Origin: a virus
Taxonomy: Duplodnaviria > Heunggongvirae > Uroviricota > Caudoviricetes
Reading direction: 5' to 3' (one strand)
Length of the DNA stretch: 40,668 bases
IMG/VR virus record: IMGVR_UViG_2534682060_000017
Coordinates: 1 to 40,668 of that record
A model generated the notes under the pieces. It saw only the letters and a list, made by a program, of their open reading frames with translations, made no database searches and was not told the DNA's origin. The position numbers were made by a program, and so were the translations under genes. Positions 1 through 40,668 of the stretch are shown piece by piece; the first letter of the stretch is position 1, and the number at the start of each line of letters is the position of its first letter.

Positions 1-1020
1 CTACTTACTGACCACAAGCGGCAAATCCAGTGTTGGTGTTATTTTGGTTTTACGATCGTAAATCAACACCTGATTTTCTGTTTTGTGTCCACTGAAAATT
101 TGTTTGTCGCGACTGCTGCCTTCGTAATCTGAAATCCCTTTGGCTTTTATGTCATGGAAGTTGCACCCAAACGGAACGCCGGCTTTTTGCTCGGCTGCAC
201 GTTTAGCCTGATTCCACCAGTTGTTCAGCGTCTTGGCTATTACCTTCCCGCCTTTGGTTGTGTTGATCACATACTCGCATGTGCCGGAAGATACATTTCG
301 GGCTAACTGGATCGCCGTACGTAATCGCGGAGACCATTCCTTGATTTGTTTAGTGCCGGTCTTGTTTTGCTCAATGTAAATCCCTTTCTCCATAATATCC
401 TGCCATTTCAGCTCGAGTACATCACCGAGCCTTGCCGCACAAAGATAGGATATCTCCATTGCAATACGTAACTGTGGAATTGCTTCCGCATATATTGCAG
501 CATACTGTTCATCGGTGATGTAAACAGTACGGGCTTTAAGTGTGAATTTTCTGACTCCTTTGCATGGATTATTTTTCACATACCCACGCTCATATCCCCA
601 TCCGTATACACGGCTCAGACTTGCCAGTTCATGGTTTGCCTGGGTCTTGCTCTCAAGTCCTCGCTTATCCATGAAAATTCTTACCTGTTCAATTTTTACA
701 TTATCAGCAAGCACTTTTCCGAATACTGCCAACAATGCCCTTTGATGTTGCCGATAATCTTTTTGGGTTCGGGGGGCCAGTTCTGTAAATGCAGGGGAGT
801 CCATAAACATGTGCCATAATTTAGCTACTGTCATTATGTTGTGGAGTTTTGCTTTTTCCAGCTCATAATTTTGCCAGACTTTAGCTACGCTGGTTTCCCG
901 CACTCTTCCGAGCCCTATAGTTCTTGTGCTTCCTTCGGGTTTCCATACGTAACTGTAACCATTCGATCTAACACGCGGTGGTAGTGCATTATCTTTTTTG
1001 TTTTTTCTTGGTCTTCCCAT
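1..1020 (-). CDS. int: Phage integrase, tyrosine recombinase family
   Basis: 339-aa ORF complete with stop at 1-3; lambda-Int-like length and C-terminal His/Arg/Tyr-containing region (..SGHKTENQVLIYDRK..); sits at prophage left end next to an excisionase-like gene. Confidence 0.9.
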   Translation of the reverse strand: MGRPRKNKKDNALPPRVRSNGYSYVWKPEGSTRTIGLGRVRETSVAKVWQNYELEKAKLHNIMTVAKLWHMFMDSPAFTELAPRTQKDYRQHQRALLAVFGKVLADNVKIEQVRIFMDKRGLESKTQANHELASLSRVYGWGYERGYVKNNPCKGVRKFTLKARTVYITDEQYAAIYAEAIPQLRIAMEISYLCAARLGDVLELKWQDIMEKGIYIEQNKTGTKQIKEWSPRLRTAIQLARNVSSGTCEYVINTTKGGKVIAKTLNNWWNQAKRAAEQKAGVPFGCNFHDIKAKGISDYEGSSRDKQIFSGHKTENQVLIYDRKTKITPTLDLPLVVSK

Positions 1021-1240
1021 TGTTCAGCGCCTCAAAATCGGGTTCAGCGGAAACCAGTTCAGGTGCTTTTGGCATCGTAGTCAGTCCGTGTGGAATATCC
1101 CTGCGAAGAACTATTGGTTCGTTTTTAGGACCGATTACAAATGGGATACCGTGCAGCCTTAACTGGTGTTGCTGTTTTGTGTATCGCTCGTATTTCGTGA
1201 TCTCTTGAATCTCTGCTGGCGATAGAGTTAATTCGTACAT
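989..1240 (-). CDS. Putative excisionase-like small basic protein
   Basis: 83-aa ORF directly upstream of int and overlapping its start by 32 nt; lysine-rich C-terminus; position typical of xis; no strong RBS seen. Confidence 0.45.
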   Translation of the reverse strand: MYELTLSPAEIQEITKYERYTKQQHQLRLHGIPFVIGPKNEPIVLRRDIPHGLTTMPKAPELVSAEPDFEALNNGKTKKKQKR

Positions 1241-1306
1241 GTGGTCACGTGCCTTACAGCATGACCGCCGCCAATATAATTCGGGGACGGCGATCAGGGT
1301 TGAACA

Positions 1307-3778
1307 TTAAAAATCAACCGGATTCGGGATCAGTTTTTGCCAGATTGCTGAAACGTATTTTGCCTGGTAACGGGCGTCATCAAGTGCATTATGGCGCTCA
1401 CCTTCGAATGGAATAGCCGTTCTGGCATCGAAGTCTATGGCTTTCCCCAGCTCAACGATTGTGCGTACATCGCGATCGTTGTAGTAACGCCACGGGCAGG
1501 GGATCCCCTGCCGTTCGTATGAACGGCGCAAAATCGTGTTGTCGAAGTTGGCTCCATTTCCCCAGACCTGAACAAAAAATTCACCGGAGTTTTCGTCGAT
1601 AAATTCCCGCAATTGTAACAGTGCATCATCTAACGGGATTTCATCGGTCATAATGGCAGATTGCGCTTCGCGTGATTGCTTAAGCCACCATTTAATGGTG
1701 TCCCGATCAATGACTCCGCCAGCAGTTTCCAGATCGATAGTCTTACTAAATTCCGGTCCCATATCTCCGGTTTGCGGATCGAAAAATATTGCACCTATTG
1801 AGATAATCGGGGCATCAGGATTTTTTCCCATGGTTTCAAGGTCGATCATTAGATGGTCACACGTCCTGCTGGTGGATGTGATAACGTGATGACCGTTCAC
1901 CGTAATTAAGGGATCTGCCGTCTCGCCAGTTTCACTATCGCTGGCGTGATCCTGAGCGCTGCCAGCATTCTCTTTGTGTGGATGTTCAGCGCCTTCCATT
2001 TTCTCCGAATCGTCTTCCTGAACTTCAACCTGGTTCTTGTCATCGAATGTTTCCTGGTATGTTGCGTCGCCCATCACCGCACCACAATCAGGGCAGTTGC
2101 CGCCGCCGGTCTGACCGCAGGCGGTGCAGACTTTTTCCGCTTCCTGTTGCGCTACTGGCTCAGGTTGTTTCGTTTCTGGCTCGTTTTGTAACGCATTTGG
2201 GCTGTTTTGTTCCGCTTTCTGGTCGTTCTGTTCCGTTTCTTGCTGGTTCTGATTCACTGAATCGCGGGTTTCAATCCCCTTCACCCATTTCGGATCATTC
2301 GGGTCGCTAATCCCTGCAACAAATTCACCACGTGATACAGCAAGCAACTTATCGGCGTCAGGCTGGCTGATATTGGCTGCCTGCATAATTTTGTTTACTT
2401 CGTCAGCGGTAACTTTTACCGGCTCTGGTTGTGCGGTCGTGTCAGATGCACCAGTATTTTGTTGTGAACCTGAGTATGTACCGTTTTTACGGGCAAAATA
2501 TTCTTCTTTCGTGATTTCAGTAGCCCCTGCAGTCAGCGCCTTATTCAGACCAGAAAGTTTGTTTGCGCGACCATATTTTTCGCCATCCTTATCTGTGAAG
2601 AGGAAGTAGAACGGCCCCTCACGCTCTACAGATGGTTCGACTTCAACTTTGCATTCGGTTTTTTCGTTGTCCGGAATTGCCGTTTCCACTGCATCAGTTT
2701 CTGGTACTGGCGACGAGAGAGTATCAGTTGCGCTCTGATTTGTTCCTTCATCTTCAAACACGCCCTTTGTAGTCAGGTATTCAGTAATGTATTTGTTCAG
2801 TGCCACAGGGTCTTTGTGAATGTCGATCGGACGTTCACGGACAAGGCCAAAAATAGTCTGTCGGTCGTAGCGAAGGGCATCAGGCTGTTTGCGCATTGAT
2901 GCCGAGATACGCTTCCAGTCTTCGCGGTCGTTGTCGATAACTTCATTTTTTGCCCAGCGATGGATGCTGCCGTCAATGTTTCCGGCATCCACATCACCAG
3001 GCCAGAGAGCGTAGGCCAGTTCGTCATCCAGTGTTTTCCATGTCTGCTTGTATTCGCGATGAGTGGCAGCAATGACCGGGCTGATTTTTCCTGTTGAATT
3101 GTCAGTGTACTGTTGATTGGCTCTGGCGCGGGCGAGATCAACAACAGACGTGTATTTTCCGGTTTCCTTGCGTTCACCTTCGCGACGTTTTTTCCAGATG
3201 CGCATCTCTGCCTGAATTTCGGGCCATTTAGCACCAGGAATACATTTATGCTTAACCCACCCAATGGCGTGCAACTTAAGCTCCGGATACATGGCGTTAA
3301 CTTCTGGCATTTTCATCAACGCTTCAACGATATGTCCGTCGAATGTTGCCATGTCTTCCTGCAACAATTCCTGTGCGCTAATAACCATATCAACGGTGAT
3401 GTTTTCACATGTGTCGAACTTAACCAGGACCGCGTTCTGTACTTCAGGGGACAGCTTGTCAAAATTGACGTTCATCGGATCGGATTCTGGCTCGACCGGA
3501 ATAAAGGAAGCGGATTCCTCATCCCAGCAGTTTTCCTGCATATATTCGGTATCCCAGGAGTCGATGGCAGGGCGGGGCATGCCGGGTTTATCCTCGCAAA
3601 CAAGAAATTTATAAGCGCAGTCCTGAGCAGCCGGATATTGCTCCAGGAATTGCCAGGTAAATTTGGCTCGGGCGCGGCGTTCGTCGCCGGCTTCAATGGC
3701 AGTGGCTACAGCGACTGCACCTTCTTCCTTTATTGCCTGTTCGTCCGGAATGGCGGCGCAAATAAAGACTTTACTCAT
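1307..3778 (-). CDS. RecE-like exonuclease (exodeoxyribonuclease VIII-like) with C-terminal DEDDh/DnaQ-like 3'-5' exonuclease domain
   Basis: 823-aa ORF; C-terminus carries DLETMG ... HNALDDARY motifs typical of DEDDh exonucleases; central acidic low-complexity linker; GAGG about 10 nt upstream of ATG. Confidence 0.8.
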   Translation of the reverse strand: MSKVFICAAIPDEQAIKEEGAVAVATAIEAGDERRARAKFTWQFLEQYPAAQDCAYKFLVCEDKPGMPRPAIDSWDTEYMQENCWDEESASFIPVEPESDPMNVNFDKLSPEVQNAVLVKFDTCENITVDMVISAQELLQEDMATFDGHIVEALMKMPEVNAMYPELKLHAIGWVKHKCIPGAKWPEIQAEMRIWKKRREGERKETGKYTSVVDLARARANQQYTDNSTGKISPVIAATHREYKQTWKTLDDELAYALWPGDVDAGNIDGSIHRWAKNEVIDNDREDWKRISASMRKQPDALRYDRQTIFGLVRERPIDIHKDPVALNKYITEYLTTKGVFEDEGTNQSATDTLSSPVPETDAVETAIPDNEKTECKVEVEPSVEREGPFYFLFTDKDGEKYGRANKLSGLNKALTAGATEITKEEYFARKNGTYSGSQQNTGASDTTAQPEPVKVTADEVNKIMQAANISQPDADKLLAVSRGEFVAGISDPNDPKWVKGIETRDSVNQNQQETEQNDQKAEQNSPNALQNEPETKQPEPVAQQEAEKVCTACGQTGGGNCPDCGAVMGDATYQETFDDKNQVEVQEDDSEKMEGAEHPHKENAGSAQDHASDSETGETADPLITVNGHHVITSTSRTCDHLMIDLETMGKNPDAPIISIGAIFFDPQTGDMGPEFSKTIDLETAGGVIDRDTIKWWLKQSREAQSAIMTDEIPLDDALLQLREFIDENSGEFFVQVWGNGANFDNTILRRSYERQGIPCPWRYYNDRDVRTIVELGKAIDFDARTAIPFEGERHNALDDARYQAKYVSAIWQKLIPNPVDF

Positions 3779-3858
3779 TTTGTTTTAACCTCATTACAGA
3801 TTTAAGGGTGAACAAATCCCTGCCATTGCTGGCATATAAAAATGAAACCGGATATTAA

Positions 3859-4062
3859 TTACGGTGCTGTTTTAAGTCCTGCCGGGATTTCGTTATTGTC
3901 CATGCGAATAACTTTATCAACCGGATAACAGTTGCCGGGAATTTTCTGTTCCGCTGCGGCAGCCATGCATTCTTTCATTGAGTCATGTATACCAATAACA
4001 AGATCGACTGGCTCGCCTGTATTAAGAAAAACTGTCAGAACGAGTGCAAATACTGTATTCAT
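3859..4062 (-). CDS. Hypothetical small protein with N-terminal hydrophobic signal-like segment
   Basis: Internal ATG at 4062 preceded by AAGGA RBS (8-nt spacing); N-terminal MNTVFALVLTVFL hydrophobic stretch; translationally adjacent to upstream gene. Confidence 0.45.
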   Translation of the reverse strand: MNTVFALVLTVFLNTGEPVDLVIGIHDSMKECMAAAAEQKIPGNCYPVDKVIRMDNNEIPAGLKTAP

Positions 4063-4064
4063 TG

Positions 4065-4247
4065 TCAGCGTCCTTTTTGCATCAGGCGTAAACGGGCCAG
4101 CATTGAAACAATGCATATTTGATTTAATAGCTCCCGTTCGTGTTTTCTCTTGTTAATGGCATCTTCAGTAAATACAGGGTTACTGATTCTGACACCAATT
4201 TCAAAACAACCTTCAGACGTATTGACGTTTGGTAATAACGTTTCCAT
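4065..4247 (-). CDS. Hypothetical small early-left protein (kil-like position)
   Basis: 60-aa ORF; GAGGA RBS 7 nt upstream of ATG at 4247; position corresponds to kil in Rac/lambda early-left operons; identity not verified. Confidence 0.45.
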   Translation of the reverse strand: METLLPNVNTSEGCFEIGVRISNPVFTEDAINKRKHERELLNQICIVSMLARLRLMQKGR

Positions 4248-4265
4248 TATCGCATCCTCAACAAT

Positions 4266-4423
4266 GAATTTTGTGATGCGGTGCCTGGTGCCTCCAGGTG
4301 ACGTTAACCAGTTAACAATTAACGCCGGATACAGGGAAACCCATAAACCCCCGATACGGGGGAACTAATCGCTTTTTAACTGTTCCGCGTGCGCTTAGCC
4401 GCATTCACCGCATCACAAAATTC
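4266..4423. repeat. Perfect 18-bp inverted repeat pair (GAATTTTGTGATGCGGTG / CACCGCATCACAAAATTC) flanking a 122-bp segment
   Basis: Arms at 4266-4283 and 4406-4423 are exact reverse complements; interior has two GTTAAC palindromes and a CCCCCGATACGGGGG hairpin. Confidence 0.6.
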
Positions 4424-4791
4424 ACTTTAAAAAGGGCGGACATCAGCCAGCAATTAAACTGATGCCGCCAAAGGTCTCACACAAGCCTCAACATGGAGAT
4501 GTTGTGGCGGGGTTGTCACTCAGGCGTATGGTCAACCTGACAACCCGGTGCTACCAGTGGGGGTAAGGATAACCCCGCCATACTTACCGCCGCGCCATTT
4601 CGCGGAGTGCCACAACCGGAAGCGCACGGTCGAAGATACCGGCGACACGCAACAGAGGGAGAAATGACTTCGCCGTGCGCTTTCGTGTTGTGTGCCTGCT
4701 TTTAACCACGTCAGGCGAGGTGGTTCCTGTCATTCCCCAACGACAAGAAATCTGTATAATCTGGATATCCCCAACGATCCAAGGAAATCAT

Positions 4792-4938
4792 ATGACAGAG
4801 CAAAGAGCACAAGCAGGTGGTGGCAATTCGACACATAAAACAGTCTGGGATCACATACCAGAGAAAAACATTCGACCAAAACCATCTCCAGCTCCTTCGG
4901 AGGAGAGGGGGAACAGCAACAACCAAACAAGCAGGTGA
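4792..4938 (+). CDS. Small hydrophilic ORF (48 aa) translationally coupled to the SieB-like gene
   Basis: TATAAT at 4755-4760, AAGGA RBS 6 nt before ATG 4792; stop 7 nt before the downstream start at 4945. Confidence 0.3.
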   Translation: MTEQRAQAGGGNSTHKTVWDHIPEKNIRPKPSPAPSEERGNSNNQTSR

Positions 4939-4944
4939 TGATGT

Positions 4945-5391
4945 ATGGACCGGGATGATATTCTTGACAGAATTTTATATGGCTATTTTCTTGAGCAACT
5001 ATTTTCGGTAGCAACTGGTCGTCTCGATAAACTTCTCTCAGTGGTGAGTATTATCCTCGGTTCATCTGTCATTGGCGGATTCATTCCGGAAATTTCTGGC
5101 GTTTTTATTGTTGTGATCGCAACCGTCCAAACGATTTATGGATTCGGACAAAAGTCAGGTAACGCCATGAGAAAATCCGCAGAATATTTGCAGCTTTTTG
5201 ATGATGCAGAAAAATATTCTGATTCTGAATTGAAAATGCAGTTAAAAATTCTGGAAAAAACGGATGTTCATATTTGGTCATCACTTAAAGATATTGCGAT
5301 CTTAAAAACACAGATCAAAATAGGCGTTTCCATCGAACAACAAGAGAAGCTGCCCACAAAATCTAAATTGATGCGATTTCTTTGTAGTTAG
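4945..5391 (+). CDS. Putative superinfection exclusion membrane protein (SieB-like)
   Basis: 148-aa ORF on opposite strand inside the early-left region, as sieB is in lambda/Rac; long hydrophobic segment LSVVSIILGSSVIGGFIPEISGVFIVVIATV; AGGTGA RBS. Confidence 0.5.
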   Translation: MDRDDILDRILYGYFLEQLFSVATGRLDKLLSVVSIILGSSVIGGFIPEISGVFIVVIATVQTIYGFGQKSGNAMRKSAEYLQLFDDAEKYSDSELKMQLKILEKTDVHIWSSLKDIAILKTQIKIGVSIEQQEKLPTKSKLMRFLCS

Positions 5392-5444
5392 GAATATCCA
5401 GAATGTTAAAGAGCATGCCGGAGATTTATCCGTGTCCGGCGCAT

Positions 5445-5469
5445 GTTCTCCACCTTACCCGTGGAGAAC
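5445..5469. terminator. Hairpin between convergent genes (possible bidirectional terminator)
   Basis: 9-bp perfect stem GTTCTCCAC / GTGGAGAAC with 7-nt loop, between the SieB-like gene end and the minus-strand gene end. Confidence 0.4.
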
Positions 5470-5844
5470 TTAATGATTAATTGATATTTTATAGTTGGCT
5501 TCAACTTTCCCATCTGAAGTGGGATGCTTTAAATCACAGGAATTAATGTTGCACTCAGTAAAATGGTTTTTAAGGGGTTCTATTCGAATCCCTTTCTTTT
5601 CCATCAACAAACCAAACCCCTTGTTAATGATATCCATTAATTCCAGGAAGTATTTTTCAGAGGAATCATGCTTATCAGAGTGCTGCTTCTCTTCGTACAA
5701 CCCGATAAAGGCACGGCGCACGTTACCGGATATATTATCTATGGTTTCTTTTTCTACGGTACTCAGGTCAAGAGTCGCCAGTTGGGAACGAACTATATTC
5801 GCTGCCATTTCCTGGAATTGCATTGGTAAATCTTTAAATTCCAT
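5470..5844 (-). CDS. Hypothetical early-left protein
   Basis: 124-aa ORF; GAGG RBS 6 nt upstream of ATG at 5844; TGATG overlap with upstream gene stop. Confidence 0.5.
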   Translation of the reverse strand: MEFKDLPMQFQEMAANIVRSQLATLDLSTVEKETIDNISGNVRRAFIGLYEEKQHSDKHDSSEKYFLELMDIINKGFGLLMEKKGIRIEPLKNHFTECNINSCDLKHPTSDGKVEANYKISINH

Positions 5845-5855
5845 AGTCAACCTCA

Positions 5856-6008
5856 TCAGTCAGTATTTCTGGCTAACCAGCGACGCGCGCCAGATTCGGT
5901 TTTAAACGTTTTGCTTTTGGTATACGTCATCGCGGTGAATATGCCGTCCTGGTTGGGAAACACGCCGTATACCAGAGATTCGTTGTTGCCAAGATCGATA
6001 GTATCCAT
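5856..6008 (-). CDS. Small Rac-type early protein (YdaF/YdaG-like, 50 aa)
   Basis: ATG at 6008 preceded by GAGG (5-nt spacing); product MDTIDLGNNESLVYGVFPNQDG... resembles small proteins encoded next to racR in Rac prophage (from memory). Confidence 0.5.
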   Translation of the reverse strand: MDTIDLGNNESLVYGVFPNQDGIFTAMTYTKSKTFKTESGARRWLARNTD

Positions 6009-6188
6009 GTTGACCTCATGTCCCCTTAACGCCGGGGTAGCGGAACAAAAACCTGCTGCATAGTTATTAAAGTTGAACCCTGCCGTCATGTTCTTACGCC
6101 TCGGGCTGGCTACTTAACCCCTGACCACTGCCTGGTAACTCGAAGTATTGCCCTGCGTTCTGTGGGGCGGGGTGGGTGGTATGCTGGA

Positions 6189-6217
6189 ACTATAGGTAAT
6201 GCCTAATTGATTGTCAA
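6189..6217 (-). promoter_or_regulatory. Predicted leftward early promoter (pL analogue) with overlapping operator half-sites
   Basis: On minus strand: TTGACA, 17-bp spacer, TATAGT; spacer and flanks contain TTAGGC/GCCTAA motifs shared with the racR-ydaS intergenic operators. Confidence 0.45.
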
Positions 6218-6327
6218 TAGGCTATGCCTAATGTTTTGATCGTAACCTAATAGGTGATGGCGACAGCAGAAAGTGATGGGGGGGTTAAATAACGGAATCT
6301 AGGAGTTTTCCGTCAGACCATATAAGT

Positions 6328-6804
6328 TTAAGTTCCAGTTTTTGTGATGTTCTGGCTTTTCCGTTCAGATTCTAGAGCTTTCAGATACTTACCCACTTTC
6401 ATTTCCATCGCTGCTATGTAGGCGCGAACATCGTGGTCAACCCAATCTGGTTCTGTAGCATTTCCAGATAACAGGAAAGCTACAATCGCTCTTATTTCAT
6501 CAGAGGCTGCTTGATAAAGGTTGTTTATATCTAAAAGTTCACTTTTTGTATCTGAATTGGTGGGGGTTGGTATGGGGTATTCGTTAAGCCCCCAATGCTC
6601 TGGACCAACAACATCAGAAAAGAAACGCCATAATTCTGGAAGTTTATCTTTACTTATAGAGCCTTTCTTAATCCAGTCATAAATTGATGGTGGTTGGACT
6701 TTGAAGTGGCGTGCGACCTCCGCCTTTGATTTGACGGATCCCGATGCGATTTTTTTGTTAATGGCCTGCTCTATCGCTCGGCCTAAGTCTTTACCACTAA
6801 GCAT
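6328..6804 (-). CDS. racR: Rac prophage repressor RacR
   Basis: 158-aa product beginning MLSGKDLGRAIEQAINKK... recognised as RacR; AGGAG RBS; divergent from ydaS/ydaT. Confidence 0.85.
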   Translation of the reverse strand: MLSGKDLGRAIEQAINKKIASGSVKSKAEVARHFKVQPPSIYDWIKKGSISKDKLPELWRFFSDVVGPEHWGLNEYPIPTPTNSDTKSELLDINNLYQAASDEIRAIVAFLLSGNATEPDWVDHDVRAYIAAMEMKVGKYLKALESERKSQNITKTGT

Positions 6805-6849
6805 TGCTTAATATTCTCCTATGCTCATTGCATTAGGCAATCCCTACCT

Positions 6850-6901
6850 TTATCGCATTAGGCATAGCCTATTGACATTTGCGTTAGGCGTCGCCTAATA
6901 T
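6850..6901 (+). promoter_or_regulatory. Predicted rightward early promoter (pR analogue) with palindromic operators
   Basis: TTGACA (6872-6877), 18-bp spacer, TAATAT (6896-6901); spacer contains perfect palindrome TTAGGCGTCGCCTAA; upstream near-palindrome TTAGGCATAGCCTAT. Confidence 0.5.
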
Positions 6902-6927
6902 TTCTGTGTGTTTTTGGAGTTCATTCG

Positions 6928-7224
6928 ATGAAAAAAGAGAACTATTCATTCAAGCAAGCTTGTGCTGTTGTCGGTGGGCAATCAGCAATGGCTAGGCTTT
7001 TAGGTGTATCACCTCCAAGCGTAAATCAATGGATCAAAGGGGTACGTCAATTGCCTGCCGAGAGATGTCCAGCAATTGAACGTGCAACAAGAGGTGAGGT
7101 TCTGTGCGAAGAACTTCGTCCTGATATTGACTGGTCATATTTACGACGTTCGGCATGTTGTTCGCAGAATATGTCAGTGAAGCAACTAAATGACAGTAAC
7201 AAATCCTCATTTGATCATACCTGA
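6928..7224 (+). CDS. ydaS: YdaS-like Cro/HTH-type protein of the RacR-controlled toxic module
   Basis: 98-aa product MKKENYSFKQACAVVGGQSAMARLLGVSPPSVNQWIKG... (HTH); GGAG RBS; divergent from racR. Confidence 0.8.
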   Translation: MKKENYSFKQACAVVGGQSAMARLLGVSPPSVNQWIKGVRQLPAERCPAIERATRGEVLCEELRPDIDWSYLRRSACCSQNMSVKQLNDSNKSSFDHT

Positions 7225-7246
7225 AACATCAAGAGGCAAATGATTC

Positions 7247-7672
7247 ATGAAAATCAAGCATGAACACATCCGCATGGCGATGAATGCCTGGGCGCGTCCT
7301 GATGGCGAAAAAGTTCCAGCAGCTGGAATAACCCAGGCTTATTTTGAGTTGGGTATGACGTTTCCTGAACTGTATGACGATAGCCATCCGGAAGCCCTGG
7401 CTCGCAATACCCAGAAAATTTTCCGCTGGGTAGAGAAAGACACTCCTGATGCGGTTAAAAAAATTCAGGCGTTGTTACCGGCTATCGAAAAAGCAATGCC
7501 ACCTCTGCTGGTGGCCCGGATGCGCAGCCACAGTTCAGTCTATTTTCGGGAGTTGGTGGAGACGCGGGAACGACTGGTGAGAGACGCTGATGATTTTGTC
7601 GCAGTGGCAATCGCCGGTTTCAATCAGATGAATCGTGGTGGCCCGGCAGGAAATGCTGTGGTGATGCACTAA
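7247..7672 (+). CDS. ydaT: YdaT-like protein
   Basis: 141-aa ORF immediately downstream of ydaS; AAGAGG RBS; matches Rac gene order racR-ydaS-ydaT. Confidence 0.8.
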   Translation: MKIKHEHIRMAMNAWARPDGEKVPAAGITQAYFELGMTFPELYDDSHPEALARNTQKIFRWVEKDTPDAVKKIQALLPAIEKAMPPLLVARMRSHSSVYFRELVETRERLVRDADDFVAVAIAGFNQMNRGGPAGNAVVMH

Positions 7673-7695
7673 AAGCACGGTGTTCGGGGTTTTTT

Positions 7696-8658
7696 ATGAG
7701 CAGCAAGCTTCATGGTCTTGTCTGGGAAGGGTGCGCCTTCACCGGCATGATCTTATCCAGGGTGGCAGTAATGGCTCGCCTTGCAGACTACAGCAATGAC
7801 GAAGGTGTGTCATGGCCTGCAGTGGAGACCATTCGTCGTCAGATTGGGGCAAAGAGTGAATCAACGGTTAAAGCGGCGATAGCGGAACTGGAAAAGAACG
7901 GCTGGCTGACGAAGGAGGAGCGTAAGGTCGGTGGGCGTAATGAAAGCAATATCTACCGCCTTAATGTGGAAAAACTCGAAGCAGCAGCTGAGGCGGCGCG
8001 TGAGGCATATAAACCGAAAAGAAAAATTAGCCCGGCAAAAAATGACCCGTTAACAGTTGACCAGTCAAATATTGCCCCCTCAACGATTGACCCGTCAAAT
8101 TTTGATGGTTCAACCGTTTGTAAAAAACAGCCGGTTAGGGGGGCGATGGTTGGCCCCGATCCGTCAGTATTAAAACCTGATCCGTCAGATAAAAGATCTT
8201 TTCGTCCGGAAGCTTCGCAACCGGACCCGCAGACGGCTGAACAGGACTTTTTAACCCGACATCCTGATGCGATTGTGTTTAGTGCAAAAAAACGTCAGTG
8301 GGGAAATCAGGAGGATTTGGCATGCGCACAGTGGATCTGGGGGCGAATCGTGAGTCTTTACGAACAGGCCGCCAGCGATGATGGCGAGATCACCCGACCG
8401 AAAGAACCCAACTGGACAGCATGGGCCAATGACGTGCGCATAATGCGGATGCTGGATGGCAGAACTCACAGACAAATCTGCGAAATGTTTGGTCGGGTAC
8501 AGCGGGATCCATTCTGGGTAAAAAACATCATGAGTCCGTCAAAACTTCGCGATAAATGGGATGAGCTGGTTATCCGTCTGGGGCGTTCGCCTGTACAGCG
8601 TTGTGTGAATCATATTTCTGAACCGGACACCGAAATTCCGCCAGGGTTCAGGGGATAA
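7696..8658 (+). CDS. Putative replication initiation / replisome organiser protein (winged-helix N-terminal domain, YdaU position)
   Basis: 320-aa ORF; N-terminal HTH-like region (..DEGVSWPAVETIRRQIGAKSESTVKAAIAELEKNGWL..) typical of phage replication initiators; position after immunity genes. Confidence 0.55.
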   Translation: MSSKLHGLVWEGCAFTGMILSRVAVMARLADYSNDEGVSWPAVETIRRQIGAKSESTVKAAIAELEKNGWLTKEERKVGGRNESNIYRLNVEKLEAAAEAAREAYKPKRKISPAKNDPLTVDQSNIAPSTIDPSNFDGSTVCKKQPVRGAMVGPDPSVLKPDPSDKRSFRPEASQPDPQTAEQDFLTRHPDAIVFSAKKRQWGNQEDLACAQWIWGRIVSLYEQAASDDGEITRPKEPNWTAWANDVRIMRMLDGRTHRQICEMFGRVQRDPFWVKNIMSPSKLRDKWDELVIRLGRSPVQRCVNHISEPDTEIPPGFRG

Positions 8659-8702
8659 GTTTGGTTTGAGATTGGTAAATGATTTTAACGGGAGAAATTT
8701 TG

Positions 8703-9497
8703 ATGGAAACGTTGATTGATACGTTAAAAGCGATGCAAAAGGTGACGTGCACCGAGCTTGCTGCCAGTTTGGGCATTGAACCTGCAGAGGCGATTAAAAT
8801 GCTGAGGGAGTACGAAGAGCTGGGAGAAGTTGTGTCGGTTAATGGTTACTGGTCTGTTTCAGAACGACAAACGGGCGTGAAAGAAAAAAAAGTAACGGTG
8901 TGTAAAGTGGAAAGAAAATCCCATCCGGTGGTCAGTAGAAAAGAGCGTGAGCCACTGAAACGCTGCGAAATCCTGTCCACACTTGCTCATAGTGGGGCAA
9001 TGACCACCGCTGAGATTGCAATTGCTGTGGGGCGTGCTGATTGCGTCAGGTCGCTGGTTTCTGCGATGGAAAAGCTTTGCCGCGATGGCATGGCGATTAA
9101 GCTGGGACAGGGGAAGGGGTGTAAGTGGATGCTGGTAAAAGAAACCGGGGAAAATTTACCAGCAGAGCCGAAAGTTGTATCGGTAGCGAAAACACCTGGT
9201 AAAGCCTTTTCTCAGTCAGCCGGTGTTGCGTTACCAGTACAGGAAGCGGCAACACAGGAAGAAATTAAAACAGATACTGTGGGGGACATTGTGCAGTCGT
9301 TGCCATCGTTCACCGAAACGCGAGCGAATGGCCTGATTTTACCATCGCTGCATATGGCAAACCGCGAACTGCGCCGGGCGAAAAGTCATGTCCAGAAGTG
9401 GGAGCGAGTCTGCGCCGCGCTGCGGGAGCTGAACAAGCACCGGGATATTGTCCGACAGATTGTTGATTCCTTCAGTCGTATTGTGTCGGAAAAGTGA
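8703..9497 (+). CDS. Hypothetical protein with tandem winged-helix-like regions (not DnaC-like)
   Basis: ATG 8703 with GGGAG RBS; no Walker A motif seen, so not a DnaC-type helicase loader. Confidence 0.5.
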   Translation: METLIDTLKAMQKVTCTELAASLGIEPAEAIKMLREYEELGEVVSVNGYWSVSERQTGVKEKKVTVCKVERKSHPVVSRKEREPLKRCEILSTLAHSGAMTTAEIAIAVGRADCVRSLVSAMEKLCRDGMAIKLGQGKGCKWMLVKETGENLPAEPKVVSVAKTPGKAFSQSAGVALPVQEAATQEEIKTDTVGDIVQSLPSFTETRANGLILPSLHMANRELRRAKSHVQKWERVCAALRELNKHRDIVRQIVDSFSRIVSEK

Positions 9498-9513
9498 TTC
9501 CAGGGGAGGGCTT

Positions 9514-9936
9514 ATGGCAAAAGTATTTACACAGGAAGAGCGGGAAAAAATTAAAGGGCAGATTGTTGATCTCGTACGCCAGAGCGAGCGAGAGACGTTA
9601 CGACAACTGGAAGCTAAAACTGGGGCAACAAGATATCTGATGAGCGTTCTGGCCAGAGAGCTGGTTGCCAGTGGCGATGTATACAACTCTGGTTACGGGT
9701 TATTCCCGTCTGAACAGGCGCGTAAGGACTGGCAAAATGCCCGTAAAAAGCTCTCAAGGGCAAAGCTGAAGAAACCATCTGCGGTTGATCCGGACCTTAT
9801 CTGGTCATTACCTGATGGAGAAATACGTCGCTACGACAGGCATCATAATATAATTTGTAGTGAGTGCCGTAAAAGCGAAGTTATGCAGCGCATATTGTCG
9901 TTTTATCAGGGGGATTCTCAGTATTTATTGAAGTGA
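9514..9936 (+). CDS. Hypothetical protein with C-terminal His/Cys cluster
   Basis: ATG 9514 with AGGGGAGGG RBS; 141 aa; C-terminal HHNIICSEC motif suggests a metal-binding site. Confidence 0.5.
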   Translation: MAKVFTQEEREKIKGQIVDLVRQSERETLRQLEAKTGATRYLMSVLARELVASGDVYNSGYGLFPSEQARKDWQNARKKLSRAKLKKPSAVDPDLIWSLPDGEIRRYDRHHNIICSECRKSEVMQRILSFYQGDSQYLLK

Positions 9937-10376
9937 AGAGACTAAAGAGCATTAATACATATGTGAATTGAAATTTTCATGGTACAGGGGAGAGCTAGCG
10001 TGGTTGTCCGCTTTGTGCTAGAGGTGGATATTGAGGGGGATCAGAGGATATTTAAAATGGATGGTCCGTTTTACAGATGTACTTACATAATCACTGCCTA
10101 GTTGCTTCCTTTATGCCACGCTTTTATGCCCCAAAGATAGGTGTTGATGATAGCGGTAGTCGGTTCGGTGTAATACAACTGCTCGGTTACCGTAATCACT
10201 AATGGTGCCTGAGATTGCTTCTACGTAAGGGGGTAAGGAGTTGGCTCTGAGCATGTCAGCAACGAGGCCATAGTCTGCTGACTTCGGGGGGGGCATTCAG
10301 GAGCAGAATGAACAGATGGGGCGGGATTGGCTAATAATATTACCCATGGCGAATGTTAGCGACATGATCATATTCA

Positions 10377-10412
10377 GGTCATCAGCGGTCATCAGCGGTC
10401 ATCCGTGTCATC
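10377..10412. repeat. Tandem direct repeats of a 10-bp unit (GGTCATCAGC x2, then GGTCATCCGT, GTCATC)
   Basis: Read directly in the sequence about 240 bp upstream of the 834-aa gene; possible iteron-like protein-binding site. Confidence 0.6.
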
Positions 10413-10654
10413 TAGGGCTCTATCCTGACAGAAAACTATCCGGCACACTGCGTGAAAAATCAGAGTAAATGATACCTTCAGAGCATACAGGAGAAAGTCG
10501 ACGCTTTTCAAACGTGTGCCTTAAGAATTAGAGGATAATATAACAAAAATGAAATTTAGGATAACATCAGACTTGACATAGCTAGGTTATTGTAACTAAA
10601 TGCGGTAAAACTAATCAGAAAAATTTTCGTTATTTTTTATAGAGAGAATAATCT

Positions 10655-13159
10655 ATGGAGAAAACATTTATTTCGGAAATATTATCAGCTTATCATCATT
10701 TACAATTAGAAAATGCAAATGAAGCAGCCACAAGACTAAAAGTGATAGATCGGGTATTAAAGGAAGTCTTGATGTGGACTGATAGTGATATAAAACCAGA
10801 AGAGCATGTGACTGAAGATGGTTTGACAACTTATGCTGATTATATACTAAAAACAGCTAATATTGCTCTTGTTGTTGAAGCTAAAAAGGCAGGGCCAAGC
10901 TTTAGTACAATTCCAGGAAAAAGAAAAATAAAGCTAAGTAATAGTTTTTTACAAAGTGATCTTGGTGAAGCGATAATACAAGCTAGAGATTACGCCAGGA
11001 AATTTGGTATAGATTATGCTGTCGCTACGAATGGAAATGTATGGGCATGTTTTGCAGCTCAGAGGCATGACAATGTCAAATTTAATGATTCAATAGCGCT
11101 TGTGTTCTGGTCGTTAGAAGATTGCTTAAATGATAATTATCAAGAATTCTATGATTTACTTAGTCGTGAAAATGTTATATCAGGAAGTCTAGAAACAGCA
11201 CTTTTAGGTCGCGTCGAAAATCAAATAGAATTTAGAAAATTAAGAAATTTTTATTCGCAACAAAACAGAACACAGACAAATAATCCAATATATCATTTGA
11301 TTGCTGATGAATTAAGGTTGGCTTTTTCTGATTCTATACTTTACTTGGATGAAGACTCCTTTGATAAATGTTATGTTTCAACACCAGAAACTATGAGATT
11401 CGATAGTAAAATTAGAATGAATATAGGTAGGCGTTCAAGTGTGCTGAATGGTGAAGTACTAAAAGGGCTTAATGATAAAGATACAAAAAGAATAGTTGAT
11501 AAGTTTCAGGTTAAAGGGAAGAAAAAAATAAAAGTCAGGAATGACAAACCTCTCGCGATCTTGTTACTTGGGACTGTAGGTGCAGGTAAAACAACATTTC
11601 TTCATTACATGAGAAAGGTTAGAATAAAAGAGTTTTTTTCAAATCAATGTGATATCTTGACGCCGCATTGGGTTCATATAGACTTTCTAGATAATCCATC
11701 AGAAAGTTCAATAGTCGATTTTATTTATAAATCAATTCTGGAATATATCAATAAGCATCCTGTTTTGAGTAATAAGGATTTTGTATTTGATGCATTTCGA
11801 GAAGATATTGAGGCGATAAAATCAGGACCTCTTTTTTTATTGAGTGAGGATCAAAAAAATACCAGAATCTCGGATTTTTTATATGAACAATATAAAAAGA
11901 TAAAACCTTATGTTGATAAAATAATAAGTCGCGTTACAAAAGAGACATCTTTTTTTCTTGTTATTGATAACGTTGATCAGATCGAGTTTGATGATATCCA
12001 GTCCCGGATATTTACCGAGTCATTTTCAATTTCCAGAGCGCTTTCATTAAATTTAGTACTTTCATTGAGGCAGTCTACATTTATCAAACATAAAAACTCA
12101 CCTGCTATAGATGCTTTCGATTTTGAAGTTATACAAATAGATCCACCGAGAATAAGTAGTGTGATTGCAAAACGCTTTGCACTAGTAAAGTATATGACAA
12201 GTAATAAAAGTGGAAATTTTATTGCAGAAAATGGCGCTAAAGTTGTATTGGATGATATATCACAATTAGTCGATATTATTAGTGGGTCTGTGCTGGGAAG
12301 TGAGATTGGAACACGTATTGAAGTTCTTGCTACGGATGATGTTCGATTAGCATTACGTATGACTCGTGAGTTCTTAGAAAGAGGGTATACGAGTCCAGGT
12401 AAAGCAGTACAAATTTTCAGAGAACAAGGAAGATATCTTCTTCCACGTCATGAGGCATTTAGAGCTATATTACTGGGTACTGAGTTGACTTATAGCGAGT
12501 CAACGTCGACTATTGCGAACCCGTTTGATTCGAATTTAGCTGTGACACAAATGCAATTATTGAGGCTGTACATTCTTAATGTTATCGTTTCGTATGCAAG
12601 CGATCCCGGATTCAGACAAATCGATGGTTCGGTAATAACTGAAAAGTTAAGGTTAATTGGTATAGGTGACTCTTTCACGCATCGAGTTCTCGTTGATTTA
12701 TGCAATAAAAGGTTTTTGTTCACCGTAAATCACGGAGATCCAACAGCTTCATCAAGTTTCATTCCTTCTCGGCTGGGGGGGTATATTGCAAAAGAACTTA
12801 TTAGTAATTTCACGTTTATAGAGTGTATGCTTTATGATACATATATTGCTGATGCTAAGGTATGGAGTAGATTAAGAGATCTGAGTGCTAGAATTGAGTC
12901 TGAAAGAGATGTAATAAAAAGGATCACAATGCGTGTAAGTCGAGCAAAAACTTTCTATTATCAAATGGAAAAACTTATTTCACCGCTTTGTTCCGAAGCT
13001 ATTATAAGAGGGTTGCCTTCACAATGGTGTTCTAACCCTCTTCAGGAGCGTTTACCTGAGTTAAGAAAAGAACTAAGAAGAGTTCTTAATTCTGCAAAAA
13101 AAACATATCAACCGAAACAGGATGATTCGTCTAAGTATTTCCTTGATGAAACGGTTTAA
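10655..13159 (+). CDS. Candidate anti-phage defence protein: N-terminal HsdR-N/Mrr-like PD-(D/E)xK nuclease domain fused to P-loop NTPase (Walker A GTVGAGKTT, Walker B FFLVIDNVD) and C-terminal helical domain
   Basis: 834-aa ORF, markedly AT-rich versus flanking phage genes; N-terminus ATRLKVIDRVL..LMW ... ADYIL ... VVEAKK fits the HsdR-N/Mrr D...ExK pattern; Walker A at aa 306-314, hhhhDN Walker B at about aa 433-439; flanked by AT-rich non-coding DNA. Confidence 0.85.
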   Translation: MEKTFISEILSAYHHLQLENANEAATRLKVIDRVLKEVLMWTDSDIKPEEHVTEDGLTTYADYILKTANIALVVEAKKAGPSFSTIPGKRKIKLSNSFLQSDLGEAIIQARDYARKFGIDYAVATNGNVWACFAAQRHDNVKFNDSIALVFWSLEDCLNDNYQEFYDLLSRENVISGSLETALLGRVENQIEFRKLRNFYSQQNRTQTNNPIYHLIADELRLAFSDSILYLDEDSFDKCYVSTPETMRFDSKIRMNIGRRSSVLNGEVLKGLNDKDTKRIVDKFQVKGKKKIKVRNDKPLAILLLGTVGAGKTTFLHYMRKVRIKEFFSNQCDILTPHWVHIDFLDNPSESSIVDFIYKSILEYINKHPVLSNKDFVFDAFREDIEAIKSGPLFLLSEDQKNTRISDFLYEQYKKIKPYVDKIISRVTKETSFFLVIDNVDQIEFDDIQSRIFTESFSISRALSLNLVLSLRQSTFIKHKNSPAIDAFDFEVIQIDPPRISSVIAKRFALVKYMTSNKSGNFIAENGAKVVLDDISQLVDIISGSVLGSEIGTRIEVLATDDVRLALRMTREFLERGYTSPGKAVQIFREQGRYLLPRHEAFRAILLGTELTYSESTSTIANPFDSNLAVTQMQLLRLYILNVIVSYASDPGFRQIDGSVITEKLRLIGIGDSFTHRVLVDLCNKRFLFTVNHGDPTASSSFIPSRLGGYIAKELISNFTFIECMLYDTYIADAKVWSRLRDLSARIESERDVIKRITMRVSRAKTFYYQMEKLISPLCSEAIIRGLPSQWCSNPLQERLPELRKELRRVLNSAKKTYQPKQDDSSKYFLDETV

Positions 13160-13162
13160 AAG

Positions 13163-13192
13163 ATGGGGCTAGTATGCCCCATGCTATTATCT
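13163..13192 (+). terminator. Hairpin immediately after the 834-aa gene stop
   Basis: ATGGGGC / GCCCCAT 7-bp stem with 6-nt loop followed by a U-rich stretch. Confidence 0.4.
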
Positions 13193-13879
13193 TACTAAAA
13201 TAAATTTGGAAGTGCTGTTACAATAGATAGAGGCTCATTGTCGAGTCTCTGTTTTAATTAGTTGGTTATTTTATGTTTATTTATTTCGATATCAGATAAA
13301 AAATCAATAAAGACAGCTTTGTTGCTAGTATTTAATTCTGTAGTAATATACGGATAGTTGTTTTCTGATATACCACATATCTTTAATTGTTGGTTTTTGT
13401 CTTAGTTGATTTAAATTCAATCAACCACTCCAGCAACCTAAATATTCCTCCAGTTCCAAACAATGAATATATGATCAGGAGCATAGCACTGCTCTTCATT
13501 AAAAATTTACACTTAGTTTTGAGAAAACTGCTTACGTTATCTTAACTCTGAATTTGTACATCTTAAGAAGTGCTAGTTATATTTAGTTGTTGTGTTCCAT
13601 GTTTTACAGAAAAATCAGAGAAACTGTACTCAATAGTTGCATTTCATCACTGATGAGACCGCCTTGTATTTATCAGGACTGGTGTACGTCCGATACAGAA
13701 AGTTGTCGTGCTGGTCCTCAAATGTGCGCTGGCTATTGCGGGTAATGGCAATTTATTGTCTTGCTATTGTCCTTATGGATCGCCTTTCTGATTGATTTTA
13801 TATTGGCGAGGTAACGGGAGTTAAGTACAATGGCTGCGGGTGCTTGAGGCTATCTGTCTCAGGCATGAACACCAAAGGC

Positions 13880-13960
13880 AGATAGAGAAAAGCCCCAGTT
13901 AACATTACGCGTCCTGCAAGACGCTTAACATTAATCTGAGGCTCAATCTATGAACGGCAA
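13880..13960 (-). ncRNA. Predicted Sok-like antisense RNA region (approximate)
   Basis: Inference from hok/sok architecture: antisense RNA normally overlaps the hok leader/upstream ORF start; possible minus-strand promoter TTGCCT-17-TAACCT near 13955-13985; boundaries uncertain. Confidence 0.25.
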
Positions 13961-14006
13961 ATCTAGGTTAGCCTCTTACGTGCCGAAAGGCAAGGAGAAG
14001 CAGGCT

Positions 14007-14162
14007 ATGAAGCAGCAAAAGGCGATGTTAATCGCCCTGATCGTCATCTGTTTAACCGTCATTGTGACGGCACTGGTAACGAGGAAAGACCTCTGCGAGG
14101 TACGAATCCGAACCGGCCAGACGGAGGTCGCTGTCTTCACAGCTTACGAACCTGAGGAGTAA
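14007..14162 (+). CDS. hok: Hok/Gef family type I toxin
   Basis: Product MKQQKAMLIALIVICLTVIVTALVTRKDLCEVRIRTGQTEVAVFTAYEPEE closely resembles Hok/Gef; in-frame upstream ATG at 13950 gives a mok-like extension; mRNA leader resembles the R1 hok leader. Confidence 0.8.
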   Translation: MKQQKAMLIALIVICLTVIVTALVTRKDLCEVRIRTGQTEVAVFTAYEPEE

Positions 14163-14230
14163 GAGACCTGGCGGGGGAGAAATCCCTCGCCACCTCTGAT
14201 GTGTCAGGCATCCTCAACGCACCCGCACTT

Positions 14231-14251
14231 AACCCGCTTCGGCGGGTTTTT
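14231..14251 (+). terminator. Rho-independent terminator (AACCCGC-TTCG-GCGGGTT + T-run)
   Basis: GC stem, tetraloop, 5 T; also serves as hok mRNA 3' end. Confidence 0.6.
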
Positions 14252-14377
14252 CGTCGCATTATGAGGTTGTAATTTTAGCTACCATTAGACTATCCTAAGG
14301 ATCTCAAACAGATCTATTTTGCATCAAATTTGGTGCATGGCTTTGCCAATAATCGGAAAACAAAAGGACTCATTAGT

Positions 14378-14557
14378 ATGAGCTGCCCACTCAAAAAACA
14401 CACGCGGTTGAGTATTCCGCCTCGCGATAAAAGCGTTGTGGCAGTCCCTCGCCCAGCGATTGATGAAAACTGCGCACATCGTGAACAAGTGAAAAATGCT
14501 TTTGATTTCGGTTTTTCTCGTTATGAGAAAGCCATGGAAGAACTTTCAAAAGTGTAA
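14378..14557 (+). CDS. Putative antitoxin-like small protein upstream of Doc-family toxin
   Basis: 59-aa ORF from ATG 14378 with AAGGA RBS; stop 18 nt before the Doc-like start; identity by position only. Confidence 0.4.
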   Translation: MSCPLKKHTRLSIPPRDKSVVAVPRPAIDENCAHREQVKNAFDFGFSRYEKAMEELSKV

Positions 14558-14575
14558 TGATGGGTATTGTGCTCT

Positions 14576-15061
14576 ATGGCTGAGATTGTTGAAGGAGTGC
14601 ATTACCTTACGGTTGATGATCTTGTTGAAATCAATCGTTCCCTAATTGAATTACAGACGCCAGATGAGCCCGTTGGTGTTCTGAGTCCAGATAACTTAAG
14701 TTCTTCTCAGGCCCGTCCCAGCATGGTTCGATGGTATGAACAGACTAATGACATGTTTGTACTGGCATCGGTATTGATTGAAAGTCTGATTCAGAATCAT
14801 CCGTTTGCTAATGCGAACAAACGAACAGCTATGATGGCTGGTTACGTCTTCTTGTTGTTGAATGGCTATGAGTTAACAGCACCAGGCGATGAAATCGTGG
14901 AAATGGCAGAGGGACTGGCCTGCAAAACCTATACTCGAGAAGATCTCGAGAACTGGTTGTGTTATTGGTCTCGCGCGTATGACAGCCGGGAATTATGTAA
15001 AACAGGCGCAACTATTGTTTTGTATGAAACTATCAAGCTTAGAATAGAACAGCAAAACTAA
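14576..15061 (+). CDS. doc: Fic/Doc family toxin (death-on-curing-like)
   Basis: Contains the Fic/Doc signature HPFANANKR (HxFx(D/N)(A/G)NKR) followed by MMAGYVFLLLNGYEL. Confidence 0.75.
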   Translation: MAEIVEGVHYLTVDDLVEINRSLIELQTPDEPVGVLSPDNLSSSQARPSMVRWYEQTNDMFVLASVLIESLIQNHPFANANKRTAMMAGYVFLLLNGYELTAPGDEIVEMAEGLACKTYTREDLENWLCYWSRAYDSRELCKTGATIVLYETIKLRIEQQN

Positions 15062-15077
15062 AGGCGCTTCCAATGAA

Positions 15078-15106
15078 AACCCGCTTCGGCGGGTTTTGTT
15101 TTTTCC
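15078..15106 (+). terminator. Rho-independent terminator, second copy of AACCCGCTTCGGCGGGTTTT
   Basis: Identical 20-nt hairpin to that at 14231-14251, followed by GTTTTTT. Confidence 0.6.
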
Positions 15107-15176
15107 GGGCATTCTGGTTTACAATCTGCACGCCAGCCTGAACAACTGGCACCTGCTGCGCCAGCAGAGAAAACAG

Positions 15177-15455
15177 ATGGCGCACAAGACCAAATTACAC
15201 AATTCTGATAATTCAGCCGCTTTTGCCAGCAGGCACGGGCGGCGTTCTCATGTATTCAAATCTGACTGGTACCAGCATCCCCCATGCACTGAAGAACAGG
15301 CCGAATGGCTGATTCAGTGTTACGGCAGGCGCGGATACGAGGTTAAGAAAGCCCTCAGCCTCGATTATCGTCACTGGATAATCTCTGTCAGGCTCCCTTA
15401 TTCCGAACGTCCACCGCGTCCATCCCGCACATACCAGCAACGTATCTGGAGGTAA
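15177..15455 (+). CDS. Hypothetical nin-region protein
   Basis: ORF from ATG 15177; basic product; weak RBS. Confidence 0.4.
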   Translation: MAHKTKLHNSDNSAAFASRHGRRSHVFKSDWYQHPPCTEEQAEWLIQCYGRRGYEVKKALSLDYRHWIISVRLPYSERPPRPSRTYQQRIWR

Positions 15456-15456
15456 C

Positions 15457-16506
15457 GTGCGGGTATTACTTCGACCTGTTCTGGTACCGGAACTCGGGCT
15501 GGTGGTCCTTAATCCGGGCCGTGAATCCATGCCGGTATTTTACAATACCCGGGTGTTGGTGGAGCCGGAACCGAAAAACATGCGGGCGCTGCCATCAGGA
15601 GAGGTTCCCGCTGTTCGCCAGCCGCTGGCGCAAGACAAATCGTTACTGCCATTTTTCAGCGATGAGCGGGTGATCCGTGCTGTAGGTGGTGCAGGCGCAC
15701 TGTCTGACTGGCTATTACGTCACGTGAAATCCTGCCAGTGGCCACACGGCGATTATCATCACAGCGAAACCGTCATACATCGTTACGGTACTGGCGCGAT
15801 GGTGTTGTGCTGGCACTGCGACAACCAGCTGCGGGAGCAGACATCTGATTCACTGGAGCAACTTGCTCAGCAGAATCTGGCAGCCTGGATGATTGACGTC
15901 ATACGTCACGCAATGAATGGCACACAAGAGCGGGAATTATCGCTGGCTGAATTATCCTGGTGGGCGGTCTGCAATCAGGTGGCGGACGCGCTACCGGAGG
16001 CAGTATTACGTCGCTCTCTGGGATTACGTGCGGAAAAAATCCACTCGGTGTATCGCGAAAGTGACATCGTACCGGGAGAGCAGAGCGCCACCAGCATACT
16101 GAAGCAGCGCACAAAAAATCTTGCGCCGTTGCCTCATGTCCACCAGCAACAAATCCCGCCACAGGAAAAGACGGTGGTCAGCATTGCCGTTGATCCGGAG
16201 TCTCCTGAATCTTTCATGAGGCGACCTAAACGTCGCCGTTGGGTAAATGAGAAATATACGCGCTGGGTGAAGACACAGCCGTGTGCGTGTTGTGGTCAAC
16301 CAGCCGACGACCCCCATCACCTGATTGGTCACGGTCAGGGTGGAATGGGAACAAAGGCCCACGATATTTTTACGTTACCGTTGTGTCGTAAACATCATAA
16401 CGAGCTTCATGCAGATCCGTTGGCGTTCGAAGAAAAGCATGGTTCTCAGGTTGATTTAATTTTTCGTTTTCTTGATCACGCCTTTGCAACCGGCGTGCTT
16501 GGATAA
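15457..16506 (+). CDS. DUF968-family prophage protein with C-terminal HNH/zinc-finger-like motif
   Basis: 349-aa ORF with GTG start after GGAGG; C-terminus CACCGQPADDPHHLIGHG...CRKHHNELH resembles HNH-type motif; common in nin regions of lambdoid prophages. Confidence 0.7.
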   Translation: MRVLLRPVLVPELGLVVLNPGRESMPVFYNTRVLVEPEPKNMRALPSGEVPAVRQPLAQDKSLLPFFSDERVIRAVGGAGALSDWLLRHVKSCQWPHGDYHHSETVIHRYGTGAMVLCWHCDNQLREQTSDSLEQLAQQNLAAWMIDVIRHAMNGTQERELSLAELSWWAVCNQVADALPEAVLRRSLGLRAEKIHSVYRESDIVPGEQSATSILKQRTKNLAPLPHVHQQQIPPQEKTVVSIAVDPESPESFMRRPKRRRWVNEKYTRWVKTQPCACCGQPADDPHHLIGHGQGGMGTKAHDIFTLPLCRKHHNELHADPLAFEEKHGSQVDLIFRFLDHAFATGVLG

Positions 16507-16518
16507 AAGAGGTTACTG

Positions 16519-16878
16519 ATGGGGATAGAATTTGTTTTGCCTTACCCGCCGACGGTGAATACCTACTGGCGTCGTCGTGGCAGCACATATTTTGTATCAA
16601 AAGCAGGGGAGCGTTATCGCCGGGATGTGGCGCTTATTGTTCGCCAGCAGCGACTGAAATTAAATCTGTCCGGAAGGCTGGCAATAAAAATTATTGCAGA
16701 GCCGCCGGATAAGCGCCGTCGTGACCTGGACAATATTCTGAAAGCACCGCTGGATGCACTGATGCATGCGGGGCTTCTCATAGACGACGAGCAGTTTGAT
16801 GAAATCAATATTGTGCGCGGTCAGCTCGTTCCTGGTGGTCGGTTGGGGATAAAAATCACAGAACTGGAGTGCGCATGA
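16519..16878 (+). CDS. rusA: RusA Holliday junction resolvase
   Basis: 119-aa product with RusA hallmarks (PPTVNTYWRRRG... DKRRRDLDNILKAPLDAL ... GGRLGIKITE); AAGAGG RBS. Confidence 0.85.
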   Translation: MGIEFVLPYPPTVNTYWRRRGSTYFVSKAGERYRRDVALIVRQQRLKLNLSGRLAIKIIAEPPDKRRRDLDNILKAPLDALMHAGLLIDDEQFDEINIVRGQLVPGGRLGIKITELECA

Positions 16879-17540
16879 ATAACCAGTATTTACAGTTTGT
16901 GCGTGAGCAGCTCATTATCGCCACCGCTGATTTGAGTGGGGCAACAAAAGGTCAGCTTGAAGCCTGGCAGGAGAATGCCATGTTCGATACAGGGCGTTAC
17001 AGGCGTAAAAAAATCCGGTACCGAGATGAAGTGACCGGAAAAATGATTACGCGGGATAATCCACCAATCCCGGGGAAACAATCGCTGGCGAAGGGGACGT
17101 CAATTCCTCTGGTCAGTCCGGTTGAGTTTTCGACATCATCGTGGCGGCGGGCTGTTCTGTCTCTTGAAGAACATCATAAAGCCTGGCTGCTGTGGTGTTA
17201 CAGCGGTAGCATTTGCTGGGAGCATCAGATCGCGATAACGCAGTGGGCGTGGACTGAATTTAATGCTCAATCCGGTACCAGAAAAATTGCAGGAAAAACT
17301 CTGGTGCGCCTGAAGACGTTGATCTGGTTGGCGGCGCAGGCGGTAAAAGCTGAGCTTTTTGGTGGGGAAGGTTACGAATACCAGGAACTGGCGTTACTGG
17401 TGGGAGTAACAACCAAAAACTGGTCCAAGACATTTACTGGTCACTGGGTTGCAATGAAACACATTTTTCATCGGCTGGATGGTGAAGCTTTATTGTTGGT
17501 GGAGGGAACACGTTCAAAACAAAAGGCGGCATTTTCATAG
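16875..17540 (+). CDS. Putative late gene antiterminator (Q-like)
   Basis: ATG overlaps rusA stop (ATGA); position between rusA and late promoter/lysis genes; N-terminus reminiscent of Q-type antiterminators; not verified. Confidence 0.55.
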   Translation: MNNQYLQFVREQLIIATADLSGATKGQLEAWQENAMFDTGRYRRKKIRYRDEVTGKMITRDNPPIPGKQSLAKGTSIPLVSPVEFSTSSWRRAVLSLEEHHKAWLLWCYSGSICWEHQIAITQWAWTEFNAQSGTRKIAGKTLVRLKTLIWLAAQAVKAELFGGEGYEYQELALLVGVTTKNWSKTFTGHWVAMKHIFHRLDGEALLLVEGTRSKQKAAFS

Positions 17541-17547
17541 CAAAGTA

Positions 17548-17576
17548 TTGCAAAAGTAGATAAAAAGGCATATATT
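17548..17576 (+). promoter_or_regulatory. Predicted late promoter (pR' analogue)
   Basis: TTGCAA, 17-bp spacer, TATATT, immediately downstream of Q-like gene. Confidence 0.5.
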
Positions 17577-17626
17577 TCGTGTGAATCTGATATTTTGCCG
17601 TTTTTATACGTGATGGCAAAGCTAGT

Positions 17627-17652
17627 AAAACCCGTGACCGAGCGGGTTTTTT
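17627..17652 (+). terminator. tR'-like terminator downstream of late promoter
   Basis: Short stem CCCG / CGGG followed by T8 about 50 nt after the predicted -10. Confidence 0.5.
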
Positions 17653-17795
17653 TTATCCCCAAAAAAATGGCATAGACATTAAACGTGATGATGATTGTGC
17701 CAATACTTTCTCCATCAATGACGCCCCTTGACTGCATGGAATCCAATTTGTTATGTAATATGTGTTGATATTTTTGAGTTGTTAATGGTGTTACT

Positions 17796-18509
17796 ATGGA
17801 TGACAGTGCTCTGCTCAGAAACTCTTCACTTTTTGTTGCTTATATGGGCTGTCTAGGATGGGGAAGCGCTTATTTCTATGGATGGGGTACTTCATTTTAC
17901 TATGGCTTTCCATGGTGGGTTGTCGGGGCTGGTGTCGATGATGTAGCACGAAGTTTGTTTTATGCTGTGACAGTTATCGTTATATTCCTTATTGGATGGG
18001 GAGTTGGTATTGTTTTCTTTTTGGGCATAAAACAAAAGCGCAATATACAAAATTTGAGTTTTATCCGGCTTTTTCTCGCGATATTGCTGCTTTTTATTCC
18101 ACCTGTTCTGGAGTTTTCGGTAATTCATCAGCATGTTGAGCCAGATGTACTGATTTTCTGCATTCTTGCTGCCTTTACAATCACGCTTTTTGTCAGGTTT
18201 GGAAGAAGACTTGTTTCAGTCAAATGTTTTTCGGAAATGTCTTTTATTCGTCATCACCGAATTGAGTTCATGATGGCTGGGTTTATGATTTATTTCTGGG
18301 CATTCTCTCTTATTGCCGGTTGGTACAAACCACAGTTTAAGAGGGAATATCAGGCGATCCACTATGAGAATGTATGGTATTACATTATTGCGCGTTATGA
18401 TGATCGTCTGGTGTTATCGAAATCATACAGGAGTGGGGGTAAGAAATTCGTTATATTTAATAGCGGAAATATTAATGATTTTGAAATTAATACAGTCAGA
18501 GTGCGTTAA
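17796..18509 (+). CDS. AT-rich cargo gene encoding multi-pass membrane protein of unknown function
   Basis: 237-aa ORF with several hydrophobic helices in the N-terminal two thirds and a soluble C-terminal domain; lower GC than phage backbone; sits in the post-Q moron position. Confidence 0.6.
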   Translation: MDDSALLRNSSLFVAYMGCLGWGSAYFYGWGTSFYYGFPWWVVGAGVDDVARSLFYAVTVIVIFLIGWGVGIVFFLGIKQKRNIQNLSFIRLFLAILLLFIPPVLEFSVIHQHVEPDVLIFCILAAFTITLFVRFGRRLVSVKCFSEMSFIRHHRIEFMMAGFMIYFWAFSLIAGWYKPQFKREYQAIHYENVWYYIIARYDDRLVLSKSYRSGGKKFVIFNSGNINDFEINTVRVR

Positions 18510-18682
18510 AATTTCTTGAGTAACAAAGATTTTTACCGCCCGCCATTGAGAGGTTTTTTATGCCAGAAAAATGGTTCGGTACATAAAATGTGCAGGTGGT
18601 TATTAATACCGGTCTTTCAGCTTGCTGGCTTTTTCGACAAGAGTTATTGGTATGTCACGTTAACCAATAAAGAGAAAAAGAC

Positions 18683-18880
18683 ATGCTAAAACAGCAGGAT
18701 ATGACCGAAACAGCCAGAGTGGTGTTTAATGAATTAAGCGTCACTGAACCGGCAACAGTTGGGGAAATTGCGCAGAATACTTACCTTTCACGCGAACGCT
18801 GTCAGTTAATACTGACCCAGCTTGTTATGGCGGGTCTGGCAGATTATCAGTTCGGTTGTTACAGACGCCTTCCGCAGTGA
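18683..18880 (+). CDS. Small hypothetical protein (possible winged-helix DNA-binding)
   Basis: 65-aa ORF with purine-rich RBS; ..ATVGEIAQNTYLSRERCQLILTQLVMAGLA.. looks HTH-like. Confidence 0.4.
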   Translation: MLKQQDMTETARVVFNELSVTEPATVGEIAQNTYLSRERCQLILTQLVMAGLADYQFGCYRRLPQ

Positions 18881-19030
18881 AGGTTTTTTCATTTGTGGTA
18901 ATGGGCGGCTGGTTGGTGTTAGCGGCACCTGCCAGCCATCTGCTCATGCGTTAGGGTCACAAGCAAACCTCAGGCCCATCTGCTTTGCGCAAAAGCGGTA
19001 TGAGCCTATCAGAGAAGTGCTTATTGATCT

Positions 19031-20116
19031 ATGGTTGATACTGTAAAAATATCCAGTTGTGAGTTAATCAACGCTGATTGCCTGGAATTTATCCAGACCT
19101 TACCGGAAAACTCTGTCGATCTGATAGTCACAGACCCGCCATACTTTAAAGTGAAGCCCGAGGGCTGGGATAACCAGTGGAAGGGCGACGATGATTACCT
19201 GAAATGGCTGGATCAGTGTCTGGCTCAGTTCTGGCGGGTACTGAAACCTGCCGGAAGTCTCTACCTGTTCTGTGGTCATCGCCTGGCATCTGACACCGAA
19301 ATCATGATGCGTGAGCGCTTTAATGTGCTGAACCACATTATCTGGGCGAAGCCATCCGGACGCTGGAACGGGTGCAACAAAGAAAGCCTGCGGGCGTATT
19401 TCCCGGCAACAGAGCGCATTCTGTTTGCCGAACATTATCAGGGGCCATACCAGCCAAAAAATGATGGCTATGCGGCAAAGGAGCGCGAGCTTAAACAACA
19501 CGTCATGGCCCCGCTGATTTCTTACTTCCGTGATGCGCGTGAATCACTGGGGATAACGTCCAAACAGATAGCGGAAGCCACCGGAAAGAAAAACATGGTG
19601 TCGCACTGGTTTGGTACCTGTCAGTGGCAGTTACCGAACGAAGCTGATTACAGAAAACTGCAGGCGCTGTTCGCGTGTGTTGCAGAAGAAAAGCACCAGC
19701 GTGGGGAGCTGGCAACGCCACACCAGCAACTGGTCAGCACATACAGTGAACTGAACCGGCAATATGCCAGTCTGCTTGAGGAATACAAATCTCTGCGGCG
19801 TTATTTTTCTGTATCGGCCGCCGTTCCTTATACGGATGTCTGGACGCATAAGCCCGTACAGTATTATCCGGGTAAGCATCCCTGCGAAAAACCGGCGGAT
19901 ATGTTGCGTCAGATAATTTCTGCCAGCAGTCGTCCGGGGGATGTGGTTGCGGATTTTTTTATGGGATCGGGGGCAACAATAAAAGCAGCAATGGGATTGG
20001 GGCGTCGCACGATTGGGGTTGAACTTGAGTCCGGGCGTTTTGAACAAACAGTTGGTGAAATATTGGTGCTGAACGATAAATTGCGAAATGCACAATTAGA
20101 TAAGAACAGGAGCTAA
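19031..20116 (+). CDS. Orphan DNA methyltransferase (DPPY motif; N6-adenine/N4-cytosine beta class)
   Basis: 361-aa ORF with catalytic motif IV DLIVTDPPY near the N-terminus and SAM-binding FMGSGAT near the C-terminus; no adjacent restriction endonuclease gene. Confidence 0.85.
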   Translation: MVDTVKISSCELINADCLEFIQTLPENSVDLIVTDPPYFKVKPEGWDNQWKGDDDYLKWLDQCLAQFWRVLKPAGSLYLFCGHRLASDTEIMMRERFNVLNHIIWAKPSGRWNGCNKESLRAYFPATERILFAEHYQGPYQPKNDGYAAKERELKQHVMAPLISYFRDARESLGITSKQIAEATGKKNMVSHWFGTCQWQLPNEADYRKLQALFACVAEEKHQRGELATPHQQLVSTYSELNRQYASLLEEYKSLRRYFSVSAAVPYTDVWTHKPVQYYPGKHPCEKPADMLRQIISASSRPGDVVADFFMGSGATIKAAMGLGRRTIGVELESGRFEQTVGEILVLNDKLRNAQLDKNRS

Positions 20117-20635
20117 TCCTCGATTAATATCTAAGCCAAGCAGGATGCTTGGAAGTTCTGATATATTCTTATCGTTTTTCGGTATTTAAAACTGATTTTC
20201 GCTGGTTGCGAAAGCACGTGGTCGGGCACTGCGTTCACACATGCAGGAGGGTGTGAAGCCAGCTTTTTTGTGTGTATTCAGATGGCGTTCTGATTCTATA
20301 ACGAGTTACGTGGACATCAGGGATGGAGAGAATAGGAACGCCATCTTAATACATTTTCCCCGTTTATTTGATATATCTTCCGGATAAGGGATTAGGTCTG
20401 GTTTTTTATGTCATTCAATAACGCTCTTCTATACTGTATACAATACTTTATCCTGGCAGTGTGTTTAAAACCTGAACTTATCCTTTGTTTCGTTTATAGA
20501 CAGAAGGGTTAATATCGACTTATCATCAGCAGGATGGCAACAGATGTGTAAGCAGCTGGTCACCAGTTATACTTCAGTGGTACTTCTGAGTGCTTCTCTC
20601 CGTGAAATGATTATCATCCAGATGGCAGGAGTAGA

Positions 20636-20914
20636 GTGAATATTGATGATATTTCCAGGTGCTCCAGCTTGTTGCAGCGTATTGAGGATGTTAATGCTGA
20701 ACGAGCCAGGGCCTTTAGTCGTTTGACAGTTATATTTTCTACCCCTGATCGCCTTTCAGGAAAGAACATTGTTTTATTAAACAGTGATGCCATCCATAAG
20801 GTTTTTGAAGAGTTCATGGCTGCTAATTCAGAATTGCTGGCTCTTGTTGAGGAATACAACGAGATAGCCAGCCGTGTCGGTATGGATGAATTCAACGTCA
20901 TACTTCGTGGATAA
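20636..20914 (+). CDS. Hypothetical protein
   Basis: 92-aa ORF, GTG start with AGGAG RBS 4 nt upstream; followed by terminator hairpin. Confidence 0.35.
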   Translation: MNIDDISRCSSLLQRIEDVNAERARAFSRLTVIFSTPDRLSGKNIVLLNSDAIHKVFEEFMAANSELLALVEEYNEIASRVGMDEFNVILRG

Positions 20915-20937
20915 AAACATGCTTCATATTTTCTGTT

Positions 20938-20961
20938 AGCTCGCTACTGCGAGCTTTTTTG
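20938..20961 (+). terminator. Rho-independent terminator
   Basis: AGCTCGC-TACT-GCGAGCT stem-loop followed by T6. Confidence 0.5.
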
Positions 20962-21272
20962 TATCTGAGCCACATCAGGCGCACATCAAAAACACAGAGC
21001 CTTTCAGGGCGGGGAGGGGGCTCTTGCCGTTACACCGTAATGCAAAATAACAGCATACAAAAGGTATCGGTGATGGTTGTTATTGGTGTGGTTTATTAAA
21101 AAAGTGTAAGAAAATTATGAGCGTTGTAGTTGAACAAAATGGTGAAATTGTATGAGCTCGGCATAATGAAAGTTCTGAAGGTATTGCCTGCACACGCTGT
21201 GTAAAGGACGGCACGCAACTGCGACTCGTTGCCGTCCTTGAGGACGCATTTACTCAGGCTAAAGGCGAGTTG

Positions 21273-21608
21273 CTATGCTGGGATGACGGAAATGGAGTGC
21301 CGAATAGCTGCACTTCCGCCTCCTAAATCAATTGTAATATTCCAGTAACCTGAATGCGGTACATGAAGGTGGGCCGGTAATCTCTGAAAAAAACCGCCAC
21401 CACCGTGATGATGAAAGCTTCTTGCGTTGCGGTAGTTATTAAAGTTTGTATCTGTCATCAGCAAAATATTGCACTGATGAGAGCAGTCAACCACTACCGT
21501 ATCTCCTGCATTTAAATACATTCTTTTATGTAAAAACTGCATGTGATTTCCCTGAACAGAGGTAATCAGCCATCCCTCTTTCTCTATGATGAGCCAGCGT
21601 CCCACCAC
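21273..21608 (-). CDS. Hypothetical protein (uncertain)
   Basis: 111-aa minus-strand ORF between cargo and lysis genes; His/Gly-rich; no clear RBS. Confidence 0.3.
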   Translation of the reverse strand: MVGRWLIIEKEGWLITSVQGNHMQFLHKRMYLNAGDTVVVDCSHQCNILLMTDTNFNNYRNARSFHHHGGGGFFQRLPAHLHVPHSGYWNITIDLGGGSAAIRHSISVIPA

Positions 21609-21741
21609 TGGCGGGCTGAATGCTTAACATATCCAGGGTTCAGAAAACGTTAAACCCTGATAAATATCCATATCTTCAAACGTTAATAAAATGTCAGTTA
21701 CGGGGCCGCTGATGGTCCTTTTTATTTACAGGAGAATAAAT

Positions 21742-22131
21742 ATGTCTGAACCCTTATCCGGTTCCAGCACTGCTGTGGCGCTCGGCGGGGCGACGGTATT
21801 CGGGCTGTTTACCGGGACGGATTTCGGGATTGTGTTTGGCGCGTTTGCCGGGGCGTTGTTTGTGGCCACGATGCCACAGGTGATTTCTGTCTGGCGTGTG
21901 GCGGCGCATTTTCTGGTGTCGTTCATTGTTGGCGTGCTGGGGGCGGATGTCCTTGCGTCCTGGCTGGTCGAAAAATTGAATCTCCACAGCACATCTCTCG
22001 ACGCGCTTTGTGCGGTACTGGTATCGGTGGTGTCGGTGAAGATTCTCTCATTCATCCACCAGCAGGATATCGCATCGCTGGTATCCGGGCTGTTCTCCCG
22101 TCTGCGGGGTGGAGGCGGTAATGTTAAGTAA
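21742..22131 (+). CDS. Putative holin
   Basis: ATG 21742 with GGAG RBS; product has hydrophobic helices and charged C-terminus; directly upstream of endolysin. Confidence 0.6.
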   Translation: MSEPLSGSSTAVALGGATVFGLFTGTDFGIVFGAFAGALFVATMPQVISVWRVAAHFLVSFIVGVLGADVLASWLVEKLNLHSTSLDALCAVLVSVVSVKILSFIHQQDIASLVSGLFSRLRGGGGNVK

Positions 22132-22399
22132 CCTTCCCGGATTACTGAATGTGGTGTTAAGCACGGTTATCGTGCTGACGCTCTTTTTTTATCGTCGTGG
22201 TGAGTCGAGACATAAACCGCTGATGTCGTGGCTGGCCTGGCTGCTGATGCTGCTTTATGCCTTTGCGCCGCTTTGTTATCTGTGTGGTCGCTTTCCACCC
22301 GGTAACTGGCTGGTCGTCCTGATTAACCTGGTGTTCTGCGTGCTGGTGATACGAGCACGCGGGAACGTATCAAAAATCCTTGTATTACGAAGGCGCTGA
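22121..22399 (+). CDS. Second holin/antiholin-like membrane protein
   Basis: ATG 22121 with GGAGG RBS; 92 aa, three predicted TM helices, basic C-terminus; overlaps neighbours. Confidence 0.5.
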   Translation: MLSNLPGLLNVVLSTVIVLTLFFYRRGESRHKPLMSWLAWLLMLLYAFAPLCYLCGRFPPGNWLVVLINLVFCVLVIRARGNVSKILVLRRR

Positions 22400-22400
22400 T

Positions 22401-22946
22401 ATGAAGTCGAAAGATGAAATTTTTGACGAAATTCTGGGAAAAGAGGGCGGTTACGTCAATCACCCGGATGATAAAGGTGGTCCGACTAAATGGGGCATCA
22501 CTGAAAAAGTTGCCCGTGCACACGGTTATCAGGGCGATATGCGTGACCTGACGCGTGGGCAGGCGCTGGAAATACTCGAGGCGGACTACTGGTACGGACC
22601 ACGATTCGACCAGGTTGAGGACCTGTCTCCGGATATTGCCGCAGAGTTGTGCGATACGGGCGTGAACATGGGGCCAACTGTGGCGTCCAGAATGCTTCAG
22701 CGCTGGCTGAACGTTTTCAACCTGCGCGGGAAACTCTATCCGGATATGGATGCTGATGGACGCATCGGGCCGCGTACTCTTAATGCATTACGGGCATATC
22801 TGAAAAATCGCAGCAGGGATGGTGAACTGGTACTGGTGAAAGCCCTGAACTGTACGCAGGGCGAGCGTTATCTGGAGCTGGCAGAGAAACGCGAGGCCAA
22901 TGAGTCGTTTGTCTATGGCTGGATGAAAGAGCGCGTGGTGGTTTAA
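22401..22946 (+). CDS. Endolysin, glycoside hydrolase family 108-like with peptidoglycan-binding domain
   Basis: N-terminal EILGKEGGYVNHPDDKGGPTKWGIT signature of GH108 lysozymes; ATG overlaps upstream gene. Confidence 0.85.
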   Translation: MKSKDEIFDEILGKEGGYVNHPDDKGGPTKWGITEKVARAHGYQGDMRDLTRGQALEILEADYWYGPRFDQVEDLSPDIAAELCDTGVNMGPTVASRMLQRWLNVFNLRGKLYPDMDADGRIGPRTLNALRAYLKNRSRDGELVLVKALNCTQGERYLELAEKREANESFVYGWMKERVVV

Positions 22947-23040
22947 AAACTGACACTGAAGTGCTGAACACCCTCAACTCATGCAGGCTCTTTTCTGGGG
23001 CTACGATGAGCGAAAGTAAGGGGCATAGCATCAGATAGCA

Positions 23041-23080
23041 AAAACCCCGGCTGCGGTAACAGTCCGGGGTTTTCTGTTTC
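23041..23080 (+). terminator. Rho-independent terminator after lysis cassette
   Basis: AACCCCGG ... CCGGGGTT stem followed by TTTCTGTTTC. Confidence 0.55.
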
Positions 23081-23142
23081 TGGCCCTGGGTAAGGCAAAG
23101 GAGAACATGAGGAATTATAAACTAATTCTGTTGAGGTTGACT

Positions 23143-23289
23143 ATGAAAAACGGCCTTGAATTGAAAGCGCCTGTAACTGATGACATCAGCAGAGCGGTGG
23201 CTTTTGCCATTAAGTGGGTGGCGGTCGGTATCGCTGTGTCTCCGATGCTGTATGGGATGGCAAAATTGCTCATTGCTGTGAAATCGTAA
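23143..23289 (+). CDS. Small membrane peptide (49 aa)
   Basis: GAGG RBS 6 nt upstream; hydrophobic segment FAIKWVAVGIAVSPMLYGMAKLLIAV. Confidence 0.35.
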   Translation: MKNGLELKAPVTDDISRAVAFAIKWVAVGIAVSPMLYGMAKLLIAVKS

Positions 23290-23306
23290 GTGGGGCAGGG
23301 GTAAAT

Positions 23307-23441
23307 ATGTCAGATAGCATTATAAAACTGGCGCGAATTCTCTGTGTGGTTGTTGGCCTTTCATTTTCAGCAATGTTGGTTGCCATTTTCATTTCCACCG
23401 CCTGGCGAGTATTGAGCTTATCCGGATTGATTGGTGGATAG
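23307..23441 (+). CDS. Small membrane peptide (44 aa)
   Basis: AGGGGT RBS; single TM-like segment ILCVVVGLSFSAMLVAIFIS. Confidence 0.35.
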   Translation: MSDSIIKLARILCVVVGLSFSAMLVAIFISTAWRVLSLSGLIGG

Positions 23442-23445
23442 TGAG

Positions 23446-23628
23446 ATGAAGCGAAAACACTGGACACACAGAATGCCGCGAACGGCGGCGAAATGGGCAC
23501 TGGTAGCGATACTGGTGCCTTTTTTCCTGGTGGGATGCGTCAGCCTGGATAAGGCGCGCCAGCTTTTCGATACAGCTTCTCAGGTCTGTGAAATTGTCGA
23601 CGGTGTTCGGCAGTGTATGCAGAACTGA
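23446..23628 (+). CDS. Putative small lipoprotein (lipobox LVGC)
   Basis: Signal peptide ..WALVAILVPFFLVGC with lipobox cysteine, two further Cys in mature part; possible spanin or exclusion lipoprotein. Confidence 0.5.
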   Translation: MKRKHWTHRMPRTAAKWALVAILVPFFLVGCVSLDKARQLFDTASQVCEIVDGVRQCMQN

Positions 23629-23715
23629 TCGCCTGTAAGAGCAGAATATTGTTGAATCTAAATTTACTTTGAACAGTGGCCCGGATGGAAAGGGCATCTA
23701 AATAGGAGCAGAAAA

Positions 23716-23925
23716 ATGTTAACTGTAAAAGTCATGTCTCAAAATGGTGGGGAAGAGATCCATTGCGGGCGTAGCATTGGCTATCATCCTGAGCAGCGGA
23801 GTATTGCCGTATCGGGAAAGGATGGGAAAGTCATTCTGAAAGATGGAGATATTGCTTATGTAATGAACCAAAACGCTCAAATAATATCTGTTTATCGGCC
23901 CAATAATAGTCAGAAAAACATTTGA
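23716..23925 (+). CDS. Hypothetical small protein
   Basis: 69-aa ORF with AGGAG-like RBS. Confidence 0.4.
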   Translation: MLTVKVMSQNGGEEIHCGRSIGYHPEQRSIAVSGKDGKVILKDGDIAYVMNQNAQIISVYRPNNSQKNI

Positions 23926-24048
23926 ATTTCGCAAGGCCAAAGTTCAGTGGTGATCGTTATCAACTAATTGAAATAACAAGCTTATGTATGTGTAATTGGT
24001 GATATAGCATGTTAATGCTGAATATCAGCGTCAACATGGAGTTATACA

Positions 24049-24264
24049 ATGGTTTTTAAACACTATTACGTGAACAAAAATGCTCAGAGCAATGGCGATC
24101 ATGAGGTGCATGCTGAGGAATGTTCATATCTTCCTGCTGTAGCTAACCGCGATTACCTTGGTTACTATAGTGATTGTTCTTCGGCGGTAACAGAGGCAAA
24201 GGCCAAAGGATATTCCCGGGTGAATGGTTGCTATTGGTGTGCCAATAAGTGCCACACGTCTTAA
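24049..24264 (+). CDS. Hypothetical Cys/His-rich small protein
   Basis: 71-aa ORF with HEVHAEEC and CYWCANKCH motifs suggesting metal binding; followed by terminator. Confidence 0.4.
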   Translation: MVFKHYYVNKNAQSNGDHEVHAEECSYLPAVANRDYLGYYSDCSSAVTEAKAKGYSRVNGCYWCANKCHTS

Positions 24265-24284
24265 TCAATTGTCAATAAACCATA

Positions 24285-24306
24285 AAGGCCGCTCTGCGGC
24301 CTTTTT
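24285..24306 (+). terminator. Rho-independent terminator
   Basis: AAGGCCGC-TCT-GCGGCCTT followed by T5. Confidence 0.55.
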
Positions 24307-24373
24307 CATGTTAAAAAAGATTGCGGCATTACAGCAGCCCTTCACTCTAAGGGGCTGCTGTAATGTGAGAAAT

Positions 24374-24406
24374 AAAAAACCGGCCCAGCTACACAGAACC
24401 GGCCGG
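24374..24406 (-). terminator. Minus-strand terminator-like hairpin
   Basis: CCGGCC ... GGCCGG stem preceded on plus strand by A6 (T-run on minus strand). Confidence 0.4.
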
Positions 24407-24495
24407 CGAAGACCGCCAATACCACCCATGCATTGATGCAACATACTAATGACAATAGCCGCTATTGATGTAAATGCAATGTTATGCATCGACGA

Positions 24496-24537
24496 AAATA
24501 AAAAACCGGCAGGGGAAATCCATTGAAGACTTGCCGG
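24496..24537 (-). terminator. Minus-strand terminator-like hairpin
   Basis: CCGGCA ... TGCCGG stem preceded on plus strand by AAATAAAAAA. Confidence 0.4.
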
Positions 24538-24699
24538 TGGCAAAAGTTGCCAATGCTTTTATAACCGTAGTCACAGAGTTACGAAGTGCAACACCGAATG
24601 CTGCTGGTATATGGATGAATGGCGTTTCAATGATTTTCATCAATTTATTCATCAGCAATGGTGATAATCACTCTCATTTGTGCGGGTCCTTCCGGTGGG

Positions 24700-24780
24700 G
24701 TGGCCTGCCACGGGGCGGGAGCGTCGCGGAAAAAGGCTAGTTTTTGCATTTCCATGGCGGCGGCAGTATGTTTGGTAATT
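24700..24780. other. Candidate cos site region (cosN/cosB-like)
   Basis: GC-rich CGGGGCGGGAGCGTCGCGG followed by AT-rich tract about 190 bp upstream of the Nu1-like start, mirroring lambda cos spacing; recalled from lambda, not aligned. Confidence 0.3.
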
Positions 24781-24908
24781 TATTGATAATTAAAAGCTAT
24801 TTCTCTTTTCACCTGTACAATATTTTTTTCTCCCTGTCATTAGACCAGTTTGCAATTAATTGAAATATATAAATAAACATGATTTTCACCTGCCAGATGG
24901 AGTTGCTT

Positions 24909-25436
24909 ATGTCAAATGTGAGCGGGATCGGTGATGCTTATTACTGGAGTGTTTTTAAAATCGCCGAGGCCTTTGGGCTTCACCGGGACACAGTAAAAAA
25001 ACGGCTCCTCGCGGCCAACACTCCTGTGGCTGCGACTGTCAGGGGGAACCCCGTTTACGCCCTGCAGCATGTCGGGCCCGCCCTGTTTAGTGTGAAGCAT
25101 GAGGCAGCAGACTCTGTTCATGATCCATCCCGTATGGAGCCGAAAGAGAGAAAGGACTGGTACCAGTCTGAAAATGAAAGGATCAAGCTGGAAAAGGAGC
25201 AGCGAAAACTCATCCCAGTTGATGAAGTAGTCATCGTCTATTCGTCCATGAGAAAGGCTGTCGTCCAGGTTCTGGAGACAATTCCGGATGTTCTTGAACG
25301 CGATTGCGCCCTGACTCCTCAGGCCGTCGGCGTTGTACAGCAGGCCATTGATGACCTGCGATACACTCTTCAGGAAAAATCCTACGAGGCTTGTGCTGCT
25401 GAATTAATTCCTGATGAGGAAGGAGAGAGTCTCTAG
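24909..25436 (+). CDS. Terminase small subunit (Nu1-like)
   Basis: ATG 24909 with GGAG RBS; N-terminal HTH-like region and acidic C-terminus as in lambda Nu1; directly upstream of large terminase. Confidence 0.8.
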   Translation: MSNVSGIGDAYYWSVFKIAEAFGLHRDTVKKRLLAANTPVAATVRGNPVYALQHVGPALFSVKHEAADSVHDPSRMEPKERKDWYQSENERIKLEKEQRKLIPVDEVVIVYSSMRKAVVQVLETIPDVLERDCALTPQAVGVVQQAIDDLRYTLQEKSYEACAAELIPDEEGESL

Positions 25437-25444
25437 GAGGAATA

Positions 25445-27544
25445 ATGGGTTTTTCATCAGCCCGAAATTTGGGAAGGGACATATCGGCAGGATTTTCCCC
25501 ACCACGTCGCATGCCGATTTCGGAGGCTGTTAAAAAATTCATGCGTGTTCCCAAGGGGGCTGGTAACTCGGTGCCATGGGATCCTGAACTGACACCCTAC
25601 ATCATTGAGCCCATGAACTGCCTGGCATCGCGTGAATACGATGCGGTGATTTTTGTTGGTCCTGCGCGAACAGGGAAGACCATTGGTCTGATCGATGGAT
25701 GGATTGTCTATACCATCGTTTGCGATCCTTCGGACATGCTCGTTGTGCAGATGACCGAAGATAAGGCCCGCGAGCATTCGAAAAAGCGCCTCGACAGAAC
25801 GTTCAGAAGCAGTGCGGCGGTAAAGAAAAGAATGAGTCCACGTCGTAACGACAATAATGTCCATGATAAGACGTTCAGGGATGGCTCGTTCCTTAAAATT
25901 GGTTGGCCCTCGGTCAACATTATGTCGTCGTCGGATTACCGGTTTGTCGCCTTAACCGATTACGACCGTTTTCCGGAGAATATCGACAGCGAGGGTGATG
26001 GTTTCTCCCTGGCCTCAAAACGTACCACCACATTTATGTCCGCCGGGATGACTCTGGTGGAGAGCTCGCCGGGACGTGACATCTGCGACAGCAAATGGCG
26101 ACGTAAGTCGCCTCATGAAGCGCCACCGACGACTGGTATTCTTTCCCTTTACAATCGTGGTGACCGCCGCCGCTGGTACTGGCCATGTCCGCACTGCGGT
26201 GAATATTTTCAGCCAGCTATGGATGCCATGACCGGCTACCGTAATGAACCGGATCCCTTTAAAGCCAGTGAGGCGGCGTATCTACTTTGCCCGCACTGCA
26301 GCGGCATTATCACTGCGGAGAAAAAGCGTGAGCTCAATAGTGCAGGAGTCTGGTTGCGTGAAGGTCAGGTCATTGATCGTAACGGCAACGTTTCCGGTGA
26401 ACCGCGCCGCTCCCGTATCGCCAGTTTCTGGATGGAAGGGCCAGCTGCTGCGTATCAGACCTGGGCGCAACTGGTTTACAAATTACTGACTGCAGAACAG
26501 GAGTATGAAGCGACAGGAAGCGAAGAAACACTCAGGGCGGTTATCAACACCGACTGGGGATTGCCTTATCTTCCTCGTGCCAGCATGGAGCAACGAAAAA
26601 GTGAACTGCTTGAGCAGCGGGCAGAGCCAGTTCCTTCCCGCAGTGTGCCGGATGGCGTTAATTTCCTTGTGGCGACAGTGGATGTGCAGGCGGGACGTCA
26701 TCGCCGTTTTGTGGTTCAGGTAACGGGCTATGGCAGCCGTGGCGAACGCTGGATTATTGATCGTTACAACATCACGCAGTCATTGCGCAGTGACTGCGAC
26801 GGGGAGAGCCAGCGAATTGATCCGGCCAGCTATCCGGAAGACTGGGATGTCCTGCTGACGGATGTTTTTCATAAAAGCTGGCCGCTGGCCTCCGATCCTT
26901 CTCAACAAATGCGACTGATGGCAATGGCGGTGGACTCCGGCGGTGAAGACGGGGTCACTGATAATGCCTATAAATTCTGGCGTCGTTGCCGTCGTGATGG
27001 CCTTGGTAAACGTATTTACCTGTTTAAGGGCGACAGCATCCGGCGCGCAAAACTGATCAGCCGTACATTCCCTGATAACACCGGACGAACGGGCCGCCGG
27101 GCGCAGGCCGCAGGTGATGTGCCGCTCTGGCTTCTTCAGACGGATGCCCTGAAAGACCGGGTGAATAACGCGTTATGGCGTGACTCGCCAGGTCCAGGCT
27201 ATGTGCATTTCCCTGACTGGCTGGGGAGCTGGTTTTACGACGAACTGACGTATGAAGAGCGGAGCAGTGACGGGAAATGGAGTAAGCCGGGTCGCGGTGC
27301 CAACGAAGCTTTTGACCTGATGGTGTATGCCGAGGCTCTGGTCATTCTGCATGGATACGAAAAGATCCGCTGGCCGGATGCACCGGAGTGGGCGAGCCGG
27401 GAAACCTGGCTGGAGTGTGTCCAGGACAGTACCGAACCGTCATCCTCACCGGAACCGGTATCCACGCCTGTTAAAAAACAAAAACGGAAGAAAACAGTAA
27501 CTGACGATGTTAACCCCTGGCTGACTTCCGGAGGATGGTTATGA
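25445..27544 (+). CDS. Terminase large subunit (lambda gpA-like)
   Basis: 699-aa ORF with AGGAGG RBS; size and position match gpA-family terminases; N-terminal GPARTGKT Walker A-like motif. Confidence 0.9.
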   Translation: MGFSSARNLGRDISAGFSPPRRMPISEAVKKFMRVPKGAGNSVPWDPELTPYIIEPMNCLASREYDAVIFVGPARTGKTIGLIDGWIVYTIVCDPSDMLVVQMTEDKAREHSKKRLDRTFRSSAAVKKRMSPRRNDNNVHDKTFRDGSFLKIGWPSVNIMSSSDYRFVALTDYDRFPENIDSEGDGFSLASKRTTTFMSAGMTLVESSPGRDICDSKWRRKSPHEAPPTTGILSLYNRGDRRRWYWPCPHCGEYFQPAMDAMTGYRNEPDPFKASEAAYLLCPHCSGIITAEKKRELNSAGVWLREGQVIDRNGNVSGEPRRSRIASFWMEGPAAAYQTWAQLVYKLLTAEQEYEATGSEETLRAVINTDWGLPYLPRASMEQRKSELLEQRAEPVPSRSVPDGVNFLVATVDVQAGRHRRFVVQVTGYGSRGERWIIDRYNITQSLRSDCDGESQRIDPASYPEDWDVLLTDVFHKSWPLASDPSQQMRLMAMAVDSGGEDGVTDNAYKFWRRCRRDGLGKRIYLFKGDSIRRAKLISRTFPDNTGRTGRRAQAAGDVPLWLLQTDALKDRVNNALWRDSPGPGYVHFPDWLGSWFYDELTYEERSSDGKWSKPGRGANEAFDLMVYAEALVILHGYEKIRWPDAPEWASRETWLECVQDSTEPSSSPEPVSTPVKKQKRKKTVTDDVNPWLTSGGWL

Positions 27545-27753
27545 ACCAGAATGATATCGAAGCCATGATTCAGCGTTATATGGAAGCTGAAATGGCGGTG
27601 CTGGACGGAAAATCCGTCACCTTTAATGGTCAGCAGATGACCATGGAAAACTTATCTGAGATCCGGCAGGGACGGCAGGAGTGGGAGCGCCGCCTTGCGG
27701 CTCTGATTACACGACGACGGGGGCATCCCGGGTACCGGCTGGCGAGGTTCTGA
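27541..27753 (+). CDS. Head-tail joining protein (gpW-like)
   Basis: 70-aa product between terminase and portal; ends ..RRRGHPGYRLARF, similar to lambda gpW C-terminus; ATGA overlap with portal start. Confidence 0.7.
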   Translation: MNQNDIEAMIQRYMEAEMAVLDGKSVTFNGQQMTMENLSEIRQGRQEWERRLAALITRRRGHPGYRLARF

Positions 27754-29261
27754 TGGCAATTCTTGATGATGTGATTGGCGTTTTTTCACCAGGATGGAAA
27801 GCGGCAAGGCTGCGTTCCCGTGCGGTGATCCAGGCTTATGAGGCCGTAAAAACGACGCGGACACACAAAGCCCGACGGGAGAACCGAACTGCCGACCAGT
27901 TAAGCCAGTACGGGGCCGTGTCGTTACGTGAGCAGGCCCGTTACCTTGATAACAACCACGATCTGGTTATTGGTGTATTTGACAAGCTGGAAGAACGGGT
28001 GGTGGGGAAAAACGGGATTATTGTCGAGCCACATCCGGTATTACGCAATGGGGCCATTGCCCGTGACCTGGCTGCGGAGATTCGCACCCGATGGAGTGAA
28101 TGGTCTGTCAGCCCGGAAGTCACCGGGCAGTTTACCCGTCCGATGCTGGAACGTCTGATGCTTCGTACCTGGCTGCGCGATGGTGAGGTGTTTGCCCAGA
28201 TGGTTTCCGGGCGCATAAATAGCCTGACGCCTTCTGCCGGTGTTCATTTCTGGCTGGAGGCGCTCGAGCCGGACTTTATTCCCATGACCAGTGATGAGAG
28301 CAACAGGCTGAATCAGGGCGTGTTTGTTGATGACTGGGGGCGTCCCGAAAAATATCTGGTGTATAAAAGCCGTCCCGTATCCGGGCGGCAGATGGAAACC
28401 AAAGAAGTGGATGCAGAGCGAATGCTGCATCTTAAATTTGTTCGCCGTCTGCACCAGATGCGCGGGACGTCTTTATTGTCCGGTGTGCTGATCCGCCTCA
28501 GTGCCCTGAAAGAGTATGAAGATTCTGAGCTGACTGCAGCAAGGATCGCCGCTGCTCTGGGGATGTACATCCGCAAAGGCGACGGGCAGAGCTATGAAAC
28601 GGATGGTAATGGCAGCAAGGAGAATGAACGCGAGCTTACCATTCAGCCTGGCATTATTTACGACGATCTGAAACCCGGCGAAGAAATCGGAATGGTGAAG
28701 TCGGATCGCCCCAATCCTAACCTTGAAACTTTTCGTAATGGTCAGTTGCGTGCCGTGGCGGCGGGCAGTCGTCTGAGTTTTTCCAGTACGGCACGCAACT
28801 ATAACGGCACTTACAGCGCCCAGCGTCAGGAGCTGGTTGAATCCACTGATGGCTACCTGATCCTGCAGGACTGGTTTATTGGTGCCGTCACCCGTCCGAT
28901 GTACCGTGCCTGGCTGAAACAGGCTGTGGCATCCGGTGTTATCAGGCTACCCCGCGATCTTGACCGTTCTTCACTGTATACCGCGGTGTATTCCGGACCG
29001 GTGATGCCGTGGATTGACCCTGTTAAGGAGGCTGAGGCCTGGAAAATCCAGATTCGTGGTGGAGCGGCGACAGAATCAGACTGGGTACGTGCTGGTGGTC
29101 GTAATCCGGATGATGTCAAACGTCGGCGCAAGGCCGAAATTGATGAAAACCGCAAGCTGGATCTGGTATTTGATACCGATCCGGCCAGTGATAAAGGAGG
29201 CAGCAGTGCCGCAACGAAACGACAGGAGCCGCAGCACACCGACGACCAGTCCGAAGAATAA
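27753..29261 (+). CDS. Portal protein (lambda gpB-like)
   Basis: 502-aa ORF after W; size, position and acidic C-terminus consistent with lambda-type portal. Confidence 0.9.
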   Translation: MAILDDVIGVFSPGWKAARLRSRAVIQAYEAVKTTRTHKARRENRTADQLSQYGAVSLREQARYLDNNHDLVIGVFDKLEERVVGKNGIIVEPHPVLRNGAIARDLAAEIRTRWSEWSVSPEVTGQFTRPMLERLMLRTWLRDGEVFAQMVSGRINSLTPSAGVHFWLEALEPDFIPMTSDESNRLNQGVFVDDWGRPEKYLVYKSRPVSGRQMETKEVDAERMLHLKFVRRLHQMRGTSLLSGVLIRLSALKEYEDSELTAARIAAALGMYIRKGDGQSYETDGNGSKENERELTIQPGIIYDDLKPGEEIGMVKSDRPNPNLETFRNGQLRAVAAGSRLSFSSTARNYNGTYSAQRQELVESTDGYLILQDWFIGAVTRPMYRAWLKQAVASGVIRLPRDLDRSSLYTAVYSGPVMPWIDPVKEAEAWKIQIRGGAATESDWVRAGGRNPDDVKRRRKAEIDENRKLDLVFDTDPASDKGGSSAATKRQEPQHTDDQSEE

Positions 29262-29274
29262 TTCCTGGTTCAGG

Positions 29275-31233
29275 ATGCAGGCTGGTCACCAGAGTGACGC
29301 GGATATTTATATTTATGACGAGATTGGTTTCTGGGGTGTTACAGCGAAGCAGTTTATCAGTGATCTGAATGCACTGGGCGATATCACCCACATTAATCTC
29401 CATATTAATTCACCGGGTGGCGATGTCTTTGAAGGCATCGCCATTTTTAATGCGCTGAAAACACATGGTGCGTCCATTACCGTTTATGTCGACGGTGTGG
29501 CGGCGTCAATGGCGTCGGTCATTGCGATGGTGGGAAACCCGGTCATTATGCCGGAAAACACCTTCATGATGATTCATAAACCATTTGGCTTTACGGGCGG
29601 TGATGCGGAGGACATGCGCACCTATGCCGACCTGCTCGATAAAGTTGAGGCGGTTCTGTTACCCGCTTATGCACAGAAAACCGGGAAAACCACCGATGAA
29701 ATTGCTGCCATGCTGGCGGATGAGACCTGGATGTCCGGTGCCGAATGTCTGGCACAGGGATTTGCTGATCAGGTAACGCCAGCCGTTAAGGCAATGGCAT
29801 GTATTCAGTCAAAACGTACAGAGGAATTTAAAAAGATGCCGGAATCCATTCGAAACATGATTACTCCGCCACGCAACAGTGCTCCACGCGTACAGGATGA
29901 TGAACCTGCAGTCTCCCGGACGCCAGTGCAGGCAGCAGCACCCGTGGTGGATGAAAACAGTATCCGTGCGCAGGTACTGGCAGAGCAAAAAGCGCGTGTA
30001 AACGGTATTAATGATCTGTTTGCCATGTTTGGCGGGCGCTATCAGACGCTGCAGGCTCAGTGTCTTGCCGATCCTGAATGTTCGCTGGAGCAGGCCCGCG
30101 AAAAGTTGTTGAACGAGATGGGGCGCGAGTCCACGCCATCCAATAAAAATACCCCGGCTCATATTTATGCCGGTAACGGTAATTTTGTGGGGGACGGGAT
30201 CCGCCAGGCGCTGATGGCGCGTGCCGGATTTGAAAAAACCGAACGTGATAATGTCTACAACGGGATGACCCTGCGTGAATATGCCCGTATGTCACTGACT
30301 GAACGGGGTATTGGGGTTTCCGGTTATAACCCGATGCAGATGGTCGGTGCGGCGTTCACACACAGTACGTCTGACTTCGGTAATATTCTGCTGGATGTTG
30401 CGAACAAAGCCATTCTGCAGGGCTGGGAAGATGCCCCTGAAACCTATGAACAGTGGACGCGGAAAGGTCAGTTGTCTGATTTTAAAATTGCCCATCGTGT
30501 GGGTATGGGGGGCTTCAGTGCTCTGCGTCAGGTGCGTGAAGGGGCGGAATATAAATACGTCACCACCGGAGATAAACAGGCCACTATTGCACTGGCGACC
30601 TATGGTGAGCTGTTCAGTATCACCCGTCAGGCCATTATCAATGATGATCTGAATATGCTGACCGATGTCCCGATGAAACTGGGCCGTGCGGCGAAATCCA
30701 CTATTGCCGATCTGGTTTATGCCATTCTGACGTCTAACCCGAAAATCTCCACAGATAATGTAAGTCTGTTCGATAAAGCGAAACATGCAAACGTACTGGA
30801 GAGCGCTGCAATGGACGTGGCATCGCTGGATAAAGCCCGCCAGTTGATGCGCGTTCAGAAAGAGGGGGAGCGTCATCTGAATATTCGTCCTGCGTTCGTA
30901 CTGGTACCGACGGCGATGGAGTCTGTTGCTAACCAGGTCATTCACTCCTCAAGTGTCAAGGGGGCTGACATTAACGCCGGTATTATTAACCCGGTGAAAG
31001 ATTTTGCGACCGTTATTGCAGAGCCTCGTCTTGATGATAACAGCCAGACCACCTTCTACCTGGCTGCGTCAAAAGGCTCCGATACGATTGAAGTGGCTTA
31101 TCTCAACGGTGTGGATACGCCATATATTGATCAGATGGAGGGCTTCAGTGTGGATGGCGTGACAACGAAAGTGCGTATTGACGCCGGTGTCGCGCCAGTT
31201 GATCACCGCGGTCTGGTGAAATGTACGGCGTAA
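29275..31233 (+). CDS. Fused prohead protease (ClpP/S49-like) - scaffold linker - major capsid protein
   Basis: N-terminal region IYIYDEIGFWG...INSPGGDV...ASMASVIAM matches ClpP-like serine protease; C-terminal 300+ aa capsid-like; one continuous frame; strong terminator after stop. Confidence 0.8.
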   Translation: MQAGHQSDADIYIYDEIGFWGVTAKQFISDLNALGDITHINLHINSPGGDVFEGIAIFNALKTHGASITVYVDGVAASMASVIAMVGNPVIMPENTFMMIHKPFGFTGGDAEDMRTYADLLDKVEAVLLPAYAQKTGKTTDEIAAMLADETWMSGAECLAQGFADQVTPAVKAMACIQSKRTEEFKKMPESIRNMITPPRNSAPRVQDDEPAVSRTPVQAAAPVVDENSIRAQVLAEQKARVNGINDLFAMFGGRYQTLQAQCLADPECSLEQAREKLLNEMGRESTPSNKNTPAHIYAGNGNFVGDGIRQALMARAGFEKTERDNVYNGMTLREYARMSLTERGIGVSGYNPMQMVGAAFTHSTSDFGNILLDVANKAILQGWEDAPETYEQWTRKGQLSDFKIAHRVGMGGFSALRQVREGAEYKYVTTGDKQATIALATYGELFSITRQAIINDDLNMLTDVPMKLGRAAKSTIADLVYAILTSNPKISTDNVSLFDKAKHANVLESAAMDVASLDKARQLMRVQKEGERHLNIRPAFVLVPTAMESVANQVIHSSSVKGADINAGIINPVKDFATVIAEPRLDDNSQTTFYLAASKGSDTIEVAYLNGVDTPYIDQMEGFSVDGVTTKVRIDAGVAPVDHRGLVKCTA

Positions 31234-31256
31234 ACGTCGCAGACAACAACTCTGAT

Positions 31257-31277
31257 GGCCCGTAAGGGCTTTTTTTG
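31257..31277 (+). terminator. Rho-independent terminator after capsid gene
   Basis: GCCC-GTAA-GGGC followed by T7. Confidence 0.55.
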
Positions 31278-31319
31278 TACCTGAAATCAGCCCCTGAACG
31301 GGGCTGTGCGGAGACAGTT

Positions 31320-31643
31320 ATGGCAAAGAATTTTGTAGAAGAAGGAAAAACGGTGGCGATTGTTGCCAGTGCAGCCATCAGCAGCGGAGATCTGGTGCAG
31401 GTGGGTGATGTTTTTGCGGTGGCGCTGACCGATATTCCACAGGGTGAAACAGGCGACGGCCTGACCGAAGGTGTGTTTATGCTGCCTAAGCTGAAAACGG
31501 ATGACATGAAAACGGGTAAGAAGGTTTATCTGAAGTCCGGAAAAGTTCAGCTGACTAACAGCGGCTCTGATCCGCTGGTCGGGGTTGTCTGGGCAGATGC
31601 CGGAACCAGTGCAGAAGAAGTGCCGGTAAAACTCAATGTCTGA
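31320..31643 (+). CDS. DUF2190-like head protein (decoration/stabilisation candidate)
   Basis: 107-aa ORF with GGAGA RBS in the Fi-equivalent position after the capsid gene. Confidence 0.5.
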   Translation: MAKNFVEEGKTVAIVASAAISSGDLVQVGDVFAVALTDIPQGETGDGLTEGVFMLPKLKTDDMKTGKKVYLKSGKVQLTNSGSDPLVGVVWADAGTSAEEVPVKLNV

Positions 31644-31911
31644 TCCCTTTTCCCGGCTGGCAGCGCGTATGGATGCGATCACGGTCAGAAAGATGGGAAA
31701 GACAGCCTCGATTAATGATGTCGATATGACTGTGATCCCGGGAGAAACACTGGCAGAGCTGAATGCTCTGTCCGGACCTGCGGTATCTCTGGTGGTGTTT
31801 TCTTCGGGATACCGCCCACGGCGCGGGGATCGCGTTGTTTATGACAGACAACAATGGACGGTCACACGGCATGAACGCTTTAACGGTAAGCCAATGATCT
31901 TTATTGAGTAA
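31636..31911 (+). CDS. Head-tail connector protein (lambda FII-like)
   Basis: 91-aa ORF overlapping upstream stop; pattern incl. RRGD resembles lambda FII; position before Z. Confidence 0.6.
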   Translation: MSDPFSRLAARMDAITVRKMGKTASINDVDMTVIPGETLAELNALSGPAVSLVVFSSGYRPRRGDRVVYDRQQWTVTRHERFNGKPMIFIE

Positions 31912-31922
31912 AGAGGTGTGGG

Positions 31923-32501
31923 ATGAAGGGGCTTGAGAATGCCATCCGCAATCTGAACAGCCTTGATACCCGTATGGTGCCACAGGCCAGCGCATGGGCG
32001 ATAAACCGTGTGGCACAGAAAGCGGTCTCGGTTGCCACCCGGCAGGTTGCCGGGAATACCGTTGCGGGAGATAACCAGGTGAAAGGGATCCCCCTGAAAC
32101 TGGTACGTCAGCGTGTCCGGGTGTTTAAAGCCAGTCCGTCAGGAAAAATGACGGCCAGGATCCGCGTTAACCGGGGCAATCTGCCCGCCATTAAGCTGGG
32201 GACAGCCCGGGTCAGACTGACCCGGCGTGGTGGAAAACTGCAGTACCGTGGCAGTGTGCTGAAGGTGGGTAAATATCTTTTCCGGGATGCGTTTATTCAG
32301 CAACTGGCGAATGGTCGCTGGCATGTGATGCGGCGTATTGATGGCAAAAATCGTTACCCCATTGATGTGGTGAAAATCCCGCTGTCCGGACCGCTGACAC
32401 AGGCATTTGAAGATGCCCGCGACCGCATCATTGCTGCAGAAATGCCGAAACAGCTGGGGTATGCACTGAAACAACAACTGAGGTTATGGCTGACCCGATG
32501 A
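31923..32501 (+). CDS. Z: Minor tail protein Z
   Basis: 192 aa, same length as lambda gpZ; strong similarity by recall (..NGRWHVMRRIDGKNRYPIDVVKIP..). Confidence 0.85.
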   Translation: MKGLENAIRNLNSLDTRMVPQASAWAINRVAQKAVSVATRQVAGNTVAGDNQVKGIPLKLVRQRVRVFKASPSGKMTARIRVNRGNLPAIKLGTARVRLTRRGGKLQYRGSVLKVGKYLFRDAFIQQLANGRWHVMRRIDGKNRYPIDVVKIPLSGPLTQAFEDARDRIIAAEMPKQLGYALKQQLRLWLTR

Positions 32502-32899
32502 ACCGACATACACAAATCCGCCAGGTCGTACTGGCACGCCTTCGGGAACAGTGTGGAGACAGCGCCACGTTTTTTGACGGGCTTCCGGCATTTGTTGATG
32601 CGCAGGAACTGCCTGCCGTGGCGGTGTGGCTGAGTGATGCTCAGTACACCGGAAAAATGACGGATGAAGATGACTGGCAGGCTGTTCTGCATATTGCTGT
32701 CTTCATCCGGGCACAGGCACCGGATTCAGAGCTGGATATGTGGATGGAGAGCACCATTTTCCCGGCCCTGAATGATGTACCGGCACTTTCCGGACTCATC
32801 GACACCCTGATCCCACTCGGTTTTAACTATCAACGTGATAATGAGATGGCCACCTGGGCGATGGCGGAAATCACGTACCAGATCACGTACACGAATTAA
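32498..32899 (+). CDS. U: Tail terminator protein U
   Basis: Start overlaps Z stop (ATGA); product aligns with lambda gpU (..ATFFDG.P..VD..ELPAVAVWLSDAQYTG.. PDSELDMWMES..). Confidence 0.85.
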   Translation: MNRHTQIRQVVLARLREQCGDSATFFDGLPAFVDAQELPAVAVWLSDAQYTGKMTDEDDWQAVLHIAVFIRAQAPDSELDMWMESTIFPALNDVPALSGLIDTLIPLGFNYQRDNEMATWAMAEITYQITYTN

Positions 32900-32909
32900 G
32901 GAGGTGGTA

Positions 32910-33653
32910 ATGACCACACCAAATCCACTGGCAAAAACGAAAGGTGCGGGAACGACGTTCTGGATGTATACCGGCAAGGGCGATGCGTTTGCGAACCCTT
33001 TATCGGACACTGACTGGCTGCGTCTTGCGATGGTGAAGGATCTGCAACCTGGCGAAATGACCGCTGATGCAGAAGATGACACTTATCTCGATGATGAAGA
33101 TGCAGACTGGAAAACGACAACCCAGGGGCAGAAATCCGTTGGTGATACTTCGGCGACGCTGGCCTGGCGTCCGGGTGACAGCGGGCAGAAAAAACTGGTT
33201 CAGTTGTTCGACTCCGGTGAAGTCTGCGCGTTTCGTATCAAATATCCCAACGGTACTGTTGATGTTTTCCGTGGCTGGCTGAGTTCACTGGGTAAAACCA
33301 TTGCCTCAAAAGACGTGATGACCCGCACCGTGAAAATCAGCGGTGTGGGGCGTCCATATCTGGCAGAGGAGGGCACTGAAACCGTGGGCGTTACCGGGCT
33401 GACGGTGGCACCGGCATCCGCCAGTGTCAATGTGGGAGCAACCACCACGCTGACCTTTACAGTAAAACCTGACGGAGCCAGTGACAAAGCGATCAGTGTG
33501 CATTCGACAGATCCACAGACAGCCACTGTGACCCTGAACGGACTTGTGGCCACGGTGAAAGGCGTGAAGCAGGGCAGTGTCAGCATTGTGGGCATGACTT
33601 CTGACGGCGAGTTTGTGGCAGTGGCTACGGTGGCTGTCAGCGCCGCAGGTTAA
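32910..33653 (+). CDS. V: Major tail protein V with C-terminal Ig-like domain
   Basis: AAGGAGG RBS; strong similarity to lambda gpV (KGAGTT.W.Y.G.GD..ANPLSD.DW.RLA.VKDL.PGE.TA...DD.YLDDEDADW..). Confidence 0.9.
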   Translation: MTTPNPLAKTKGAGTTFWMYTGKGDAFANPLSDTDWLRLAMVKDLQPGEMTADAEDDTYLDDEDADWKTTTQGQKSVGDTSATLAWRPGDSGQKKLVQLFDSGEVCAFRIKYPNGTVDVFRGWLSSLGKTIASKDVMTRTVKISGVGRPYLAEEGTETVGVTGLTVAPASASVNVGATTTLTFTVKPDGASDKAISVHSTDPQTATVTLNGLVATVKGVKQGSVSIVGMTSDGEFVAVATVAVSAAG

Positions 33654-33673
33654 CAGGACGATACTCATCATTT

Positions 33674-33697
33674 GCCCCGGTTATCCGGGGCTTTTTT
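33674..33697 (+). terminator. Hairpin terminator between V and G
   Basis: GCCCCGG-TTAT-CCGGGGC followed by T6. Confidence 0.5.
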
Positions 33698-33713
33698 GCA
33701 GGTGGAGAACATG

Positions 33714-34100
33714 ATGTTTCTGAAACAGGGCACGTTTAATTATGAAAAACAGTCCGTGGTGCTCAGTGAGCTGTCCGGGTTGCAGAGAATTGAATATCTG
33801 GCTTTTCTTCAGCAGCGAACGGCAAAGTTTGATGCCGAAGAGGGAGAACTGCCGGAGGCTGAACGACGGATTGCTTTTCTGCGGATGGGGATGGATATCA
33901 ATGCCTGGCTGGTTTCCCGCTCACTGTGGAATGCGGAACAGTCTCAGGATGTTGAGACGCTTTACGCATCCGTTATTACAACATGGTCGTATGATGCCCT
34001 GGGAGCGGGGGCGGAGATGGTTCTGTCGCTGAGCGGTATGGGAGCCATTGAGAATGCCGGGGATTTTGAGCATGAGGCGCTGACGCCGGAAAAGTCCTGA
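33714..34100 (+). CDS. G: Tail assembly chaperone G
   Basis: Starts MFLKQG.. as lambda gpG starts MFLK..; GGTGGAG RBS; stop at 34098-34100. Confidence 0.8.
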   Translation: MFLKQGTFNYEKQSVVLSELSGLQRIEYLAFLQQRTAKFDAEEGELPEAERRIAFLRMGMDINAWLVSRSLWNAEQSQDVETLYASVITTWSYDALGAGAEMVLSLSGMGAIENAGDFEHEALTPEKS

Positions 34101-34438
34101 TGCGGGAAATGCAGTTTGTCATGCGGCTTGCCCGGGAGTTCCGGCGGGCAGACTGGCGGCGGATGCTGTCGGAAATGTCGGCCACTGAGCTTGGTGAGTG
34201 GGGCGATTATTTCCGGATGCAGAGCTTCAGTGATGTGTGGATGGATGCGCAGTTTGCCTCGCTGAAGGCATTGATCGTGAGAATGGTGTCCGGCAGCAGT
34301 GATGCTGCGGTGGCTGATTTCAGCCTTTTACCGGAAGAGAACGGGATACCGGAGCGAACGGACGAAGAACTGATGCATCTTGGGGAAGGTATTTCCGGAG
34401 GTGTGCGTTATGGACCAGATAGCCAACCTGGTCATTGA
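34076..34438 (+). CDS. T: Tail assembly chaperone T-frame segment (expressed as G-T fusion by -1 frameshift)
   Basis: ORF in -1 frame relative to G, open from 34076; product ..MRLAREFRRADWRRML.. ..GGVRYGPD.. matches lambda gpT; no independent RBS. Confidence 0.7.
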   Translation, partial: GADAGKVLMREMQFVMRLAREFRRADWRRMLSEMSATELGEWGDYFRMQSFSDVWMDAQFASLKALIVRMVSGSSDAAVADFSLLPEENGIPERTDEELMHLGEGISGGVRYGPDSQPGH

Positions 34439-37400
34439 TTTGGGGATTGATGCGGCAGAGTTTAAAAATGAAATTCCCCGTATCAAAAACCTTCTGAATG
34501 GTGCAGCCAGCGATGCAGAACGGTCTTCTGCCCGTATGCAGCGTTTTATGGAGCGTCAGACTCAGGCCGCCCGGCAGACAACGCAGGCGGCTTCTTCGGC
34601 TGCAACAGCCGCATCCGTCCATGCGCAGACGGTGGAGAAGAACGCACAGGCTCATGAACGCATGGCCCGCGAGGTGGAGAAAACCCGCCAGCGCATGGAG
34701 GCGCTGAGCCAGAAAATGCGCGAGGAACAGGCGCAGGCCATGGCTCTGGCGGAGGCTCAGGATAAAGCGGCTGCTGCGTTTTATCGTCAGATTGACAGTG
34801 TGAAACAGGCCAGTGCGGGACTGCAGGAATTACAGCGTATTCAGCAGCAGATCCGACAGGCCAGAAACAGTGGCGGGATTGGTCAGCAGGATTATCTGGC
34901 GCTGATTTCTGAGGTTACGGCGAAAACCCGTGTTCTTACACAGGCTGAGGAAGAGGCTACCCGACAGAAAGTGGCGTTTATCCGTCAGCTTAAAGAGCAG
35001 GCAACCCGCCAGAATCTTTCATCTTCTGAGTTGCTTCGTGCCAGGGCTGCCCAGCTGGGGGTAAGCAGTGCTGCAGAAGTGTATATCCGCAAAATGGAGC
35101 AGGCAGGAAAAGCCACGCATTCGCTGGGTCTGAAAAGTGCAGCGGCCCGCCAGGAGATAGGCGTTCTGATAGGTGAACTGGCCCGCGGCGATTTTGGGGC
35201 GCTGAGGGGATCCGGGATAACGCTGGCTAACCGTGCCGGATGGATAGACACACTGATGTCACCGAAAGGTATGATGCTTGGGGGAGTTATTGGCGGAATT
35301 GCCGCGGCTGTCTATGGTCTGGGTAAAGCCTGGTATGACGGTCAGAAGGAGGGGGAAGAATTTAACCGCCAGCTGACGCTGACGGGGCATTATGCCGGAG
35401 TCACTGCCGGGCAGCTGTGGACGCTCAGTCGTGCTATTTCCGGGAATGGTATCACGCAACATGCTGCAGCCGGTGCGCTGGCACAGGTGGTGGGTAGTGG
35501 CGCATTTCGTGGAAACGATATCGGTATGGTGGCGAGAGCTGCCGCACAGATGGAGCGATCGGTTGGCCAGTCGGTCAGCGATACCATAAATCAGTTTAAG
35601 CGGCTGAAGGATGATCCTGTAAATGCCGCGAAGGCTCTGGACAATGAGCTGCATTTTCTTACCGCCACTCAGCTCGAGCAGATACGTGTCCTTGGGGAAC
35701 AGGGGCGGTCAAGTGATGCTGCCCGGATAGCCATGTCGGCACTGGCAGAGGAAACCGGCCGGCGTACATCGGATATTGATAATAACCTCAATGCGCTGGG
35801 AAGTACGCTACAGACACTGACCGACTGGTGGAATCTTTTCTGGGATGCGGCAATGAACATTGGCCGGGAGGATTCTCTTGATGCGCAGATTGCAGCACTG
35901 CAGGAAAAAATTCAGCGAGCAAAGAAATTTCCGTGGACGAACGCGTCCACCACGGTGGAATACGATCAGCAACAGCTGGATGAGCTGCAAGAGCGAAAGC
36001 GCCAGCAGGATTTGCAGGATGCAAAAGATCAGGCAGAGCGGAATTATCAGGAGCAACAGAAACGCCGTAATGCTGAAAATGCTGCACTGAACCGGATGAA
36101 TGAAACGGAAGCCGCACGACATCAGCGTGAAATTGCGCGTATTAATGCCATGCAGTACGCCGACCAGGCTGTCAGGGATGCGGCGATACAACGTGAAAAT
36201 GAACGTCACGAGAAAGCCCTTGCGTCCGGCAAGAAAAAAACACGCGCCCCCCGTAATGATGAGGCCACCCGGTTATTGCTGCAGTACAGTCAGCAACAGG
36301 CACAGGTGGAAGGGCAGATTGCTGCTGCCAGACAATCAGCAGGCATTTCCACTGAAAAGATGACAGAAGCACATAAACAGCTTCTGGCTCTGCAGCAGCG
36401 CATCAGCGACCTGGACGGGAAAAAACTGACGGCAGATGAAAAGAGTGTTCTGGCCCGTAAAGATGAACTGATTCAGGCACTGACGCTGCTGGATGTAAAA
36501 CAGCAGGAGCTTCAGAAACAGACGGCACTCAACGAGCTGAAGAAAAAAACAATTCAGCTGAGCAGTCAACTGGCTGAAGAAGAGCGCGCTCAGCGTCAGC
36601 AACATGACCTGGATATCGCCACGACAGGGATGGGGGATAAACAGCGTCAGCGATACCAGACACAGTTCAGTCTGCAACAAAAATATCAGCAGAAGCTGGA
36701 ACAGCTGGAGCGTGACAGTAGGCAGAAAGGAACATTCGGCACGGATGAATACCGGAACGCAGAACAAACACTGACAGACAGTCTTAACCGACAACTGAAC
36801 GAAAACAGACGCTACTGGCAGGAGCAGGAATTGATGCAGGCAGACTGGAAAAACGGTGCCATGCGGGCATTTCAGAATTTTACAGAGAATGCGGATAACA
36901 CGGCGGGAACTGTGGAACAGCTGTTTACCTCTGCCTTCAGCGGTATGGGAAATAGTCTGGCAACCTTTGTGACTACCGGCAAGTTCAGCTTCAAGTCTTT
37001 TACTTCATCAGTGCTGTCAGATATGGCGAAAATTTTGGCGCAGGCAACCATGATGAAGGCTGTCAAAGGGATTGGTAGTGCACTGGGGATGGGTTCTGTT
37101 CTCGGCAGCCTTTCCCTTAATGCTGATGGTGGTGTTTATCAGTCTGCCGATTTGAGTCGCTACAGTGGTTCTGTAGTTAACCGTCCGACGTTTTTTGCTT
37201 TTGCAAAAGGCGCGGGTGTGATGGGGGAAGCGGGGCCTGAAGCCATTCTGCCACTGCGTCGTGGTGCCGATGGTAAGCTGGGTGTTGTGGCGGATATTGG
37301 TGGTTCAGGTATCGCGATGTTTGCCCCGCAGTACAACATTGAGATCAATAACGACGGCACGAACGGGCAGATAGGTCCGGCTGCCCTGAAGGTGGTTTAT

Positions 37401-37481
37401 GACCTCGGGAAAAAAGCGGCAGCGGACTTTATGCAACAGCAGGCCCGTGATGGTGGTCAGTTAAGTGGAGCATATCGGTAA
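34410..37481 (+). CDS. H: Tail tape measure protein H
   Basis: 1023-aa ORF, highly alpha-helical/coiled-coil with Gln/Ala/Arg-rich repeats and a glycine-rich C-terminal region; GGAGG RBS. Confidence 0.9.
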   Translation: MDQIANLVIDLGIDAAEFKNEIPRIKNLLNGAASDAERSSARMQRFMERQTQAARQTTQAASSAATAASVHAQTVEKNAQAHERMAREVEKTRQRMEALSQKMREEQAQAMALAEAQDKAAAAFYRQIDSVKQASAGLQELQRIQQQIRQARNSGGIGQQDYLALISEVTAKTRVLTQAEEEATRQKVAFIRQLKEQATRQNLSSSELLRARAAQLGVSSAAEVYIRKMEQAGKATHSLGLKSAAARQEIGVLIGELARGDFGALRGSGITLANRAGWIDTLMSPKGMMLGGVIGGIAAAVYGLGKAWYDGQKEGEEFNRQLTLTGHYAGVTAGQLWTLSRAISGNGITQHAAAGALAQVVGSGAFRGNDIGMVARAAAQMERSVGQSVSDTINQFKRLKDDPVNAAKALDNELHFLTATQLEQIRVLGEQGRSSDAARIAMSALAEETGRRTSDIDNNLNALGSTLQTLTDWWNLFWDAAMNIGREDSLDAQIAALQEKIQRAKKFPWTNASTTVEYDQQQLDELQERKRQQDLQDAKDQAERNYQEQQKRRNAENAALNRMNETEAARHQREIARINAMQYADQAVRDAAIQRENERHEKALASGKKKTRAPRNDEATRLLLQYSQQQAQVEGQIAAARQSAGISTEKMTEAHKQLLALQQRISDLDGKKLTADEKSVLARKDELIQALTLLDVKQQELQKQTALNELKKKTIQLSSQLAEEERAQRQQHDLDIATTGMGDKQRQRYQTQFSLQQKYQQKLEQLERDSRQKGTFGTDEYRNAEQTLTDSLNRQLNENRRYWQEQELMQADWKNGAMRAFQNFTENADNTAGTVEQLFTSAFSGMGNSLATFVTTGKFSFKSFTSSVLSDMAKILAQATMMKAVKGIGSALGMGSVLGSLSLNADGGVYQSADLSRYSGSVVNRPTFFAFAKGAGVMGEAGPEAILPLRRGADGKLGVVADIGGSGIAMFAPQYNIEINNDGTNGQIGPAALKVVYDLGKKAAADFMQQQARDGGQLSGAYR

Positions 37482-37810
37482 TGGAGACGTTTCACTGGAA
37501 AGTACGTCCGGATATGAATGTCGTATCAGAGCCAAAGGTAGTGACAGTGAAGCTTGGCGATGGTTATGAACAACGTCGTGCGGCGGGGCTGAATAACCAG
37601 CTGTCGACTTACAGCGTGACGATACGTGTTCGTAAATGTGAACACCAGTCTTTAAAAGCCTTTCTGGAACAGCACGGTGGCGTCCGTGCATTTCAGTGGA
37701 CGCCACCTTATGACTGGAAGCCGATCAGGGTGGTTTGTCGTAAATGGTCGGCAAGCGTAGGGGCGCTGTGGGTAACCATAACGGCAGATTTTGAACAGGT
37801 CGTGGCATAG
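37481..37810 (+). CDS. M: Minor tail protein M
   Basis: 109 aa as lambda gpM; TAATG overlap with H stop; sequence similarity by recall. Confidence 0.85.
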   Translation: METFHWKVRPDMNVVSEPKVVTVKLGDGYEQRRAAGLNNQLSTYSVTIRVRKCEHQSLKAFLEQHGGVRAFQWTPPYDWKPIRVVCRKWSASVGALWVTITADFEQVVA

Positions 37811-37819
37811 GAGACTCTG

Positions 37820-38518
37820 ATGCAGGACATACAGCAGGAAACACTGAATGAATGCATCCGTGCGGAGCAGTCGGCCTGCCTGGTGCTCTGGGAAATTGAC
37901 CTGACAGAGGTCGGTGGAGAACGTTATTTTTTCTGTAATGAGCAGAACGAAAAAGGTGAGCCGGTCACCTGGCAGGGGCGACAGTATCAGCCGTATCCCA
38001 TTCAGGGGACGGGATTTGAACTGAACGGCAAGGGCAGTGCTGCCCGTCCGACACTGACGGTCTCTAACCTGTACGGTATGGTCACCGGGATGGCGGAAGA
38101 TCTGCAGAGTCTGGTTGGCGGAACGGTGGTCCGGCGTAAGGTTTACGCCCGTTTTCTGGATGCGGTGAACTTCGTCAACGGAAACAGAGACGCCGATCCG
38201 GAGCAGGAGGTGATCAGCCGCTGGCGCATCGAGCAGTGCAGCGAACTGAGCGCGGTGAGTGCCTCCTTTGTACTGTCCACGCCGACGGAAACGGACGGCG
38301 CTGTTTTTCCGGGGCGTATCATGCTGGCCAACACCTGCACCTGGACCTATCGCGGTGATGAGTGCGGTTATCACGGTCCGGCAGTCGCGGATGAATATGA
38401 CCAGCTGACGTCCGATATCACGAAGGATAAATGCAGCAAATGCCTGAGCGGCTGTAAGTTTCGCAATAACGTCGGCAACTTTGGCGGCTTCCTTTCCATT
38501 AACAAACTTTCGCAGTAA
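37820..38518 (+). CDS. L: Minor tail protein L
   Basis: 232 aa as lambda gpL; AGGAG RBS; conserved Cys cluster near C-terminus. Confidence 0.9.
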   Translation: MQDIQQETLNECIRAEQSACLVLWEIDLTEVGGERYFFCNEQNEKGEPVTWQGRQYQPYPIQGTGFELNGKGSAARPTLTVSNLYGMVTGMAEDLQSLVGGTVVRRKVYARFLDAVNFVNGNRDADPEQEVISRWRIEQCSELSAVSASFVLSTPTETDGAVFPGRIMLANTCTWTYRGDECGYHGPAVADEYDQLTSDITKDKCSKCLSGCKFRNNVGNFGGFLSINKLSQ

Positions 38519-38522
38519 ACCC

Positions 38523-39266
38523 ATGACAGAAACAGAATCAGCGATTCTGGCGCACGCCCGGCGATGTGCGCCAGCGGAGTCGTGCGGCTTCGTGGTGAGA
38601 GCGCCGGAGGGGGAAAGATATTTTCCCTGCATGAATATTTCCGGTGAGCCGGAGGGTTATTTCCGGATGTCGCCGGAAGACTGGCTGCAGGCAGAAATGC
38701 AGGGTGAGATTGTGGCGCTGGTCCACAGCCACCCCGGTGGTCTGCCCTGGCTGAGTGAGGCCGACCGGCGGCTGCAGGTGCAGAGTGATTTGCCGTGGTG
38801 GCTGGTCTGCCGGGGGACGATTCATAAGTTCCGCTGTGTGCCGCATCTCACCGGGCGGCGCTTTGAGCACGGGGTGACGGACTGTTACACGCTGTTCCGG
38901 GATGCTTATCATCTGGCGGGGATTGAGATGCCGGATTTTCATCGCGAGGATGACTGGTGGCGTCACGGTCAGAATCTCTATCTTGACAATATGGAGGCAA
39001 CGGGTTTTTACCGTGTCGCACTGACAGAGGCGCAGCCGGGCGACGTGCTGCTGTGCAGCTTTGGTTCATCGGTGCCGAATCATGCTGCCATTTACTGTGG
39101 CGACGGCGAGCTGCTGCACCATATTCCTGAACAACTGAGTAAACGAGAGAGGTACACCGACAAATGGCAGCGACGCACACACTCCCTCTGGCGTCACCAG
39201 GCATGGCACGCATCTGCCTTTACGGGGATTTGCAACGATTTGGCCGCCGCATCGACCTTCGTGTGA
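38523..39266 (+). CDS. K: Tail assembly protein K (MPN/JAB and NlpC/P60-like)
   Basis: ATG 38523 right after L stop; motifs HSHP.G (JAB-like) and later Cys/His region; position as lambda K. Confidence 0.85.
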   Translation: MTETESAILAHARRCAPAESCGFVVRAPEGERYFPCMNISGEPEGYFRMSPEDWLQAEMQGEIVALVHSHPGGLPWLSEADRRLQVQSDLPWWLVCRGTIHKFRCVPHLTGRRFEHGVTDCYTLFRDAYHLAGIEMPDFHREDDWWRHGQNLYLDNMEATGFYRVALTEAQPGDVLLCSFGSSVPNHAAIYCGDGELLHHIPEQLSKRERYTDKWQRRTHSLWRHQAWHASAFTGICNDLAAASTFV

Positions 39267-39811
39267 AAACGGGGGCTGAAGCCATCCGGGCGCTGGCCAC
39301 ACAGCTCCCGGCGTTTCGTCAGAAACTGAGCGATGGCTGGTATCAGATACGGATTGCCGGGCGTGATACAGGTGAAAACGAATTATCAGCCCGTCTGAAT
39401 GAGCCGCTGGAAAATGGTGCCGTGATCCACATCGTACCGCGTCTGGCGGGTGCTAAAAGTGGCGGTATTTTTCAGGCAGTGCTGGGGGCGGCGTTGATTG
39501 CGGTTGCATGGTGGAACCCTGTGGGCTGGCTGGGGGCCGCGGCTGTATCGGGTATGTATGCGGCAGGGGCCAGTATGATCCTGGGCGGTGTGGCGCAGAT
39601 GCTGGCCCCCAAACCCAGAACCCCCCGAACACAGACAACGGATAACGGTAAGCAGAACACCTATTTCTCCTCACTGGATAACATGGTTGCCCAGGGCAAT
39701 GTTCTGCCTGTTCTGTACGGTGAAATGCGCGTGGGGTCACGCGTGGTTTCTCAGGAGATCAGCACGGCAGACGAAGGGGACGGTGGTCAGGTTGTGGTGA
39801 TTGGTCGCTGA
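39164..39811 (+). CDS. I: Tail assembly protein I
   Basis: 215-aa ORF overlapping K 3' end as in lambda; C-terminus ..NGKQNTYFSSLDNMVAQGNVLPVLYGEMRVGSRVVSQEISTADEGDGG.. recognised as gpI. Confidence 0.85.
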   Translation: MAATHTLPLASPGMARICLYGDLQRFGRRIDLRVKTGAEAIRALATQLPAFRQKLSDGWYQIRIAGRDTGENELSARLNEPLENGAVIHIVPRLAGAKSGGIFQAVLGAALIAVAWWNPVGWLGAAAVSGMYAAGASMILGGVAQMLAPKPRTPRTQTTDNGKQNTYFSSLDNMVAQGNVLPVLYGEMRVGSRVVSQEISTADEGDGGQVVVIGR

Positions 39812-39829
39812 TGCAAAATGTTTTATGTG

Positions 39830-39857
39830 AAACCGCCTCCGGGCGGTTTTGTCGTTT
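39830..39857 (+). terminator. Hairpin with T-rich tail between I and J
   Basis: AACCGCC-TCCG-GGCGGTT followed by TTGTCGTTT. Confidence 0.45.
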
Positions 39858-39871
39858 ATGGAGCATGACGA

Positions 39872-40668
39872 ATGGGTAAAGGCAGCAGTAAGGGGCATAC
39901 CCCGCGCGAAGCAAAGGACAACCTGAAGTCCACGCAGTTGCTGAGTGTGATCGATGCCATCAGCGAAGGGCCGGTTGAAGGTCCGGTGGATGGATTAAAA
40001 AGCGTGCTGCTGAACAGTACACCTGTGCTGGACAGTGAGGGGAATACCAATATCTCCGGCGTCACGGTGGTGTTCCGGGCCGGTGAGCAGGAGCAGACAC
40101 CGCCGGAGGGATTTGAATCCTCCGGCTCCGAGACGGTGCTCGGTACGGAAGTGAAATACGACACGCCGATCACCCGGACCATCACGTCGGCAAACATCGA
40201 CCGTCTGCGCTTTACCTTCGGTGTGCAGGCACTGGTGGAAACCACCTCAAAGGGTGACAGGAATCCGTCGGAAGTCCGCCTGCTGGTTCAGATACGACGT
40301 AACGGTGGCTGGGTGACGGAAAAAGCATCACCATTAAGGGCAAAACCACCTCGCAGTATCTGGCCTCGGTGGTGGTGGGTAACCTGCCGCCGCGCCCGTT
40401 CAACATCCGGATGCGCAGGATGACGCCGGACAGCACCACAGACCAGCTGCAGAACAAAACGCTCTGGTCGTCATACACTGAAATCATCGATGTGAAACAG
40501 TGCTACCCGAACACGGCACTGGTTGGCGTACAGGTGGACTCGGAACAGTTCGGCAGTCAGCAGGTGAGCCGTAATTATCATCTGCGCGGGCGCATTCTGC
40601 AGGTGCCGTCGAACTATAACCCGCAGACGCGGCAATACAGCGGTATCTGGGACGGAACGTTTAAACCG
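39872..40668 (+). pseudogene. J: Host specificity/tail tip protein J, 5' part; reading frame interrupted by apparent 1-nt deletion near 40322-40326; continues off window end
   Basis: N-terminal 150 aa match lambda gpJ (MGKGSSKGHTPREAKDNLKSTQLLSVIDAISEGP..); after GGWVTEK the frame runs to a stop at 40423, while the -1 frame from about 40327 encodes DITIKGKTTSQYLASVV.GNLPPRPFNIRMRRMTPD.. matching the gpJ continuation to the window edge. Confidence 0.7.

Follow-up and report, generated by a model that had tools for sequence, protein, structure and literature searches.

A cargo gene behind the late antiterminator of a lambda-like Escherichia coli prophage encodes a predicted polytopic inner-membrane protein of the PF27470/STM1630 family

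Organization of the locus

The window analyzed here, a stretch of 40,668 nucleotides from a lambda-like E. coli prophage, carries on its plus strand a gene for a 223-aa Q-type late antiterminator (16869..17540), which is identified as Q82/434-like by its matches to the Pfam Phage_antiter_Q model (PF06323, E 3.6e-91) and to PHROG 304 and by its 76% identity to the Q protein of phage 434. This bears out an earlier note on the same DNA, which had recognized a Q-like antiterminator upstream of an AT-rich ORF. The ORF in question (17796..18509, plus strand) opens with an ATG codon and encodes 237 aa; its GC content of 38.9% (GC3 36%) compares with 48.7% for the window and about 50% for the Q region, and a 500-nt profile shows GC falling to 0.37-0.40 across it, so that its description as AT-rich is likewise accurate. 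Behind it lie, all on the plus strand, a degenerate second copy of a terminator plus leader (18520..18682; direct repeat D2), recognized by alignment to the upstream copy and to an empty-site locus described below; a gene for a 65-aa winged-helix-like protein, the next cargo gene of the late region (18683..18880; PHROG 331, of unknown function, with weak matches to TrmB/MarR-type Pfam models); a gene for an orphan N6/N4 DNA methyltransferase, further cargo of the slot that extends from Q to the lysis genes (19031..20116; PF01555, E 1.5e-42; PADLOC MTase_II); and a lysis cassette coding for two holins and a GH108 endolysin (21742..22946). The lysis cassette, located by tblastn with the proteins of the annotated locus L003 and by the RefSeq annotation of a near-identical prophage, begins 3.2 kb downstream of the 237-aa ORF and closes the Q-to-lysis slot. 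The winged-helix gene follows the ORF in loci of the window's type and is absent from 434-type and other loci, being a frequent, non-obligate neighbor. Unlike many Stx phages, the prophage has no tRNA gene in this slot according to a tRNA scan, and no Rfam match was obtained within 17300-18700.

Pairwise dN/dS values of 0.14-0.19 among 52 distinct alleles, together with the full length of 85 of 86 copies, indicate that the ORF is a real gene under purifying selection. Resolved by region, dN/dS amounts to 0.04 over residues 1-58, 0.07 over residues 155-185 and 0.25 in the most exposed part of the protein, with no sign of diversifying selection. The gene is carried by 1197 of 5426 complete E. 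coli genomes (22%), including those of O157:H7, O111 and O103 strains, at up to four matching places per genome; the copies within a genome can be divergent, and Shiga-toxin strains often hold several.

Late promoter, terminator and cassette leader

Eight nucleotides past the Q stop codon begins a candidate late promoter, TTGCAA-17-TATATT (17548..17576, plus strand). The earlier note had called it near-consensus: a promoter-like element is indeed present, but it matches 9 of 12 consensus positions, which does not warrant that term, and the window holds 8 promoter-like matches against 7.9 expected from shuffled sequences. Its assignment as a pR'-like promoter is instead based on position and on conservation, as both hexamers are kept in phage 434, in other loci with a PF06323-type Q and in the empty-site locus. 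It is followed by a short leader-RNA hairpin and a tR'-like intrinsic terminator (17593..17658, plus strand), detected by a terminator scan and RNA folding. This terminator, also reported previously, has a 9-bp stem (17627-17650) followed by a U run, and the predicted promoter-to-terminator RNA of about 75 nt folds with -21.8 kcal/mol (z -3.2 against shuffles). A terminator ahead of the gene is conserved behind all types of Q.

The cassette leader that follows (17651..17795, plus strand) includes a TTGAC element (in TTGACT, 17728-17733) and, 18 nt further on, a TG-n-TA element (17749-17753, within TGTTATGTA at 17749-17757), as well as a GGTG Shine-Dalgarno-like motif (17787-17790). Both TTGAC and TTTG.TA.G are unchanged throughout the 43 distinct leaders, even in those of alleles whose proteins are just 56% identical. 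We infer that TTGAC-18-TGnTA is a putative promoter belonging to the cassette itself, the putative -10 element of which, TATGTA, lacks the final T of the consensus and is not called by the promoter scanner. A riboswitch or thermosensor was also considered for the leader and rejected, because no conserved RNA structure was found in it (consensus energy -1 kcal/mol) and it has no Rfam match. Similarly, a kinship of the prophage leader with the promoter of the Salmonella relative STM1630 was dropped, because a published primer places the latter gene's own promoter about 200 nt upstream, in DNA that is non-homologous to the prophage leader. Downstream of the ORF, the second copy at 18520..18682 has lost the terminator fold (z -0.5); the gene is predicted to have no working terminator of its own, and none is predicted to function ahead of the downstream late genes.

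A discrete cassette in the Q-to-lysis slot

Across prophages, the gene lies directly behind Q in 72 of 79 informative loci, and the Q genes ahead of the cassette are of three unrelated types (PF06323, PF03589 and DUF1133/PF06530). In a related prophage, L042, an 89%-identical Q gene is followed by the promoter, terminator, leader and winged-helix gene with no insert, and in comparison the window has an extra ~0.9 kb between the terminator-leader repeats. This empty site and the flanking repeats point to a discrete cassette bounded by terminator copies. Thus, a cassette of ~0.9 kb, spanning about 17651-18553, is inserted in the late-operon leader right after the Q-dependent promoter and terminator, and 18520..18682 is both its 3' boundary and the leader of the next gene. 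It has two marks of a moron in the sense of Hendrix and colleagues, being present or absent at one site in closely related phages and differing in composition from the flanking phage genes. Morons also have a promoter and a terminator of their own, for which the putative TTGAC-18-TGnTA promoter and the degenerate downstream terminator copy would be the counterparts. In another locus (L073), stx1A/stx1B are directly followed by a copy with 69% identity, an arrangement which, with the empty site, upholds the earlier suggestion that the gene is cargo of the post-Q slot used by stx. No partner gene proved to be conserved: the winged-helix protein, the methyltransferase, DUF3927 and TerB occur beside some alleles only. 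A link between alleles and holin type was likewise rejected, as near-identical copies precede either a two-holin/GH108 cassette or a 434/21-type pinholin cassette. Phage 434 itself carries a 56%-identical homolog, CPT_434_68 (‘putative membrane protein’), which is also found in Escherichia phage 2B8 and, as WP_001302581.1, in O157:H7 prophages. The phage 434 record flags the region of this gene as replaced in variant 434B, which would fit a non-essential gene if 434B is viable.

The constant orientation and position of the cassette, which invariably opens the late operon and precedes the lysis genes, and the predicted lack of a functional terminator between the gene and the downstream late genes would be consistent with an accessory of the late or lysis programme, made from the Q-dependent late transcript alone and acting, for instance, as a modulator of holin triggering or envelope disruption. 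We consider such a role improbable, given that the alleles do not track holin type, that some chromosomes carry homologs away from any phage lysis genes, that the region is marked as replaced in 434B, and that the protein has no similarity to holin or spanin families. Furthermore, the protein is not itself a holin, as the earlier note had also held. Holins are about 70-150 aa long with 1-3 (rarely 4) transmembrane helices and a charged C-terminus and are encoded beside the endolysin, whereas this protein has 237 aa and five helices in the model described below, is encoded 3.2 kb upstream of the holin-endolysin genes and matches no holin family.

Protein family and predicted structure

The 237-aa protein is identical to RefSeq WP_000342735.1, named ‘STM1630 family protein’, and matches PHROG 1521 (E 9.6e-85, residues 17-237). 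The Pfam family PF27470 (TfpB) is precomputed for the representative of its 90% cluster and for every homolog listed; our own Pfam and NCBIfam scans of the protein used releases that do not contain the PF27470 model and gave no match, and a Pfam scan of 25 family members returned chance-level matches only. Based on these assignments the protein belongs to the family catalogued, without a known function, as PF27470 (TfpB), NCBI ‘STM1630 family’ and PHROG 1521. It displays the architecture of that family, namely an N-terminal AY.Y..G....Y.G.P motif, a multi-pass region and a C-terminal beta domain with a YY(I/V)L signature within ~235-260 aa, and these elements stay in register in an alignment (A2) that includes relatives down to 14% identity. 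The TfpB protein of Acinetobacter baylyi was rejected as a relative, being an unrelated ATPase with which the name alone is shared. No polar residue is invariant over the wider family in alignment A2, which suggests that the protein is non-enzymatic, and no conserved catalytic-type residue was found in the family. No PADLOC family (5027 models) was matched at E <= 0.1, nor was any known Sie/Abi family (PADLOC-DB v2, PHROG annotation), and each of the four PHROG hits is to a family without an assigned function. No PDB sequence was retrieved at E <= 1 in a profile search, and a second homology search with a mixed alignment recovered almost only close homologs already found. The analysis brought up no solved or viral structure, defense model or lysis family resembling the protein, and no homology to a characterized transporter, lysis or structural protein.

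An AlphaFold model (pLDDT 81, pTM 0.75), whose pLDDT was lifted from 60 to 81 by alignment A2, predicts transmembrane helices at residues ~10-36, 47-78, 89-111, 116-138 and 155-181, followed by a C-terminal five-strand beta domain of ~55 residues (184-235). A hydropathy scan with a 19-residue window gives four strongly hydrophobic peaks as against the five helices of the model, which we rate better. Counts of lysine plus arginine favor an N-in/C-out orientation in all 25 family members considered, and by the positive-inside rule the N-terminus would be cytoplasmic and the beta domain periplasmic. The model accordingly depicts a polytopic inner-membrane protein with five helices and a small C-terminal beta domain, which agrees with the earlier reading of the sequence as that of a multi-pass membrane protein ending in a soluble domain.

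A small, non-enzymatic polytopic inner-membrane protein whose gene stands alone and has spread horizontally in host-associated Proteobacteria might also be an orphan immunity protein directed against a membrane-targeting bacteriocin, a contact-dependent-inhibition toxin or a type VI effector; immunity proteins to pore-forming colicins, for example, have 3-4 transmembrane helices. However, no toxin gene adjoins any family member examined, and known immunity proteins match the protein neither in sequence nor in fold, making this a highly improbable role.

Chromosomal relatives and the Salmonella gene

In Neisseria, Actinobacillus, Mannheimia and Avibacterium, each relative of the prophage gene stands alone among housekeeping genes, and these loci show neither a prophage nor a common neighbor. 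Such stable solitary chromosomal relatives are not the usual pattern for defense genes. One distant relative lies in an island, adjoining an AAA_21/AAA_23 ATPase pair. Two genes away from another distant member (L089) is the gene for a protein bearing a pilin-methylation motif at its N-terminus, and this, along with the Pfam name TfpB, which presumably derives from an ORF in the Moraxella pilin-inversion region, raises the question of a type IV pilus accessory protein. TfpY/FimB-type proteins are similar in size, membrane-bound and endowed with periplasmic beta domains (PMC11841053). Nevertheless, no pilin gene adjoins the gene in the window, in the prophage loci or in the Neisseria, Pasteurellaceae or Salmonella loci. 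TfpY/FimB-like proteins also differ in architecture: their three N-terminal helices are followed by a mixed three-strand sheet that includes a beta-alpha-beta motif and then by a helix running into a three-strand antiparallel sheet (PMC11841053), giving two beta-sheet domains behind three helices as against the five helices and one beta domain predicted here, and a pilus function is hardly to be expected.

The namesake of the NCBI family, STM1630 (SL1344_1560) of Salmonella Typhimurium, is ~48% identical to the prophage protein over the full length and equals it in length and architecture. Like the prophage gene, it is AT-rich, horizontally acquired and of unknown function, but it is chromosomal, lying between steB and sseJ, outside any prophage and with no Q ahead of it. 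STM1630 is bound by H-NS and expressed in SPI-2-inducing medium and in macrophages; its transposon mutants are attenuated in calves and chicks, whereas its deletion increases intramacrophage replication; and it is missing from S. Typhi and has an inactive promoter in the invasive ST313 lineage (PMC6785131 Text S1). It is also listed in transcription profiling of a virulence regulon (PMC2639726). The hypermotility of its mutant in one screen has no counterpart among the altered-motility mutants named in the abstract of the follow-up study (PMC4534456). Its phenotypes are modest or inconsistent, and the transposon insertions that cause attenuation could exert polar effects on the adjacent effector genes. 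Copies are kept in the Salmonella subspecies arizonae and diarizonae. These data on STM1630, the only experimental ones for the family, concern host-associated expression and colonization, not phage.

Proposed function

Based on the solitary chromosomal relatives between housekeeping genes, and on the retention of the gene by Salmonella with the host-linked regulation and phenotypes of STM1630, we tentatively propose, at a probability of a little under 0.4, that the protein is a non-enzymatic envelope factor which would benefit the bacterial cell by lysogenic conversion, rather than one with a phage-cycle or anti-phage function. By allowing RNA polymerase to pass the terminator, Q would bring about strong transcription of the gene, which may also be transcribed in lysogens from the TTGAC-18-TGnTA element, there probably under H-NS silencing in view of the AT-rich DNA. 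The near-invariant N-terminal module, comprising the first helix and the first periplasmic loop (GWGSAYFYGWG..YYGFPWW..ARSL), might bind a conserved inner-membrane or periplasmic component, with helices 3-4 and the beta domain, which are more variable, perhaps tuning specificity. Against such an envelope factor it may be held that the Salmonella protein is just ~48% identical and lies outside a prophage. Moreover, a gene directly behind the late terminator would mostly be expressed in cells about to lyse, and such late-only expression would not suit a colonization factor well unless the leader promoter exists.

The earlier note had raised the possibility of an abortive-infection or superinfection-exclusion effector, which, made in lysogens or late, would block phage DNA entry at the inner membrane or periplasm or collapse the membrane on infection. 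A single prophage cargo gene for a membrane protein with a predicted periplasmic domain is in line with this, as many genes of the sort of HK97 gp15, P22 SieA and T4 Imm later proved to encode exclusion proteins; so are the several divergent copies possible in one genome and the distant relative beside the ATPase pair. Conversely, none of the 5027 PADLOC models and no PHROG family of known function is matched, the Pasteurellaceae and Neisseriaceae relatives lie between housekeeping genes and not in defense islands, diversifying selection is lacking even in the most exposed part of the protein (dN/dS 0.25, with 0.04 for the N-terminal module), and Salmonella subspecies retain the gene with host-linked regulation. 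The claim lacks support, with no PADLOC match, relatives that are solitary and STM1630 data that bear on the host, yet neither is it refuted, as the homology to a characterized transporter or to a lysis or structural protein that the note had named as a refutation did not turn up; we regard exclusion as possible but doubtful. More broadly, PF27470 could conceivably, though we would not expect it, constitute a new phage-spread class of single-gene inner-membrane effector: either a late exclusion protein blocking DNA entry, or a gut-colonization or anti-virulence factor spread by lambdoid (including Stx) phages and targeting a conserved envelope machine by means of its first helix and loop, which are invariant, with STM1630 as its domesticated chromosomal form.

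The gene shares a late-promoter slot with stx and occurs in about one-fifth of complete E. coli genomes, and its Salmonella relative is tied to calf and chick colonization, and invasive lineages have lost or silenced it. Should a host-related or anti-phage trait be conferred by the prophage copies, it would represent a common, overlooked lysogenic-conversion function and would reveal that of the STM1630 family; otherwise the protein would be one more uncharacterized prophage membrane protein. The present analysis mainly provides the protein with a firm identity, a confident structural model and an inferred topology, delimits the cassette and yields hypotheses that can be tested.

Comparison with known systems

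P22 SieA, HK97 gp15 and T4 Imm are likewise single small inner-membrane proteins from phage accessory genes; however, their genes lie elsewhere in the genome and are active in lysogens or at an early stage of infection, and proteins of this type have no sequence or model match to the 237-aa protein. The pilus-associated TfpY, TfpZ and FimB proteins resemble it in having about 235-245 aa, N-terminal helices and a periplasmic, beta-rich C-terminus, and in being non-enzymatic and of obscure function (PMC11841053). A terminator before the accessory gene attenuates its expression in those systems (PMC11841053), which recalls the terminator-then-gene layout of the prophage; the 237-aa protein is set apart from them by their described architecture and by the lack of an adjacent pilin gene. 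The homolog of phage 434 occupies exactly the same place as the gene in the window: a Q82-like Q, a terminator, a conserved leader with TTGAC..TTTGTTATG, the gene and the lysis cassette succeed one another there. CPT_434_68 is a different allele with a variable middle part, and is followed by genes for DUF3927/TciB, a small membrane protein and a NanS-type esterase, as against the winged-helix protein and methyltransferase of the window. Finally, the gene shares its slot with the Q-to-lysis cargo of lambdoid phages at large (stx, nanS-p, tRNAs and methyltransferases). Unlike the secreted toxins and enzymes among that cargo, its product is a predicted integral membrane protein without a known activity; like them, it has an atypical composition, is variably present among similar phages, can co-occur with stx1AB and would be expected to be expressed from the late promoter by Q-mediated readthrough.

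Genomic setting and boundaries of the cassette gene

In the window a 223-aa Q antiterminator at 16869..17540 (+) (Pfam Phage_antiter_Q PF06323, E 3.6e-91), with RusA and DUF968 genes upstream, is directly followed, as the earlier note had claimed, by an AT-rich ORF, a 237-aa membrane-protein gene with an ATG start at 17796..18509 (+); its GC content is 38.9% (GC3 36%) against 48.7% for the window, and the composition profile shows a dip there. The near-consensus promoter that the note had placed after Q held up in part: TTGCAA-17-TATATT is present at 17548-17576 (+), 8 bases past the Q stop, as a late promoter candidate whose hexamers are kept in phage 434 and other loci with a like Q, but it matches the consensus at 9/12 positions, and such matches number 8 in the region versus 7.9 in shuffles, so that alone it does not rise above chance. 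The short terminator described behind it is an intrinsic one at 17627-17650 (+), with a 9-bp GC-rich stem and then a U run, and the predicted RNA of ~75 nt from promoter to terminator forms two hairpins that fold better than shuffles (z -3.2). Promoter and terminator at 17548-17650 have the usual lambdoid pR'/tR' layout. The lysis cassette does lie further downstream, at 21742-22946, and consists of two holins and a GH108 endolysin. E. coli MS 119-7 has a near-identical prophage, lambdoid and integrated beside yccA.

About 140 bp of upstream DNA (terminator and leader) accompanies the gene behind any Q type. On its other side, up to the gene that follows, lies a second, degenerate terminator-plus-leader copy that has lost the terminator fold. 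At the empty-site locus L042, a Q 89% identical and the same promoter, terminator and leader are followed by a 65-aa winged-helix gene with no insert. Based on these flanking repeats and the empty site, the gene is a discrete unit of ~0.9 kb (about 17651-18553) that is inserted in the late leader and has a terminator copy on either side. According to the phage 434 record, variant 434B has this region replaced, which fits a non-essential gene. Judging from its position, Q-modified polymerase reading through the terminator would transcribe the gene strongly. The leader further contains TTGAC and, 18 nt on, TTTG.TA.G, identical in 43/43 distinct leaders; this TTGAC-18-TGnTA element, which the promoter consensus scan of the window did not call, resembles in sequence a sigma-70 promoter of the extended -10 type, its own -10 (TATGTA) being weak. 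As the cassette leader has no conserved RNA structure and no Rfam match, its conservation appears to be at the DNA level.

Other cargo was observed in the same prophage. The interval between Q and lysis genes also holds, at 18683-18880 (+), a 65-aa winged-helix-like protein of the unknown-function family PHROG 331 and, at 19031-20116 (+), an orphan N6/N4 DNA methyltransferase; at L042 the winged-helix and methyltransferase genes stand directly behind Q without the cassette. Just upstream of the holins, a 111-aa ORF at 21273-21608 (-) forms a counter-oriented insert within the late operon; its counterpart in the MS 119-7 prophage is labeled 'DUF1883 domain-containing protein'. An 834-aa ORF at 10655-13159 (+), located after the replication genes and before hokD, occupies the window's most AT-rich stretch (GC 0.31-0.37). 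It is a RefSeq 'hypothetical protein' with only faint matches to Pfam NACHT (E 1e-3), HSDR_N_2, a restriction-enzyme N-terminal domain (E 2.5e-3), and the PADLOC methyl-directed restriction enzyme model (E 3e-4), and it looks like candidate STAND-NTPase/nuclease-type defence cargo. In phage 434 (L002:1666-2625) and an O157:H7 prophage (L103:3657-4616), a lipid A deacylase (LpxR) gene, another envelope-modifying cargo gene of the same region, lies on the opposite strand after a truncated lambda-type Q fragment and before ylcG and a functional Q82-like Q.

Protein family, predicted structure and selection

The cassette protein is identical to RefSeq WP_000342735.1, labeled 'hypothetical protein' in most records and 'STM1630 family protein' in the newest. 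Scans against local Pfam, NCBIfam and PADLOC copies gave no match; it does match PHROG 1521 (unknown function; E 9.6e-85), and every homologue in a large protein collection carries a precomputed assignment to Pfam PF27470. This family is named TfpB, presumably after a Moraxella pilin-inversion ORF; the Acinetobacter 'TfpB' was rejected as a relative, being an unrelated ATPase. When 1.84 billion cluster representatives were searched exhaustively with a profile, only 76 matched at E <= 0.001, indicating a small family.

The first AlphaFold model, using close homologues only, was poor (pLDDT 60); one using an alignment with relatives down to 14% identity reached pLDDT 81 and pTM 0.75. It agrees with the polytopic protein with a soluble C-terminal domain initially perceived, having five transmembrane helices (approximately residues 10-36, 47-78, 89-111, 116-138 and 155-181) and a five-strand beta domain (residues 184-235). 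The topology prediction proposed in the earlier note, made here from K+R counts, assigns loops 2 and 4 and the N-terminus to the cytoplasmic side in 25/25 family members, and the beta domain is therefore predicted to be periplasmic. The alignment behind the better model contains no invariant polar residue across the wider family, a conservation pattern that argues against an enzyme role.

The gene is full-length in 85/86 copies, with a median pairwise dN/dS of 0.14-0.19 (52 distinct alleles). Regional values are 0.04 for residues 1-58, 0.07 for residues 155-185 and ~0.25 in both the beta domain and helices 3-4; the lowest value identifies the first helix and the periplasmic loop behind it, with the motif NSS..AY.G.LGWGSAYFYGWG.S.YYGFPWW..G..D..ARSL, as the constrained core. 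An accessory role in lysis, for which the location ahead of the holins might speak, is improbable, as the alleles do not track holin type.

Distribution and gene neighborhoods

The gene occurs in 1197/5426 complete E. coli genomes, and a single genome can have as many as four matching places. Carriers include O157:H7, O111:H8 and O103:H2 as well as many isolates from swine and cattle. Of sequenced phage records just three have it, one of phage 434 and two of Escherichia phage 2B8. We surveyed upstream neighbors in the best 80 IMG/VR loci, 79 of them informative; these being the most similar loci, many from near-identical prophages, the counts are not independent. A Q ending <= 350 bp upstream was of the PF06323 type in 47/79 loci and of the PF03589 type in 19/79, and a DUF1133/PF06530-type Q lay within ~460 bp in 6/79; most of the remaining 7 showed a more distant Q, a gene for a transposase or an ORF6N protein, or lacked every gene tested for. 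One locus, L073 (2162-7017, IMG/VR UViG_2859677112_000002), has Stx1-like subunit genes upstream, in the order PF03589-type Q, A (315 aa), B (89 aa), membrane-protein copy (69% identical), holin and endolysin. As the closest database protein (69% identity) is of Enterobacter cloacae origin, this may be a Stx1 variant phage outside E. coli.

Outside prophages, a ~48% identical copy is found in Salmonella enterica, including subspecies arizonae and diarizonae, that of Typhimurium (STM1630) adjoining sseJ. Copies 24-30% identical occur in Neisseria, Conchiformibius and Uruburuella and in Avibacterium, Actinobacillus and Mannheimia; at all loci examined these Neisseriaceae and Pasteurellaceae copies are solitary and flanked by housekeeping genes, with no prophage, pilin gene or shared neighbor. 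A function as orphan toxin immunity is hard to credit, since no examined family member adjoins a toxin gene. We also observed a distant member (L093/L094:2176-5741) in an island beside icd, a known prophage integration site in E. coli; it adjoins an AAA_23/AAA_21 ATPase and the latter's 167-aa partner, a metallo-beta-lactamase-fold protein (faint anti-Pycsar Apyc1 match) and SRAP fragments, a setting that resembles a defence island.

Functional considerations

There is firm support that the product of this late-leader cargo cassette is an inner-membrane protein of the PF27470/STM1630 family, with five helices and a small beta domain that is probably periplasmic, and that the protein is non-enzymatic and works without a dedicated partner gene. 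All experimental data on the family concern Salmonella STM1630, which is bound by H-NS and whose expression was seen in macrophages and in SPI-2-inducing medium. Attenuation of signature-tagged mutants was observed in both calves and chicks, whereas a clean deletion showed normal growth in LB and raised macrophage replication; S. Typhi is without the gene, and all tested ST313 strains carry a disrupted form of the gene's -10 box (PMC6785131 Text S1). STM1630 is also among the genes listed by a study that profiled transcription in avirulent regulator mutants (PMC2639726), and one screen found its deletion to be hypermotile (PMC4219756); the abstract of a follow-up does not name it among altered-motility mutants (PMC4534456). 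Based on these data, and on the gene having long been kept as a solitary chromosomal copy by several host-associated lineages, we judge a cell-beneficial role in envelope or host adaptation most likely, at a probability of roughly 0.38. By analogy, the protein could instead mediate superinfection exclusion or abortive infection, which we regard as rather unlikely.

The cassette gene is real and well-defined, yet ordinary, belonging to a catalogued unknown-function family in a well-known cargo slot. What is gained is a confident model and topology, cassette status proven by the empty site, the gene's occurrence behind three unrelated Q types and with stx1, a prevalence figure for E. coli and the link to Salmonella STM1630.

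Finally, a pilus accessory role might be suggested by a distant relative lying two genes away from a pilin-motif protein, but is very improbable given the lack of an adjacent pilin gene and a differing architecture. The likeness of the cassette protein to TfpY/FimB-type pilin accessory proteins is superficial: the latter are described as having three helices and two beta-sheet domains and as always lying beside a pilin gene (PMC11841053), whereas the cassette protein has five helices and one beta domain.

What the first reader, a model, noticed from the sequence alone, without database searches (positions are those of the whole stretch)
21742..23628. Lysis cassette without recognisable Rz/Rz1 spanins, followed by three small membrane/lipoprotein genes
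Two holin-like genes and a GH108 endolysin are followed by a terminator, not by Rz/Rz1-like genes. Downstream lie two peptides of 44-49 aa with single hydrophobic segments and a 60-aa lipoprotein (lipobox LVGC), each with a plausible RBS. They may be a non-canonical spanin equivalent, or exclusion/lysogenic-conversion lipoproteins in the pre-cos moron position.
Basis: partly seen in the sequence, partly recalled or inferred. Interest (0 to 1): 0.4.

Follow-up and report, generated by a model that had tools for sequence, protein, structure and literature searches.

The report
Spanin-slot lipoprotein in phage lysis cassette
This prophage's cell-bursting gene cluster lacks the usual two-protein outer-membrane breaker (Rz/Rz1) and instead has a tiny conserved outer-membrane lipoprotein in that position, which probably does that job without a phage partner; the two small membrane-protein genes in front of it are a separate add-on module.

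Summary
The cluster is two holins (PF16931, PF05449), a GH108 endolysin, a terminator, two small one-helix membrane proteins (sm1, sm2) and a 60-aa lipoprotein (lpp). There is no Rz/Rz1 anywhere in the window.

The three small genes are not one unit.

- sm1 and sm2, with the terminator, form a portable module. It also sits between lysozyme R and canonical Rz/Rz1 in Stx and lambdoid phages, so it is not a spanin substitute.
- lpp is the conserved last gene of this cassette type. In 44 unique loci it starts 14 nt after the endolysin stop. In a Yersinia prophage the two genes overlap (ATGA).
- Relatives of lpp at 44-64% identity follow M15, GH108 or CHAP endolysins and two different holin types.
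- In 86 unique holin-seeded loci, 71 have lpp, 6 have a canonical two-component spanin in the same slot, and none has both.
- No i-spanin partner is conserved.

Kongari et al. (2018) had already listed the phiP27 homologue as an "o-spanin", by computation only. The i-spanin they paired with it is unique to phiP27.

Best reading (about 0.55): lpp is a stand-alone outer-membrane lysis lipoprotein expressed late, and sm1/sm2 are accessory. No experiment has tested this. Interest is moderate.

The parts
21702..21725 (+). Terminator-like hairpin plus T-run directly upstream of the hol1 ribosome-binding site
   Evidence: Found by the scan. Hairpin, T-run and RBS are conserved across hol1 loci, while the upstream reading frame is not. 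The 146-aa long form of hol1 is therefore not supported.
21742..22131 (+). hol1: putative holin, 129 aa, 3-4 TMDs
   Evidence: PF16931 E=1e-22; phrog_198 holin E=3.5e-41; TMD profile.
22121..22399 (+). hol2: putative 3-TMD holin or antiholin, 92 aa, overlapping the end of hol1 by 11 nt
   Evidence: PF05449 E=8e-21; phrog_217 holin.
22401..22946 (+). Soluble GH108 endolysin with a PG_binding_3 domain, 181 aa, no signal or SAR segment
   Evidence: PF05838 and PF09374; phrog_315 endolysin. In sister cassettes it is swapped for an M15 peptidase.
23041..23078 (+). Intrinsic terminator that forms the left edge of the portable sm1(-sm2) module
   Evidence: dG -22.3 kcal/mol, z -3.4. Conserved in front of sm1 in the R...Rz context (PhiR12_3), in Cronobacter and before the sm1 variant.
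23107..23289 (+). sm1: 60-aa small inner-membrane protein with a basic N-terminal part and a C-terminal TMD (about residues 27-48)
   Evidence: phrog_1115, unknown function, E=1.8e-32; pN/pS 0.25; TMD. Occurs before lpp or before Rz.
23307..23441 (+). sm2: 44-aa single-TMD protein
   Evidence: phrog_4906, unknown function; pN/pS 0.15. Homologues in 276 phage records, immediately upstream of Rz in Stx phages and mostly unannotated.
23446..23628 (+). lpp: 60-aa prolipoprotein (lipobox LVGC, Cys31). Mature 30-aa helical peptide with a conserved C-x8-C. Occupies the spanin slot.
   Evidence: Lipobox and h-region; invariant G30, C31, C48, C57; residue +2 is never Asp; synteny and exclusivity with Rz/Rz1; phrog_7528, unknown function.
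23495..23526 (+). Terminator-like hairpin (11 bp) plus T6 inside the lpp signal-peptide codons
   Evidence: dG -18.4 kcal/mol, z -4.1. Pairing kept in 98-100% of 90 unique sequences. Third-codon-position diversity is about 0.04 over hairpin codons 17-26, my average of the per-codon values. The script's bins gave 0.098 for codons 17-27 (inflated by codon 27) and 0.19 for codons 28-60. Nearly invariant at nucleotide level even in lpp relatives of 44-64% protein identity.

Best explanation
The region is a late-transcribed phiP27-type lysis cassette plus one inserted module.

Shown:
- hol1 and hol2 are holin-family membrane proteins, and the GH108 enzyme is a soluble, holin-dependent endolysin.
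- The 60-aa gene at 23446-23628 encodes a lipoprotein precursor that is the conserved terminal gene of this cassette type.
- It sits where Rz/Rz1 sits in a minority of otherwise equivalent cassettes, and it never co-occurs with them.
- sm1 and sm2, with the terminator in front of them, are a separate portable module. It inserts between the endolysin and whichever outer-membrane-step gene follows (lpp or Rz/Rz1).

Inferred:
- lpp is processed by Lgt/LspA/Lnt and sorted by Lol to the inner leaflet of the outer membrane, because residue +2 is Val or Ala and never Asp.
- lpp carries out the third step of lysis, breaching the outer membrane, without a phage-encoded inner-membrane partner.
- Its mature part is 30 aa, helical, net charge -1, and has two conserved Cys. 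That is far too short to span an intact periplasm.
- The most likely mode is therefore action only after the endolysin has removed the wall and turgor presses the inner membrane against the outer membrane. It would work as a membrane-destabilising or fusogenic lipopeptide, or in the manner of a colicin-release protein.
- Expression is confined to Q-antiterminated late transcription. Terminators lie before hol1, before sm1 and inside lpp.
- sm1 and sm2 are dispensable accessory inner-membrane proteins, possibly tuning lysis timing. Their function is not established.
For: Cassette identity:
-.

lpp is a real, selected lipoprotein gene:
- pN/pS is 0.26.
- G30, C31, C48 and C57 are invariant, and a C-x8-C motif is kept in relatives down to 44% identity.

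lpp sits in the position of a lysis gene:
- In 44 unique loci lpp starts 14 nt after the M15 stop. In 4 unique loci GH108 and lpp overlap.
- A Yersinia enterocolitica prophage has hol1-hol2-GH108-lpp with every junction overlapping.
- A Cronobacter prophage has the window's exact six-gene order.

The link holds at greater divergence:
- lpp relatives follow PF05106 (lambda-S-type) holin plus M15 or CHAP endolysin, and PF16931+PF05449 plus M15 or GH108. None of these loci has a spanin.

Mutual exclusivity with spanins:
- In 86 unique holin-seeded loci there are 71 intact lpp, 5 lambda-type Rz/Rz1, 1 other overlapped two-component spanin, and none with both. Hypergeometric P=1e-5, not corrected for relatedness.
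- In L066 Rz starts 15 nt after the M15 stop, against 14 nt for lpp elsewhere, so it is the same slot.
- Among all 330 fetched loci there are 279 with lpp, 12 with a spanin, and 0 with both.
- The one phage found with S-R-Rz plus lpp (GER2) has lpp only as a frameshifted remnant.

No partner is encoded:
- lpp is the only credible lipoprotein ORF in the window, and there is no i-spanin-like ORF.
- The 64-aa ORF called the phiP27 i-spanin lies in a spacer found only in phiP27.

Not tied to receptor or packaging:
- phiP27 has a contractile Mu-like tail, while the window has a lambda-like tail.
- At least four terminase contexts occur.

Late-only expression:
- There is no sigma70-like site on the + strand in 20900-24950.
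- Terminators are documented.

sm1/sm2 as a separate module:
-.
Against: - No experiment exists for lpp, sm1 or sm2. The functional claim rests on gene position and exclusivity.
- Most sampled loci are closely related E. coli prophages, so the counts are not independent.
- About 7% of cassettes have neither lpp nor a spanin: loci with an LT-II toxin insert, plus L031, L061 and L193. The step may therefore be dispensable or these may be defective prophages. Three further loci carry disrupted lpp.
- A 30-residue anionic peptide has no precedent as a sole outer-membrane disruptor.
- The AlphaFold model is low confidence (pLDDT 68).
- The strongest conservation in lpp is in the signal peptide. It coincides with a nucleotide-level hairpin, so part of the 'protein' conservation may be an RNA/DNA constraint.
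- The promoter scan is a crude consensus search.
- The post-endolysin, pre-terminase region is also a known moron hot spot. LT-II, KilA-N and Ant genes occur there.
Confidence: 0.55

Rival explanations
1. True two-component spanin: lpp is the o-spanin, and a small adjacent TMD protein is its i-spanin. Here that would be sm1 or sm2; in phiP27 it would be the 64-aa ORF listed by Kongari et al. 2018. The two would form a minimal periplasm-spanning complex.
For: - Kongari et al. 2018 (PMC6139136), Tables S2-S4, list PhiP27 as a 'separated' two-component spanin. The i-spanin is at 20348-20542 (64 aa) and the o-spanin at 20706-20861 (51 aa).
- In the window, sm2 ends 4 nt before lpp.
- sm1-type genes ending in 'RWW' have their stop 1 nt from the lpp start.
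- lpp has conserved periplasmic Cys residues, as spanins do.
Against: - 44 unique loci have lpp 14 nt after the endolysin with no TMD ORF between them. The Yersinia cassette has overlapping GH108 and lpp genes.
- The same sm modules also precede complete Rz/Rz1 pairs, which need no extra i-spanin.
- The phiP27 64-aa ORF has a TTG start and lies in a spacer unique to phiP27.
- The parts of sm1 and sm2 outside the membrane are at most about 13 aa and mature lpp is 30 aa. From general knowledge of a periplasm about 20-25 nm wide, this cannot bridge it.
- Kongari's own table predicts no coiled coil.
Confidence: 0.1
2. Morons: lpp, and/or sm1 and sm2, are lysogenic-conversion or superinfection-exclusion proteins that merely sit in the moron-rich region before the terminase. 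Lambda Bor, the Cor/Llp receptor-blocking lipoproteins and Sie-type small membrane proteins would be the models. On this reading the cassette has no dedicated outer-membrane step.
For: - The same slot holds obvious cargo in relatives: LT-II toxin, KilA-N and Ant.
- Bor lies just after Rz in a Stx phage.
- All three proteins fall in PHROGs of unknown function, with no hit in lysis families.
- A GER2 lpp remnant lies downstream of a full S-R-Rz set.
- sm1 and sm2 are dispensable for the cassette.
Against: - There is no promoter-like site on the + strand, and terminators stand in front of sm1 and inside lpp. Morons normally bring their own promoter.
- lpp is translationally coupled to the endolysin.
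- lpp is strictly exclusive with spanins.
- lpp stays with the lysis genes while tail type (myovirus against siphovirus) and terminase type change. This argues against a receptor-specific blocker.
- There are no PADLOC hits.
Confidence: 0.2
3. lpp acts in lysis but not as the outer-membrane disruptor. It could, for example, regulate holin timing or endolysin access. A related variant is that the conserved element is mainly the intragenic terminator hairpin, with the peptide secondary.
For: - The strongest conservation is over the signal-peptide codons that form the hairpin plus T6. This stretch is nearly invariant at nucleotide level even in 44-64% relatives.
- There are precedents for extra small membrane lysis factors: Lcc6 in LambdaSo (10.1101/2024.01.23.576932), and P2 LysA from general knowledge.
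Against: - The mature part is also under selection: C48 and C57 are invariant, a motif is conserved in distant relatives, and overall pN/pS is 0.26.
- A regulator would not be expected to be exclusive with spanins.
- A lipobox whose +2 residue is never Asp points to the outer membrane, away from the holin.
Confidence: 0.1

Closest known systems
Lambda Rz/Rz1 two-component spanin
   Same: - Same position, immediately after the endolysin in a late lysis operon.
- The outer-membrane component is a small lipoprotein with periplasmic Cys.
- Related P27-type cassettes carry Rz/Rz1 in exactly the slot lpp occupies.
   Different: - No i-spanin gene, and no embedded or overlapped architecture.
- No sequence similarity.
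- Mature lpp is 30 aa, helical and has no Pro. Mature Rz1 is 40 aa with 10 Pro and is unstructured (PMC6139136).
- lpp cannot span the periplasm.
PhiP27 'separated two-component spanin' entry in Kongari et al. 2018 (PMC6139136, Tables S2-S4)
   Same: Its o-spanin (phiP27 20706-20861) is the 95%-identical homologue of the window's lpp. The idea that this lipoprotein is spanin-related is therefore already in the literature, as a purely computational call.
   Different: - The i-spanin paired with it is not conserved.
- It is absent from the window and from more than 100 unique lpp loci.
- The family therefore does not fit the two-component definition.
Unimolecular spanin (T1 gp11)
   Same: A single gene product with an N-terminal lipoprotein signal acts at the outer-membrane step.
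   Different: u-spanins have a C-terminal TMD anchoring them in the inner membrane and a periplasm-spanning body (PMC6139136). lpp ends 29 residues after the lipidated Cys and has no second hydrophobic segment.
Disruptin (phiKT gp28)
   Same: A small, helical, partner-less peptide that replaces spanins. It shows that one-component outer-membrane disruption exists (10.1101/515445).
   Different: gp28 is a 56-aa cationic amphipathic peptide without a lipoprotein signal. Mature lpp has net charge -1 and is lipid-anchored.
Colicin lysis / bacteriocin-release lipoproteins (Pfam Lysis_col) and entericidins
   Same: From general knowledge, these are very small lipoproteins (mature part about 27-33 aa) that permeabilise the envelope on their own. 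BRPs have unusually important signal peptides. lpp has a 30-aa mature part and its signal peptide is its most conserved segment.
   Different: - No Pfam hit to any such family at E<=1.
- Phage late operon, not a plasmid SOS operon.
- Dependence on OMPLA is untested.
Small accessory membrane lysis proteins (LambdaSo Lcc6; P2 LysA), as comparators for sm1 and sm2
   Same: Short TMD proteins associated with lysis in addition to holin, endolysin and spanin. Lcc6 is a 65-aa TM protein required at the holin step.
   Different: - No homology was established.
- Lcc6 is encoded far from the cassette.
- sm1 and sm2 are dispensable for many cassettes, and no phenotype is known.

Membership tests
Two-component spanin (i-spanin + o-spanin) | An outer-membrane lipoprotein subunit encoded in or next to the lysis cassette | tested here: met
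   Lipobox LVGC, Cys31, a basic n-region and a 13-residue h-region. Residue +2 is never Asp across the family. The gene lies directly after the endolysin.
Two-component spanin (i-spanin + o-spanin) | A type II inner-membrane subunit (N-terminal TMD plus a long, largely coiled-coil periplasmic domain) encoded adjacent to, overlapping or embedding the o-spanin gene | tested here: not met
   There is no such ORF in the window. In 44 unique loci nothing lies between the endolysin and lpp. sm1 and sm2 have at most about 13 aa outside the membrane. The phiP27 64-aa ORF is not conserved.
Two-component spanin (i-spanin + o-spanin) | Sequence similarity to a known spanin family (lambda Rz/Rz1) | tested here: not met
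   tblastn of Rz, Rz1 and a second spanin pair against the window gave a best E of 0.1. Pfam, NCBIfam and PHROGs give no spanin family.
Two-component spanin (i-spanin + o-spanin) | Periplasmic Cys residues available for disulfide linkage | tested here: met
   C48 and C57 are invariant, with a C-x8-C motif kept in distant relatives. Whether the bonds are intra- or intermolecular cannot be tested here.
Two-component spanin (i-spanin + o-spanin) | Function: required for outer-membrane disruption (spherical-cell arrest when absent) | not testable with these tools
   Needs complementation in lambda Rz-am Rz1-am, or a deletion followed by induction.
Unimolecular spanin (T1 gp11 type) | [quoted passage not shown] | tested here: not met
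   The only hydrophobic segment is the signal peptide (residues 13-37). The protein ends at residue 60.
Disruptin (phiKT gp28 type) | Cationic amphipathic peptide without a secretion or lipidation signal | tested here: not met
   Mature lpp has net charge -1 and is moderately amphipathic (muH 0.53 over 18 aa). It carries a lipobox signal. gp28 properties are from 10.1101/515445.
Colicin lysis protein / BRP (Pfam Lysis_col) and entericidin | Match to the family profile | tested here: not met
   No Pfam family matched lpp at E<=1.
Colicin lysis protein / BRP (Pfam Lysis_col) and entericidin | Very small lipoprotein (mature part about 30 aa) that permeabilises the envelope alone, via OMPLA | tested here: inconclusive
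   Size and lipobox fit. Activity and OMPLA dependence cannot be tested here.
Phage holins PF16931 / PF05449 and GH108 endolysin | Profile match above the curated cut-off, and clustered order holin-holin-endolysin | tested here: met
   81, 74.2 and 93.4/93.5 bits against cut-offs of 26.4, 25.4 and 21.2/24.6. The genes overlap or abut.
Moron (autonomous promoter-gene-terminator insert expressed in the lysogen) | Own promoter upstream and a terminator downstream of the gene(s) | tested here: not met
   No sigma70-like site on the + strand in 20900-24950 (a crude scan). The module's terminator is upstream of sm1, leaving only 28 nt before the start codon.
Receptor-blocking or exclusion lipoproteins (Cor, Llp) and Bor | Co-inheritance with a given tail/receptor-binding module, or homology to the family | tested here: not met
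   lpp occurs with the phiP27 contractile tail and with a lambda-like J tail, and with several terminase types. No family match.

The most novel reading that the evidence does not exclude
lpp founds a further class of phage outer-membrane-disruption protein, alongside two-component spanins, unimolecular spanins and the disruptin.

- It would be a 30-residue lipid-anchored helical peptide acting with no inner-membrane partner.
- It would presumably act only after wall degradation brings the two membranes into contact.
- The family would be found in about 6% of complete E. coli genomes and in phiP27-type Stx2e phages.
- A conserved intragenic terminator would keep it silent outside Q-antiterminated late transcription.
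Probability: 0.4. Interest if true: 0.7.

Novelty: new variant of a known kind. Interest (0 to 1): 0.5.

Why it matters
How phages without spanins breach the outer membrane is an open question. Kongari et al. 2018 found no spanin in about 13% of genomes, and so far only the phiKT disruptin has been shown to fill the gap.

This family offers a directly testable candidate in E. coli:
- It is one 183-nt gene.
- It is present in 314 of 5,426 complete E. coli genomes.
- It occurs in the Stx2e phage phiP27 and in ETEC/STEC prophages.
- It can be dropped into the standard lambda Rz-am Rz1-am complementation assay.

If it works alone, it would define the smallest known outer-membrane lysis factor. It would also correct a database entry that files it as half of a two-component spanin.

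There is a practical annotation gain:
- lpp is unannotated, or called in the wrong frame, in phiP27 RefSeq.
- sm2 is unannotated in most of 276 mostly Stx phage records.

If lpp proves to be a moron instead, the region is ordinary.

Tried and rejected
- **Window identity.** I first assumed the window was identical to NZ_CP076272.1 and used its annotation. Later megablast showed only about 98% identity, with two replaced segments. Annotation coordinates are valid only from about 15.1 kb onward. The absence of spanins was therefore re-tested on the window itself.
- **Species-wide scan.** The genome-contig scan with the holin alignment gave only 2 loci, so no species-wide survey was possible.
- **Family libraries.** Pfam, NCBIfam and PADLOC give nothing for sm1, sm2 or lpp. 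PHROGs gives only unknown-function families.
- **Structure.** The AlphaFold2 model of lpp is one long helix at pLDDT 68. That is too weak and too small for a meaningful fold search, so none was run.
- **Profile search.** A search of 1.84 billion representatives found only 23 cluster representatives and no link to a named family. An alignment of the divergent members was too variable for a locus scan, so a single protein was used instead.
- **phiP27 L32.** It is not the lipoprotein but an out-of-frame ORF.
- **phiP27 64-aa 'i-spanin'.** Rejected as a conserved partner.
- **Long form of hol1.** The 146-aa form starting at 21691 was rejected, because the upstream frame is not conserved.
- **Literature searches.** Two were uninformative: (term too broad).
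- **Dropped idea.** That hol1 or hol2 supplies a periplasm-spanning arm. Both are almost entirely membrane-embedded.


Full report
**1. What is there**

The window is a lambdoid E. coli prophage.
- Its 22900-23720 stretch is 100% identical to strain E21845/O/A.
- The window as a whole is only about 98% identical to that record, and two early-region segments are replaced.
- The cited PGAP table therefore matches window coordinates only from about 15.1 kb onward.

| Gene | Coordinates | Evidence |
|---|---|---|
| hol1 | 21742-22131 | PF16931, E=1e-22 |
| hol2 | 22121-22399 | PF05449, E=8e-21 |
| Endolysin | 22401-22946 | GH108 plus PG_binding_3; soluble |

All of these score above the curated cut-offs, and the PHROGs assignments are holin, holin and endolysin.

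- A strong terminator follows at 23041-23078 (dG -22.3 kcal/mol, z -3.4).
- Three small ORFs come next: sm1 (23107-23289), sm2 (23307-23441) and lpp (23446-23628; lipobox LVGC, Cys31).
- Across the unique sequences collected from related loci, all three are under purifying selection. Their pN/pS values are 0.25, 0.15 and 0.26, against 0.26-0.43 for the holins. They are real genes.
- None matches a named family in Pfam, NCBIfam or PADLOC. PHROGs places them in unknown-function families.

**2. Is a spanin hidden somewhere?**

No.
- A six-frame lipobox scan finds lpp as the only credible lipoprotein ORF in 40.7 kb.
- tblastn with lambda-type Rz and Rz1 and a second spanin pair gives only noise.
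- A scan for ORFs of 70-260 aa with one N-terminal TMD returns nothing like an i-spanin. The one real hit is a Hok/Gef toxin at 13950-14162.

**3. The three small genes are two units**

*sm1 and sm2*
- DNA covering window 23065-23449, which holds the terminator's 3' half, sm1 and sm2, recurs at about 84% identity in roughly 900 E. coli genomes.
- In PhiR12-type phages it lies between lysozyme R and Rz.
- sm2 homologues occur in 276 phage records, mostly Stx phages. The two contexts inspected (BP-4795 and vB_EcoS_P27) have the order S-R-ant-sm2-Rz, and the ORF is usually unannotated.
- The terminator belongs to this module. It is conserved in front of sm1 in the R...Rz context, in Cronobacter and in front of a divergent sm1 variant.
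- Small TMD genes of this kind are coupled to whichever gene follows. An sm1 variant ending 'RWW' has its stop 1 nt before lpp. A 45-aa TMD ORF ending 'RWW' has its stop 1 nt before Rz.

*lpp*
- lpp appears without sm1 or sm2, immediately after the endolysin, in many phiP27-type cassettes.

**4. lpp is the conserved terminal gene of the cassette**

I collected loci from IMG/VR seeded with hol2 and with lpp, then mapped them by tblastn.

| Class (86 unique holin-seeded loci with at least 2.3 kb downstream) | Loci |
|---|---|
| Intact lpp | 71 |
| Disrupted lpp | 3 |
| Lambda-type Rz/Rz1 | 5 |
| Different overlapped two-component spanin | 1 |
| LT-II toxin insert, neither gene | 3 |
| Neither gene | 3 |
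| Both lpp and a spanin | 0 |

- If presence were independent, the chance of no overlap would be 1e-5, but the loci are related, so that figure overstates the case.
- Over all 330 fetched loci there are 279 with lpp, 12 with a spanin and none with both.
- The slot is the same. In 44 unique loci lpp starts 14 nt after the M15 stop. In L066, Rz starts 15 nt after it.
- All 79 lpp-seeded loci that had upstream DNA show hol1-hol2-endolysin upstream.

Beyond E. coli:
- A Yersinia enterocolitica prophage has hol1-hol2-GH108-lpp with every junction overlapping.
- A Cronobacter prophage reproduces the window's six-gene order.

More divergent family members were found with a profile search of 1.84 billion representatives. 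The search returned only 23 cluster representatives, so the family is narrow.
- These members keep the lipobox and a C-x8-C motif.
- They again sit directly after the endolysin, in cassettes built from a lambda-S-type holin (PF05106) with an M15 or CHAP endolysin, or from the PF16931+PF05449 pair with M15 or GH108.
- None of these cassettes has a spanin.

The one phage found with a full S-R-Rz set and lpp (GER2) has only a frameshifted lpp remnant.

lpp is not tied to a virion type.
- phiP27 has a contractile Mu-like tail, whereas the window has a lambda-like tail.
- Several terminase types follow lpp.

**5. Prior knowledge**

- Kongari et al. 2018 (PMC6139136) list PhiP27 in their supplementary tables as a 'separated' two-component spanin.
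- Their o-spanin (20706-20861, 51 aa, mature 30 aa, 83% helix) is the homologue of lpp. Their i-spanin is a 64-aa ORF at 20348-20542 with no coiled coil.
- That ORF starts with TTG and lies in a spacer found only in phiP27.
- In the phiP27 RefSeq record the lipoprotein itself is not annotated. 'L32' is an out-of-frame ORF over the same DNA.
- The spanin link for this lipoprotein is therefore not new, but the two-component assignment does not survive comparison. I found no experimental work on it.

**6. Mechanism**

*Shown*
- lpp has a lipoprotein signal, and residue +2 is never Asp.
- The mature part is 30 aa, with no Pro and net charge -1. It is moderately amphipathic and predicted helical, though AlphaFold confidence is low at pLDDT 68.
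- Two Cys residues are invariant.

*Inferred*
- lpp is sorted to the outer membrane.
- It acts at the last lysis step without a phage partner, because no phage gene other than lpp itself is shared by all of its contexts.
- A 30-residue tether cannot cross an intact periplasm. I therefore favour action after the wall is degraded and the inner membrane is pressed against the outer membrane. This would also give the dependence on endolysin that spanins have.
- A colicin-release-protein-like route through OMPLA is an alternative. lpp is not a member of that family by profile.

*Expression looks late-only*
- There is no promoter-like site on the + strand between 20900 and 24950 (a crude scan).
- Terminators lie before hol1, before sm1 and inside lpp.

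*sm1 and sm2*
- They are dispensable companions of the outer-membrane-step gene.
- A role in lysis timing is possible, with Lcc6 as a precedent. Nothing here demonstrates it.

**7. Rivals**

- **Two-component spanin with sm1 or sm2 as the i-spanin.** Contradicted by the lpp-only cassettes, by the same modules preceding complete Rz/Rz1 pairs, and by geometry.
- **Moron or exclusion proteins.** This fits the moron-rich location (LT-II, KilA-N, Ant and Bor occur nearby). It fits poorly with the translational coupling, the terminators, the exclusivity with spanins and the independence from tail type.
- **Regulator, or an RNA-only element.** Possible, but the mature peptide is itself conserved.
- My split is roughly 0.55 / 0.10 / 0.20 / 0.10, with the remainder unassigned.

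**8. Caveats**

- Everything functional rests on gene position.
- The sample is dominated by related E. coli prophages.
- About 7% of cassettes have neither gene.
- The signal-peptide conservation overlaps a nucleotide-level element.

**9. Verdict**

- The feature is a new variant of a known kind, namely a lipoprotein in the spanin slot that lacks the defining second subunit. It has a prior computational label in one phage.
- Interest is moderate, because it turns an open question into a one-gene complementation experiment in E. coli.

Noticed in passing
window 23495-23526 (inside lpp, codons 17-27): A textbook terminator-like hairpin (11 bp, dG -18.4 kcal/mol, z -4.1) followed by T6 lies inside the signal-peptide codons. 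Pairing is kept in 98-100% of 90 unique sequences, and synonymous variation is suppressed there. The 32-nt element is almost invariant even in lpp genes of only 44-64% protein identity sitting in unrelated cassettes. It could be a Q-dependent safety terminator, an mRNA 3'-end element or a recombination joint.
   Followed up: partly
window 13950-14162 (+): A Hok/Gef family type I toxin ORF (PF01848, E=3e-23) lies in an early-region segment. That segment differs from the otherwise 98%-identical E21845/O/A prophage.
   Followed up: partly
phiP27 NC_003356.1 20630-20861 (L001 5515-5746): RefSeq 'L32' (20630-20785) is an out-of-frame ORF. The conserved lipoprotein gene (20679-20861) is not annotated. 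The 64-aa ORF that Kongari et al. list as the phiP27 i-spanin (20348-20542, TTG start) lies in a spacer found only in phiP27.
   Followed up: yes
L250 (BP-4795) 1986-2132; L251 (vB_EcoS_P27) 1980-2132; 276 phage records in all: A 44-50 aa single-TMD ORF homologous to sm2 sits immediately upstream of Rz in the two Stx-phage contexts inspected, both S-R-ant-sm2-Rz. It is unannotated in most of the listed records. Its function is unknown.
   Followed up: partly
L085 and L087 (about 6950-8170), L189, L010 (SerU-LTIIb 5219-6368): In related prophages the slot after the GH108 endolysin holds LT-II type heat-labile enterotoxin A and B genes. These loci have neither lpp nor Rz/Rz1 within about 2.6 kb, so they may be lysis-defective or may rely on something else.
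   Followed up: partly
window 21702-21725; hol1 upstream region in 80+ loci: A hairpin plus T-run directly abutting the hol1 RBS is conserved across loci, while the upstream reading frame is not. The 144-146 aa 'long holin' annotation (phiP27 L28; window ORF from 21691) is therefore probably wrong. A terminator guards the entry to the cassette.
   Followed up: partly
L255 (Cronobacter malonaticus prophage) 1489-2217: A Pertussis_S1/Scabin-like ADP-ribosyltransferase gene lies just upstream of a hol1-hol2-GH108-sm1-sm2-lpp cassette with the same gene order as the window's.
   Followed up: no
window 23716-23925 and 24049-24264, with a bidirectional terminator at 24284-24304: Two small soluble proteins of unknown function travel with lpp in many loci, upstream of the terminase. 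They are phrog_3909 and the Cys-rich phrog_4298. A strong bidirectional hairpin closes the unit.
   Followed up: no
L176 about 5822-6227 (822-1227 from the hol2 start): One P27-type cassette carries a different overlapped two-component spanin in the lpp slot: an 89-aa N-terminal-TMD protein plus a 71-aa lipoprotein. This shows that the slot accepts several spanin families.
   Followed up: partly

Follow-up and report, generated by a model that had tools for sequence, protein, structure and literature searches.

A probable Gifsy-2-type head-shell polyprotein gene joining a ClpP-like protease, a scaffold-like module and the major capsid protein in one reading frame

Introduction

In phage HK97, the shell protein gp5 carries an N-terminal assembly domain (delta) that is cut off inside the procapsid by the phage protease. 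In Mu, the protease is encoded by a separate gene. [quoted passage not shown] (Virology 402:355, 2010), with a T=7 geometry. To judge from papers citing that work, the Gifsy-2 protein is reported to lose its N-terminal protease and its central domain, and the T=7 capsid that results is decorated. The protease and coat genes of Gifsy-2 have been described as fused (PMC12315714), and a fusion of ClpP and gpT of about 700 aa was found in Paracoccus, where 34% of the siphovirus prophages carry it (PMC6536676).

Here, we analysed a 40,668-nucleotide stretch of DNA (hereafter the window) from a tailed-phage record (Caudoviricetes; IMGVR_UViG_2534682060_000017). The initial annotation of the window had read one 652-aa open reading frame as a polyprotein with a ClpP/S49-like protease domain, a scaffold-like linker and a capsid domain. 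We consider it highly probable (about 0.9) that the product of this gene is a head-shell polyprotein from a lambdoid E. coli prophage of the Gifsy-2/cdtI/mEp460 type, a four-part chain that would process itself in the sequence of events proposed below.

Results

Reading frame and start codon

On the + strand of the window, an open frame runs from an ATG at 29275 to a stop codon at 31231-31233 (652 aa), within a stop-free stretch that begins at 29005. No frameshift or internal stop between the protease and capsid domains was found from 29005 to 31230 or in four diverged orthologues; a single uninterrupted frame spans both domains in the window, in Gifsy-2, in CP-1639, in Klebsiella phage Kp4865-4 and in Pseudomonas phage vB_Pae_CF165a, with amino-acid identities as low as 56%. 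The fused frame of the initial annotation was thus confirmed in five sequences, and the frameshift that it had named as able to split the gene in two is absent from all of them. The start codon that it had chosen fared less well.

The true start is probably the GTG at 29206, located 69 nt upstream of ATG 29275. A CDS that begins there encodes 675 aa, contains ATG 29275 as an internal codon and shares 56 nt with the 3' end of the portal gene. We prefer this GTG because it is preceded by a perfect AAGGAGG motif, because it is equivalent to the start of the CDS annotated by PGAP (2,028 nt), because protein conservation continues upstream of ATG 29275, and because the methionine encoded by ATG 29275 aligns with isoleucine in both Gifsy-2 and Pseudomonas phage vB_Pae_CF165a. 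The conserved upstream stretch is KNNSWFRM, where the pattern SW[FY]x[MI]xA, encoded between 29206 and 29275, is kept across all five orthologues examined. An equivalent arrangement (AAGGAGG or AGAGGAGG, a 5-nt spacer and GTG) occurs in CP-1639 and Kp4865-4, and a 675-aa database protein (P0003) is 100% identical to the product of GTG 29206. Active-site residues, structural segments and cleavage candidates are given below in the 675-aa numbering, and the features of the locus are collected in Table 1.

Table 1. Features of the fusion gene and its surroundings in the window
Feature	Position	Strand	Details
Lambda-family portal gene, directly upstream	27753..29261	+	PF05136, E 6.9e-82; start from PGAP-equivalent annotation, coordinates transferred
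Shine-Dalgarno sequence AAGGAGG	29194..29200	+	5 nt 5' of GTG 29206
Full fusion CDS, probable	29206..31233	+	675 aa, 73.5 kDa; ClpP-like prohead protease / scaffold-like / major capsid protein
ClpP (MEROPS S14) protease domain	29269..29778	+	Residues 22-191
Oxyanion-hole SPGG		+	Residues 69-72; G71 and G72 invariant in 94 relatives
Catalytic Ser101 codon (AASMAS)	29506..29508	+	From alignment to ClpP structures; invariant in 94 relatives
His124 (MIHKP)	29575-29577	+	Catalytic partner; invariant in 94 relatives
Acidic Glu173	29722-29724	+	Aligns with the ClpP catalytic Asp
Conserved post-protease segment	29779..29877	+	Residues 192-224; two short helices; EEFKKMPESIRNMI; holds in-frame ATG 29836
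Hypervariable, indel-rich disordered Pro/Ala/Gln/Thr linker	29878..29949	+	Residues 225-248; pLDDT < 50
Three-helix scaffold-like module	29950..30126	+	Residues 249-307; helices 250-273, 280-288 and 294-307
Second partly disordered segment	30127..30183	+	Residues 308-326; ESTPSNKNTPAHIYAGNGN; pLDDT < 50 at 316-324
Major capsid protein region, HK97 fold	30184..31230	+	Residues 327-675
Phage_capsid_4 core (Pfam)	30334-31221	+	Residues 377-672
Terminator-like hairpin GGCCC-GUAA-GGGC(U) followed by seven T	31257..31276	+	Between fusion gene and decoration gene
Second hairpin CAGCCCC-TGAAC-GGGGCTG, without T-run	31288..31306	+	Just 5' of the decoration gene GGAGA (31310-31314)
Head decoration (cement) protein gene	31320..31643	+	Starts with ATG; 107 aa; DUF2190 / Phage_cement_2

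Family assignment and predicted structure

Over its whole length, the protein matched the curated NCBIfam model NF045540 (ClpP-like prohead protease/major capsid protein fusion protein) with 984.7 bits (cutoff 475), and the alignment pairs residues 9-651 with positions 2-651 of the 652 in the profile. The sister model NF045541 scored 401 bits, under its cutoff of 525, and the protein is therefore of type 1. PHROG 133 was matched with 1183.8 bits. At the level of individual domains, Pfam models placed CLP_protease at the N-terminus (residues 23-168 in the 652-aa numbering, E = 6.5e-36) and Phage_capsid_4 at the C-terminus (residues 354-649 in the 652-aa numbering, E = 2e-54) of the same frame, together with a weaker Mu-like gpT match. 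HMM annotation had been suggested as a check of the polyprotein reading, and that reading agrees with both the domain order and the curated family.

The architecture of the chain was modelled with AlphaFold. An alignment of 94 diverse representatives gave a model with a mean pLDDT of 88, while a run with 18 close homologues (75-96% identity) reached a mean pLDDT of 34.7 and was discarded. The model begins with an alpha/beta domain (residues 22-191), which is followed by two short helices (202-219). A first disordered stretch (225-245) leads to a three-helix module (250-307), and a second one (316-324) to a large alpha/beta domain (327-675). This last domain is predicted to adopt the HK97 fold, which the initial annotation had suggested looking for in the C-terminal region.

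The protease domain and its active site

ClpP usually assembles 14 subunits into a barrel and acts together with an ATPase. The N-terminal domain of the fusion protein has the ClpP fold and, with 216 bits, exceeds the 120-bit cutoff of the NCBIfam "head maturation protease, ClpP-related" model. It retains the Ser-His-acid triad and the oxyanion-hole glycines, the third triad residue being Glu instead of Asp. Among 94 relatives with 33-59% identity, the columns of G71, G72, S101 and H124 are invariant. Column 173 holds Glu in 83/94 and Asp in 6/94; because the position is thus Glu or Asp in 89/94 relatives, the acidic character of the ClpP triad is kept. The earlier description of the domain as ClpP/S49-like can be narrowed to ClpP (family S14): a protease of the S49 or lambda C type was ruled out by the SppA model, which gave 22.3 bits with a cutoff of 155. 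Among the parts of the window examined, no Clp ATPase gene was noticed.

The segments between protease and capsid

The segment that directly follows the protease domain is conserved, Pro212 being kept in 87/94 relatives. In contrast, the linker at residues 225-248 shares 23-27% identity with its orthologues, with gaps. Beyond it, the three-helix module reaches block pLDDT values of 89-97 in the AlphaFold model and 47-83% identity to orthologues. From its position and its likeness to the central domain of Gifsy-2, we infer a scaffolding role for this module (residues 249-307). The adjoining segment at 308-326, which carries an indel relative to Gifsy-2, may form the upstream end of a candidate maturation-cleavage zone, with candidate sites spanning residues ~308-377.

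Neighbouring genes and intergenic hairpins

The gene downstream of the fusion, noted earlier as DUF2190-like, was confirmed as such and can be named further: its product matched PF09956 (E = 2.4e-20) and the PHROG 122 "head decoration" family (E = 5.1e-47), and PGAP names it a DUF2190 family protein. The window also contains terminase gpA domains, the lambda-family portal and homologues of gpZ, gpU, gpV (tail tube) and gpG. A lambda-like tail had been recognised before, and these homologues bear it out, the packaging genes being lambda-like as well; the mosaicism that the initial annotation had found notable is less so, as the same combination of head and lambda-like tail is normal for this phage group, being shared by Gifsy-2 and cdtI.

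Two hairpins lie between the fusion gene and the decoration gene. The first, which had been described as a strong terminator, does combine a hairpin with a T-run at a conserved position. "Strong" is too much, as the stem has 5 bp and the centroid energy is -8.8 kcal/mol, a value that, taken alone, is indistinguishable from that of shuffled sequence. The position of this hairpin is kept in Gifsy-2, CP-1639, Kp4865-4 and cdtI, with a longer GC stem in the Pseudomonas phage, and a function of the hairpin is supported because its position and T-run are conserved in every orthologue examined. Four enterobacterial orthologues preserve the second hairpin as a structure; the sequence of its stem differs in Gifsy-2. 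A search of the intergenic hairpins against Rfam matched no family.

Distribution

DNA matches to the gene were found in 2,125 of 5,426 complete E. coli genomes (39%), mostly at >= 99% identity, and PGAP uses the fusion name for them; 2,019 complete E. coli genomes carry the gene at a coverage of at least 80%. A search of a library of 1.84 billion cluster representatives returned 6,813 matches at E <= 1e-30. Among the best 150 of these 6,813, 136 proteins had a length of 600 aa or more, and these 136, with few exceptions, aligned from about residue 7 to 649 at only 36-60% identity. Since such end-to-end matches dominate the best 150 at this level of divergence, the fused form represents an old and very widespread family. 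The architecture had been called known but less common. It is indeed known and curated, but the gene is matched in 39% of complete E. coli genomes, being among the commonest E. coli prophage head genes, and the fused form heads the 1.84-billion search.

The names in phage records are more varied. At least seven are in use for this gene, among them "head maturation protease", "putative protease/scaffold protein", "putative protease", "Major head protein" and "head-tail preconnector protein Nu3".

Discussion

A proposed maturation pathway

The pathway that we propose for the polyprotein draws on general knowledge of HK97-type assembly and on what citing papers state about Gifsy-2. The sequence analysis shows which domains the chain has, that its catalytic residues are intact and its frame is single, and that gene and gene order correspond to Gifsy-2; the cleavage itself, where it falls, its action in cis or in trans and a T=7 shell are inferred. 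The C-terminal domains would close round the lambda-type portal to form a procapsid in which the protease and scaffold-like parts point inward, comparable to the delta domain of HK97. The high local concentration reached inside could then switch on the protease, which would cut ~310-375 N-terminal residues from every subunit and subsequently digest itself. The mature capsid protein left behind would have a mass of about 32-40 kDa, depending on where between ~308 and 377 the cleavage point falls. DNA packaging would be followed by expansion of the shell, which the DUF2190 decoration protein from the adjoining gene may then cement. By our rough estimate, 415 inward N-terminal regions would fill 27-53% of the cavity of a T=7 procapsid (radii and T=7 assumed), which is crowded but feasible. 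Searching the literature on close relatives for virion proteomics or for a cleavage site that had been mapped yielded nothing useful.

Alternative explanations

Not every chain need carry its own protease. If ATG 29836 were also used as a start, a protease-less scaffold-capsid protein of ~50 kDa would be made beside the full-length chain, comparable to the lambda C/Nu3 pair, and the ratio of protease to capsid would drop below 1. The initial annotation had mentioned an internal start as a possible way of separating the two domains, and the enterobacterial homologues do keep this Met. In the window, GAGGA precedes the codon (Met211, or Met188 of the 652-aa version) by a 10-nt A/T-rich spacer; 15 enterobacterial homologues have Met211 with the same neighbouring residues throughout, and each of the five orthologues examined, the Pseudomonas phage among them, keeps (G/C)AGGA(A/G) and the ATG. 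The crowding estimated above for 415 full N-terminal regions also speaks for it. Support does not extend to the whole family, however: only 5/94 diverse relatives have Met in this column, where most have Val, Ala or Ile. The spacer exceeds the optimum, and the purine-rich bases are explained by protein constraint because they also encode a conserved (E/Q)E. Synonymous sites near the ATG show 2.2 distinct codons per column, equal to background (five sequences, low power). On balance, we regard additional use of ATG 29836 as unlikely. If it did occur, translation would set the dose of protease per procapsid in the enterobacterial branch, and the head module would stand functionally between lambda, with its nested C/Nu3, and HK97, with its delta-capsid fusion.

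Two further explanations deny the chain its self-processing or its very existence, and both are considerably less probable. The ClpP-like domain might be dead, or never removed, and serve merely as structural or scaffolding mass, cleavage being left to a host protease. The Glu in place of Asp as third triad residue points that way, but Ser, His and the oxyanion-hole Gly-Gly, invariant at 33-59% identity, would be unexpected in a dead enzyme, and the score with the head maturation protease model lies well above its cutoff; we consider this explanation very improbable. Least credible of all is that two once separate genes of a defective prophage were joined by a frameshift in sequencing or by the loss of a stop codon. 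Nothing supports this directly, even if the database entries P0006, P0033 and P0061, which join the gene to its neighbours, show that assembly or annotation artefacts do occur at this locus. The same architecture is present in the 2,019 E. coli genomes and in phage records such as cdtI, mEp460, Ayreon and Tritos. It recurs in hundreds of 50%-identity clusters and in orthologues that share as little as 56% identity, and protein-level conservation extends over every part of the frame. Conservation across genomes, orthologues and clusters effectively refutes an artefactual fusion. The self-processing head-shell polyprotein, made as a single chain, probably from GTG 29206, remains our preferred explanation.

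The value of this assignment as a discovery is small, as the fusion is already covered by a curated NCBI model with its product name and the Gifsy-2 orthologue has been studied experimentally. Its practical value lies in annotation: several of the record names mask the identity of the major capsid protein, and two start codons are in use.

Comparison with known systems

Compared with lambda, the fusion gene occupies the place of C/Nu3/D/E, with the portal gene on one side and the head-tail joining genes on the other; in both, the shell is decorated and protease and scaffold are nested in one frame. In contrast to the ClpP-like domain described here, lambda C belongs to S49 (SppA-type), and E and D are separate genes of other families. 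Neither the fusion protein nor the decoration protein matched the Pfam families of lambda gpE and gpD at E <= 0.01. With the SppA score far below its cutoff and a decoration protein of the Phage_cement_2 family, the locus is not a lambda C/Nu3/D/E head module.

HK97 shares with the fusion protein a shell protein of HK97 fold with an N-terminal assembly domain, and the proposed mechanism is analogous. Its gp4 protease, however, is encoded by a separate gene and belongs to the S78/U35 herpesvirus-like family, not to ClpP. The HK97 shell is held by covalent crosslinks instead of a decoration protein, whereas in the window the protease is part of the capsid chain and a cement gene adjoins. The Mu-like gpT capsid structures PDB 8rkc and 8rkx have the gpT-type HK97 fold in common with the C-terminal region, along with a detectable sequence signal; their chains of 302-304 aa correspond roughly to the capsid domain alone, without the protease domain.

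A close relative is the Gifsy-2 tripartite capsid gene STM1034.3n (NC_010393, 22471-24561), which shares the three-part layout. The two fusion proteins are 70% identical over their full length (663 aligned positions), with 86% identity in the capsid domain, 63% in the protease and 54% in the scaffold-like part; the linker differs in both length and sequence. The Gifsy-2 protein starts with ATG and has a longer N-terminal extension (696 aa versus 675 aa). Its decoration protein homologue is 61% identical, and its gene neighbours match those of the window: a lambda-type terminase, a small head-tail protein, a lambda-family portal, the DUF2190 decoration protein and a lambda-like tail. A conserved hairpin with a T-run likewise lies 3' of the Gifsy-2 fusion gene. 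Full-length similarity and conserved neighbours thus place the locus among head modules of the Gifsy-2 type. Nearer still are cdtI, mEp460, Ayreon, Tritos, HannyBb, phi458 and the E2348/69 prophage, with 98.4-99.6% nucleotide identity over the whole gene. These carry effectively the same gene as the window, and the cdtI/mEp460 group differs from it only in annotation, including the start used (652 or 675 aa).

Mosaicism within the fused head gene

Identity to the orthologues of Gifsy-2 and CP-1639 varies along the fused gene (29206-31233), whose single chain joins a ClpP-like protease, a scaffold-like helical module and the major capsid protein. The capsid domain is closer to that of the Salmonella phage Gifsy-2 (86% identity) than to that of CP-1639 (70%), whereas the order is reversed for the protease (63% versus 87%, respectively) and for the helical module (54% versus 83%). 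Moreover, database homologues such as P0083 carry the protease type of the window joined to the other capsid type. The fused gene is internally mosaic, and this implies recombination between its domains.

The gene carries at least seven different names across public phage records. Some refer to the protease ("head maturation protease", "putative protease/scaffold protein", "head-tail preconnector protease C", "putative protease"); others are "head-tail preconnector protein Nu3", "Major head protein" and "Major Capsid Protein". Several of these names conceal its identity as the capsid protein.

Cargo and other prophage genes

The low-GC island (see table below) was found in full in only 8 of the 5,426 complete E. 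coli genomes, where its genes adjoin hokD and are annotated as hypothetical proteins; it looks like rare prophage cargo. Its 834-aa ORF gave only a marginal PADLOC match, covering 48 residues, to a methyl-directed restriction enzyme model (E = 2.9e-4), and the cargo may be a defence gene. Two further genes, encoding an exonuclease-domain protein and a DNA methyltransferase, are listed in the table.

Additional features of the window
Feature	Coordinates	Strand	Properties
822-aa protein, C-terminal Rv2179c-like 3'-5' exonuclease domain	1307-3778	-	E = 1.6e-67; prophage early region
Low-GC island	10000-14500		31-40% GC versus about 50% in flanks
834-aa ORF in low-GC island	10655-13159	+	No Pfam match
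N6/N4 DNA methyltransferase gene	19031-20116	+	E = 1.5e-42; further along from the exonuclease-domain gene
Hairpin CAGCCCC-TGAAC-GGGGCTG	31288-31306		No T-run; downstream of the terminator-like hairpin and upstream of the decoration gene ribosome-binding site
91-aa ORF	31636-31911	+	Pfam PF13856, E = 6.2e-17; after the decoration gene

Signals and annotation around the head genes

Scanning of positions 27000-33000 revealed no sigma-70 promoter-like sites, compared with 4.9 ± 2.0 in shuffled sequence, consistent with a late operon that is transcribed from a single promoter far upstream. Terminator-like patterns were enriched in the same interval (15 versus 5.6), the majority of them lying within coding sequence.

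In Pfam, the family matched by the 91-aa ORF bears the name "Gifsy-2" and the description "ATP-binding sugar transporter from pro-phage". This label looks misleading, since the description poorly suits a small protein whose gene occupies the head-tail joining position in a phage late operon.

The hairpin at 31288-31306, for which no matching family was found in Rfam, could have a role in mRNA stability or in translation of the decoration protein. It occupies the same place in CP-1639 and in the Klebsiella phage Kp4865-4. Gifsy-2 has a hairpin at the equivalent place with another stem sequence (CCGGCACG-GCG-TGCCGG), and therefore it is the structure, not the sequence, that is kept.

Follow-up and report, generated by a model that had tools for sequence, protein, structure and literature searches.

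A single-base gap in the tail gene J of a lambda-like prophage, close to a contig end of the Escherichia coli W26 draft genome, and its probable origin as a consensus error

The stretch of DNA analysed here (the window, 40,668 nt) corresponds to the last 40.7 kb of contig AGIA01000090.1 (85,297 bp) in the 2012 draft assembly of E. coli W26 (GCA_000258225.1), and its last position, 40668, is contig position 85,296 of 85,297. Its first position coincides exactly with the stop codon of the integrase gene on the minus strand, as if the stretch had been excised as a predicted provirus. The accession AGIA00000000 belongs to E. coli W26, which is reported to be an enteric strain of bovine faecal origin (Kim et al., J Bacteriol 2012). 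A later study places it in phylogroup B1, with serotype O45:H14 and a genome in 165 contigs. The element is a Rac/lambda-like prophage that, gene J aside, looks intact: it carries genes for an exonuclease, dicB, an immunity region of the racR/ydaS/ydaT type and Q, as well as late modules that comprise a head module with a ClpP-capsid fusion protein and a lambda-type tail. In relatives, the prophage lies between yccA and tRNA-Ser/hyaA.

Gene J closes the tail operon in the order M-L-K-I-J, as seen from the called genes and the RefSeq annotation of near-identical relatives, and thereby follows its M, L, K and I homologues as in lambda. Its start codon is preceded by GGAG at 39860-39863, and the open reading frame that begins there (Table 1) encodes 183 residues, deposited as EID66004.1 ('host specificity protein J [Escherichia coli W26]'). 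Residues 1-151 match lambda gpJ and the final 32 (ASPLRAKPPRSIWPRWWWVTCRRARSTSGCAG) do not, which bears out the preliminary description of a gpJ match over about 150 codons followed by an out-of-frame run to a stop. In the 60-nt spacer between I and J, at 39830-39857, a T-rich stretch comes after a GC-rich hairpin (AAACCGCC TCCG GGCGGTTT TGTCGTTT), an arrangement that looks like an intrinsic terminator.

Table 1. Positions in the window of gene J, its frame break and other features named in the text.
Feature	Position	Strand	Details
Integrase gene	1-1020	-	
834-aa ORF	10655-13159	+	
Truncated J ORF	39872..40423	+	ATG at 39872, TGA at 40421-40423; 151 gpJ codons and 32 out-of-frame codons
W26-private A>G	40296	+	CAA>CGA, Q142R; 30 nt upstream of the deletion
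Both-frames-open stretch (J start frame and continuation frame)	40303..40420	+	From stop positions in the three frames
A5 tract	40320..40324	+	Same length as in lambda, UTAK-5 and W12-1
Deletion junction G|C	40325..40326	+	From alignments; A of codon 152 (GAC, Asp) absent
J continuation, -1 frame	40327..40668	+	gpJ residues 153-266; open up to the last base of the window

The expected continuation of gpJ is encoded in the -1 frame, where the preliminary description had placed it: this frame is open from 40303 through the end of the window, and its product from 40327 (ITIKGKTTSQYLASVVVGNLPP...; ITIKGKTTSQYLASVVVGNLPPRPFNIRMRR...) covers gpJ residues 153-266. To restore the protein, a change of frame would need to take place within the stretch over which both frames are open. 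With one A added back, J yields a 266-residue product that differs from lambda gpJ (PDB 8IYK/9E7M) by only four substitutions (E about 1e-173) and in which the Pfam family FNIII-A_GpJ (PF24801) is recognised at residues 86-207 with 143.7 bits, against a cut-off of 27, so that the frameshift at codon 152 falls inside this domain. In contrast to lambda gpJ, J of W26 is not a single ORF of about 1,130-1,160 codons with a C-terminal receptor-binding domain; it meets a stop after 183 residues, and the continuation in the other frame leaves the contig at codon 266, with the remaining roughly 870-900 codons off the contig. It had been noted earlier that J stays open to the edge of the window, and it does so to the last base, but this edge is in reality the end of the source contig, which lies one base further on. 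As the contig itself stops within J, 343 nt past the deletion, the gene is cut by a contig break and not by the choice of window.

The position of the missing base was determined from alignments of the window to four sequences: those of lambda, of two near-identical E. coli prophages (in UTAK-5 and W12-1) and of MFDS1019527. Against the first three, intact J reads GGAAAAAG[A]CATC and the window reads GGAAAAAG-CATC (full site GGAAAAAGACATC in lambda, UTAK-5 and W12-1, and GGAAAAGGACATC in MFDS1019527). The lost base is thus a singleton A between G and C, after the G that ends the A5 run, and the placement of the gap between 40325 and 40326 is unambiguous. The alignment confirms that the frame is broken at codon 152 and moves the proposed place by one to two bases: one base has indeed been lost and the site of loss adjoins the A5 run, as had been suggested, but the run itself still counts five A. 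Neither a homopolymer sequencing error at this run, as first proposed, nor contraction of a phase-variable tract can therefore account for the change, since W26 and the aligned intact genes all have A5. The continuation had also been read as DITIKGK; the Asp codon is in fact destroyed, and the -1 frame carries AGC (Ser) at codon 152, followed by ITIKGK.

To judge the quality of the deposited sequence, the window was compared with the corresponding regions of W12-1 (25.5 kb and 6.6 kb), UTAK-5 (14.2 kb and 11.3 kb) and EC42405 (8.5 kb and 4.7 kb). Over roughly 45 kb of summed alignment length against these relatives, no indel in coding sequence other than the gap in J can be attributed to the window, the remaining indels lying in divergent non-coding stretches or being homopolymer differences at which the W26 ORF is intact. 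The ORFs that contain long homopolymers in W26 (T7, G8) are intact as well and, with no other coding indel, this indicates that the assembly is generally accurate. The nearest relative, UTAK-5, differs at only five positions in the last 14,241 nt, three of which are private to W26 (30322, 40296 and 40325/6), UTAK-5 and W12-1 agreeing there against W26. Two of the three private differences, the gap and an A>G substitution at 40296, fall in the final 373 nt and lie 30 nt apart, a clustering for which the probability of at least two of three is 0.002, calculated post hoc. The G at 40296 was found in none of the collections searched (complete E. coli genomes, IMG/VR and GTDB representatives), whether with an intact GAC or otherwise. 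With this G, CGACGT can pair along its whole length with ACGTCG at 40184-40189, perhaps by chance.

The deletion was sought in other sequences. Of the 7,779 J places in 4,223 complete E. coli genomes, none perfectly matches an 82-mer that spans the site, and the best matches differ from it by exactly the gap and the G at 40296. Exact-pattern scans of the GTDB representatives and of IMG/VR likewise found no J copy with the gap, and at least 120 J copies in IMG/VR have an intact site; five IMG/VR matches to a 17-mer are chance matches to unrelated DNA. The exact 183-residue product matched a single record, which is that on AGIA01000090.1, and it occurs in no Logan or other independent assembly. 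A pseudogene shared by a lineage is ruled out by the lack of any copy in the complete E. coli genomes, the GTDB representatives and IMG/VR. In the same three collections, the lesion does not recur in any assembly made independently from W26 or from its clonal relatives; a mutation private to the strain would also look like this, so that absence from other assemblies is not decisive.

On this evidence, the gap is probably a consensus error at the contig end. J is a multi-copy gene in E. coli, with a median of three places per genome and copies that are 95-99% identical over their first 800 nt, and it is because of these near-identical copies that the contig breaks in J and that thin or mixed coverage is to be expected there. 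Thin or ambiguous coverage at the end of the contig may have led to an erroneous consensus in J, and both the gap and the G at 40296 could stem from low read depth or from a mixture of reads of paralogous J copies; the J gene of the real phage would then be intact. What moves the balance towards an error is that the gap lies 343 nt from a contig end in a draft of 2012, beside a second private change: a substitution and an indel, 30 nt apart, both within a read length of the end and both unique in the databases searched, in an operon otherwise free of lesions, are the clustered private differences at a low-confidence place that an artefact is expected to leave. Against an error stand the otherwise accurate assembly, the nature of the gap, which is not a change in homopolymer length, the classic platform artefact, and the common defectiveness of sister prophages, among which real lesions are hence frequent.

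The same points lend weight to a genuine, recent inactivating mutation private to the strain, which would truncate gpJ at residue 151 and which we regard as a serious possibility, if somewhat short of an even chance. The gap is present in the deposited sequence, in an assembly that is clean elsewhere; a private change is expected to be unique in the databases; and a break inside FNIII-A_GpJ would, judging from the domain match, leave a product that cannot be functional. Its clustering with a second private change, both within 373 nt of the contig end and in a repeated gene, speaks against such a mutation, however, and no second isolate carries it. The other late genes align with those of the relatives without indels and so give no other sign of prophage decay, which means that a genuine lesion would necessarily be very recent.

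Truncated J proteins similar to that of W26 are found in the databases, and these turned out to be misleading. Clustered at 90% identity, the 183-residue protein falls into a group of 52 truncated J members of about 155-294 residues, many of them with 183, and most members have a tail with EK-T-SPLR where W26 has EK-A-SPLR. We followed the EK-T-SPLR lesion to the DNA level in three assemblies, all encoding the same member, P0011 (GCA_045618665.1, GCA_020556405.1 and GCA_020556445.1). All three carry GGAAAAGACATC, a true contraction of A5 to A4 at about position 4449 of the locus that gives the tail EKTSPLRAK..., and in them many further homopolymer indels break up H, L, K and J; we take them to be noisy long-read assemblies, the platform being presumed. 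While W26 shares with them the codon neighbourhood, the shift to the -1 frame and the length of 183 residues, it keeps A5, loses the next A and shows no other indels. A recurrent natural frameshift at codon 152, as the cluster might have suggested, was accordingly rejected, the three assemblies opened being error-rich and of the A5>A4 type, and we read the EK-T-SPLR members as a different lesion and as probable artefacts. The A5 run is thus an artefact-prone spot in noisy long-read assemblies and a source of spurious 183-residue J fragments, and is not where the event in W26 took place.

Outside W26, a true J with the same gap was met only once, in a 1,640-bp human-gut metagenome contig (NODE-9312) with a coverage of 1.4x; the other two of the three metagenome matches are chance similarities in unrelated DNA. 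The J allele of this contig differs from that of W26 upstream of the gap (CAG CGT AAT against CGA CGT AAC), and the same deletion on a different allele would be in line with a mutational hot spot at GAAAAAG[A]CATC, at which recurrent loss of the A would explain why the gap is present on two J alleles. The missing A lies about 75 nt from the contig end (position 1565), though, and is accompanied by the insertion of a G at 1485, 79 nt upstream, which creates a stop; together with two odd transversions, both indels fall in the last 155 nt of the contig. We read these changes as read-end errors, with a decayed gene as the alternative, and the case suggests that low-coverage read ends are able to yield the missing-A change. 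As finished genomes, with about 7,800 J copies, offer no instance and no direct or inverted quasi-repeat lies nearby to template the change, a hot spot is very unlikely indeed, and a templated, quasi-palindromic mutation can be dismissed for want of any nearby repeat able to template AAAGCATC.

The least probable of the readings weighed here, to the point of being scarcely credible, is a leaky frameshift, by a -1 ribosomal slip on G_GAA_AAA_G or by slippage of RNA polymerase on the A run. Five A are too short for appreciable transcriptional slippage. In the ribosomal case, tRNA-Lys would re-pair from AAA at 40322-40324 to 40321-40323 and translation would go on through AGC-ATC-ACC, so that a -1 shift at this place would restore the gpJ frame at the price of a single change, D152S. 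tRNA-Lys(UUU) is known to be shift-prone (PMC4066793), and the site resembles the phage's own slip site for the G-T chaperone, G_GAA_AAG, at 34088-34094. It does not, however, form a canonical X_XXY_YYZ heptamer in the zero frame: in G_GAA_AAA only the A-site tRNA-Lys re-pairs cognately, which under the rules in PMC4066793 makes it in effect an A_AAA tetramer. Bare Z_ZZN tetramers shift at rates near background in E. coli (about 0.15% without a stimulator, against 0.11%), and among the six stimulator-responsive tetramers A_AAA is the weakest (PMC4066793). As to a stimulatory structure, the 100 nt downstream fold no better than shuffled sequences (minimum free energy -34.1 kcal/mol against a shuffle mean of -31.8; z = -0.65), and the fold starts about 20 nt after the site. 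The homologues of J are all single ORFs, and intact homologues share the flanks and need no shift, so that slippage has never been selected; nor is a two-frame arrangement conserved, since no J copy in the complete E. coli genomes matches the sequence with the deletion and all sampled top matches keep the extra base. The earlier suggestion of a slippage-prone site thus finds neither a split homologue, nor a downstream structure, nor a motif beyond the tetramer. Taken together, it is very unlikely that slippage supplies some full-length J (D152S) and leaves the gene partly functional, or that GAAAAAG[A]CATC is a hot spot at which the A is lost recurrently.

The programmed -1 frameshift between G and T of lambda (G_GGA_AAG) offers a comparison. 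Both sites have a Lys codon after A in a purine-rich tract. The two overlapping ORFs of G-T are conserved in all relatives, whereas J is split in one assembly only; its A-site codon is AAA and not AAG, and there is no evidence of selection on it. In the window, the G gene ends with CCG GAA AAG TCC TGA (34086-34100), and the -1 frame enters the T homologue (VLMREMQFVMRLARE; lambda VFDGELSFALKLAREM); from the sequence, the G-T frameshift site of the W26 phage appears to be G_GAA_AAG, as opposed to G_GGA_AAG in lambda.

If the gap is a consensus error, EID66004.1, with its 183 residues, is an annotation error. The consequences of a genuine gap follow from the role of gpJ, which starts the assembly of the lambda tail, so that a protein cut at residue 151 would give tail-less particles. 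The missing parts would be the hub domains and the C-terminal, receptor-binding part of gpJ, and the prophage could excise, replicate, lyse the cell and fill heads, yet build no tails, rescue being possible only by a J from a co-resident lambdoid prophage, either supplied or recombined; this would be a routine form of prophage decay. Either outcome, an error in a draft assembly or a routine knockout, is ordinary and is already reflected in EID66004.1. For genome scans, it means that frameshifts in multi-copy phage genes which lie no more than a read length from the end of a contig need the reads before they are counted as biology.

The prophages used for comparison carry changes of their own. 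MFDS1019527 has one of the frameshifted gpJ pseudogenes that PGAP has annotated in E. coli prophages of RefSeq (ACEZCG_RS12755), which resembles J of W26 in that a single-base frameshift affects the N-terminal part of J in a lambdoid prophage, and differs from it in that a G is lost at the equivalent of window position 40077, the lesion of W26 being unique to W26; in its locus (L002, 3001-6479), J and the side tail fibre gene are both frameshifted. W12-1 has an internal stop in gene L (L004, 31821-32519), and UTAK-5 a satellite insert of roughly 13 kb in the terminase gene (L006, about 20650-33770), with an integrase, a primase and IS66.

A segment of 5.2 kb in the window (9911-15128), which the nearest relatives, W12-1 and UTAK-5, lack, encodes an 834-residue protein (Table 1). 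This protein has no Pfam domain, matches phrog_14719, of unknown function, over its full length and shows a weak PADLOC match to a methyl-directed restriction enzyme (E = 2.9e-4). In EC42405, a T8 tract, which is T7 in W26 (about 11633), splits the ORF into two coding sequences, and the region upstream (10286-10400) holds a tract of G8 versus G10 (10286) and a tandem duplication of 10 nt, GGTCATCAGC (10377). The ORF may be a variable gene of accessory or defensive function; alternatively, these changes may be sequencing differences. Directly after it, at about 13950-15061, lie a hokD-type type I toxin gene and an ORF of the Doc (death-on-curing) family (14567-15061), identified by homology to the annotation of EC42405, and the relatives without the segment carry a ParDE pair instead.
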